34,504 nucleotides of DNA from a virus. Positions within the stretch are counted from its first letter, which is position 1. Each line of letters begins with the position of its first letter. Under the pieces are notes generated by a model, which was given only the letters and a program-made list of their open reading frames with translations, was not told the origin of the DNA and did not search any database. Shown here one piece after another: positions 1 to 34,504 of the stretch. A program made the translations under genes and the position numbers. The stretch is taken from positions 1-34,504 of the IMG/VR virus record IMGVR_UViG_3300027297_000001. The stretch is one strand, 5' to 3'.

Positions 1-99
1 AGCATGCGCTCCGGTGCCTGCAACTGCGCCGATTGCTGCATGCTCGTCATTTGCAGGGTTTTCGTCACGGTCGCGCCGCCGGTGATGGTGAATGGATTG
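1..99. repeat. Terminal direct repeat; identical to 34406-34504 (overlap of a circular assembly)
   Basis: Read directly: agcatgcgctccggtgcctgcaact...ggtgatggtgaatggattg is present at both window ends, so unique length is 34405 bp. Confidence 0.9.
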
Positions 100-296
100 T
101 TCTGCGGGATCGTGAAGAGGACTTGCTTCACGACGGCCGTGGAAACTGCCACTCCGTAATAATCCCATTCCGGTTGCACGACGAAATCGCCGAGGCCCGC
201 CGCCAGCATGTTACGCAGGCGGAATTTGGGCCGCCCGATTTCGTGCGCCGAAAGTTCCTGCAAATGCGAAAAGCATTTTGCATTGAGATGTTTCAT
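1..296 (-). CDS. Capsid-like beta-rich structural protein, N-terminal part (gene crosses the circular junction and continues 34405->33940; 253 aa in total)
   Basis: ATG at 294-296 (minus) with SD AAAGGAG about 9 nt upstream. It is in frame with ORF 33940..34473 through the 99-nt overlap (296-68=228 nt). N-terminus reads MKHLNAKCFSHLQELSAHEIGRPKFRLRNMLAAGLGDFVVQPEWDYYGVAV. Confidence 0.65.
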   Translation of the reverse strand, partial: MKHLNAKCFSHLQELSAHEIGRPKFRLRNMLAAGLGDFVVQPEWDYYGVAVSTAVVKQVLFTIPQNNPFTITGGATVTKTLQMTSMQQSAQLQAPERM

Positions 297-362
297 TGTT
301 CGGTGCTCCTTTCTCCCGGCCCGTAGCCGGGGACGTTGTTACTGCATGAAAGTGCATCGCCG

Positions 363-854
363 CTAGGACACGTATTTGCTATACGCGCGCCGCGGGCCGT
401 ACATGCCCATCGCGGACGTGGCCGCCGCAGGCGCCGCCGATTTTCCGGGCGACGTCTTGGAAGCCGATGCCGCGATGGCCGGGGCCTGTTGCTGATACGC
501 CGGAGTGGGGATCGTGAAATTTAACGGTCCATACTGGCCGAGCGTGAGCGACTTCCCGGTTGCCACGTTGACCGCGCGGGAAACCGCATTGACCGAACCG
601 CCGATCAACACGCCTTCCGCAAGGTCGGCACTCATTCCTTTGATCAGGAATGCGCCGCCGAACGCGACGACCAGAGCGGCAAACACTCCGGCCCATCCCG
701 TGCTGAACGATGGAGCGACCATGCCCGGCAAGGTTCCGGCCGCCAGCGCCCCGCCGACCGCGCCCGCCACTTTGACGGCGAGTTTGTTCATATCGCCGGC
801 GCCGAACGGGTTGTGACGACGGAACGGGTGAAACCCTTTTTTGTGATGCGCCAT
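363..854 (-). CDS. Gly/Ala-rich small membrane protein (163 aa)
   Basis: ATG 852-854 lies directly behind a strong SD AAGGAGGA. N-terminus MAHHKKGFHPFRRHNPFGAG is followed by glycine-zipper-like hydrophobic stretches (AVKVAGAVGGALAAG, GWAGVFAALVVAFGGAFLI). The longer start at 944 is not supported. Confidence 0.7.
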   Translation of the reverse strand: MAHHKKGFHPFRRHNPFGAGDMNKLAVKVAGAVGGALAAGTLPGMVAPSFSTGWAGVFAALVVAFGGAFLIKGMSADLAEGVLIGGSVNAVSRAVNVATGKSLTLGQYGPLNFTIPTPAYQQQAPAIAASASKTSPGKSAAPAAATSAMGMYGPRRAYSKYVS

Positions 855-945
855 AAATCCTCCTTCCCCGCCGTCTTTGTCCCCATGAATCCGACGACGC
901 CGGCGAGCGTCATACGTGGGATTGACAAGTCTGACGAGTTGCATA

Positions 946-1647
946 TCAGCCTTTCAAACTTGCGGACGCGGTAGCGTCCAGATTGAAATGATCCGAGATG
1001 TCGTAGCGCCCGCCTTTGAAAAGGCATTCGCCCGAGTACGGATCCACCAGCAAAGCCATTTTCGTATCGTCCCAGCTGCTCATGGACGAAATCGGCATTT
1101 TGTGGCTGCCGAGGGAGGCCCAATTCGCCGCGCCCACCGCCGTGACGACGATGATTTGCGCGATGGGATGGAACACCAGAAAATTCCTGAACTTCGCCGA
1201 GGCGATCATTTCGAGGCGCTGCCGGCGCTTCGGCGCCTCGCGCGGCGCTTCGTCCGGCGCCAGATGGCTTTGCCCGCATCGGTCCACCTTGAAAGGATTT
1301 TTCACCGGCCGCGTGGGATCCGGCACGTCCGGCATGGCCGCATAGCCGCGCCGCAGCGGCAAGCGCGACACGATCAAAAGATCGCCTTCGGGGATCGATC
1401 GCGCGATCGCCGGACCGTGATCCGGCCAGTACAGCCGGCGGCCCACTTTTTCCGCGTCCTCGAGCGGCATCTTGCAGCCGTCGTCCGGTTCGAAATAAAT
1501 CGTTTCGATCATGCCGAACACCTGGTAGCCGCGCCCTGGACCAGCGGCGGTTCGTTCGCGCTTGATTTTCACAGACAGATCGAAATCCATATCGGCCGTT
1601 TTCACGGTGTGGACTTTGATCACTTCGGGATTTGCGGCTGCAAGCAT
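946..1647 (-). CDS. Hypothetical protein (233 aa)
   Basis: ATG 1645-1647 behind a purine-rich tract AAGGGAAGGGAAGAG. The ORF is long with normal amino-acid composition. No family recognised. Confidence 0.65.
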   Translation of the reverse strand: MLAAANPEVIKVHTVKTADMDFDLSVKIKRERTAAGPGRGYQVFGMIETIYFEPDDGCKMPLEDAEKVGRRLYWPDHGPAIARSIPEGDLLIVSRLPLRRGYAAMPDVPDPTRPVKNPFKVDRCGQSHLAPDEAPREAPKRRQRLEMIASAKFRNFLVFHPIAQIIVVTAVGAANWASLGSHKMPISSMSSWDDTKMALLVDPYSGECLFKGGRYDISDHFNLDATASASLKG

Positions 1648-1746
1648 TCGTCTCTTCCCTTCCCTTTTATGACTGGCAGCGGTGCGCGCCGTCTACACGG
1701 CTTGCCCTTCGCGCACCGCCCCAGCCTCGTCGTCGGGGGTTGTCTC

Positions 1747-2538
1747 TCAATTTTCGATCCCGCGTTCCGTCACGCGATATTCGCCGCCCGAAAGGTAAAG
1801 CCGAGGCTGCGCGCCTCGGCAGTCGTACATCAGGCGCGGGCGCACATCGGTTTCCTCGCCGAATTTGTGTTCGTACGTGGCCGTCTTCCCGTCCACTTGC
1901 GCTTTCTTCGTGCGGTAGGCGATCGCCATCGCTTCGCCCAGGTCGATCAATTCCTTCGAATTGTCCGCGCCGGTGAGGGAAAGTTCGCCGCGCGAAACTT
2001 TCTGATTGCCGCCTACGAAATAAATCTGCGTTCCCGCCACGTTTTGCGCCACGCGCACGTTTCGTCCGGTGAAATCGAACACCGCCCATTTCCATCCGGT
2101 CGGCCGCTTGATTTGCAATTCGATCAGATCGCCGATTTCAGAAAGCGTCACGGGCCGCGGGGTCGGTTCGCGGTACTCGTCGATGTGCCCGGATGGCGCG
2201 CCGTGAAATTCCCGGTACGCGTCGGACGCTTCCTCGAGTCCGCCGCTGGAATTCGAGAGCCGCGCCCCGCGAATGCGCGCCGCGCGTTCGCGGGTTTCCT
2301 TTTTCCGCTGCGCCGTTTCCGATGGATTCGCCATCATCACCACAAGCTCGGCGGGATTCGAAAGACGGCAGGGATTTTCGTGTAGTGGATGAAGCACTTC
2401 CACTACGCGCCCGGACCCTTTGTGCCGTCTGCCGGGCGGAAACGCGATGCGCACGCGGTGCCCTCCGCGCGAAACGGTCCGCACCTTTTCGCCACTTTGG
2501 ACCGTGGAGTAGTGCTCGACTCTGAATTGTCCCGCCAT
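1747..2538 (-). CDS. Hypothetical structural-module protein (263 aa)
   Basis: ATG 2536-2538, 4 nt after the stop of the upstream gene. Balanced composition. No family recognised with confidence. Confidence 0.65.
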   Translation of the reverse strand: MAGQFRVEHYSTVQSGEKVRTVSRGGHRVRIAFPPGRRHKGSGRVVEVLHPLHENPCRLSNPAELVVMMANPSETAQRKKETRERAARIRGARLSNSSGGLEEASDAYREFHGAPSGHIDEYREPTPRPVTLSEIGDLIELQIKRPTGWKWAVFDFTGRNVRVAQNVAGTQIYFVGGNQKVSRGELSLTGADNSKELIDLGEAMAIAYRTKKAQVDGKTATYEHKFGEETDVRPRLMYDCRGAQPRLYLSGGEYRVTERGIEN

Positions 2539-2542
2539 GCGC

Positions 2543-3391
2543 CTATCTTTTCTTCCCCGTCAAATTATTCAGCAAAATCAAGCCGCCCAGCACGATCCCG
2601 ATATTTAGCGCGTTGTTTTCCAGGAACGATGTGATGTCCGTGGAAGAGGCCGATGCGGCCGCCGCGCTCGCGGTGCCAGGCGTCGAAACGATGGAAAGAT
2701 TCGACGTGCTCACGTTGTTTCCCACGATGCTCTGCATCGTTCCATCGCATACCGATTTCGCGTCACTAAGAAGCGCGTTACCGATCGAATCCAGAATCGT
2801 GAATTGGAAAGTGATCGCCGCGCCTGTGCCGAAAACGGCGTTGAGCACCGTTTCATTGTTGCTGGACGAAAGAACCGACATTCCATGCGCGTTCAGTTGC
2901 GACGCGAATTGAGACATCGCCGAGGTCGGAGAAACCGTCAAATCCCCAGGCCCGCCCACTACCGTGCAAACGTAAAGAAGAGTGCTTCCGCTCGGAACTT
3001 GCGCGGGCGCGCTCACGCTGGATGTAACCGTCGACGCCGGTGCAAGGGGAAGTGAACCGCCGGACGCCGCCGATCCCGCTGGAATCGTTGCGCCGTACTG
3101 CGCGTACAGCTGGGTGAGCGTGATATTTCCGTTAATCAAATTCGTCAAATCCTGATCCGTCGCGCCGAGCGAGTTGAGCAAATCAAGATCGCTTTGCGTG
3201 CACACTCCGGCAGCGAGCGCCGCTTCCTCTTCGGAAGAGGAAAACGATCCGAGCGTGATCGCGCCTGGCGCGTATCCCATGTGCGCCACGTAGCTGAGAG
3301 AGTGACCGCCTTTCAGATGAAACGCCCCGGACGAATAGCCCATGCCCGGGCGAAGCGAAGGCGCTCCGAATGCTCGATTGGGAAAAATCAT
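2543..3391 (-). CDS. C-terminally anchored Ser/Thr/Ala/Gly-rich membrane protein (282 aa), member of the paralog run
   Basis: The start MIFPNRAFG forms an ATGA overlap with the upstream stop (3388-3391). The C-terminus ...TSFLENNALNIGIVLGGLILLNNLTGKKR is a TM helix plus basic tail. The 28-codon N-terminal extension of the track ORF is rejected. Confidence 0.7.
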   Translation of the reverse strand: MIFPNRAFGAPSLRPGMGYSSGAFHLKGGHSLSYVAHMGYAPGAITLGSFSSSEEEAALAAGVCTQSDLDLLNSLGATDQDLTNLINGNITLTQLYAQYGATIPAGSAASGGSLPLAPASTVTSSVSAPAQVPSGSTLLYVCTVVGGPGDLTVSPTSAMSQFASQLNAHGMSVLSSSNNETVLNAVFGTGAAITFQFTILDSIGNALLSDAKSVCDGTMQSIVGNNVSTSNLSIVSTPGTASAAAASASSTDITSFLENNALNIGIVLGGLILLNNLTGKKR

Positions 3392-4026
3392 CGGCGTTTC
3401 TTTCCACCACCTAGAAGTAAAAACAATCCGATCGCGCCGCCGGCAAAGACCGCTCCGTTCGGCACGCCGGCCCACACCGTTTCCTCGCCCAGCCAGGTCA
3501 TGAAGCCGGAAAAGCTGTCCGTGGCCGGCGCGGCGGCGCTGGCCGCGGCGACCTGCGCCGTCGTTGGCGCGGGAATTCCGGTGATCAAATCCCCCTGCGC
3601 GGCGAGGGCCGAGCCTTGCGTCGTCAGTTCGTTCGTGCTGGTGATCAGCGCGCCGGAATTTTGCAGCGTTTGCGCGTCCGGCGTCAGTTGCCCGGAATAG
3701 GAAAGCCCCGTCGCCGGATCGACGACGTTCGTGATCATCGAAGGCGCGGAAACATCAACGACTGATCCCGTACTGGACGAACCGCCGCCGGATGAACCGC
3801 TTCCCGATGAACTTCCAGACGCCGGCGAGGAAGCTACTCCGCTGGACGCGGGAACCGTGGGCGGCGTTGGTTCAGCGGCCGTCTCCACTGGCGCGGGCGG
3901 ATTGGAAGTAAACACGCGCGCGATGATCGGCGCTGTCGGGCGATATCCCGGCCCGATGATCGGCGCTGCAGTGTCGCCAGAGGCGTGCACGCTTTCTCCC
4001 ATGAACGGTGTGTTCCAGGCGATCAT
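3388..4026 (-). CDS. C-terminally anchored Ser/Gly/Thr-rich membrane protein (212 aa), paralog run
   Basis: The start MIAWNTPF forms an ATGA overlap (4023-4026). The C-terminus is FMTWLGEETVWAGVPNGAVFAGGAIGLFLLLGGGKKRR. The pre-anchor segment QLTPDAQTLQNSGALITSTNELTTQGSALAAQGDL resembles that of the next paralog. Confidence 0.7.
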   Translation of the reverse strand: MIAWNTPFMGESVHASGDTAAPIIGPGYRPTAPIIARVFTSNPPAPVETAAEPTPPTVPASSGVASSPASGSSSGSGSSGGGSSSTGSVVDVSAPSMITNVVDPATGLSYSGQLTPDAQTLQNSGALITSTNELTTQGSALAAQGDLITGIPAPTTAQVAAASAAAPATDSFSGFMTWLGEETVWAGVPNGAVFAGGAIGLFLLLGGGKKRR

Positions 4027-4733
4027 CGGCGCTTCTTTCCGCCCTGCAGGAGCACCGGAATAATCGCCACGGCCAGGATCCCGATTCCCACCACGCCGAT
4101 GTTGGGAATCCCCGGGATCAAATTCGCGGCGGACATCCAACTGGTAAGCGAAGTCAACGGATTCGTCGTTGGCGGCGCGGCGTAAAGATTGCCGGCGCTC
4201 AAAAGCGCCTGCCCCTGCGCCGTAAGTTTTCCCGCCGCCGTCACCAGTTGGCCGGACGCGTTGAGGGCCTGCGCCGCGGCCGTCAAATTGTTCGTCTGGA
4301 TCGTGGAAGTCACGCCGCTATTCGGATCGGTGAGCGTCACCGTGCCTTGCGTGGCCGTGGTGTCCAGGTTCGCGGTCGCCGCGCCCGTGGTCGCGCCGGT
4401 TACTTCCTGCGCGGTTGCGTAGGGAACGCTCTGCCCCGTCTGAATGTTCGTATACGTCCCATCGCCGTTGCTCACAAATTCCGTGCCCACCGTCGACGGA
4501 TACATCGATTCAATCGATGGCGAAACCACGTTCGTCGGCGGCAGCGTGGATAAATCGATAGGCGTGCTCGTATCGATCGGAGCGCCGGTGTCGATGATCG
4601 GAGTCGAATCGTAAGTCGGCGTCGTGTCAAACTCCGATGGATCCTGGCCGAGCCCGCGCATGCCGCAGCAACGCTTTCCGTTCGGGGCAACGGTCAGTCC
4701 GGGAAGCGGCGAATCCATTTGCGCGTAGGCCAT
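4023..4733 (-). CDS. C-terminally anchored Thr/Ala-rich membrane protein (236 aa) with MAYA leader-like N-terminus
   Basis: The start MAYAQMDSPLPG overlaps the upstream stop by 1 nt (TGATG at 4731-4735). Motif M-R-G-L-G lies at 4647-4661. The C-terminus is TSWMSAANLIPGIPNIGVVGIGILAVAIIPVLLQGGKKRR. Confidence 0.7.
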   Translation of the reverse strand: MAYAQMDSPLPGLTVAPNGKRCCGMRGLGQDPSEFDTTPTYDSTPIIDTGAPIDTSTPIDLSTLPPTNVVSPSIESMYPSTVGTEFVSNGDGTYTNIQTGQSVPYATAQEVTGATTGAATANLDTTATQGTVTLTDPNSGVTSTIQTNNLTAAAQALNASGQLVTAAGKLTAQGQALLSAGNLYAAPPTTNPLTSLTSWMSAANLIPGIPNIGVVGIGILAVAIIPVLLQGGKKRR

Positions 4734-5071
4734 CAGCGTTTCCGTCCCCATCCCTTGACCGCGATCAGCGCCAGGAAAGCGCCGCCGATCGCGAAAATGG
4801 AATTCGGCATTCCCGGCACATACGAAGATTGGCCAAGCCAGGTGAGCATTTCGTCCCACAAACTCGTTTGCGTCGGCGTCGTCGCGGAACTGATTTCAAA
4901 CTGTCCGCCTGGCCCGATCGTAAAAGTCGTGAGCGGGACATCGCCTATTCCGCGAAAGTTCGGATTGAGGCCCGCGCTCACCTTCGTCGAAAGCGGCGCG
5001 TACGATCCCATGCCGCGCAAATTCGGATGCAGCCCGGAAGTGTTTCGCGTAGTCAAGCGAGCGTAAGCCAT
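4733..5071 (-). CDS. Small C-terminally anchored membrane protein (112 aa) with duplicated leader-like motif
   Basis: ATG 5069-5071 behind SD AAGGAA. N-terminus MAYARLTTRNTSGLHPNLRGMG is followed by a second copy, GLNPNFRGIG. The C-terminus is LTWLGQSSYVPGMPNSIFAIGGAFLALIAVKGWGRKR. Confidence 0.7.
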   Translation of the reverse strand: MAYARLTTRNTSGLHPNLRGMGSYAPLSTKVSAGLNPNFRGIGDVPLTTFTIGPGGQFEISSATTPTQTSLWDEMLTWLGQSSYVPGMPNSIFAIGGAFLALIAVKGWGRKR

Positions 5072-5099
5072 CAGTTTTTTCCGTTCCTTGCCGGACTCA

Positions 5100-6029
5100 T
5101 CACAGCACCGCCAACGCGCCGATGATCGCCAACGCAACCCACGCCAGCGGCGGAACCGAAGCCAATCCGCTGCCGGGAACGCCGGGCGCGATCACCGAAT
5201 TGCCGGGCGCGGGAGTCGTGCCGCTCGAGGCGGCGGCCGCTTGCTGCGCTTCCGCCGCTTGCTGTTCGGCGATGGCCGCGTATTGCGCCTGCCAGTACAG
5301 CACCATCGCGTACAGAATCACGCTCATTTCGCAGTTACTATTGCAGTACGGGGAATCGTTGATAGACGTTCCCCCGCTGGGAATCGATCCCGGACCGGAC
5401 GCCGTTCCCGATGCCCCGCCTTGCTGCATGAACGTTTCGTACACCTGCAACAGCGCGGCTTGCGCCGTCGCCGGCGTCATTTGCCCGCCCTGGACGGCCT
5501 GTGCGATCAGCGAAAACGAATTGTTTACCGCCGGAAGCGCGGCGCATCCGAAACTCAGGTCGCGTTTCACGGCGGCCGCATGGTGAGCGAAAATCAATTC
5601 GATCACGGCAAAGATCGCGCCGATCCCCATCGTCACCGCGCCGGCGATCGCCGCCGTGGACGCCGCGATTACGGACGTCGAGGCGAGGATCCCGATTCCA
5701 GCCGAGGATGTGCCGAGCGCGAGGCCGCTGGCCGTCTGAAAAAGATTTACGTTCGATGGAGCGGTGCCGCAGGAAGGCGAATACCATCCCACATTGAATT
5801 GCCCGGCCGAAATTTGGTTTTCCGCCTCGGTGAGCCAGGATTGATCCCCGAAATCTTTCGGATTCAGGTGCGCGCCGGCATAGGCCGTGATGGCTTGCTG
5901 CATCGCCGCCTGCGCCGTGAGCGAGGCGGTCTGGCCAAGCATGCCGAGGCCGCGCAGCCTGCGTATGCCACGCAAGTTGGGATGCAGCCCCGAAGTGTTC
6001 GCGGTTCGTAGCATCGCGTACGCCATCAT
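5100..6029 (-). CDS. Multi-pass membrane protein (309 aa) with MAYA...NTSGLHPNLRG leader-like N-terminus
   Basis: The start MMAYAMLRTANTSGLHPNLRGIRRLRGLG forms an ATGA overlap with the stop of the protease gene (6026-6029). There are several hydrophobic segments (GIGILASTSVIAASTAAIAGAVTMGIGAIFAVIELIF; C-terminal PPLAWVALAIIGALAVL). The 130-codon upstream extension of the track ORF is rejected. Confidence 0.7.
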   Translation of the reverse strand: MMAYAMLRTANTSGLHPNLRGIRRLRGLGMLGQTASLTAQAAMQQAITAYAGAHLNPKDFGDQSWLTEAENQISAGQFNVGWYSPSCGTAPSNVNLFQTASGLALGTSSAGIGILASTSVIAASTAAIAGAVTMGIGAIFAVIELIFAHHAAAVKRDLSFGCAALPAVNNSFSLIAQAVQGGQMTPATAQAALLQVYETFMQQGGASGTASGPGSIPSGGTSINDSPYCNSNCEMSVILYAMVLYWQAQYAAIAEQQAAEAQQAAAASSGTTPAPGNSVIAPGVPGSGLASVPPLAWVALAIIGALAVL

Positions 6030-6832
6030 GCCGCCGCCATCCACAGCAAAGCGCCAAGCAAAATCACGCCGAAGATTTCCATTTCCTGCGTTGCGGCCGG
6101 AGTGGCCGCGGTCGATGGATTCAACAGCGTTGCGCCGCCCGGCCCCTGCGCGCCCGTATTCGCCGCCTGGACCAGTTGCCCGCCCACGGCCGTCAATCCC
6201 TGGCCGGCAATTTCCAAGCCGCTTGCCACCTGGCCGAGTCCGCGCACGCCGCGGCGCGCATAGCCGGCCATTCCCGCATCGCTCGAATAATCTCCGTGCG
6301 AATCGTCGATCAGGCTCCACCATTTGCGCCGATAGAAATGCGCCGGCGCCACTCCAAACACGGCGCCGGGCCGGGCCGCATCCAGCGGATACCACTGGCC
6401 ATCCTGAAAAACTTCGCAATAGACGTGGGAAAAAGAATCGGGCGCGTTCGGATCGCAGGCGATGGTGACGAGCCGCGTTTCGTAACCGATGGTGCCGAGC
6501 AAGGCGGGAAGGACGTTCGCATTGATATCGTCGCAGTCACCGGCATGCAACTGTAAAAGTTCCCGCGTGGGCCGCAGGGCTTCTTTCATCACCGGATCGT
6601 TCACGAAATAAAACGAATGCGCGAAATCGTAGATCGCGTGAATTTGTCCCCATGCATCGTACGGCGCGACGCCGGCGTTGCGGACGATATCGATCGCTGT
6701 GCGGTTGACGAACGGATCTTTCCAAGCATCGTCGACGAGGCGGCGCAAAAGTGAAATCGTTTGCGCCGTTCCATCGTCGCCGCCGGCAAGCGGGACGGAA
6801 TAAATCAGGCCAGGGGTCGCGTGGATTGCCAC
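6026..6832 (-). CDS. Transglutaminase-like cysteine protease domain protein with C-terminal TM anchor (268 aa)
   Basis: Cys-His-Asp core pattern of the transglutaminase-like superfamily: HAGDCDDINANVLPALLGTIGYETRLV ... FSHVYCEVFQDGQWYPLDAA. The C-terminal hydrophobic helix is MEIFGVILLGALLWMAAA. The start is GTG (6830-6832) and is the first gene after the divergent control region. Confidence 0.75.
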   Translation of the reverse strand: MAIHATPGLIYSVPLAGGDDGTAQTISLLRRLVDDAWKDPFVNRTAIDIVRNAGVAPYDAWGQIHAIYDFAHSFYFVNDPVMKEALRPTRELLQLHAGDCDDINANVLPALLGTIGYETRLVTIACDPNAPDSFSHVYCEVFQDGQWYPLDAARPGAVFGVAPAHFYRRKWWSLIDDSHGDYSSDAGMAGYARRGVRGLGQVASGLEIAGQGLTAVGGQLVQAANTGAQGPGGATLLNPSTAATPAATQEMEIFGVILLGALLWMAAA

Positions 6833-6850
6833 GGGCGCAATCTGCGCGCA

Positions 6851-6896
6851 GTGACATTTTTTGTCAATGATCGCTATTGTTGACGTTTTTTGTCAC
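6851..6896. promoter_or_regulatory. Two TGACA-N5-TGTCA inverted-repeat operator-like sites in the divergent control region
   Basis: gTGACAtttttTGTCAa (6851-6867) and tTGACGtttttTGTCAc (6880-6896). The same half-site architecture recurs at 10668-10700. Confidence 0.55.
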
Positions 6897-6922
6897 AGTT
6901 GGTTCCTATCCCTTGCATTCCA

Positions 6923-6952
6923 TTGACAATAGCTCGCAAACGAAGCTACTCT
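6923..6952 (+). promoter_or_regulatory. Sigma70-like promoter candidate for the plus arm
   Basis: TTGACA (6923-6928), 18-nt spacer, TACTCT (6947-6952), about 40 nt upstream of ATG 6993. Confidence 0.4.
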
Positions 6953-6992
6953 CTCCCCCGTTCGCATCCTACAGACGGAGATTCGTGACTCT

Positions 6993-8279
6993 ATGGCGAC
7001 AACAACGCGAAAAGTGGTGACGACGGAATACGTCCCGCCGGACGAAGCCCGGCCATCGGCCCGATACAGCGGGGATTTTTGGGAAATTATCAACGGGATC
7101 AGCACCGACGAGTGGGCGGATCACCTGGTCCGCGTCTACTACGCCAACGATCGATGGGAAAGCGCCGGAAGCCCGCCAGGAAATAAACTCACGAGCAAAT
7201 TCGACGAGGAATATATCCGGGACACATGGGGCGGCGGGCGCTACCTTCTGATTCTCTACGGTCCGCCAGGCGGCAGCAAACGGGTAGGCCAAACTTTCCA
7301 CGTTGAAATCGTGGGCACTCCACCAAAGCAATTCATCAGTGGGGGAGGGAAGCCCGCCTCGGAAGCGGACAGCGCCGGATCACAAACCGTGGCGCTCGAG
7401 GCCATGCGCATGTACGCGAATCCCGAATTCGTGCGTATGCAGATGCAAATGATGGTGACGGCGGCAACCGAGGCGATGGCACTGATCAAGAGCCAAATGC
7501 CGGCGGCGCAAAATCCGCTCGAAACCCTGCGAGCCGCAAAGGAAATTCTCGGCAGCGGAAATCACGAAGGCGGTTTGCTGGATACGCTTCGCGTCCTGAA
7601 AGAATTGGGTCTGGTCGGTTCGCCGGAGAAAAAAGGGATCGACGAAATTTTAGGACTGATCACCACGCTAAAAACTTCCGGGCTGATCAACAGCGGGGCG
7701 CAGAAGGCTGACATCGCCGCCACGTTTGCGAACAATATCCCGTTACTTGCCGATCGTTTTGTCGCGGGGCTCGAGCAACTGCGGTTGAAATCCGAATCGG
7801 ACGAGAGAACGATCCGCCTGCAGCGCGGAGAAATTCGCCAAAACGATCTCAATGTGATTACGATGGACCAGCAAAGGCAGCCGCCCTCCACACCGGCGGC
7901 GGGCGCGCCAACGCCCGCCGCTCCCGCCCCAGCTGCCACGGTCACGCCGGAAGTCGCGCAGGCTATCATCGCGCAGGCCCACTTGCACCGGCTCGTCGCT
8001 GGGATCAAGCAACCGAATTCGACGGGGCAGGATATGTACGATTATTTGGTGAACGCCTGGCCGGAAATCCTGGACGAGCTCGCCAAGATGAGCAAGGAAA
8101 CGCTGCTCGGGTTTTTCAAATCTCGCGAGATGCAGCGCACTTATTTTCAGTGCGAAATCCTGGCCGAAGTGGGAGACGATCCGCGCCTGCCGAAAATGAT
8201 CGAGGATTTTTTGAGGATCGCCAAACAGAACGAAATCCCGCCAGCCGCGGCGGGGAGTGCGCCGCAAACCGCAATATGA
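6993..8279 (+). CDS. Hypothetical protein (428 aa), first gene of the plus arm
   Basis: ATG 6993, long ORF with a helical, Ala/Leu/Gln-rich middle and a Pro/Ala linker (PPSTPAAGAPTPAAPAPAAT). No family recognised. Confidence 0.7.
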   Translation: MATTTRKVVTTEYVPPDEARPSARYSGDFWEIINGISTDEWADHLVRVYYANDRWESAGSPPGNKLTSKFDEEYIRDTWGGGRYLLILYGPPGGSKRVGQTFHVEIVGTPPKQFISGGGKPASEADSAGSQTVALEAMRMYANPEFVRMQMQMMVTAATEAMALIKSQMPAAQNPLETLRAAKEILGSGNHEGGLLDTLRVLKELGLVGSPEKKGIDEILGLITTLKTSGLINSGAQKADIAATFANNIPLLADRFVAGLEQLRLKSESDERTIRLQRGEIRQNDLNVITMDQQRQPPSTPAAGAPTPAAPAPAATVTPEVAQAIIAQAHLHRLVAGIKQPNSTGQDMYDYLVNAWPEILDELAKMSKETLLGFFKSREMQRTYFQCEILAEVGDDPRLPKMIEDFLRIAKQNEIPPAAAGSAPQTAI

Positions 8280-8334
8280 TAGAGTTCCTTCCGAGTAAGG
8301 AACTGGGTTAGGCACACAGTACGCCTCCATCGAC

Positions 8335-8382
8335 ATGCCGGCGCCTTCGGTGGTTCGACCATCGCGCCGGCATTTCTCTTTT
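8335..8382 (+). terminator. Intrinsic-terminator-like hairpin after the 428-aa gene
   Basis: A 10-bp perfect stem atgccggcgc (8335-8344) / gcgccggcat (8364-8373) is followed by the T-rich run tttctctttt. Confidence 0.55.
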
Positions 8383-8417
8383 CCACACATCCACAGGTTT
8401 TCCACATCCCTCATCGC

Positions 8418-8447
8418 TTGACTTGCGTCTACGAAAAGCCTTAGTGT
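8418..8447 (+). promoter_or_regulatory. Sigma70-like promoter candidate upstream of the helicase gene
   Basis: TTGACT (8418-8423), 18-nt spacer, TAGTGT (8442-8447). Confidence 0.35.
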
Positions 8448-8534
8448 TCATCCCGCCGAAGCACTTTGTGGAGCGACGGAAGCTTTCTCCCTGCCAGGCG
8501 AAGTTTCCGTCACTCCCGGCTTTCGTGAAAAACA

Positions 8535-8575
8535 GGGGAGCGAAAGTCCCCGGCAAGGGGAGCTTTCGCGGTAAG
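8535..8575 (+). promoter_or_regulatory. Nested-hairpin RNA motif B, copy 1
   Basis: ggggaGCGAAAG-TCCCC-GGCAA-GGGGA-g-CTTTCGC-GGTAA. It lies in the 5' leader of the helicase gene, 26 nt before ATG 8601. Confidence 0.6.
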
Positions 8576-8600
8576 ACTCGATCGCCTGGCAGCCTGGCAA

Positions 8601-10058
8601 ATGACAAAACCTAATTCAGAAATTGCGCAGACGCTTCCCCATAACATCGAAGCGGAGCGCGCCATCCTCGGCGGCATTATGATCCACAATCCGGCTCTCG
8701 AAAGCGTGGCCGACAAACTTACGCCGGATGCTTTCTTCCACGTCAATCACAAAAAAATCTACGACGCCATCCTCGCCTTGCACGAAGACGAATTGCCGAT
8801 GGACGAAATTCATGTGATCGAATGGCTGTCCCAGGCCCGCACGCTCGAGATCGCGGGCGGCGCGGGATATATTTCCGCGCTGCTCGATGGCCGCCCCATC
8901 ATCAACAATCTTTCCAACTATGCGGACATCGTGGCCGGCAAAGCGCGCCTGCGAAAGCTGATCCGGGAAACGGAATTCGTCCAGAAGCGCGCCCTCGAGG
9001 GATGGGCCAATGTGGACGATCTGGAAACTCAGTTTCGCAGCGCGATTGAACTGACGGAACCAGGCGGAAACGGGAACGGCAACGGCCACAAGATCAGCTA
9101 CTCCACCACGGAGTTCCTGCAAAAAGACTGGCCCGAGCCGGAATATCTCGTCCAGGGTTTGCTTGCGCGTAATTCGCCTTCGATGATCGTGGCCATGCCG
9201 CACAGCCTGAAAAGTTTTTTCACCATCGGCCTTGCCTATTCGTGCTCCGTGGCCACGGAGAAAGCCCTCGGGCGATTGATGGTGCCAAAGGCGTTTCGGA
9301 CGATGCTCGTCCAGGTGGAAGAGTCCGGTGCGGAAATGAAAAAGCGGATCCGCGATTTCCTGGCCACGAAACAATTCCTGGATGTGGATCCCGACAATGT
9401 GCGGATCGTCCCACGCGAGGAATTTCCGCGCGAGGGCTTCACGGCAAAGTGGGCAAAGAAAGTGGTGACGGAAGCGCTGGAATTTAAGGCCGATCTGATC
9501 GTGTTCGATGTCTTGCGGCGCCTCTTCGTCGGCCACGGCGATATGAACGGCCCGCAGGACTCCGCTACCTTCCTCGAAATGATCGATGCCGTGCGCGACG
9601 TCACCGGAGCGAATACGCTGCTCGTCCATCACAAAAACAAGAAAGACGCCGAGATGATGTACTCCGCGGCCGGCAGCATCAATTTCTCGGGATGGGCCAA
9701 AACCTTCATCGAATTTAAAAATAAGAAAATCCTGCCGAACAACGTTTCCACGGTGGAAATCGAAACCGATACAGCCTACGGAGTTTCCGCCGACCCGATG
9801 CGCATGGTTCTCGATTTAACTTCCATCATGCCGTTGCGCCTTGAGGCGATCGAGGACGGCGACGATCTGGCCGAGGCCCTGCAACAGATGGACACGGAGT
9901 GGAACATCCGCACGCTGATGGAAGTGTTGGGCATTCCCCGCTCGAGCGCGCAGCGCCGCATCCGGGGATGGGAAAAAACCGGCGCGATCCATAAAGTATC
10001 CGGCGGCAAAAAAGGCCGCGGCGGTTTGGCGGTCTACACAAAAGGACTTGGCGAATGA
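8601..10058 (+). CDS. Replicative helicase-like protein: DnaB N-terminal domain + RecA/RepA-like P-loop domain + C-terminal HTH (485 aa)
   Basis: The N-terminus LPHNIEAERAILGGIMIHNPALESV...HKKIYDAILAL is the characteristic DnaB N-domain signature. The central part has Walker-B-like DLIVFDVLRRLF and a Walker-A position reading AMPHSLKS. The C-terminus is IRTLMEVLGIPRSSAQRRIRGWEKTGAIHKV. Confidence 0.8.
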   Translation: MTKPNSEIAQTLPHNIEAERAILGGIMIHNPALESVADKLTPDAFFHVNHKKIYDAILALHEDELPMDEIHVIEWLSQARTLEIAGGAGYISALLDGRPIINNLSNYADIVAGKARLRKLIRETEFVQKRALEGWANVDDLETQFRSAIELTEPGGNGNGNGHKISYSTTEFLQKDWPEPEYLVQGLLARNSPSMIVAMPHSLKSFFTIGLAYSCSVATEKALGRLMVPKAFRTMLVQVEESGAEMKKRIRDFLATKQFLDVDPDNVRIVPREEFPREGFTAKWAKKVVTEALEFKADLIVFDVLRRLFVGHGDMNGPQDSATFLEMIDAVRDVTGANTLLVHHKNKKDAEMMYSAAGSINFSGWAKTFIEFKNKKILPNNVSTVEIETDTAYGVSADPMRMVLDLTSIMPLRLEAIEDGDDLAEALQQMDTEWNIRTLMEVLGIPRSSAQRRIRGWEKTGAIHKVSGGKKGRGGLAVYTKGLGE

Positions 10059-10060
10059 CT

Positions 10061-10279
10061 CTAACTTTTACTCGCGGCCAACTCTCTCTTCAACATTTCT
10101 GCACGAAGTAGCTTTTTCGCGACATCGCGCAGTTCGTTCCCAAAAACTTTCTTCAATTGATCGCCATCGCTTGATGAAAAACTAATCCTTAAAACATAGT
10201 GGGTCTGACGGTAAACTTTGTCCGTTCCAGGATGGTTTGCTCGCCATCTTTGTTGGTAGATCGTCGCTGGTTTCACCAT
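10061..10279 (-). CDS. Small AT-rich-gene protein (72 aa), possible ribbon-helix-helix-type regulator
   Basis: ATG 10277-10279 behind SD GAGGAG with 7-nt spacing. This is the only minus-strand gene inside the plus arm and faces away from the iteron field. The segment VLRISFSSSDGDQLKKVFGNELRDVAKKLLRAEMLKRE is compatible with strand-helix-helix, but the functional call is weak. Confidence 0.5.
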   Translation of the reverse strand: MVKPATIYQQRWRANHPGTDKVYRQTHYVLRISFSSSDGDQLKKVFGNELRDVAKKLLRAEMLKRELAASKS

Positions 10280-10319
10280 CAATTTTCTCCTCTGTCGAAT
10301 ATATCACACGCTTAAAATT

Positions 10320-10639
10320 AAATGCCCACGGTGGGCATTTGGTATGTAACTTTTCTACCCATCGATTTTCTGTCTATTTCATCATTGCCCTGGAGAAAGG
10401 GGGCGAAAGCGGGCATTTGAGGCTTAAACCGAATACTCTCTATAGTTTCCAAATGCCCATTTAAATGCCCACTCCCTAGGGGGATATCGAACGATTCCTA
10501 ACCTAAAGCAAATGAACACAATAGCTTCCAAATGCCCACTCACCCCCTAAAAAGTGGGCATTTAATGGGCATTTAAATGGGCATTTAGGATGTCCTGTGT
10601 TTTGTACATACTAAGCCTGTTTTCGGGCCTAAATGCCCA
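10320..10639. repeat. Iteron field: 10 copies of AAATGCCCA/TGGGCATTT in both orientations (putative origin and/or operator array)
   Basis: Forward copies start at 10320, 10451, 10463, 10530 and 10631. Reverse copies are at 10332-10340, 10411-10418 (1 mismatch), 10555-10563, 10566-10574 and 10578-10586. Spacing inside the tandem sets is 12 nt. Palindromic pairs are at 10320-10340 and 10530-10563. The region is visibly AT-rich and non-coding. Confidence 0.8.
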
Positions 10640-10667
10640 TTTTCTCTCCCTCTCCCGGACCCCCTGA

Positions 10668-10700
10668 GTGACAAAATTTGTCACTGACAAAATTTGTCAC
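10668..10700. promoter_or_regulatory. Two tandem TGACA-N5-TGTCA palindromes (operator-like)
   Basis: gTGACAaaattTGTCAc at 10668-10684 is followed immediately by TGACAaaattTGTCAc at 10685-10700. Confidence 0.6.
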
Positions 10701-10780
10701 TTTTCGAATAGGCTCTGTGGAGAGCGCAGTTTACTTCCATTTTCTTTCTTTCTTTTTATCTCTCCACTCATACAATACTC

Positions 10781-10809
10781 TTGACAAAACTCATACATGT
10801 ATGATATTC
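10781..10809 (+). promoter_or_regulatory. Sigma70-like promoter candidate for the mini-gene operon, overlapped by a 12-nt palindrome
   Basis: TTGACA (10781-10786), 16-17 nt spacer, GATATT/ATATTC. The perfect palindrome CATACATGTATG (10792-10803) sits in the spacer. Confidence 0.45.
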
Positions 10810-10828
10810 TCTCTCCAGTGAATGAGTA

Positions 10829-11035
10829 ATGGCGACCGTAAACCAAATCGAAATTCAGCAATCAATCGAAGGCCGGAAGATCGCCACGCACTGCGGATGG
10901 TGCGCGAAAAAATTACCCCGATGGAATGGCAAGCGAGGCCAGCCGCGGAAGTTTTGCAAAGGCATGAATTGCCAGGTGTACGCCTGGCGCCGGGATCATC
11001 CCCGGAAGAAAATCGACACGGGAGACTTGATATGA
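10829..11035 (+). CDS. Zinc-ribbon mini-protein (68 aa)
   Basis: MATVNQ...HCGWCAKKLPRWNGKRGQPRKFCKGMNCQVYAWRRDH has CxxC...CxxxxC followed by a basic tail. It is preferred over the overlapping 161-aa frame, whose first half is Arg/Pro-rich. Confidence 0.6.
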   Translation: MATVNQIEIQQSIEGRKIATHCGWCAKKLPRWNGKRGQPRKFCKGMNCQVYAWRRDHPRKKIDTGDLI

Positions 11036-11307
11036 AAACCCTGCGAAACGCGATTCGTGATTCGTGGCCAGCCATCCGTGAAAAATCTTGGCGGCTATTT
11101 CTGCGCGCGTTGCGTGCGGTGACGCTGACCGTCGACGATTGGATTCAGCGGCAGGAAGTGGCCCTCCGCGAAAAATCGACTGTGGCGCAGTTTCAAGCCG
11201 AAGTCGATCCGGTCCAGAGCCGCAAGCGCGAAAAGGTTTCCCGGGCCACAAAGCCGCGCCGTCCGCGCCTGGTCTATCAGCACGGCGAATTTGTGGAAGT
11301 TCGCTAG
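11032..11307 (+). CDS. Hypothetical protein (91 aa)
   Basis: ATG 11032 forms an ATGA overlap with the stop of the zinc-ribbon gene. Sequence starts MKTLRNAIRDSWPAIREKSWRLFLRALRAV. Confidence 0.55.
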   Translation: MKTLRNAIRDSWPAIREKSWRLFLRALRAVTLTVDDWIQRQEVALREKSTVAQFQAEVDPVQSRKREKVSRATKPRRPRLVYQHGEFVEVR

Positions 11308-11321
11308 AGTAAATCTAAAAA

Positions 11322-11355
11322 GGGGAGCGCACATAGAGTGCGCGGTGAATAAAAA
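11322..11355 (+). promoter_or_regulatory. Hairpin motif A, copy 1 (SD-like tract + GCGCAC-AUAGA-GUGCGC + A-rich spacer + AUG)
   Basis: GGGGA-GCGCAC(11327-11332)-ATAGA-GTGCGC(11338-11343)-GGTGAATAAAAA-ATG(11356). Confidence 0.6.
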
Positions 11356-11637
11356 ATGAAAGCGACGATGGAGAGCACGAACAAGCTGGTGATCATCAAC
11401 GGGATAAACTTTCGCGTCTGGCAAGGCGTGTCCGAACAGGGAACGAAATTCGTGGCGCTCGTGAACCGTCTGGCCGCGGGGACTCCCGACGATCAGACGA
11501 AAATCGTTGCGGAGCTCGCGAAGCAACAGGATCACGCCCCGATCGATCCCGCGCTGGCACCTGCGCTCAAAACGCTCGATCCGTCGATCGATCCGGGAAT
11601 CGTAGAGCCGCCGGCAAAAGAAACGCCTGCCGCGTAG
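11356..11637 (+). CDS. Hypothetical protein (93 aa)
   Basis: ATG 11356 after hairpin A. Normal composition with a Pro/Asp-rich C-terminus. Confidence 0.6.
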   Translation: MKATMESTNKLVIINGINFRVWQGVSEQGTKFVALVNRLAAGTPDDQTKIVAELAKQQDHAPIDPALAPALKTLDPSIDPGIVEPPAKETPAA

Positions 11638-11680
11638 GGAGAGAGCGAAAGTCCCCGATGAGGGGAGTGTCCGCGGTGAA
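11637..11680 (+). promoter_or_regulatory. Nested-hairpin RNA motif B, copy 2 (outer stem degenerate)
   Basis: gggagagaGCGAAAG-TCCCC-GATGA-GGGGA-gtgtCCGC-GGTGA. It ends 2 nt before ATG 11682. Confidence 0.5.
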
Positions 11681-11681
11681 C

Positions 11682-11894
11682 ATGACGGATGAAGGCCGGC
11701 AAATTCTATATCGCATGAAAGTGCGCTGCTCTGAACAATGGGGGATCGCGCTGGCGGATATGGAACTGGAAAACATTTCGGCCAGTACACCCCTCGGGGC
11801 GATTGCCTGGCACGACGCGATTTTGATTTGCCATCTACTTCGGAGAGGGTTTCAGGCCCCGGAGAAATATCGAAAGCGAGGGTTTCCTAAATGA
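11682..11894 (+). CDS. Hypothetical protein (70 aa)
   Basis: MTDEGRQILYRMKVRCSEQWGIALADMELENI... The start at 11682 is chosen because the ATG at 11658 lies in the loop of motif B. Confidence 0.5.
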   Translation: MTDEGRQILYRMKVRCSEQWGIALADMELENISASTPLGAIAWHDAILICHLLRRGFQAPEKYRKRGFPK

Positions 11895-12322
11895 TGAACA
11901 TTCGAAAACTGCAATGGACGCTTCCTCCGTTCCTTTATTTCTTCTGCCTGATCGTCATGATCACGGCGGGATTGAAAGTTTATCGGCTGGATCGGCAAAT
12001 CGACGCGATCCGGGCGACTTACGATAAGCAGCTGGGCGATCTGCAAACCACGATCAACGAACAAACGAAAGAAATTTCGAACTGCCGCAAAACGGTGATC
12101 GGGGACGGAACTGCGACGATCTTGATGGACGTGAACCATCCCTACGGCAAATTCGTTTCCCCGGCCGCCCAGCTGCCGGCGGGATACATTCCCGGGCCGG
12201 TGTGGATCGTGCCCCGCCGGATCGTGCCGCGCACGATGGACGGCACGCTGAACGGCGCGTACGCGTACCTGCATTCAGACGGAACGATGGAGCCGTGGCG
12301 CACGGCGGGAGAATCGAAGTGA
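11891..12322 (+). CDS. N-terminally anchored membrane protein (143 aa)
   Basis: ATGA overlap at 11891-11894. TM segment LPPFLYFFCLIVMITAGL is followed by a coiled segment. Confidence 0.65.
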   Translation: MMNIRKLQWTLPPFLYFFCLIVMITAGLKVYRLDRQIDAIRATYDKQLGDLQTTINEQTKEISNCRKTVIGDGTATILMDVNHPYGKFVSPAAQLPAGYIPGPVWIVPRRIVPRTMDGTLNGAYAYLHSDGTMEPWRTAGESK

Positions 12323-12726
12323 ACGAAAAGCCTGGACATTTCCTGATTGACACTTCGGAGCCGGCCTGGATTCGCGATGCCAGCGCCGCCGTCGTGGATA
12401 TTGACTCGTCGCAGCCGGAGAAAATCCCGCAGATGATCGCGGAAATCTGCGCCGGCGAGTTTTCCTATTGCGAGCATTGCGGCTTTTCCGCGCCCTTCTG
12501 GCCCACGAAGCAATGGGCCGATCACATCTTGACCGAGCACGCCGTGAATCTGACGATCCAGGCGCGCACCGGAACGAGCCAACTGTGCGACGAAGGGATC
12601 AACCAGGCGCAGCAACTATTTTTTAGCATGATGTTTGGCGCGCGCGTTTCCATGCGCCGCCGCGCCTGGAAGCTGGGTTATACGGTAATCAAATCCGTGC
12701 CCGGCTGGAATCCGCGTTCAAACTAA
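12319..12726 (+). CDS. Hypothetical protein (135 aa), Cys/His-containing
   Basis: The GTG start forms a GTGA overlap (12319-12322). Contains FSYCEHCGFSAPFWPTKQWADHILTEH. Confidence 0.55.
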   Translation: MNEKPGHFLIDTSEPAWIRDASAAVVDIDSSQPEKIPQMIAEICAGEFSYCEHCGFSAPFWPTKQWADHILTEHAVNLTIQARTGTSQLCDEGINQAQQLFFSMMFGARVSMRRRAWKLGYTVIKSVPGWNPRSN

Positions 12727-12736
12727 GTGTGTTCTT

Positions 12737-12850
12737 ATGAACTTGCGCCGGATGATTTTCGCGTCGCTGTGGCTCGTCCCCGTTGCGGCGCTGCTCGTGT
12801 ACAGATTTACGATCCGCCCGATCCTGAACTGGATTCAAGGGATGCTCTGA
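12737..12850 (+). CDS. Possible 37-aa single-TM mini-protein
   Basis: MNLRRMIFASLWLVPVAALLVYRFTIRPILNWIQGML is a clean TM helix. Its stop overlaps the next ATG (TGATG). It competes with the GTG-started 78-aa ORF 12727..12963. Confidence 0.35.
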   Translation: MNLRRMIFASLWLVPVAALLVYRFTIRPILNWIQGML

Positions 12851-12963
12851 TGAACTTTTCCGATGCGTTGCGCGAAATGGTTTCCTACGGTGCGGTCCAT
12901 CCCCTGCGTTTCGCGGCGCTGATGTTTTGGTGCGAATATCTCTTTCGCGGGTGCACGTCATGA
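12850..12963 (+). CDS. Possible 37-aa mini-protein
   Basis: MNFSDALREMVSYGAVHPLRFAALMFWCEYLFRGCTS is the ATG-started part of track ORF 12727..12963. Confidence 0.35.
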   Translation: MNFSDALREMVSYGAVHPLRFAALMFWCEYLFRGCTS

Positions 12964-13109
12964 ACAAAGACCAAGAGGAATTCAACAAGACGCGGGAAAA
13001 GCTGTTCAAGCTGGCGGACAAGATGGGCCTGCGGTTGACGTTGACGGTGAAAAACAAATTCCAGGCCGCGCCGCAGCCGCATGCGAAACGGGAGCCGGGA
13101 GAAAACTGA
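12960..13109 (+). CDS. Possible 49-aa basic mini-protein
   Basis: ATGA overlap at 12960-12963. Sequence is MNKDQEEFNKTREKLFKLADKMGLRLTLTVKNKFQAAPQPHAKREPGEN. Confidence 0.45.
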   Translation: MNKDQEEFNKTREKLFKLADKMGLRLTLTVKNKFQAAPQPHAKREPGEN

Positions 13110-13873
13110 TGCCGATCATCGAAGAACGCTGGAAAGAAATTCAAAATCTGTCGTTGAAATTCGGCGGTCATAAACCGGATTCTCAATTTTGCGTGATGGA
13201 AGCCGCCGCCTACATCGCAGGTGAATCGTGGTCCGATCACCCTGTATGCGTGCCTCGGACCATCGCCGCGGTGTTGCGGCGATGGAATGACGCGCTTCCC
13301 TCGGATCGAGATCGTGATCGTCTATTGAAGCCGTTTCTTCCGCGCATTATTGGCTTACACGCTGACGCGAAAACGGAAATGCGCCGTGCGGTGATGTGCG
13401 GCGATTTCGCGCTTCGTTTCGTGATACCGGAATATTTGCGTTACGCCAAGAAAAAGGGACTTGCGGAAGAACTGGCCGCGACTTCGGAATCGACTACGCA
13501 AGCTGAACTTAAAATTGCAGCAAAATCAGTTCGAAATAAATTGCGCGCCATCGCCAGCGCCATCGACATCGCCAGCGCCAGCGACATCGCCATCGACATC
13601 GCCAGCGCCAGCGCCATCGCCATCGACATCGACATCGCCAGCGCCAGCGACATCGCCATCGCCATCGCCATCGCCAGCGCCATCGACATCGCCAGCGCCA
13701 GCGACATCGCCATCGCCAGCGCCATCGCCAGCGCCATCGCCAGCGCCATCGACATCGCCATCGCCAGCGCCAGCGCCATCGCCATCGCCAGCGCCAGCGC
13801 CATCGCCATTAATCAGAAACTAGAAGTAGCGAAATTGGCGCTCGTAGAGCGCATGATTTCGTGTGCGGAGTGA
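13109..13873 (+). CDS. Protein with a Cys-containing N-terminal domain and an 88-aa (Ala/Asp)-(Ile/Ser) dipeptide-repeat region (254 aa)
   Basis: TGATG overlap at 13107-13111. The N-terminal domain reads FCVMEAAAYIAGESWSDHPVCVPRTIAAVLRRWNDALPSDRDRDRLLKPFLPRIIG. The repeat is AIASAIDIASASDIAIDI... The frame continues into a unique C-terminus NQKLEVAKLALVERMISCAE. Confidence 0.7.
   Translation: MPIIEERWKEIQNLSLKFGGHKPDSQFCVMEAAAYIAGESWSDHPVCVPRTIAAVLRRWNDALPSDRDRDRLLKPFLPRIIGLHADAKTEMRRAVMCGDFALRFVIPEYLRYAKKKGLAEELAATSESTTQAELKIAAKSVRNKLRAIASAIDIASASDIAIDIASASAIAIDIDIASASDIAIAIAIASAIDIASASDIAIASAIASAIASAIDIAIASASAIAIASASAIAINQKLEVAKLALVERMISCAE
13547..13810 (+). repeat. 44 tandem hexanucleotide units built from only three unit types (GCCATC, GCCAGC, GACATC)
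   Basis: Read directly: 264 nt of strict 6-nt periodicity. All six frames are open across it, which explains track ORFs 13441..13809 (-) and 13461..13823 (+). Confidence 0.9.
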
Positions 13874-16100
13874 ATTTGTGATTTTACTCGGATGGGAAAT
13901 CGGAACGGGAAAGCGCGTGGAAATCCCGGACACCGGGCATCTGGCGTGGTTTGGCCAGACGCAGCTATCCGGGAAAACTACGGCGCTCGAGGCCATCGCC
14001 TATCGTGGGGAACTGACGGCCGTCGCGTTCATCACGAAACAGGGCGAGGGGGGATTCCTCACCGGGCGGATGATCCCCCCTTATTTCTCCGAACCGACGA
14101 ACGACGAAGAGCAACCGCTCTGGCGATGGGTGAAATCCATCCTCGAGGCTTCGCAACAGCGCAAAATGAATTTCGAGGAATCCTGGATCATCCGCGCCTG
14201 CGAGGATCCGCGCCTCGCGCAAACCCTGGCCGACGTGCATTCCAACATCAAGGCTTTGCTGGGCGGCGAGGGCGGCTACATCGAAAAAGGCCGCGGCAAG
14301 AAAAAGAAGCGCGAATGGAAATATTCCCGCAAACCAGTGTCCGGGATGAATGCCGGCATTTACACCAGCTTGAAAGCGTACTTCGATATCGTGATGCCCC
14401 AGCTGGCCCGCCTGCCTTACACCAAGAGACTGAAACTTTTCCCCGGCCTGAACGTGATGGACCTGCGCGAATACGCCACGGAGACGCAGGCGCTCGTGAT
14501 CCGTTCGGTGATGGAGTGGGTGTATCAGCACGAAAAGAACGTGCGCGTGATCGTCCCCGAATCGCAGGACTTCGTGCCGCAGGGAAAAAACTCCCCGGTA
14601 AAGATGGCCTGCGAGAACCTGGTGCGCAAGGCCGGGGCCAATAAAAATTTCATGTGGCTGGATTCGCAGGATATGGCCGCGGTGGACAAGATCATGCTGC
14701 GAGCCTGCTCGATCGTGGGCTGCGGCGTGCAAACCGAGGGGCACGAAATTGACCGCACGCTCGCGAGCATGTTTTCGCCCCAGCTAAAACCGATTGACAT
14801 TGCCCGGCTGCGCATCGGCGAATTCTTCGTGCGCACGCCGGAAGCGCGCGTTTCGAAAGTGTACGTGCAACCGGCCTGGATGGATAGCGAGCTCCACGCG
14901 CAGGCCATCGCCCGCGGCGAGGAAACCGTCGCCAGCGCGCGGCAGATGTTGCGTGCGTTTAAAGATTCAAGGAAACCCGGTCCGTCGTCCCCCCAACTGT
15001 TGCAAATTCAGGAGGAATCCGATGCCGAATGTGAGCGAAGTGCAGACGTTGAATCAGGGGCCGAAATATCAAAGTCAAGCGCGGAGGTTTCAAAGGATGA
15101 TCGAACTTCCAAGCGTCTACACCACGTCGACTCAGACGATGATTCTGGAACTGAAATTCGCCCCGAAGTTGACGATGGAAATCGAATTCACGAAGGGCGA
15201 AGCGTTCGAACTTCTGCGAGCGATCGCGGATGTGCCCCGAACGATGGAAATAATGAGGAAAACGACGGTTTACCACGGAAACAAGAAGCCCAAAAAACAA
15301 AAAATCTAAACGAGGAGACGATTCATGAAAAGCCTGGCAGGCAGGAAAGTCAAACCGCATGTGATGTTCAATCCGGTGCCGTTCGCGGATCAAGTGCTGG
15401 CGCGGAAGGATTGGACGATCGCGAAAAAGAGGGAAGTGATTCTATTCCAGGTGTTCGGGATCTCTCCCCGGAAAGTGAGGACGCAATGCCGGAAACCGCA
15501 GCCCAAAAAGTAGAGCGGCAACTGGACGATAACGTAATTCCCACGTTGGGCACGCTGCGCGAGCTTTTGAAAGATCACGCGGCGCTGATTGAAGCCCACG
15601 ACGCGCTGGCCGCGCGCGCGAGCGAACGGATGGTCACGGCATTGACCGAAGGTTACGAGGGAAACCTATCCCGATCAGCCGAAGCCATGACAAAACATCG
15701 GGAAAGCCAGTCCGCGCCGTCCGGCAACGGCCTTTCGCTCACCGTCCCGCAGTTGGACTACATCTACAAATACACCGTGGCGAAGGCGGCGAAGGCTCCC
15801 GGCATTCTGGAATTGCTCACCACGAAACCGGAACTGCGCGTGACCGTGCAACGGCAAACGGTGGAAATGGACGATTCCACGATCGTCGGACGGATCGCGC
15901 GGCTTCTCCACGAAGGATATTTCAAGAGTCCCAAAAACGTGCCCGCGCTGCAAAAGGAATTAAAGCGCCGCGGCTGCGATCAGCCCACCACGAACATTTA
16001 TAAGCCGATCAACAAACTGGCCGAGATGGGTTTTCTGACCGTGGAGGCCGAAGGCTACCAGGAAGTCCCGGAAATGAAAGTGTCCATTGTGAAAGCGTGA
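13863..16100 (+). CDS. HerA/FtsK-like P-loop NTPase + long acidic low-complexity linker + C-terminal winged helix (745 aa); candidate genome-packaging/translocating ATPase
   Basis: Walker A is HLAWFGQTQLSGKTTALEAI. Walker-B-like is NVRVIVPESQDFVP. FMWLDSQDMAAVDKIMLRACSIVGCGVQTEGHEIDRTL resembles the HerA/FtsK sensor region. The linker is acidic and Ser-rich, roughly residues 380-570. The C-terminus is GRIARLLHEGYFKSPKNVPALQKELKRRG...INKLAEMGFLTVEAEGY. The start is GTG (13863 or 13878). Confidence 0.65.
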   Translation: MRSEFVILLGWEIGTGKRVEIPDTGHLAWFGQTQLSGKTTALEAIAYRGELTAVAFITKQGEGGFLTGRMIPPYFSEPTNDEEQPLWRWVKSILEASQQRKMNFEESWIIRACEDPRLAQTLADVHSNIKALLGGEGGYIEKGRGKKKKREWKYSRKPVSGMNAGIYTSLKAYFDIVMPQLARLPYTKRLKLFPGLNVMDLREYATETQALVIRSVMEWVYQHEKNVRVIVPESQDFVPQGKNSPVKMACENLVRKAGANKNFMWLDSQDMAAVDKIMLRACSIVGCGVQTEGHEIDRTLASMFSPQLKPIDIARLRIGEFFVRTPEARVSKVYVQPAWMDSELHAQAIARGEETVASARQMLRAFKDSRKPGPSSPQLLQIQEESDAECERSADVESGAEISKSSAEVSKDDRTSKRLHHVDSDDDSGTEIRPEVDDGNRIHEGRSVRTSASDRGCAPNDGNNEENDGLPRKQEAQKTKNLNEETIHEKPGRQESQTACDVQSGAVRGSSAGAEGLDDREKEGSDSIPGVRDLSPESEDAMPETAAQKVERQLDDNVIPTLGTLRELLKDHAALIEAHDALAARASERMVTALTEGYEGNLSRSAEAMTKHRESQSAPSGNGLSLTVPQLDYIYKYTVAKAAKAPGILELLTTKPELRVTVQRQTVEMDDSTIVGRIARLLHEGYFKSPKNVPALQKELKRRGCDQPTTNIYKPINKLAEMGFLTVEAEGYQEVPEMKVSIVKA

Positions 16101-16291
16101 AAGTCAGCGAATATCTGCGGCGGTATCAGCTTGCCGGCGAGCCGCCCGATAATGGCGGCGACGCGATGCTGGACTTTTGGGGCGGCTGGCTGTGCGGCGT
16201 GTGTTATCGCGGCACGATCTGCGATTTAAATCAGGCCCGCGAAATGGCCGTCAAGGTCGCGGAATTCATCGAGGCGCATGCCCGTGAGTGA
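16097..16291 (+). CDS. Hypothetical protein (64 aa)
   Basis: GTGA overlap with the ATPase stop. Sequence starts MKVSEYLRRYQLAGEPPDNGGDAMLDFWGGWLCGVCYRGTICD. Confidence 0.5.
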   Translation: MKVSEYLRRYQLAGEPPDNGGDAMLDFWGGWLCGVCYRGTICDLNQAREMAVKVAEFIEAHARE

Positions 16292-16472
16292 GCATTTTCC
16301 AAAATCGACGATCAGCGCGACGGGCTGGTGCCGGAAGTGCAACCGCAACACCGAACACCAGGTGGACGACGGCCGTCTCGGGCGCTGCCTGGACCCGGAG
16401 CATCCCGCGCCCTCGTCGCGCGCGGCAGATGCGCCGAAGCCGGCCGAACAGAAAGGCTTGTTCGAAAAATGA
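16278..16472 (+). CDS. Hypothetical CxxC mini-protein (64 aa)
   Basis: ATG 16278. Sequence ...ATGWCRKCNRNTEHQVDDGRLGRCLDPEH... Confidence 0.5.
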   Translation: MPVSEHFPKSTISATGWCRKCNRNTEHQVDDGRLGRCLDPEHPAPSSRAADAPKPAEQKGLFEK

Positions 16473-16813
16473 GCAAGAAAACCCGCAGCGGAGCGAAGGG
16501 CGGACGGAAAGTAGGGAAGAGAAGCAGGGCCAAACTGGCTTCTCATTCTGAGCTGGGGCCGTCCGTCCCTCCCTCCGCTGCGCATTCGCAAGACGGGTAT
16601 ACCGTTGACGCGGCCGAAGCGATTATTACGGCACTCACGCTCGAGCGCCAAAAGCTGCTTTATGCCTTGCGCGGGACGCTTCATTTCTATGATCGTGTGG
16701 CTGGCAACGTAAAAACCGATCATGGCTGGATGGCGAAAGATGTTCTCTACTTGAAAGAAATCCGCATGTTGGCATGGGGTCGCGAAGAGGGAGAAAGCAA
16801 AAGTCCCCGGTAA
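16469..16813 (+). CDS. Hypothetical basic-N-terminus protein (114 aa)
   Basis: ATGA overlap at 16469-16472. Sequence starts MSKKTRSGAKGGRKVGKRSRAKL. Its TAA stop (16811-16813) is the loop of motif B copy 3. Confidence 0.55.
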   Translation: MSKKTRSGAKGGRKVGKRSRAKLASHSELGPSVPPSAAHSQDGYTVDAAEAIITALTLERQKLLYALRGTLHFYDRVAGNVKTDHGWMAKDVLYLKEIRMLAWGREEGESKSPR

Positions 16814-16826
16814 GGGGAGCTTTTGC
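16788..16826 (+). promoter_or_regulatory. Nested-hairpin RNA motif B, copy 3
   Basis: agggagaaaGCAAAAG(16797-16803)-TCCCC-GGTAA-GGGGA-g-CTTTTGC(16820-16826). The outer-stem change G:C->A:T is compensatory. Confidence 0.6.
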
Positions 16827-16827
16827 G

Positions 16828-17205
16828 ATGAAAATGCTCCTGGAATGCATTTTGATCAGCGCGTCCCTTTGCCGCGCCATCCATTCGCGGCCGATCGTGG
16901 CCCTCGGGGCGGGCCAGGCCGTCGCGCTTCTGGCCGATGGCGATCTGACGCGCCGAAATATCAAACAGGGCGGGATGGAAGTGGATCCGCTGGCGCGCGT
17001 TTTCATCGGCGCGCATCCCACCTGGCCGCGCATGGTTCCGATGGGCATTGTCCAGACGGCCGCGGGGATGTGGCTTGCGCAAAAAATGAAATCCAGCCGG
17101 CATGCGTGGCTGCGGCGCTGGTGGTGGCTGCCCCAAACCGCGGGGATCGCCGGAAACGCGCAGGGATTTATTTACAGCTACGTCCACTGGAAGCGAGGTT
17201 TCTAA
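16828..17205 (+). CDS. Small integral membrane protein (125 aa)
   Basis: MKMLLECILISASLCRAI... has further hydrophobic segments and a Trp-rich tail. The alternative in-frame ATG at 16834 fits the 'motif B + 2 nt + ATG' spacing seen at two other copies. Confidence 0.6.
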   Translation: MKMLLECILISASLCRAIHSRPIVALGAGQAVALLADGDLTRRNIKQGGMEVDPLARVFIGAHPTWPRMVPMGIVQTAAGMWLAQKMKSSRHAWLRRWWWLPQTAGIAGNAQGFIYSYVHWKRGF

Positions 17206-17212
17206 AAACACC

Positions 17213-17422
17213 ATGAAACTCGTGTGCGAATGCGGCAAGGAAATTGGAATCAAGAATCCGCCGGAGTTTATGGAAATCACGCGCTTCGTGCTCCGGCACG
17301 GTCACGTCCCGCCGCCGCGCCGCCCGCCACTCGCCGGCCTGATCTGTTCAAGCAAGGATTGTCCGATGGCGCATGGCTGGAATCGCACGCCGCCTGCAAA
17401 GCCGTGCAACCGCCTGGAATAG
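17213..17422 (+). CDS. Cys-rich mini-protein (69 aa)
   Basis: ATG 17213. Sequence MKLVCECGKEIGIKNPPEFMEITRFVLRHGHVPPP...CSSKDCPMAHGW. Confidence 0.5.
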   Translation: MKLVCECGKEIGIKNPPEFMEITRFVLRHGHVPPPRRPPLAGLICSSKDCPMAHGWNRTPPAKPCNRLE

Positions 17423-17469
17423 CCAGCCCTGCGATTTCTAGGGGGGTAGGACGCACGATCGGAGAGGGA

Positions 17470-17652
17470 ATGCCCTTCGGGAGACAGGTAAAATGCCAGT
17501 GCTGCCCGCACCGGGAGAGCCGAAACTCCCCGGTATTGAGTAAACCGTGTCCAAAGTGCGGCAGTAGAATGACTTACGCCGTGCCGCAACACGGCGATCA
17601 GCCCGTAACCCCTGATCCTGGCGCGAAGCGGCAAACCAGACTTTTTTCTTGA
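17470..17652 (+). CDS. Zinc-ribbon mini-protein (60 aa)
   Basis: ATG 17470 directly behind GGAGAGGGA. Sequence MPFGRQVKCQCCPHRESRNSPVLSKPCPKCGSRMTY (CxCC...CxxC). Confidence 0.55.
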   Translation: MPFGRQVKCQCCPHRESRNSPVLSKPCPKCGSRMTYAVPQHGDQPVTPDPGAKRQTRLFS

Positions 17653-17660
17653 CGGAGAAA

Positions 17661-18897
17661 ATGCGTGTGGCTCTTTCCCCCATCCATATCCTCTCGCTTT
17701 GCTCCGGGACGGGCATGCTCGATGAAGGACTTTGCCTCGGGCTTCCGGGATCCCGCGTTGTGGGTTACGTCGAGCAGGAAGCCTTCTGCGCGGCGATTCT
17801 CCTGGCCCGGATGGCGGACGAGGCTCTGGTTCCGGCACCTGTCTGGTGCGGAAACCTTGAGGACTTCCCCGGCGCCGGATGGCGCGGAAGCGTGGACGGA
17901 ATCACTGCGGGCTTCCCGTGCCAGCCATGGAGCCAGTCCGGGAAACGGCTCGGCGCCGCGGATGAGCGATGGATCTGGCCCGCCATCGTGGGAATTGCTC
18001 GCGATGTGGGACCGGATTTCCTCTTCCTGGAAAACGTGCCTGGCCTTGTTTCCTCAGACGGACTGGCCCGAGTTCTCGGCGACCTTGCCGGACTCTGGTT
18101 CGATGCGGAATGGATTTCTATCCGAGCGTCCGATGTGGGAGCCGCCCACCAGCGAAAGCGAATTTTTATTTTGGCCGTCCGCCCGGGGCGAGGATTCGGA
18201 ATCCTGCGGGAATCATCCGAGGAATGGCTCGGCGCATTCGGGGGATTCGCTGACCAGAGTGGCGCGCAACTGGCCAACGGTTTACGGCCAGGGAGCGGGA
18301 AATTCCGGGCCGGACGGGAACGAATTTTCGACGATGGCGCGCGAGTGGCAGACGCCGGCGGCGGACAGTTCCCGATCGAGGGGCCTCGATCGCCGGAACG
18401 AAATGGGCCTGGATCAGCAAGCGAGATTCTGGCCGACGCCGACCGAGGACAACGTAAACAATCAGGGCGGCCCGAGCCGGAGCCGCGAGGGAGCGTTCGC
18501 GGATTTGACCGTAGCGGTACAACGCTGGCCCACGGCCGGGGCGAACGATCACAAGGGATCGGCGAAGGAAGGCCAGAGGCGGGGCCAATTGGACGAAGCG
18601 GCAGTGCATTTATTTTCGCCCCCCGGTCCCGCTGATCCCGTCTGGCGAGACATTCTCTGCCGAAGCCCGTATCTCGCCCCCGCGATTGCCGCTGGCAGTG
18701 TCCGTGTCTGGTGGGACGACGCGAACCGATCTTTCATCACGCAAACGCCTGAATCCTTGCTTTGCGGCGTGGCTGATGGGCATGCCCTGGTGGTGGACGA
18801 ATCCCGCGCCGATCAGCTTCGCGCGATTGGAAATGGAGTCGTGGCGCTGCAGGCTGCGGTCGCGTTTAGAATTCTTGCTCGCCGATTCCGTAAATGA
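17661..18897 (+). pseudogene. DNA (cytosine-5) methyltransferase with a broken reading frame (+1 shift needed at 18162-18174)
   Basis: The frame of ATG 17661 carries motif I LSLCSGTGMLD, motif IV GFPCQPWS, motif VI ENVPGL and motif VIII QRKRIFILA, then turns into Arg/Gly-rich read-through up to 18635. The +1 frame from about 18166 carries repeated (F/N/R)WPT-type target-recognition repeats (FWPSARGED, NWPTVYGQG, EWQTPAADS, FWPTPTEDN, RWPTAGAND) and motif X RAIGNGVVALQA, ending at 18897. Confidence 0.8.
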
Positions 18898-20273
18898 ATA
18901 ATGCCGACATCGAATTGATCCAGGCCAATGCCCGGGCCCTACCCCTCGGGGATCACTCCGTCCAGTGCATCGTCACTTCGCCGCCCTATTGGGGCCTGCG
19001 CAAATACTCCGGCGAACAGGAATTTATTTGGGGCGGCGATCTCAGTTGCGAACATCGTTTCTTGGTTTGGTCACTCATGCCCGTCGATCGCGATCGAAAA
19101 GAAAGTGGATGTCGCTGCGGGGCCTGGCGCGGCGCTTACGGGATGGAGCCGGCCATCGAAATGTACGTTCAGCACACGGTGGAAATTCTGCGCGAACTTC
19201 GCCGCGTCCTGCGGCCCGATGGCGTGCTGTTCTGGAATATCGGCGATAGCTATCACAACGGCGACAAAGGCGGCTACCGCAAAAGCAGGCTCGGCCTGCG
19301 ATCCGAAATGCAGAAATCGAACATGGGCGGCGATATCCCCGGCGCTCCGAACCGGAATCCGCAACCAGGTTTAAAACCGAAAGATTTATGCCTGATCCCG
19401 GAGCGCGTGGCCATCGCCGCGCAGGCGGATGGCTGGTGGATTCGCTCCATCATCGTGTGGGCCAAGCCCAATCCCATGCCGGAATCCTGCCAGGACCGTC
19501 CCACGGACGCTTACGAACACATTTTGATGCTCACGAAATCGGAACATTATTTTTGGGACGCGGACGCCGTGCGCGAACCGGCCGTCCAGGGCGATAGAGT
19601 CCGCAGCGACGTTATCGGCGGGAATCGAAGTTCAATCCTACAGCACTCGCCTAGCGGAAAATTTACGCAAGGGTACGATGAATTCGGGTACGCACCGAAG
19701 GGAACGCACTCGCGCGGCAAAGGCGATGGAGGGCCGAAAGCCCGGGCCCGGGCGACTGAGGATAATTTTCGCGATTGGGCCGATTCGACGCGGGACGTGC
19801 TCGGCTATCGAAATATTCGCAACGTGTGGATGTTCGCCACGCAGCCGTTCGCCGGCGCGCACTTCGCCACGTTTCCAGAGGAATTGCCGCGGCGTTGCAT
19901 CCTGGCGGCGACGTCCGCCAAAGGCGCGTGCGCGCAGTGCGGCGCGCCGTGGGAGCGCGTCACGCGATCGAAGTTTTACGGCAACTGGAATCCCGGCCCG
20001 GGCAGCAACGGTCCGATGAAAGTAAACGCGCAGTGGGAACCGCCAGAAACAATCGGCTGGACGCCCACTTGCCGCTGCCCGGGGCAACGCGGGAAAACGG
20101 TTCCCTGCGTGGTGCTCGATCCCTTCGCGGGGAGCGGGACTACCGGCCGCGTGGCCAGGAGCCTTCGCCGGCGCGCGATCCTTGCCGATGTGGCCTACGG
20201 TGCCGGGGACGAATACCGGAAACTCGCGCTCGATCGCATTCGCGGCGTGGATGTGGAACTTCCGTTCTTATGA
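18894..20273 (+). CDS. N4-cytosine/N6-adenine DNA methyltransferase, beta-class motif order (459 aa)
   Basis: The catalytic motif IVTSPPYW is near the N-terminus and the AdoMet motif VVLDPFAGSGTTGRVA is near the C-terminus. Also present: IIVWAKPNPMPES and HFATFPEELPRRCI. The start forms an ATGA-type overlap with the C5-MTase stop. Confidence 0.85.
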   Translation: MNNADIELIQANARALPLGDHSVQCIVTSPPYWGLRKYSGEQEFIWGGDLSCEHRFLVWSLMPVDRDRKESGCRCGAWRGAYGMEPAIEMYVQHTVEILRELRRVLRPDGVLFWNIGDSYHNGDKGGYRKSRLGLRSEMQKSNMGGDIPGAPNRNPQPGLKPKDLCLIPERVAIAAQADGWWIRSIIVWAKPNPMPESCQDRPTDAYEHILMLTKSEHYFWDADAVREPAVQGDRVRSDVIGGNRSSILQHSPSGKFTQGYDEFGYAPKGTHSRGKGDGGPKARARATEDNFRDWADSTRDVLGYRNIRNVWMFATQPFAGAHFATFPEELPRRCILAATSAKGACAQCGAPWERVTRSKFYGNWNPGPGSNGPMKVNAQWEPPETIGWTPTCRCPGQRGKTVPCVVLDPFAGSGTTGRVARSLRRRAILADVAYGAGDEYRKLALDRIRGVDVELPFL

Positions 20274-20449
20274 ATTGCCCACGCTGCGGCCAGCCGTTAA
20301 AAGAGTCCGAGGCTTCGCGGAAATGGCTGCGGTTTTTTCGCTGCGAGGAATGCTGCTCAGATTGGCACTTCGTGGATGGCATTTTGCAGATGGGGAAAAC
20401 AGGGCGCCTGGATTTAGTCCCTCGATCGCGCCTTGATCTTGCGAGGTAA
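20270..20449 (+). CDS. Zinc-ribbon mini-protein (59 aa)
   Basis: ATGA overlap with the methyltransferase stop. Sequence MNCPRCGQPLKESEASRKWLRFFRCEECCSDWHF. Confidence 0.55.
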   Translation: MNCPRCGQPLKESEASRKWLRFFRCEECCSDWHFVDGILQMGKTGRLDLVPRSRLDLAR

Positions 20450-20518
20450 ACTTTAGTACCACTTTCGAGGTACTTGCGTACCATTACCCTCCCCGCTTCC
20501 TTCCGGCATTCTCTCTAC

Positions 20519-20722
20519 ATGGACATCCAAACAGCCGTACCCGAAATATTCGTTGACAGACGAAAGCGGGCCGAACGCCGGCGGGAACAGCGGCCGGTGG
20601 TGGAGGATCGCCGCGCTACGGACTGGCGGCGCGCCGCTGATCGCATGGAGCGCGACGGCAGGCCCGTGACCGCGCTTTTCTTTCGAAATGAAGCGGCCCG
20701 CGTGGAAGGGGAAAGCCGATGA
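20519..20722 (+). CDS. Arginine-rich mini-protein (67 aa)
   Basis: ATG 20519. Sequence MDIQTAVPEIFVDRRKRAERRREQRPVVEDRRATDWRRAADRMERDGR. Confidence 0.45.
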   Translation: MDIQTAVPEIFVDRRKRAERRREQRPVVEDRRATDWRRAADRMERDGRPVTALFFRNEAARVEGESR

Positions 20723-20853
20723 TGGCCTGGATGGTCTACGGTTTAAATCTGGCGGGGTTTCTCGGCACCTGGTGGGCTTTCCTGATCGTGGCCGCGAATG
20801 CGTTCCACTCGCGGCCTGTGAATCACTACTCAGTAGTCACGACGCTTTTCTAG
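20719..20853 (+). CDS. Possible 44-aa single-TM mini-protein, last gene of the plus arm
   Basis: ATGA overlap at 20719-20722. Sequence MMAWMVYGLNLAGFLGTWWAFLIVAANAFHSRPVNHYSVVTTLF. It is below the ORF-track length cut-off. Confidence 0.4.
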   Translation: MMAWMVYGLNLAGFLGTWWAFLIVAANAFHSRPVNHYSVVTTLF

Positions 20854-21218
20854 GCAACCGGCGTCACGGTCGGATCGGCCTTTGTGGCGACGGCATTCTG
20901 CGCGAGGGCCACGGCCTGCAGGGCCGCGGCCGCGGAAATGGATTTGCCGGTGCTTTCCGCCGCGGCGATCAAGCCGCTGATGGCCTTGCCGATGCTCATT
21001 TGCCCGGTGAGCACGTCTGTCGCTTCGGTGCACGCCGTGACGGCCAGCGGGCCGATCCAGCTATCCAGGAGCGCTTTGCCGGCGGATTCGATCTTGGCGG
21101 CTTCCGTCGAGCCGATTAGGTTTGCGAGATCCTGTTCCACGATCGTCACCTTTGCCTTGATCCAATTCCAGATTTTTCCGAGTTCACTTTCGGATGGCGT
21201 TGCGGGGGAAGTGCTCAT
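20850..21218 (-). CDS. Hypothetical Ala-rich helical protein (122 aa), last gene of the minus arm
   Basis: ATG 21216-21218 behind AAAGGAAAAA. Sequence starts MSTSPATPSESELGKIWNWIKAKVTIVEQDLANL. Confidence 0.6.
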   Translation of the reverse strand: MSTSPATPSESELGKIWNWIKAKVTIVEQDLANLIGSTEAAKIESAGKALLDSWIGPLAVTACTEATDVLTGQMSIGKAISGLIAAAESTGKSISAAAALQAVALAQNAVATKADPTVTPVA

Positions 21219-21244
21219 TTAGTTTTTCCTTTCCACGATCAGGA

Positions 21245-21281
21245 CTCCCGCGCCGGCGGATCGAATCGCCGGTCGCGGGAG
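21245..21281 (-). other. GC-rich 14-bp stem-loop between two late genes
   Basis: ctcccgcgccggcg (21245-21258) / cgccggtcgcgggag (21267-21281) with one bulge. No U-tract in the gene sense. Confidence 0.45.
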
Positions 21282-21309
21282 CGTCAAGCGAATGGACTAT
21301 GCCGGGATT

Positions 21310-21615
21310 CTACCACGGGTTTTTCCTCGGGGCGCTGCATTCCAGTTGATCGGCTAGTTCGTCGAACTTGCCGAGGGCCTTCGTCAATTCCTCGAAATTC
21401 TCGGCGCTGATTTCTATTTCCTTGCCGAGCGTGATCCCGTTCTCCCGGAAGGCGCCGGGATAAAACAAGGCGGGCTTCGCCTGCATTTCCGCCGCCTTGC
21501 TGATGGCGCTGGCCATCGCCATCATCGGATCGCGCCCGGGATCTGGCGCGGGAACCGGAATCGGATCAGGCAGGCGCGAGGCTTGGATCGTGATTTTCAA
21601 CTGGTAGTTTGCCAT
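21310..21615 (-). CDS. Hypothetical protein (101 aa)
   Basis: ATG 21613-21615 directly after hairpin A copy 2. Sequence starts MANYQLKITIQASRLPDPIPVPAPDPGRDP. Confidence 0.6.
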   Translation of the reverse strand: MANYQLKITIQASRLPDPIPVPAPDPGRDPMMAMASAISKAAEMQAKPALFYPGAFRENGITLGKEIEISAENFEELTKALGKFDELADQLECSAPRKNPW

Positions 21616-21650
21616 CGTTTTATTTGCGCACTCTATGTGCGCTATCTCCC
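21616..21650 (-). promoter_or_regulatory. Hairpin motif A, copy 2
   Basis: In gene sense: AGAGGGAGATA-GCGCAC-ATAGA-GTGCGC-AAATAAAACG-ATG. The hairpin is at 21626-21642. Confidence 0.6.
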
Positions 21651-21653
21651 TCT

Positions 21654-21866
21654 TTAAGAATCATCCGCAAGTTTATCAATCGATATGACAATGCCCGAAC
21701 CGTGGCAGATCAGACATTTCGCTGATTCGTATTCGCGCGTCGTCATAGCGAAGCCGTCGACTGGCTTACGCGTTATTTCGTCCCGCCAGGGTTGCGTGCG
21801 CTCGCTGTGCACGATCAATACCCATCCCTTGCCGTCGCATCCGTGGCATGTTTTGTGTTTGGACAT
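21654..21866 (-). CDS. DnaJ-type zinc-finger mini-protein (70 aa)
   Basis: Two CxxCxGxG motifs, CHGCDGKGW and CLICHGSGI. Confidence 0.6.
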   Translation of the reverse strand: MSKHKTCHGCDGKGWVLIVHSERTQPWRDEITRKPVDGFAMTTREYESAKCLICHGSGIVISIDKLADDS

Positions 21867-21870
21867 CAGA

Positions 21871-22539
21871 CTACTTTGCGGCGGTGGCGACCTGCGCGGC
21901 CGGGCCGGCGAATTCCATCAGAAAACTTTTGATCACGTTCCACGTTCCGCGCACGGGAGTGGTTTCCCGGTGGACGAAGCCGCGAATATCGCCGCTCGTG
22001 GCGTCCAGATTGCCCGCCACGCCGTCCACATGCGCCAGCGTTTCATGGATCGCGGGATCGGACATCGCTGCCGCCGCGGCCGTCGTCGCGTGGATCCCGC
22101 CATCGATCATCGGCCGCAGCGCGCCGATCGTATCGTCGATTTTGATCGTGGTGTCCGTCAGATCGCGTGCGGCGTCCGTTTCAAGGGCCGTCGTTCCGTC
22201 CAGGGCCGCGGCTACGCGCGGCAGCACCGTCGCATTAAACACCGTCAATGTGGTGTTGGCGGTATCAAACAGCGTGTTCGTTCGTGCGGTAAGACCGCGA
22301 AAATAATTTTGCTGTTCTTGAAACGCGTTCCGTTCCTGCGCTCCCACCTGCGCGAAGGTCTTCGCCGCGGCCGCGATTTGCGCCAGAGCGTTTTTGATGG
22401 GCAACGCCAGGCCGACCGTCTGCCCCGTGATCTTGTCCGAATTGATTCTTTCTTCGCGAATAAATAAGCCGGCTTCGACGAGCAAAAACAGCACGCCAGA
22501 TGTGGCGGCGCCGAGGCAGATTTTTTCAAAGAGTTTCAA
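21871..22539 (-). CDS. N-terminally anchored, helix-rich membrane protein (222 aa)
   Basis: The TTG start forms a TTGA overlap with the upstream stop. TM segment ICLGAATSGVLFLLVEAGLFI is followed by a long Ala/Thr/Asp-rich helical region. Confidence 0.55.
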   Translation of the reverse strand: MKLFEKICLGAATSGVLFLLVEAGLFIREERINSDKITGQTVGLALPIKNALAQIAAAAKTFAQVGAQERNAFQEQQNYFRGLTARTNTLFDTANTTLTVFNATVLPRVAAALDGTTALETDAARDLTDTTIKIDDTIGALRPMIDGGIHATTAAAAAMSDPAIHETLAHVDGVAGNLDATSGDIRGFVHRETTPVRGTWNVIKSFLMEFAGPAAQVATAAK

Positions 22540-22973
22540 GCCGCTGCGCCCTTTCGTCTAGTGTCTTTTTTCTCGCGTGCTTTCCTCATTCGCTCGCCTT
22601 TTTGTTCCACGGATTTGATTTCCTGTTCACTCAATTTCCAGAGATAGCCGCTTTCGCCGACGATGCGGACTCCGATGCGCAGATTCCCGGCCAGTGCGTA
22701 CCGTTGCGCGGTCGTCAGAATGACTTTCTTGAAAATTTTCATGCTCACTTTGAGCGCGTGCCCGGCCTGTAGAGATTTCACGGCGGCATAAAGTTTGCCG
22801 GCCGCCTCGTTGTAACGGGCATTGCTCGGAACTTCGGACATCGTGACGATAGCATAGCCGTCCGACTCGGCGGTGGGGGCCTTCGGTACCGCACGCGGCT
22901 TGTGCATCAGACATTTTTTGTCGCCTTCCACTGCCATATAAACGCAGCCTTTTTCGTCGCAGCGCATTGCCAT
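22536..22973 (-). CDS. Hypothetical protein (145 aa) with basic C-terminus
   Basis: ATG 22971-22973 behind GAGGGAAAC. Starts MAMRCDEKGCVYMAVEGDKKCLMHKP and ends ...KGERMRKAREKKDTRRKG. Confidence 0.6.
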   Translation of the reverse strand: MAMRCDEKGCVYMAVEGDKKCLMHKPRAVPKAPTAESDGYAIVTMSEVPSNARYNEAAGKLYAAVKSLQAGHALKVSMKIFKKVILTTAQRYALAGNLRIGVRIVGESGYLWKLSEQEIKSVEQKGERMRKAREKKDTRRKGAAA

Positions 22974-23031
22974 CTAAGTTTCCCTCACGAATACAAAGTC
23001 ACGATCAGCCACTCCACCATTCCCCACAGCG

Positions 23032-23175
23032 TCATTGCCGTGAGCGTCGCCAGCGTCCCCACGGCCAGCCCAAAAAGCGCGCCAGCAAGAATATAAACGG
23101 CACTCCGTAGACGCCGATGATGGCCAGCGCGAAGAGGAAGAGTACCGCGATGATGGTGGCCTTTGCGGGCGACAT
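23032..23175 (-). CDS. Possible 47-aa TM mini-protein directly after the endolysin (holin-like position)
   Basis: The ATG follows the endolysin stop directly (TGAATG). Sequence MSPAKATIIAVLFLFALAIIGVYGVPFIFLLARFLGWPWGRWRRSRQ. It is below the track cut-off. Confidence 0.35.
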   Translation of the reverse strand: MSPAKATIIAVLFLFALAIIGVYGVPFIFLLARFLGWPWGRWRRSRQ

Positions 23176-23655
23176 TCAGCTTCCGAAAGTAGGAACGTTT
23201 AAAGAATCCCACACGGCCTGCACGCCATCGACTTTGCATATTTGCTGGGCAGCCTCCGATGGTTCGGTGGGCACTTCCACGAGCTCGAGGTGCGGCAGAT
23301 CGTGCCAGGATTTGCCGTCGCGCAGGCCGTATTGCGGCGCGAGGGCCACGATACGCTGCCAGGCCGGATGCGACGCGTCCCAATCCGGCTGGCTCGTGTC
23401 TACATTCTCAACCCACACGTCCACGGCGCAGCCGATCACATGGTTCGATTGGAATCCGCGCGCGTCCGTGACGATTTTCCCCGGCATCGTGCGCCCCACG
23501 GCGAATAGGTTGTCCTGTTGCTGCGCGGTGCGCAGGCCGGCGTCAATCTGGATGGCGATGTCTTCCGCCGCCAGCGCGTCCGCCAGATTCTTCACGCGGC
23601 GCTGCAATTCGGGATGGGTTTCTTCGAGGCGGGCTAGTGAGATGTTGGATAGCAT
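23176..23655 (-). CDS. Peptidase M15 (VanY / L-alanyl-D-glutamate peptidase-like) cell-wall hydrolase (159 aa)
   Basis: The zinc-ligand pattern of the family is present: H...SNHVIGCAVDV ... GKSWHDLPHLEL. The N-terminus is LARLEETHPELQRRV. Confidence 0.8.
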   Translation of the reverse strand: MLSNISLARLEETHPELQRRVKNLADALAAEDIAIQIDAGLRTAQQQDNLFAVGRTMPGKIVTDARGFQSNHVIGCAVDVWVENVDTSQPDWDASHPAWQRIVALAPQYGLRDGKSWHDLPHLELVEVPTEPSEAAQQICKVDGVQAVWDSLNVPTFGS

Positions 23656-23855
23656 GCAATCTCCCTCGTAGGTTCGTCAAGGAACGCGCGCAGCCCGAAG
23701 CGGTGATAAAAACGATCTTTGACCGGACATCCCGCGCCAGGCCCGCGGTCCCATATGCGAAACGCGCCATTTCTTATCACGTCCCGCGTCTGGCGCAAAG
23801 CGAGAAATTCACAGTTGGGATTTGTAGCGCTGGCGGCGAGTTCGTACAGAGTCAT
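23634..23855 (-). CDS. Hypothetical protein (73 aa)
   Basis: ATGA overlap with the transglycosylase stop (23852-23855). Sequence starts MTLYELAASATNPNCEFLALRQTRDVIRNGAFRIW. It overlaps the M15 start by 22 nt. Confidence 0.45.
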   Translation of the reverse strand: MTLYELAASATNPNCEFLALRQTRDVIRNGAFRIWDRGPGAGCPVKDRFYHRFGLRAFLDEPTREIACYPTSH

Positions 23856-24361
23856 TCGAGAAAACTCCAAAGAGCAAGCCCGGCGATGGCGGCGCCCACA
23901 ACCCACAAAACAGTTTCGGCGCTCCATCCGGTCGGCACGGGAACGCTCGCTTGCCCCGCGGGTGTGGAAGTGAGTCCCGGAACCGATGGCACGGCGGCCG
24001 CGGCTGGCGCGAGGTAAGCCTGATAGGCGCCGGAATTGTACGTCGACCAGGGAGAAAACCCGCCCGCGATGGAGTAGATTTCGTACGCATCGTTCGCGTT
24101 GGTTTGGGGATCGTAGAGATTGTCGTTCGCGTATTCGGGATGATCTTTCAAATAAATCTGCCAGAGCCCGTACGATCCCTCGCCGGGGGGAGTCCCGCCA
24201 GACGCGGCCGTTTCGGGATTGTAGATGTTCGGGTTGCCCTGGCTTTCGGCGAGCGCGATGGCCACGGCGGTTTGCAAATCCTGCCCGTCGAAGCCGGCCG
24301 TCTGCGCGTAGTACAGGATTTGCGCCGGCGTCAAGATCGTTGCGGTGGGAACGTTGGTCAT
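23852..24361 (-). CDS. Lytic transglycosylase (SLT/lysozyme-like) with C-terminal TM anchor (169 aa)
   Basis: AVAIALAESQGNPN...GSYGLWQI...Y matches the SLT catalytic Glu-Ser and GLxQI motifs. The C-terminus is WSAETVLWVVGAAIAGLALWSFLE. Confidence 0.75.
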   Translation of the reverse strand: MTNVPTATILTPAQILYYAQTAGFDGQDLQTAVAIALAESQGNPNIYNPETAASGGTPPGEGSYGLWQIYLKDHPEYANDNLYDPQTNANDAYEIYSIAGGFSPWSTYNSGAYQAYLAPAAAAVPSVPGLTSTPAGQASVPVPTGWSAETVLWVVGAAIAGLALWSFLE

Positions 24362-24711
24362 ATTTCCGTGATCCGTGATTCATGGTCGGTGACTAATGGT
24401 GAATTAAACAACGGAATGCCAATAATTTTCGTGTTTGCCGCTACTTCGTAGTAATCCCATTCCGGTTGAACGATGATATCGCCGAGTCCGTTCGCGGACG
24501 CGTGTTTAAGCGAGCGTTTCATATCTTCGCCAAACGGTTCCTGCAGTGATAGCAGGTAATCTATGACCGGCCCCAGGAGAGTTGGCGGTTTTACGATTTC
24601 GGATGGAAAACTGAAAACGCGAAAAGGAAATGTGCGCACTGCCGCGCCGGCGGCGAGGCCACCGATCATTGTTCGCAGAAAAGTGCGGCGGTCCATCAAT
24701 CGCTTTCCCAT
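24358..24711 (-). CDS. Tat-signal-like protein carrying a copy of the capsid-like N-terminal arm (117 aa, or 112 aa from ATG 24696)
   Basis: MDRRTFLRTMIGGLAAGAAV is a twin-arginine RRxFL motif plus an h-region. The C-terminal part NGLGDIIVQPEWDYYEVAANTKIIGIPLF parallels AGLGDFVVQPEWDYYGVAVSTAVVKQVLF of the junction-spanning gene. The ATG at 24696 forms a TGATG overlap with the upstream stop. Confidence 0.65.
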   Translation of the reverse strand: MGKRLMDRRTFLRTMIGGLAAGAAVRTFPFRVFSFPSEIVKPPTLLGPVIDYLLSLQEPFGEDMKRSLKHASANGLGDIIVQPEWDYYEVAANTKIIGIPLFNSPLVTDHESRITEI

Positions 24712-24905
24712 TGCGGGATTTCTTCGATGTCTTCCACTTCCTCGATCACATGGTTTTGCTCGAGGGCCGGACCGAACGCCTTGCAGCCCGCGCCGTGCTC
24801 ATTCCGCAACGCCTCGCACTCTGCAAGCGTATCGCCGAAAAATACGTGCCGGACGCGGATGGTGCCATCCCGTTCCAATTTGTCAACGTGCAGCGCGATC
24901 GGCAT
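24696..24905 (-). CDS. Hypothetical acidic-C-terminus protein (69 aa)
   Basis: ATG 24903-24905 behind AAGGAAAG. Sequence MPIALHVDKLERDGTIRVRHVFFGDTLAECEALRNEHG...EEVEDIEEIPQWESD. Confidence 0.55.
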   Translation of the reverse strand: MPIALHVDKLERDGTIRVRHVFFGDTLAECEALRNEHGAGCKAFGPALEQNHVIEEVEDIEEIPQWESD

Positions 24906-25656
24906 GGACTTTCCTTTGCACTGGCGCGACGCCGTATTCGGCAATCCAGTTTTCGAGGGACATCGAAGCCATCGGCAAGAGATTCAGCGATGTCAATCCG
25001 GCGCGCATCTGGTCGATCTTGGTCTGCAAATTCAGGGTGTGCGTGTGCCAGAAATACACGCCCGCGTCGCTATCTTCCTTTTGAATTTGCTGGACCGTCT
25101 TGAGCTTGAGGCCGTAGCGGGCGATGTTCCGGGAGAGCACGTAATCGTCGATTAGATGCTCCGGCGTGATTCCCGCCAGGCGCTCTTTGGTGATCGGCTG
25201 GATGCGCTCGATCGTATCCGCCAGGGATAAATCTTCCGGGGGATCGTCCAGGGGATGCCACAGATCGATGCACCAGTCGGACGCCGCGGTAAACCAGTTG
25301 CACGAGCCGATGTCCCGGCCGTCCCGCCGGAAATAATTGTCATACCGCCAACGGTTGCTCGCGTGATCCTGGCCCCAATGCGCTACGGTGTCTTTCGGGA
25401 TCCGCTCCGTGATGTCAAACATATCCGGGAAAACCATCGCGTCCGAATCGATGTACACGTTCCAATCGTTTCCCCGGCCGCGATGAAAGATTTGCAGTTT
25501 TTCGTACACCACAGGAAAGTCGGGATAGTGGCGCTCGTTGATGATGCGGAAGTCCGCCCCGATTTTCTTTGCGTAGGCGAGGATCAGCGGATAGGTGAGC
25601 TCGCAGAGTTTCGGAGCGTAGTCGCCGATGTTAAGAGTCCAGACGGTTTTGAGCAT
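24883..25656 (-). CDS. GT-A-type glycosyltransferase-like protein with DxD motif (257 aa)
   Basis: ATG 25654-25656 behind GGAAGGAA. Sequence MLKTVWTLNIGDYAPKLCELTYPLILAYAKKIGADF...VYEKLQIF...WNVYIDSDAMVFPDMF shows the nucleotide-sugar transferase pattern ending in DSD. The family assignment is approximate. Confidence 0.55.
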   Translation of the reverse strand: MLKTVWTLNIGDYAPKLCELTYPLILAYAKKIGADFRIINERHYPDFPVVYEKLQIFHRGRGNDWNVYIDSDAMVFPDMFDITERIPKDTVAHWGQDHASNRWRYDNYFRRDGRDIGSCNWFTAASDWCIDLWHPLDDPPEDLSLADTIERIQPITKERLAGITPEHLIDDYVLSRNIARYGLKLKTVQQIQKEDSDAGVYFWHTHTLNLQTKIDQMRAGLTSLNLLPMASMSLENWIAEYGVAPVQRKVHADRAAR

Positions 25657-25873
25657 GCAAATGTTCCTTCCAGCTTTTCGCTCTCCAATTTGGCAAACAT
25701 CGCACGCACACATAAGGGACTTCCGTGCCATCATGGCAGTCTATAAAAAGTCCTGTGGCCTCTCCACATTCCAGGCACCTGCTGGCCCGATTGGGAGTTG
25801 AATGGATCGGCAAAACTAATTTCGGTTTATCGTTCCGAAAAAAGCCAGCAATGAAATGGAGGACTTTCTTCAT
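25631..25873 (-). CDS. Zinc-ribbon mini-protein (80 aa)
   Basis: ATG 25871-25873. Sequence ...RCLECGEATGLFIDCHDGTEVPYVCVRCLPNW. Confidence 0.55.
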   Translation of the reverse strand: MKKVLHFIAGFFRNDKPKLVLPIHSTPNRASRCLECGEATGLFIDCHDGTEVPYVCVRCLPNWRAKSWKEHLHAQNRLDS

Positions 25874-25876
25874 GCG

Positions 25877-26167
25877 TCACCGCTTCCTGTCGAGCACCGT
25901 ATCGCCAGGATATATCACACTTTCATCGTTTACGTGCCGGTGGGGCGGGAAATCCCGCATGGTCTGATTCATGCGATCGAGGGTATTGTCCAGCTTGTCG
26001 ATCACGTCGGAAAGATGCTGGACCTGCCCCGCTTCCTCTTGCTGGTGCAATTCGACGGCCTGGATGCGGTAGTCGAATTTGTACCAGCTTCCCACGAGGG
26101 CCACGAGAATAAAAACGAGTTTCAGCCATTCCGAGGAAATCGCTTTTTTCAGATCGTCAAAGGTCAT
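25877..26167 (-). CDS. Single-TM protein (96 aa)
   Basis: MTFDDLKKAISSEWLKLVFILVALVGSWYKF is followed by a coiled segment. Confidence 0.55.
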   Translation of the reverse strand: MTFDDLKKAISSEWLKLVFILVALVGSWYKFDYRIQAVELHQQEEAGQVQHLSDVIDKLDNTLDRMNQTMRDFPPHRHVNDESVIYPGDTVLDRKR

Positions 26168-26188
26168 GGGGCACCGGGTTTCCCTTTG

Positions 26189-26395
26189 TTATTTTCGAAT
26201 CACCGCAAACGCGATGGCCGCGATCGCCAGAAGCCATCCGATTACGGTGGACATCATCCACATCGTTTTGCGGCTTTCCGCGGCCGTCAGATCGCGCGCC
26301 AGCGTCAAGGCCATCGCATTGCCACGGCCCTCCGATTCCAGGACGGCGACTTTCAATTCGACCTTGCAGAGCCGGTGGGGATCGTCTTCCGTCAT
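26189..26395 (-). CDS. C-terminally anchored mini-protein (68 aa)
   Basis: ATGA overlap at 26392-26395. The C-terminus is WMMSTVIGWLLAIAAIAFAVIRK. Confidence 0.55.
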   Translation of the reverse strand: MTEDDPHRLCKVELKVAVLESEGRGNAMALTLARDLTAAESRKTMWMMSTVIGWLLAIAAIAFAVIRK

Positions 26396-26862
26396 GGTTT
26401 CACCGGGGCCGGGGAAGGGGAGATCGGGGCCGGCAGGGCCGCGCCTATATCTGCCGCCGGTGCGGCCGGCGCTGCGGGATCGGCCGCGTTCATCGACGCT
26501 GGAGGAGCGTTCGCTTTCATCGTGGTAAGCAACGCGCCGAAGGACATCCCGAACGCCGAATTGCTGGCGAACTGAATGGCCATCAGCGCGATTGCGTTTT
26601 GCGATTCAAGCTGTTTTGTGGAGACGAGGTCGATCACCACGTAAAACAGCCGCATGGATTGTTCGAAGAAAAACAGGCTCATCACCGTGAGGATCAGGAT
26701 CACGCCGCCGCGATCCGCCATGATGTCCGCAAAGTGGCGGATCGAATCGATCGGCGGCGCATTTTTGGTGAAGACTAAGACGAGGTAGACGGCCAGGACC
26801 AGCAACATCCCGAATATTCCGGTACTCGTCCAGTGAAAAGCCTGCGCGCTCAGTCCGTGCAT
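26392..26862 (-). CDS. Multi-pass membrane protein (156 aa)
   Basis: ATG 26860-26862 behind GGAAAGGAAAA. Hydrophobic segments GIFGMLLVLAVYLVLVF, GGVILILTVMSLFFF and AFGMSFGALLTTM, then a Pro/Ala tail. Confidence 0.65.
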   Translation of the reverse strand: MHGLSAQAFHWTSTGIFGMLLVLAVYLVLVFTKNAPPIDSIRHFADIMADRGGVILILTVMSLFFFEQSMRLFYVVIDLVSTKQLESQNAIALMAIQFASNSAFGMSFGALLTTMKANAPPASMNAADPAAPAAPAADIGAALPAPISPSPAPVKP

Positions 26863-26906
26863 CGTGATTTTCCTTTCCGAGTTTCGCTATGGGGCAGGCG
26901 CCGGGG

Positions 26907-27362
26907 TTACTGACCCGCAGCCACTACCCCCGTTGGAGGGTTTGGGACGCGTGCCGCCGTATAAATATCGTAGCTGGTCGGAGGCGTGCCCGTGGTGGGG
27001 CCGACCCAAGTCAGCACGATATTCCCTTTCGGGCCGGGCACCGCGGAGACGGATTGCGATCCGCTGCCCGCGGTGGTTCCGGTCCATCCCGGAATGCTTT
27101 GCCCCTGCGCGTCAACGGCCGTCACTTCATACGAACAAGTGGATGTCGCCGGGCAAGTGGTATCCGTGTAAGTCACAGTTGGTGCCGTGACTGACGTCAA
27201 AAGCGTGTAGCCGCTCGTGGCCTGGCCGAAGAGCAGCCGCCAGGGAGCCGCCCAAAATATGAGCAAGAGCCCGAACGCCGCCATTCCGAGCAATCGTGTC
27301 GTCCTGACGTTTCGAAGCCTCGCAATTGCCGTTCCGATCCATCGCGTGAACTTGTTTTTCAT
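26907..27362 (-). CDS. Signal-anchored beta-sandwich (FN3-like) protein (151 aa)
   Basis: ATGA overlap at 27359-27362. The N-terminal anchor is LLGMAAFGLLLIFWAAPW. Then ...TVTYTDTTCPATSTCSYEVTAVDAQGQS...IVLTWVGP. Confidence 0.6.
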   Translation of the reverse strand: MKNKFTRWIGTAIARLRNVRTTRLLGMAAFGLLLIFWAAPWRLLFGQATSGYTLLTSVTAPTVTYTDTTCPATSTCSYEVTAVDAQGQSIPGWTGTTAGSGSQSVSAVPGPKGNIVLTWVGPTTGTPPTSYDIYTAARVPNPPTGVVAAGQ

Positions 27363-27559
27363 TTTCCTTCCCTTTCGCGAGATTTGAGAAGTTCCATCAG
27401 CATTTCCGCTGTTGGGACTTGATACTCTTTACCATGATTCTTGCAGATTGCAATTGAGCAAATCGCGTACCGCTGGCCGTCGCTGCCCCGCTTCATTCGC
27501 AGCGGCCGGTTGCATTCCGGGCAGTACAGAAAAAACGTGACTCGCGCAGCATGACTCAC
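27359..27559 (-). CDS. Zinc-ribbon mini-protein (66 aa)
   Basis: GTG start. Sequence ...FFLYCPECNRPLRMKRGSDGQRYAICSIAICKNHGKEY. Confidence 0.5.
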   Translation of the reverse strand: MSHAARVTFFLYCPECNRPLRMKRGSDGQRYAICSIAICKNHGKEYQVPTAEMLMELLKSREREGK

Positions 27560-27571
27560 GGATCGTCAGAA

Positions 27572-30500
27572 TCAGAACGATTCGCAATCCCAATTCGCGC
27601 CCGCCGCCGAGGCCGACACTAAGACAGACCTGCAAGTGACGTGCTTTAAATTTGCAATCACAAGGGTTGTGTTAGTCCCATTCACGGTCTGGCCCGAAAT
27701 GGCGGCACCAATCGTGACTGTATTGGCCCCGGTTGTTTGGATGTTTTCTCCATTGCAAGTTTTCCCAACAAGCGGAATTGCATCCGGCAAATTAAGCTGA
27801 ATACTTCCGCCGGAGGGATCGGCTTGCCATCCCGCTCCACAGTCCGCATAGTTTAAATAGAGAGTCCCACCTACCGTTCCTGGCTTGAGGGCGCTGACAA
27901 TAATCCCCATTTTCGCGGCGGGCGTGATGTTCGCCGTCGCGGTGTATGCTCCCGCGACGCGCGCGATCATAGATTGTGTATTCATCGTGAATTGCACGCC
28001 CGACCCCGCCACGCTCGGAAGGAAATTGCCAGATTGATACCAACCAAGCGGCGGGTTTGTGTATACGGATGCGCTCAGTCCAGTTGCGCTATCTGCGAAG
28101 GTCGAAGCACGCAAAAAATCGTTAGCAACGGTTGTGGTAATGGATGGCGTGATGGCAGTTGTTTGAGACCCGGCGGTCGATCCGCATCCAGAGGCCACAT
28201 CAATGACCGAAGTGGTCGCGGTGCGCTGGTCCTCGGTCATGAAAATATTTACAGAGGAAGCGGCTGTACTCGAAAAAGTGATCGTCACGGTGGTTGCTCC
28301 ACCTACAGCATTCGGGGCACTGTAGCGAACAATGTTCAGATTTCCTCCGGACGGATACACGCAGGAAGCATGATCTGCAGTAAAAGTGTCTCCGGGACCA
28401 TCGGTGACTGTGGAAATTGTCGGCCCCCCCGTGAGCCACTGGATAGCCACACCGAGTGTACTTCCTGGAGTCACAGTGACCGGGAATGTGCATGTGGCCG
28501 TTGCAACACCTGGATTCCCGATGGTGCACGCATAATCGGGCTGAACCGTGTAAGGAAACACCGCATTTCCAACTTTGTAAATATTGGGCTGCGCGTTGGT
28601 TCCGAATGCCGCCGCGTCGTATTGAACATGGGCGCTCATATAGGGGCCGAGGTAGGCATCATCAGAAATTTGCGTGGGATGGATGTGGTCGGCTTGGAAA
28701 TAGGTTCCGCTTGACGATGCTCCATCCGCGCCAAGATTCGGTTGCGCAGCCCAATCCATGACATCGTTGCAAACAGTAGGCAGCGAGGCGCGCGCGAGCG
28801 TGTTGTACTGATTAATGATAGCGTCCGACGATCCCGTCCCCGCTTTGAGAGTGGTCGAAGCAATCGTATAAAATCCGGCCCTGGATGCCGCGCGGCACCA
28901 GGAAAGTTCATATTGGAGAGCCTGTTCGGGCGTTGCCAGTTCGCCTGCACGCAGATCATTTGTCGGCCCATCATTTAAGGCAATATTCCAAGGCGCAGTT
29001 GGCGTGAGATATTGCGGAAGCGTGGCAAGCGTGTCCTCGGAGCCAAGTTGAATGTACGTGTTGCTGTATGCTTGGTTCACAACATTCCAAGGTACTGTCC
29101 CTGGCAAATTGAGTCGATAGTTCATGGGGCCGTTAATCCCCTGTCCCACGACAATCGAGGTTCCTGTCAGGTTTAGCTTGTTGACTTGCGACGTGGCCAA
29201 GATCGGAAAATAACCTTCGATCTGCGCGAGTGATTGAAACGCCTGCCATTCTGCCGTGATTTGCGCCTGCGTGGGCGCAACGGTGAGGAATTCCATTCCA
29301 ATGACCGTCATACTGGAAAAAATGCCAGTGATACCCCAAGCAGTGCCAAAGAGTTGAACGTTCCCCGCACTCATCGCTCCAAAAGAGGAAGCAGGCGTAT
29401 AGCCTGCATAGGAATTCACTTTTTGATTATTGAGGTATAGCGCATCGGGGCTTCCAGGGATGAAAGTGATCATGCCCACGCCGTTGAGACCGTCCGGGCT
29501 GGTACTCGGTGCACCGCTGCCGATCGGTTGAATATCCAAGACATTAAATTGCCGTCCGGGCGCGCTATTGCTTAAATCTAAAATCAGGTTGTTATTGTTG
29601 GCCGCGTTGGTTCCGCCGAGAAGGACTTGATACATACCGCCAAATTGCGAACCGGCGACAACTGCCGCTTGCTGCATATAATTTCCAGGATCGTTGTAAG
29701 TAAGATAGATCAATACGGCGGCGTAATTCGATTGATTAAATGGAAACGTAACGGAGCAATTAGCATTAGTAGCGGTTATGCCGTAGGCTGGGCCGAGATT
29801 AAGTGTCACAGTTCCATTGACGCAGGCACCAATGGTGCCAGTGCGGTTGTTGCCAGAACTGTCTGCGATACTCGTACCGGAACCGTCTCGAAAGAGATAT
29901 CTGGCATAAACGCTCGTTCCCGTGAGCGCAAAAGGAATTGGCGGAATTGATGGTCCAGCATTGATCCAATTCGTCTGACACGTTCCACCGGAAGGCGCCG
30001 CGCTATCAAGCACCTGCCCGGCTGTGGGATTTGCGGTTGGCTGCAATAGAGCGCATGGACTAGCCGGCCCGATCGACGACGGTCCCGAGAAGATCGCAAA
30101 CTCATTTGCTGCGGGACTTCCAGTCGTCGTTACGGTTCCAAGAGTGGCGAAATTCGTCAGCTTCGGCGCTGCGGCGTTTAACGTGGCGCTGATATCCATC
30201 GTCACGCCAGTAATCGCGATGGTAACGGAAAAAGTCTGTGGGCCAGTTCCGAAAGGCCCTGGAATTCCGCCTTGATTGGAATTGACGGTGATCAACCATT
30301 GACTCAAAGCTGGTAGGATTTGCGAATTGTTTCCGAAATTTGCGGAGAAGTGGCCATTGGAATCGAGCGGGACGGTGTTGATCTGCCCGGAATAAGGAAG
30401 CACGACTCCGTTGTTATTTAACGTCCATCCGCCAGGCGATCCCGGAACGAGAACGGCGCTCATCGTTCCATTGCCATAAGGAATGCCATTCGGATCCGTG

Positions 30501-30610
30501 ACGGTCGCCGTGACGGTTGTGAACGGATTCGGAGTTCCCGAGACAGCCGCCGGAGACGTAAAAAGAAAAGCCCCGGCAAGCACCAGGGCTGCAAACAGAT
30601 TCTTTTTCAT
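27572..30610 (-). CDS. Large signal-peptide-bearing, Thr/Ser/Gly/Asn-rich protein with SGNH/GDSL-esterase-like central motifs (1012 aa); candidate receptor-binding/receptor-modifying spike
   Basis: The N-terminus MKKNLFAALVLAGAFLFTSPAAVSG is Sec-type. A beta-sandwich-like segment follows (TVTATVTDPNGIPYGNGTMSAVLVPG). SGNH-like blocks are LNLTGTSIVVGQG, NIALNDGPTNDL and YFQADHIHPTQISDDAYLG (DxxH). The remainder is beta-rich. Confidence 0.6.
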   Translation of the reverse strand: MKKNLFAALVLAGAFLFTSPAAVSGTPNPFTTVTATVTDPNGIPYGNGTMSAVLVPGSPGGWTLNNNGVVLPYSGQINTVPLDSNGHFSANFGNNSQILPALSQWLITVNSNQGGIPGPFGTGPQTFSVTIAITGVTMDISATLNAAAPKLTNFATLGTVTTTGSPAANEFAIFSGPSSIGPASPCALLQPTANPTAGQVLDSAAPSGGTCQTNWINAGPSIPPIPFALTGTSVYARYLFRDGSGTSIADSSGNNRTGTIGACVNGTVTLNLGPAYGITATNANCSVTFPFNQSNYAAVLIYLTYNDPGNYMQQAAVVAGSQFGGMYQVLLGGTNAANNNNLILDLSNSAPGRQFNVLDIQPIGSGAPSTSPDGLNGVGMITFIPGSPDALYLNNQKVNSYAGYTPASSFGAMSAGNVQLFGTAWGITGIFSSMTVIGMEFLTVAPTQAQITAEWQAFQSLAQIEGYFPILATSQVNKLNLTGTSIVVGQGINGPMNYRLNLPGTVPWNVVNQAYSNTYIQLGSEDTLATLPQYLTPTAPWNIALNDGPTNDLRAGELATPEQALQYELSWCRAASRAGFYTIASTTLKAGTGSSDAIINQYNTLARASLPTVCNDVMDWAAQPNLGADGASSSGTYFQADHIHPTQISDDAYLGPYMSAHVQYDAAAFGTNAQPNIYKVGNAVFPYTVQPDYACTIGNPGVATATCTFPVTVTPGSTLGVAIQWLTGGPTISTVTDGPGDTFTADHASCVYPSGGNLNIVRYSAPNAVGGATTVTITFSSTAASSVNIFMTEDQRTATTSVIDVASGCGSTAGSQTTAITPSITTTVANDFLRASTFADSATGLSASVYTNPPLGWYQSGNFLPSVAGSGVQFTMNTQSMIARVAGAYTATANITPAAKMGIIVSALKPGTVGGTLYLNYADCGAGWQADPSGGSIQLNLPDAIPLVGKTCNGENIQTTGANTVTIGAAISGQTVNGTNTTLVIANLKHVTCRSVLVSASAAGANWDCESF

Positions 30611-30654
30611 GGACCTGACCTTTCGGCCGCCGCGGCGGCCCCTTCCCTTCCCTA

Positions 30655-30700
30655 TTACCGCGAAAGCGCCTCTTACCGAGGCTTTCCGCTCAAAATCTCC
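30655..30700 (-). promoter_or_regulatory. Nested-hairpin RNA motif B, copy 5 (inner stem fully covaried)
   Basis: In gene sense: gggagattttgaGCGgAAAG-CCTC-GGTAA-GAGG-cg-CTTTCGC-GGTAA. It starts right after the stop at 30701-30703 and lies 44 nt before ATG 30610. Confidence 0.6.
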
Positions 30701-31876
30701 CTACTGATAGTTCACCGTGAAATCGATCGAGGCGCTGCTCGCCTTCACGCAAATTCCATTCAGAAAAAGATTGTCGTAAATCTCGGGCGGCGGTGTCGTT
30801 GTGGCGATCGAGGTGATCACCGAAACCACGTTCGTCGCCGGCGTGCCTGTGCAGCTTCCCGGCGCGAGATCGAATAGCGTGATCGTGCCCGCGGCTGGCG
30901 TGCCGATCACCACGGAGTGCACGGTTCCCGGGCCGGGTTTGATTTCCGTCGCCGTCGTGCTCGCCAAATGCGAATAGCTGTTCGGCATCTGGAAGCCTGG
31001 CGGCAGGAAAATATAGTCCATCGTGAAGACGTTTGCATTCGCCCCACCAGCGGTGTAAACGATCAGCACGTTCACGCATGGAAGAGGCGGGACATCGAAA
31101 AATTGAGCGCCCGCGCTCGTGGACGGCGTGAAGGTAAGATTGGTGGGATTGACATTCGTCGACGGAGAGCACTCCACAACGATCGTCGAACCGGACGGCC
31201 CCGAACCGCCCACATAGGCAAACGAAATATAGCCGTACGCGCTTCCCAAAGGGGTTTGCGAAACCCCGGAAACCACGCTCACGCCAGCCGGCGCGTTCGC
31301 TGCAATCACTTTATCCAGTTGCGCGACTTGATAGGCGCCCACGGTTTGCACTGGCTCGGCCTGCGAACCTGAATAACTGAGTAAAAAAGTTCCGGTGTTG
31401 GGAACGCAGGTGATCTGAACTTCCACAGTGGGGAAATATCCCGATGCCGTGACTGCCGCATTCGATCCTACGCCAGCCTGGCCTTGCGTTGCGGTATCCG
31501 AAATCAGGTACGTTGTCCCGCTGCTATCCACGCCATAAATTGCCATCGCCATCGAAGCCACGCCAGCCGTCTTCGCGTAGGCGTGATGCTGCGTTTGGTT
31601 GCGATTGTTTACGGGAAAGGTTTGCGTCGATCCCGTGCAAGCTGTCCCTGCGGGCGCTAATGTTTGCTGGACTGGAACGATGCTTACCGGCGTCTGCGCC
31701 ATCGCGGGACGCGCGGCAAATCCCGCAAGAGCGAACAGAAGGACGAGCGAGCCGCCCAGCTTCGCGAGCCGTTTCTTTAGCGAGGGAATGAAGGCGCGCG
31801 GCGTCTTCCGGTTGCGCAGGGCCTTTTTGATTCCCTGAATTTGCTTGTCTTTCGGGATGTTCATTCTTCGCTTCAT
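30701..31876 (-). CDS. Signal-peptide-bearing beta-rich protein (391 aa)
   Basis: A basic N-terminus is followed by LGGSLVLLFALAGFAARPAMAQ (AxA-type cleavage context). The remainder is Thr/Ser/Gly/Val-rich and beta-like. Confidence 0.65.
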   Translation of the reverse strand: MKRRMNIPKDKQIQGIKKALRNRKTPRAFIPSLKKRLAKLGGSLVLLFALAGFAARPAMAQTPVSIVPVQQTLAPAGTACTGSTQTFPVNNRNQTQHHAYAKTAGVASMAMAIYGVDSSGTTYLISDTATQGQAGVGSNAAVTASGYFPTVEVQITCVPNTGTFLLSYSGSQAEPVQTVGAYQVAQLDKVIAANAPAGVSVVSGVSQTPLGSAYGYISFAYVGGSGPSGSTIVVECSPSTNVNPTNLTFTPSTSAGAQFFDVPPLPCVNVLIVYTAGGANANVFTMDYIFLPPGFQMPNSYSHLASTTATEIKPGPGTVHSVVIGTPAAGTITLFDLAPGSCTGTPATNVVSVITSIATTTPPPEIYDNLFLNGICVKASSASIDFTVNYQ

Positions 31877-31878
31877 TT

Positions 31879-31920
31879 TTACCGCGAAAGCTTCCCTTAC
31901 CGGGGACTTCCGCTCTCTCC
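31879..31920 (-). promoter_or_regulatory. Nested-hairpin RNA motif B, copy 4
   Basis: In gene sense: ggagagaGCGGAAG-TCCCC-GGTAA-GGGAA-g-CTTTCGC-GGTAA, then AA, then ATG (31876). Confidence 0.6.
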
Positions 31921-31930
31921 TAACTTATCG

Positions 31931-32647
31931 CTACCAGGCGACGGAACGATCCGTCGCTTCGAATTGATCGTCCCACGTCCGCGGATAGAAATATCCGCCC
32001 AGGAGCGCGCCTACTTCCTCGCCGGACACGGGAAGTGACACATTCTGAAAAACCCACTGGATGATGTCGTTTTCAAAAATGCGGATCCCGGAGATGCGCG
32101 CCGGGCTGGCGATGAGGCCGTAAGACGCGAGCACGTTCTGATAGTTGCGCTCGGCAAAGCCTCCCGTATTCGGCCCTGCGCTGGGATTGCGCACGATCTG
32201 CCAGATCGCGGCCCCGGAAAAATCGGACCATGCGCCGCCTACCACCACATTTGCGATACGATTCAGCACGCCGTTACGGCCTGGCGGGCAGGTGATCGAA
32301 ACGACTGTGTGATACACGCCATCCGCGGCGGGGATGAGAATTCCGCCGCCAAGATGAAAAGATTCGGAGTCCGGCGGTTCGATCAGCCACGGCGCGGCGA
32401 TTAACCGCGTGGAACGCTGGACTTGCTGCATCACGCTCTGAACGGAATTGATCGCGTCGATCGTGGGATCGTCGGAAGCCGCCGGCGCGGCGGGCGGACG
32501 CAGCACTAGATTCGGCTGGATGGAGCGATCGGCGCGCCGCTTATACGGCCAGGTAGTTTTCTCGATCGAAGACGCGGCCGCGTCCGTCCCGTTCGGTTGC
32601 CCGGCGGCGTCCGATGGGCTTGTGGTAACGAGTGTTTCGTAGGCCAT
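31931..32647 (-). CDS. Beta-rich capsid-module protein (238 aa)
   Basis: ATG 32645-32647, 1 nt after the upstream stop. Sequence ...GVYHTVVSITCPPGRNGVLNRIANVVVGGAWSDFSGAAIWQIVRNP...ISGIRIFENDIIQWVFQNVSLPV. Confidence 0.6.
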   Translation of the reverse strand: MAYETLVTTSPSDAAGQPNGTDAAASSIEKTTWPYKRRADRSIQPNLVLRPPAAPAASDDPTIDAINSVQSVMQQVQRSTRLIAAPWLIEPPDSESFHLGGGILIPAADGVYHTVVSITCPPGRNGVLNRIANVVVGGAWSDFSGAAIWQIVRNPSAGPNTGGFAERNYQNVLASYGLIASPARISGIRIFENDIIQWVFQNVSLPVSGEEVGALLGGYFYPRTWDDQFEATDRSVAW

Positions 32648-32648
32648 G

Positions 32649-33152
32649 TTAGCTTCTCCACCAGGCCGAATAGCCGAAGAGGCTCACGCTCACGGTGTTC
32701 GGATTCGCGCCGTCGAGATTTTGGATCCGGCAATTCACGGGCGAACCGTTGGCGATGAAGTGCGGAATTTTCAGCAAGCCAGGTTCCTTGCCGTTCGTCG
32801 TGAAGAGAACCTGATCCACGCCGTATTTTCCCCACTTGTACCCGAGCAAATCTTCGTAGATGAGCGCGCGAAAGGAACCGGATGCCGCGGCAAGGCCGGA
32901 CGTGGCATGCGCCAGAATCGCGACCAGCCAGAAATCCTCTTGGATGGTGACGCGCGCGAGGTCGGTTTCTCCGGCGGTCAAAATCAGCGGTTGAAACGCG
33001 TACCAGTAGAGATGCGCGCCGGCGAGCGAGAGCCGAACCCATTGCGGCGGAACCCATCCCGACGAAACGAGTTTTCTGCGATTCTGCCAGGCCCCGAGCG
33101 TGGGAGACATTCTCGCGCCGGGTACATGGCCTTGCGTCCAGGGGTTAATCAT
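32649..33152 (-). CDS. Small beta-rich capsid-like protein (167 aa), paralog of 33217..33825
   Basis: ATG 33150-33152 directly after hairpin A copy 3. Sequence EDFWLVAILAHATS...LFTTNGKEPGLLKIPHFIANGSPVNCRIQNLDGANPNTVSVSLFGY. Confidence 0.6.
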   Translation of the reverse strand: MINPWTQGHVPGARMSPTLGAWQNRRKLVSSGWVPPQWVRLSLAGAHLYWYAFQPLILTAGETDLARVTIQEDFWLVAILAHATSGLAAASGSFRALIYEDLLGYKWGKYGVDQVLFTTNGKEPGLLKIPHFIANGSPVNCRIQNLDGANPNTVSVSLFGYSAWWRS

Positions 33153-33190
33153 TTTATTTCGCGCACTCCATGTGCGCAATTCCTTTCCTC
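33153..33190 (-). promoter_or_regulatory. Hairpin motif A, copy 3
   Basis: In gene sense: GAGGAAAGGAATT-GCGCAC-ATGGA-GTGCGC-GAAATAAA-ATG. The hairpin is at 33161-33177. Confidence 0.6.
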
Positions 33191-33216
33191 ACGGATCGCG
33201 CGTCACGAACCACGAA

Positions 33217-33825
33217 TCACTGTTGCGACGGCACTGCGCCCAGCTGCGCGGCTTGCGCGGCCGGGAACAGCTTATATCCCCAAAAACTGATCTGGATCGT
33301 GTTCGCTGCGCCGCTCGTATTCACGATCGAAATGTTGTACACGCGCTTTTTGGGAAGAAGCTGCGGGATCAAGCCCGCCGGAAATGGAAGCTGCGCGCTG
33401 CCGGCGAAGAGATCGATATTTACGGGCGCGCTCATCCAGGAAAGGCCGCCCGAGCCGCCCTCGGTGACGTTCACGGTCGCGAGCGCGCTCGTGTAGTCCG
33501 CCAGCAACATCAAAAGCTGGAAATCGGCGTCGCTATCGATTTGAATCGTCTGCGCGATGGTTCCATTTCCCGCGAACGTGAAATTCGCGATGTAGTGGAA
33601 CATTTTCGCGATATAGAGATTCCCCCCGAGTTCCTGCAGTTGCGGATCGTTCATCAATTCGTTCAATTGATCCTGCGAAAGCGGCGCGCCCTGCGAAGCG
33701 CCCATCGGCACGGGCAAACGCCTCGCGTGATCCAGCGCGAATCGATCCACGTCCAGCATCGACTTGAATTTTGCGATCCCATCCTTAAACTTTTCGTTCG
33801 TATCCACGGTAGAAAATCCCTTCAT
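33217..33825 (-). CDS. Beta-rich capsid-like protein (202 aa)
   Basis: ATG 33823-33825. Sequence DADFQLLMLLADYTS...VNIDLFAGSAQLPFPAGLIPQLLPKKRVYNISIVNTSGAANTIQISFWGYK shares the pattern DF-x-L...LA..TS...LF...P...N..GA..NT(I/V)x(I/V)S..GY with 32649..33152. Confidence 0.6.
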   Translation of the reverse strand: MKGFSTVDTNEKFKDGIAKFKSMLDVDRFALDHARRLPVPMGASQGAPLSQDQLNELMNDPQLQELGGNLYIAKMFHYIANFTFAGNGTIAQTIQIDSDADFQLLMLLADYTSALATVNVTEGGSGGLSWMSAPVNIDLFAGSAQLPFPAGLIPQLLPKKRVYNISIVNTSGAANTIQISFWGYKLFPAAQAAQLGAVPSQQ

Positions 33826-33845
33826 CGCTCGCCTGCGTACTGCGT

Positions 33846-33917
33846 GCGGGCCGCGGCGCCTTCGCGCTTACGGCCCGCGATCGAGTTTTCTCGGCGTCCG
33901 CGCAATGCCACGCCGAG
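33846..33917 (-). other. Two GC-rich stem-loops downstream of the junction-spanning capsid-like gene
   Basis: ctcggcgt (33890-33897) / acgccgag (33910-33917), and gcgggccg (33846-33853) / cggcccgc (33871-33878). There is no U-tract in the gene sense. Confidence 0.4.
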
Positions 33918-33939
33918 GGTCCGCACGCGGTTCCAGTTT

Positions 33940-34504
33940 CTAGAGAACCGCGCGCGCCTTCTGACCTTCCAGGTACACGAACGCATTGATTCCCGTCCCG
34001 ATGGGCACGGTGTTGTTTGCATTCGTGGTGAAGCCCGTGGCTTGCGCCCAGGCCGCCTGCGTGGGATCGACTTCGACCCTGAACGCCTGTTGCTGCGCGA
34101 TCAGGATTCCATCGATGTTCGGGAACTGGTCGACGCCGGGAGTTCCGTCGCATCCGGGATCCGTCAGACGGAATCCCTGGTGCTCCGAAGGCAGCCCATT
34201 GCCCACAGCCCCGATGATCGTGTTCGCCGCCGTGGCGCCAAATTGCTGCGCCCACACGCCGCCGCCTGCCGGCAATTTCGCCAGCACGCCCACCACAAAG
34301 AACGACTTCGTGGAAATGAAGAAGTTCACGATGGTCTGGCTTCCGAAGCGAACCATATCGAACTGGTTCACGTTGTTATCGACGAATACGGTGATCCCGC
34401 GAACAAGCATGCGCTCCGGTGCCTGCAACTGCGCCGATTGCTGCATGCTCGTCATTTGCAGGGTTTTCGTCACGGTCGCGCCGCCGGTGATGGTGAATGG
34501 ATTG
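33940..34504 (-). CDS. Capsid-like beta-rich structural protein, C-terminal part (same gene as 1..296; runs through the 99-nt overlap)
   Basis: The frame is open to the window end. The 'M' at 34473 in the track is an internal GTG (Val). Sequence ...FDMVRFGSQTIVNFFISTKSFFVVGVLAKLP...GILIAQQQAFRVEVDPTQ...NAFVYLEGQKARAVL. Confidence 0.65.
   Translation of the reverse strand, partial: NPFTITGGATVTKTLQMTSMQQSAQLQAPERMLVRGITVFVDNNVNQFDMVRFGSQTIVNFFISTKSFFVVGVLAKLPAGGGVWAQQFGATAANTIIGAVGNGLPSEHQGFRLTDPGCDGTPGVDQFPNIDGILIAQQQAFRVEVDPTQAAWAQATGFTTNANNTVPIGTGINAFVYLEGQKARAVL
34406..34504. repeat. Terminal direct repeat; identical to 1-99
   Basis: See feature 1..99. Confidence 0.9.

What the first reader, a model, noticed from the sequence alone, without database searches (positions are those of the whole stretch)
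24358..24711. A Tat-signal protein carries a duplicated copy of the capsid-like protein's N-terminal arm
In the 117-aa protein, residues NGLGDIIVQPEWDYYEVAANTKIIGIPLF match AGLGDFVVQPEWDYYGVAVSTAVVKQVLF near the N-terminus of the junction-spanning capsid-like gene. At DNA level, 24448-24489 versus 156-197 is 37/42 identical by my hand alignment. The copy is preceded by MDRRTFLRTMIGGLAAGAAV, a near-consensus twin-arginine (S/T-R-R-x-F-L-K) export signal. The protein stops just after the duplicated arm. A capsid-arm mimic that is exported or membrane-tethered could act as an assembly nucleator or tether at the membrane, or as a decoy. I know of no described analogue.
Basis: seen in the sequence. 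Interest (0 to 1): 0.7.

Follow-up and report, generated by a model that had tools for sequence, protein, structure and literature searches.

The report
Conserved leader fused to capsid fragment
The small gene is real and is one member of a large, apparently undescribed family of phage accessory proteins that join an almost invariant twin-arginine-type leader to a short piece resembling the phage's own major capsid protein, which points to a device aimed at capsid protein rather than an essential assembly factor.

Summary
The 112/117-aa ORF (24358-24711, minus strand) shares 21/41 residues and 37/42 bases with the N-terminal region of a 253-aa jelly-roll, capsid-like protein that spans the junction of this circular 34.4-kb genome.

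The larger result is a general rule. The conserved part is the leader, M[ND]RRxFLxxxIGG[VL]AAxAAVR[TS][FW]PFRVFSFP. A profile search finds it in at least 919 protein clusters, all small proteins. It occurs in 44 viral contigs that mostly share nothing else, and in one Acidobacteriaceae prophage. The C-terminal halves are hypervariable, yet 59 of 183 match one of only nine capsid proteins, against about 1 for shuffled sequences. In 10 of 13 loci tested the match is to the phage's own capsid protein. These include P22-like and other tailed phages.

In this virus family the gene is an accessory cassette. A sibling genome with 96-97% identical flanks lacks exactly these 331 bp, and other relatives carry unrelated small genes in the same slot. 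This argues against an essential nucleator.

My best reading is a membrane- or Tat-directed capsid-protein mimic used for interference or decoy. The architecture is shown. Tat export, capsid binding and function are inferred.

The parts
24358..24711 (-). The small ORF. It is 117 aa from the first ATG at 24711. The likely product is 112 aa from the second ATG at 24696 (MDRR...).
   Evidence: Translation. Gene callers on identical contigs aa. Homologues were found. Selection acts on the protein: synonymous codons vary freely at invariant residues.
24592..24696 (-). Conserved leader, MDRRTFLRTMIGGLAAGAAVRTFPFRVFSFPSEIV. It has a twin-arginine motif, a 12-residue Gly/Ala-rich hydrophobic stretch, an Arg, then the invariant PFRVFSFP.
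   Evidence: In 36 homologues G13, R21, P24, F25, R26, V27, F28, S29, F30 and P31 are invariant. A profile search finds 919 clusters. AlphaFold predicts a helix at residues 3-22, the only confident part of the model.
24520..24591 (-). Variable linker, KPPTLLGPVIDYLLSLQEPFGEDM.
   Evidence: Its length varies between members of the arm subfamily and it is not conserved.
24397..24519 (-). Capsid-derived segment, KRSLKHASANGLGDIIVQPEWDYYEVAANTKIIGIPLFNSP.
   Evidence: 21/41 identical to residues 24-64 of the 253-aa protein. The motif is kept in P0002-P0006, P0009 and P0016.
24358..24396 (-). C-terminal tail LVTDHESRITEI plus the stop codon. The stop overlaps the ATG of the next gene (ATGA).
   Evidence: Read from the sequence. 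A tail of the form TDHE(S/P)R(I/V)TE(L/I) is shared by several subfamily members.
24362..24692 (.). The 331-bp stretch that is present or absent as a unit: the whole gene between its ATG and the ATG of the next gene.
   Evidence: It is absent from L055, whose flanks are 96.3% and 97.3% identical. GC is 51% against 58% for the genome.
1..296 (-). 5' part of the 253-aa jelly-roll, capsid-like gene (residues 1-98). The gene continues at 34405 across the circular junction.
   Evidence: There are 77 homologues at 33-100% identity.
33940..34504 (-). 3' part of the same 253-aa gene. Positions 34406-34504 repeat 1-99.
   Evidence: AlphaFold model pLDDT 75.9, pTM 0.72. Best PDB fold match is the capsid protein of Sulfolobus polyhedral virus 1, 6oj0_A, probability 0.97, E 0.025. 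SPV1 VP4 also scores probability 0.97 in BFVD.
105..227 (-). The segment of the capsid-like gene (residues 24-64) that the small protein resembles.
   Evidence: The nearly invariant columns G34 L35 G36 D37 F38 Q41 P42 W44 D45 Y47 L60 F61 lie here. In the model there is a beta-hairpin at 37-49 and a strand at 58-60.
24696..24944 (-). Upstream gene (82-aa ORF, called as 69 aa). Its stop overlaps the leader gene's ATG (TGATG).
   Evidence: It is conserved in relatives and abuts the SLT (lytic transglycosylase) gene directly in L055 and nearly so in L056.
23852..24361 (-). Downstream gene: a 169-aa lytic transglycosylase (SLT_3/SLT) with a hydrophobic C-terminal segment.
   Evidence: Precomputed Pfam hits. 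Sequence.
23176..23655 (-). 159-aa VanY / Peptidase_M15_4-like cell-wall peptidase in the same gene string.
   Evidence: Precomputed Pfam hits.

Best explanation
What it is (shown): an accessory cassette gene of a circular 34.4-kb virus with a jelly-roll capsid-like protein.

Its product belongs to a large, unnamed, virus-borne family of 60-230-aa proteins with two modules:
- an almost invariant N-terminal leader, M[ND]RRxF[LI]xx[LM][IV]GG[VL]AAxAAVR[TS][FW]PFRVFSFP[ST]EI
- a short, fast-evolving C-terminal piece that, wherever a source could be detected, resembles a segment of a major capsid protein, usually the phage's own. Here it is the N-proximal hairpin region of the 253-aa protein.

How it most likely works (inferred):
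1. The leader is a twin-arginine-type signal or signal-anchor that engages a host component common to all these phages, namely the cytoplasmic membrane or the Tat translocon.
2. The capsid-derived piece gives specificity. It makes the native-like contacts of the segment it mimics and so binds capsid subunits or a partner of that segment.
3. The net effect is that capsid protein is captured at the membrane, or capped, and withheld from normal assembly.

The gene is dispensable, differs between near-identical genomes and often lies on the opposite strand inside head-gene modules. I therefore think it serves in conflict, as interference with head assembly of related co-infecting or superinfecting viruses. 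This would be a head-directed counterpart of the small prophage proteins Tab and Tai. I do not think it builds the virus's own capsid.
For: Architecture and generality:
- 36 homologues share the leader and differ completely downstream.
- A profile search of 1.84 billion representative proteins gives 919 clusters at E<=1e-3 and 707 at E<=1e-10. All are small, with the leader at or near the N-terminus.
- There are 44 IMG/VR loci. Only L006/L007 and L010 share other genes with the window. No other gene family co-occurs in all loci.
- Selection is on the protein. Invariant R and S residues use both codon families, CGN/AGR and AGY/TCN.

Capsid origin of the C-termini:
- Matches within the same locus: L011 E 8e-9, L042 2e-6, L029 5e-5, L047 4e-5.
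- The targets are capsid proteins. L019 matches Pfam P22_CoatProtein at 9e-17. The L008 hit lies inside the gene called P22_CoatProtein. L011 and L029 match PHROG 'major head protein' at 1e-3 and 3e-5. The L029 target is followed by a GroES homologue.
- 59 of 183 distinct C-termini hit one of nine capsid proteins at E<0.01. Ten shuffled sets gave 0-3 hits and the reversed set gave 1.
- 10 of 13 loci show significant similarity to their own capsid protein, z>=3.9.

Accessory status:
- The 331-bp stretch is precisely absent from L055, and the slot is variable in relatives.
- GC is 51% against 58% for the genome.
- The leader gene is on the opposite strand to the capsid gene in 11 of 16 loci. In the P22-like contig it sits between structural genes on the other strand.
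- At least one member lies in a prophage in an Acidobacteriaceae genome, flanked by bacterial genes.

Fast evolution: L011 and L034 have capsid proteins 94% identical and leaders 97% identical, but C-terminal pieces only 33% identical.

Precedents:
- Protein fragments commonly inhibit their parent protein through native-like contacts (PMC9245647, PMC10769210).
- Small prophage proteins inside late operons block virion assembly of invaders (Tab, PMC10884400; Tai, PMC11364771).
Against: - No binding, localisation or phenotype data exist. Every functional step is inference.
- Tat-signal HMMs are below threshold, and there is no clear AxA cleavage site.
- If the protein were truly exported by Tat, the capsid piece would end up in the periplasm, away from capsid assembly.
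- In this window the gene is co-oriented with its neighbours and its start and stop codons overlap theirs. No promoter of its own was detected. This fits a lytic-cycle gene better than a prophage-expressed moron (an add-on gene not needed for phage growth).
- A fragment that keeps the family-invariant capsid residues should also bind the phage's own capsid protein, and no counter-measure is known.
- About two thirds of the C-termini have no detected capsid match. This may only reflect the nine-protein reference set. 3 of 13 loci show none to their own capsid protein.
- AlphaFold gives no confident fold for the C-terminal half.
Confidence: 0.4

Rival explanations
1. Decoy against host immunity that senses capsid protein. 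The capsid-derived piece occupies the sensor's binding site before or while the real capsid protein is made. The leader takes the complex to the membrane or out through Tat, or marks it for removal.
For: - Same architecture evidence as above.
- Presence or absence between near-identical genomes and fast evolution are typical of counter-defence genes.
- A separate transcription unit on the opposite strand would allow expression before the late genes.
- Bacterial sensors that recognise major capsid proteins are known (Avs families, PMC13581612).
Against: - The fragments come from many different parts of capsid proteins: N-terminus, middle and C-terminus. One sensor type would not explain this.
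- Binding to such sensors normally activates them rather than blocking them.
- No sensor is known in Acidobacteria.
- The role of the invariant PFRVFSFP motif remains unexplained.
Confidence: 0.15
2. One reading: a membrane-tethered capsid-arm mimic that nucleates or anchors assembly of the virus's own capsid on the membrane. This is comparable to small membrane proteins that link vertices to the internal membrane in PRD1-like viruses.
For: - This virus appears to contain a membrane. Several of its proteins end in a hydrophobic segment followed by KKRR, and the lytic transglycosylase has a hydrophobic C-terminus.
- The capsid-like protein is a jelly roll whose best match is SPV1, an archaeal virus. 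That SPV1 contains an internal membrane is my own knowledge.
- The gene is co-oriented with structural and entry-type genes.
Against: - L055 and L056 lack the gene, and L058-L060 have unrelated genes in the slot.
- The same leader with a capsid piece is found in P22-like and other terminase-encoding tailed phages, which are not known to have a membrane.
- The hydrophobic stretch is only 12-15 residues, short for a stable membrane anchor (read from the sequence).
Confidence: 0.08
3. Virion-incorporation device. The capsid-derived piece docks the protein into the procapsid, acting as a capsid-targeting sequence. The conserved leader is the payload, delivered to the next cell or acting on its membrane.
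For: - A conserved module combined with a phage-specific module, and location in head-gene modules.
- The logic resembles the T4 internal proteins, which carry a capsid-targeting sequence (my own knowledge).
Against: - The polarity is reversed relative to T4. Here the conserved part would be the payload, which is only about 35 residues.
- Opposite-strand placement argues against co-expression with head genes.
- No protease site was identified.
Confidence: 0.08
4. Lysis-timing sensor. The Gly/Ala-rich leader behaves like a signal-arrest-release or holin/antiholin segment. The capsid piece couples its release to the pool of unassembled capsid protein.
For: - In the window the gene lies immediately upstream of a lytic transglycosylase, with overlapping stop and start codons, and a VanY-type peptidase is nearby.
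- The leader's hydrophobic stretch is weakly hydrophobic and rich in Gly/Ala (read from the sequence).
Against: - In most other loci the gene lies among head genes, not lysis genes.
- The gene is dispensable.
- No precedent is known.
Confidence: 0.07
5. No function for the C-terminal half. A mobile leader mini-gene reads into leftover pieces of capsid genes created by recombination in head modules.
For: - Hypervariable C-termini of variable length.
- Low AlphaFold confidence.
- Atypical GC3.
- Two thirds of C-termini have no detectable source.
Against: - The fragments are always in frame and kept open.
- The arm subfamily keeps exactly the residues that are invariant in the capsid family, across members only 45-61% identical.
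- No family member ends right after the leader: the shortest listed are 61-69 aa.
- The fragments are diverged (25-60% identity) rather than fresh debris.
Confidence: 0.07
6. Secreted pro-peptide for phage-phage signalling (arbitrium-like). The leader is an export signal and the variable C-terminus provides a phage-specific signal.
For: Conserved signal-like N-terminus with a variable C-terminus in small phage proteins.
Against: - This does not explain why the C-termini resemble capsid proteins.
- No receptor gene co-occurs.
- There is no conserved processing site at the C-terminus.
Confidence: 0.04

Closest known systems
Tab (tail assembly blocker) of Pseudomonas phage JBD26 and the Tai systems of prophages and satellites (PMC10884400, PMC11364771)
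   Same: These are small accessory proteins encoded inside late or structural gene modules. Tai lies in a non-contiguous operon. They are present or absent between related elements, and they act on virion assembly of competing phages.
   Different: - No sequence similarity (PADLOC: none).
- Their target is the tail, not the capsid.
- They are not built from a piece of the target protein.
- They have no conserved leader.
- No counter-defence partner has been identified here.
- Function here is untested.
Dominant-negative protein fragments that inhibit their parent protein through native-like contacts (PMC9245647, PMC10769210)
   Same: A short segment of a protein, expressed separately, is expected to bind where the native segment binds. 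Fragments from many positions of the parent can work, as seen here (N-terminus, middle and C-terminus).
   Different: Those fragments are laboratory-made. Here the fragments are natural genes, diverged 25-60% from the parent and fused to a conserved leader.
Twin-arginine (Tat) signal peptides, including uncleaved Tat signal-anchors such as that of Rieske proteins
   Same: An RRxFL motif is followed by a moderately hydrophobic Gly/Ala-rich stretch and a basic residue. RR is kept in 26 of 27 distinct leaders.
   Different: - HMM scores are below the curated cut-offs.
- An invariant aromatic motif, PFRVFSFP, follows. It has no counterpart in ordinary signal peptides and is far more conserved than any signal peptide.
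- The passengers are short and probably unfolded.
T4 internal proteins with a capsid-targeting sequence (my own knowledge)
   Same: A family of small phage proteins with a conserved N-terminal peptide and hypervariable remainder. They are linked to the capsid and involved in conflict with the host.
   Different: In T4 the conserved peptide targets the capsid and the variable part is the effector. Here the variable part resembles the capsid protein and the conserved part is signal-like. There is no sequence similarity.
Gol peptide of T4 gp23, the trigger of the Lit protease (my own knowledge)
   Same: A short stretch of a major capsid protein is biologically active on its own.
   Different: Gol is part of the capsid gene and is sensed by a host or prophage protease. 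Here the stretch is a separate phage gene with a leader.

Membership tests
Tat signal peptide (Pfam PF10518, TIGR01409) | Twin-arginine motif (S/T)-R-R-x-F-L-K near the N-terminus | tested here: met
   The sequence reads D-R-R-T-F-L-R. Across 27 distinct leaders RR is present in 26, F at +2 in 26 and L/I/F at +3.
Tat signal peptide (Pfam PF10518, TIGR01409) | Moderately hydrophobic h-region of about 12-20 residues, then a basic residue in the c-region | tested here: met
   TMIGGLAAGAAV (12 residues, Gly/Ala-rich) is followed by R (read from the sequence). AlphaFold predicts a helix at 3-22.
Tat signal peptide (Pfam PF10518, TIGR01409) | Score at or above the curated HMM cut-off | tested here: not met
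   PF10518 scores 11.9 bits against 22.7. TIGR01409 gives no hit for the window protein and 14.9 against 16.7 for the L011 member.
Tat signal peptide (Pfam PF10518, TIGR01409) | A-x-A signal-peptidase site and Tat-dependent export | not testable with these tools
   There is no canonical AxA; the sequence reads AGAAV-RTF. No TatP or SignalP tool is available here. Export needs reporter fusions in tat+ and tat- hosts.
Jelly-roll major capsid protein (for the 253-aa partner) | Beta-sandwich jelly-roll fold resembling known viral capsid proteins | tested here: inconclusive
   AlphaFold pLDDT 75.9, pTM 0.72. Foldseek's top PDB hit is the SPV1 capsid protein 6oj0_A at probability 0.97, but E is 0.025 and TM 0.34/0.45. 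The lists are dominated by jelly-roll capsid proteins, yet none reaches E<=0.001. There are no sequence hits in PDB, Pfam or PHROGs.
Jelly-roll major capsid protein (for the 253-aa partner) | Most abundant protein of the virion shell | not testable with these tools
   Indirect support only: it is highly conserved (77 homologues), and it is the protein copied behind the leader, as capsid proteins are in the tailed phages.
Moron / accessory cassette | Present or absent between otherwise near-identical genomes | tested here: met
   L055 lacks exactly 24362-24692, with flanks 96-97% identical. L056 also lacks it. L058-L060 carry other genes in the slot.
Moron / accessory cassette | Base composition different from its surroundings | tested here: met
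   GC is 51% (C-terminal half 48%, GC3 0.52) against 58% for the genome. This is the 6th percentile of 331-bp windows.
Moron / accessory cassette | Own promoter and terminator | tested here: inconclusive
   No sigma-70-like promoter or convincing terminator was found around the gene in the window, L008 or L011. In the window the gene overlaps both neighbours. In 11 of 16 other loci it lies on the opposite strand to the capsid gene, which implies its own transcription.
Tab / Tai assembly-interference defence | Sequence membership | tested here: not met
   No meaningful PADLOC hit for five family members: four had none and one had a single weak BrxHII match, E 0.028. No Pfam or PHROG family.
Tab / Tai assembly-interference defence | Blocks virion assembly of an invading phage while the carrier is protected | not testable with these tools
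   Needs infection experiments.
Diversity-generating retroelement target/template pair | Reverse transcriptase nearby and adenine-specific differences between the two copies | tested here: not met
   No reverse-transcriptase domain appears among the precomputed Pfam hits on the genome. The five DNA differences in the 42-bp core are of mixed kinds.

The most novel reading that the evidence does not exclude
Soil phages, probably of Acidobacteria, carry a modular, 'programmable' system directed at capsid protein. One invariant leader (the effector or address module, working through a host component) is combined with interchangeable peptides copied from a major capsid protein (the specificity module). 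The same design operates on HK97-fold capsids of tailed phages and on the jelly-roll capsid-like protein of this virus. It would be a natural use of dominant-negative or decoy protein fragments in virus-virus or virus-host conflict, and a new class of small phage proteins with at least about 900 sequence clusters.
Probability: 0.35. Interest if true: 0.9.

Novelty: categorically new. Interest (0 to 1): 0.8.

Why it matters
If the reading is right, phages repeatedly take short pieces of their own capsid proteins, attach them to a common leader and keep them as separate, fast-evolving accessory genes. This would be a new principle in phage biology, in which specificity comes from self-mimicry rather than from a dedicated binding domain.

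- It would add a head-directed counterpart to the recently found tail-assembly blockers.
- It would give a simple recipe for engineering phage-specific inhibitors: leader plus capsid fragment.
- It offers a practical annotation trick. The C-terminus of a leader protein points to the capsid gene in otherwise unannotatable phage genomes, as it does for the 253-aa protein of this novel virus.
- It defines a large protein family (at least 919 clusters) that has no entry in Pfam, NCBIfam, PHROGs or PADLOC.

Tried and rejected
1. DNA- or RNA-level element. Rejected: synonymous sites vary freely in the leader, and codon identity in the arm core is only marginally above expectation (P 0.04).

2. Antisense artefact of a gene on the other strand. 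Rejected: R and S residues switch between codon families, which is selection in this frame. Gene callers find no overlapping gene.

3. Phage attachment site carrying the 5' end of a host gene. Rejected: no long cellular protein carries the leader. All hits are 60-232 aa, and there is one hit in 185,579 species genomes, itself in a prophage.

4. Recent neutral duplication. Rejected: see the motif conservation and the GC difference.

5. Diversity-generating retroelement. Rejected: no reverse transcriptase, and the differences are not adenine-specific.

6. A conserved partner gene. None co-occurs in all loci.

7. Searches that gave nothing:
- promoter and terminator scans
- GenBank phages for three capsid proteins
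- PDB sequence profiles
- hhalign of the 428-aa capsid family against P22-like coats
- PADLOC and NCBIfam
- literature search for the motif PFRVFSF
- a regex screen for integrases

8. AlphaFold on the small protein gave no confident fold beyond the leader helix. It neither supports nor refutes a hairpin like that of the capsid protein.

9. The third homologue search showed that the 442-aa capsid family is large but entirely unnamed.
Full report
**The observation.** The window is a complete circular genome. Bases 1-99 repeat at 34406-34504, so the unit is 34,405 bp, with 58% GC. Gene callers on identical public contigs start it at the second ATG, giving 112 aa beginning MDRR. The 'junction-spanning' gene is one 253-aa ORF, 33940..34405 joined to 1..296 on the minus strand.

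The stated similarity is exact. It is 37/42 at DNA level and 21/41 at protein level, between residues 65-105 of the small protein and residues 24-64 of the large one, with pairwise E 8e-12. Against the whole genome it is the only paralogous match, E 2e-10. Identical codons at identical residues number 9 of 12 against 5.7 expected (P 0.04). The signal is therefore a protein signal.

**The partner protein.** No Pfam, PHROG or PDB sequence match exists, and there is no relative among 50,697 GenBank phages. The protein has 77 metagenomic homologues, mostly 60-100% identical. AlphaFold with 70 sequences gives pLDDT 75.9 and pTM 0.72. The model has a disordered N-terminus (1-34), a beta-hairpin at 37-49 and a beta-rich core.

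Foldseek puts the capsid protein of Sulfolobus polyhedral virus 1 first in the PDB, with probability 0.97 and E 0.025. Picornavirus, nodavirus, iridovirus, PBCV-1, SH1 and circovirus capsid proteins also appear among the top 50. SPV1 VP4 recurs in BFVD. 'Capsid-like' is thus reasonable but not proven. The copied segment is the end of the flexible arm plus the first hairpin and strand of the jelly roll, so it is not only an arm.

**What is conserved is the leader.** The 36 homologues of the small protein are 69-137 aa long. They share an almost invariant first 35-40 residues and differ completely afterwards. Invariant positions include G13, R21 and the block P-F-R-V-F-S-F-P.

Only a subset keeps the GLGDF.(V/I)QP.(W/Y)D(Y/F)(Y/F)...LF motif: P0001-P0006, P0009 and P0016. 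These are the same residues that are nearly invariant in the 253-aa family.

A scan of IMG/VR found 44 loci on contigs of 4-152 kb. Only L006/L007 and L010 belong to the window's virus family. All others share nothing but the leader.

Across 27 distinct leaders the synonymous sites vary freely. Arg uses CGN and AGR codons, and Ser uses AGY and TCN. Selection therefore acts on the peptide, not on DNA or RNA.

A profile search of 1.84 billion representative proteins found 919 clusters at E<=1e-3 and 707 at E<=1e-10. All listed members are 61-232 aa, with the leader at or near the N-terminus. Among 185,579 species genomes there is a single hit. It lies in a prophage of an uncultured Acidobacteriaceae MAG. 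Bacterial GGDEF and radical-SAM genes lie on one side, followed by a phage Rep protein, the leader gene, terminase, portal, prohead protease and an HK97-type capsid gene. No other gene family co-occurs in all loci.

**The C-termini are pieces of capsid proteins.** I compared each C-terminal half with its own locus. This gave significant hits in several unrelated phages: L011 E 8e-9, L042 2e-6, L029 5e-5, L047 4e-5, L019 2e-4, L040 1e-3 and L008 0.012.

The targets are capsid proteins:
- L019's is Pfam P22_CoatProtein, 9e-17.
- L008's lies inside the gene called P22_CoatProtein, next to P22_portal.
- L011's and L029's match PHROG 'major head protein', 1e-3 and 3e-5.
- L029's is followed by a GroES homologue, and L013 has a terminase next to the leader gene.

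With 183 distinct C-termini and only nine capsid proteins as targets, 59 hit at E<0.01 and 38 at E<1e-4. Ten shuffled sets gave 0-3 and 0, and the reversed set gave 1 and 0. Most hits fall in the first fifth of the capsid protein. Others fall at about 0.5-0.75 and 0.85-0.96 of its length.

In 10 of 13 loci that hold both genes, the C-terminus is significantly similar to the phage's own capsid protein, z>=3.9. The window's case is therefore one instance of a rule that holds for HK97-fold tailed phages and for this jelly-roll virus.

**The gene is an accessory cassette.** Relatives were fetched through the neighbouring 283-aa gene. L055 encodes proteins 97-100% identical for most genes but lacks the small gene, and L056 lacks it too. 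By blastn the window has 331 extra bases (24362-24692), with flanks 96.3% and 97.3% identical. The boundaries are the overlapping stop/start junctions, TGATG and ATGA.

In L058, L059 and L060 the same slot holds unrelated ORFs of 80, 74 and 123 aa. In L006 and L057 it holds leader-arm genes.

The cassette has 51% GC and GC3 of 0.52, against 58% for the genome and 60% for the capsid gene segment. It was therefore not copied recently from the resident capsid gene. In 11 of 16 loci the leader gene is on the opposite strand to the capsid gene, typically about 2 kb away.

The fragment evolves much faster than its source. L011 and L034 have capsid proteins 94% identical and leaders 97% identical, but C-terminal pieces only 33% identical.

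**Is the leader a Tat signal?** The motif (RRxFL), a 12-15-residue Gly/Ala-rich hydrophobic stretch and a following Arg all fit. AlphaFold predicts a helix for residues 3-22. However, both Tat HMMs are below threshold and there is no clear AxA site. The invariant PFRVFSFP block is far more conserved than any part of an ordinary signal peptide. The hydrophobic stretch is too short for a stable membrane helix (read from the sequence). I treat 'Tat-type signal or signal-anchor' as the best inference, not as a result.

**Mechanism.** These points are shown:
- a two-module architecture
- selection on both modules in the arm subfamily
- capsid origin of many C-termini
- dispensability
- wide spread among unrelated phages with no common partner gene

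These points are inferred:
- The leader works through a host component.
- The capsid piece binds by native-like contacts, as protein fragments often do (PMC9245647, PMC10769210).
- The result is capture or capping of capsid protein.

The population pattern resembles that of conflict genes. Small prophage proteins inside late operons are known to block assembly of invading phages (Tab, PMC10884400; Tai, PMC11364771). I therefore rank assembly interference first, at about 0.4 including the architecture claim. A decoy for capsid-sensing immunity comes second, at about 0.15.

Lysis timing, virion targeting, signalling and 'no function' each remain possible at low probability. The main internal tension is this: true Tat export would place the capsid piece in the periplasm, away from assembly.

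**Novelty.** No family in Pfam, NCBIfam, PHROGs or PADLOC covers these proteins. The motif occurs in no paper of the library. I found no description of phage genes that fuse a common leader to fragments of the capsid protein. I rate it categorically new as a kind of gene architecture, with the function open.

Noticed in passing
window 1-34504 (whole): The window is a complete circular genome of 34,405 bp with a 99-bp terminal repeat. The virus has no detectable terminase, portal or HK97-type capsid gene among the genes scanned. It has a jelly-roll capsid-like protein whose best match is an archaeal virus (SPV1), followed by three more small beta-rich proteins (33217-33825, 32649-33179, 31931-32647, minus strand). 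It has no relative among GenBank phages. It may represent a new group of bacterial jelly-roll viruses, possibly membrane-containing.
   Followed up: partly
window 2543-3475, 3388-4140, 4023-4859 (minus strand): Three consecutive, partly overlapping ORFs encode Ser/Thr/Ala-rich proteins. Each ends in a hydrophobic segment followed by GGKKRR or GKKR. They look like paralogous tail-anchored membrane proteins. The lytic transglycosylase (23852-24361) also ends in a hydrophobic segment.
   Followed up: no
window 13546-13809 (within ORF 13109-13873, plus strand): A 6-bp/24-bp tandem repeat, 44 copies of CGCCAT at 85% match. It encodes a long (A/S/D/I)n low-complexity tract inside a 254-aa ORF.
   Followed up: partly
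window 13863-16100 (plus strand): A 745-aa protein with a Walker-A-like GQTQLSGKTT near its N-terminus and an acidic, disordered middle. Its first 371 residues, the only part scanned, gave no PHROG or NCBIfam hit. It is conserved in relatives at 41-89%. It is a candidate packaging ATPase of this non-tailed virus.
   Followed up: partly
window 27572-30610 (minus strand), compared with L055 4387-5193: The 1012-aa secreted-looking protein is conserved with the near-identical sibling L055 only over its first ~270 residues (81%). The neighbouring genes are 97-100% identical. This looks like exchange of a host-recognition domain.
   Followed up: no
window 24696-24944 to 23852; L058 11102-11344, L059 11012-11236, L060 4207-4578: The position between the 82-aa gene and the lytic transglycosylase is a hot spot. 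Different relatives carry different unrelated small ORFs there, or none.
   Followed up: yes
L029 12242-12586 (also L039, L040, L053): A phage-encoded GroES-like co-chaperonin (phrog_3188, 1.7e-15) lies directly after the probable major capsid gene in a group of uncultivated soil phages.
   Followed up: no
P0114; L039 9879-10199 and 10625-11011: P0114 carries two leader cores in tandem (AAVRTFPFRVFSFPSEI twice). L039 has two leader ORFs about 750 bp apart that are identical over the part of the leader shown and the first 28 residues after it, then diverge. This suggests duplication and recombination within the family, or an assembly repeat.
   Followed up: no
window 8601-10058, 17665-18897 and 18894-20273 (plus strand): The replication and modification module has three parts. 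One is a DnaB-like helicase/primase (phrog_19, 1e-18). One is an N6_N4 DNA methyltransferase (Pfam). The third is a 410-aa ORF ending in a GNGV motif that may be a cytosine methyltransferase.
   Followed up: partly
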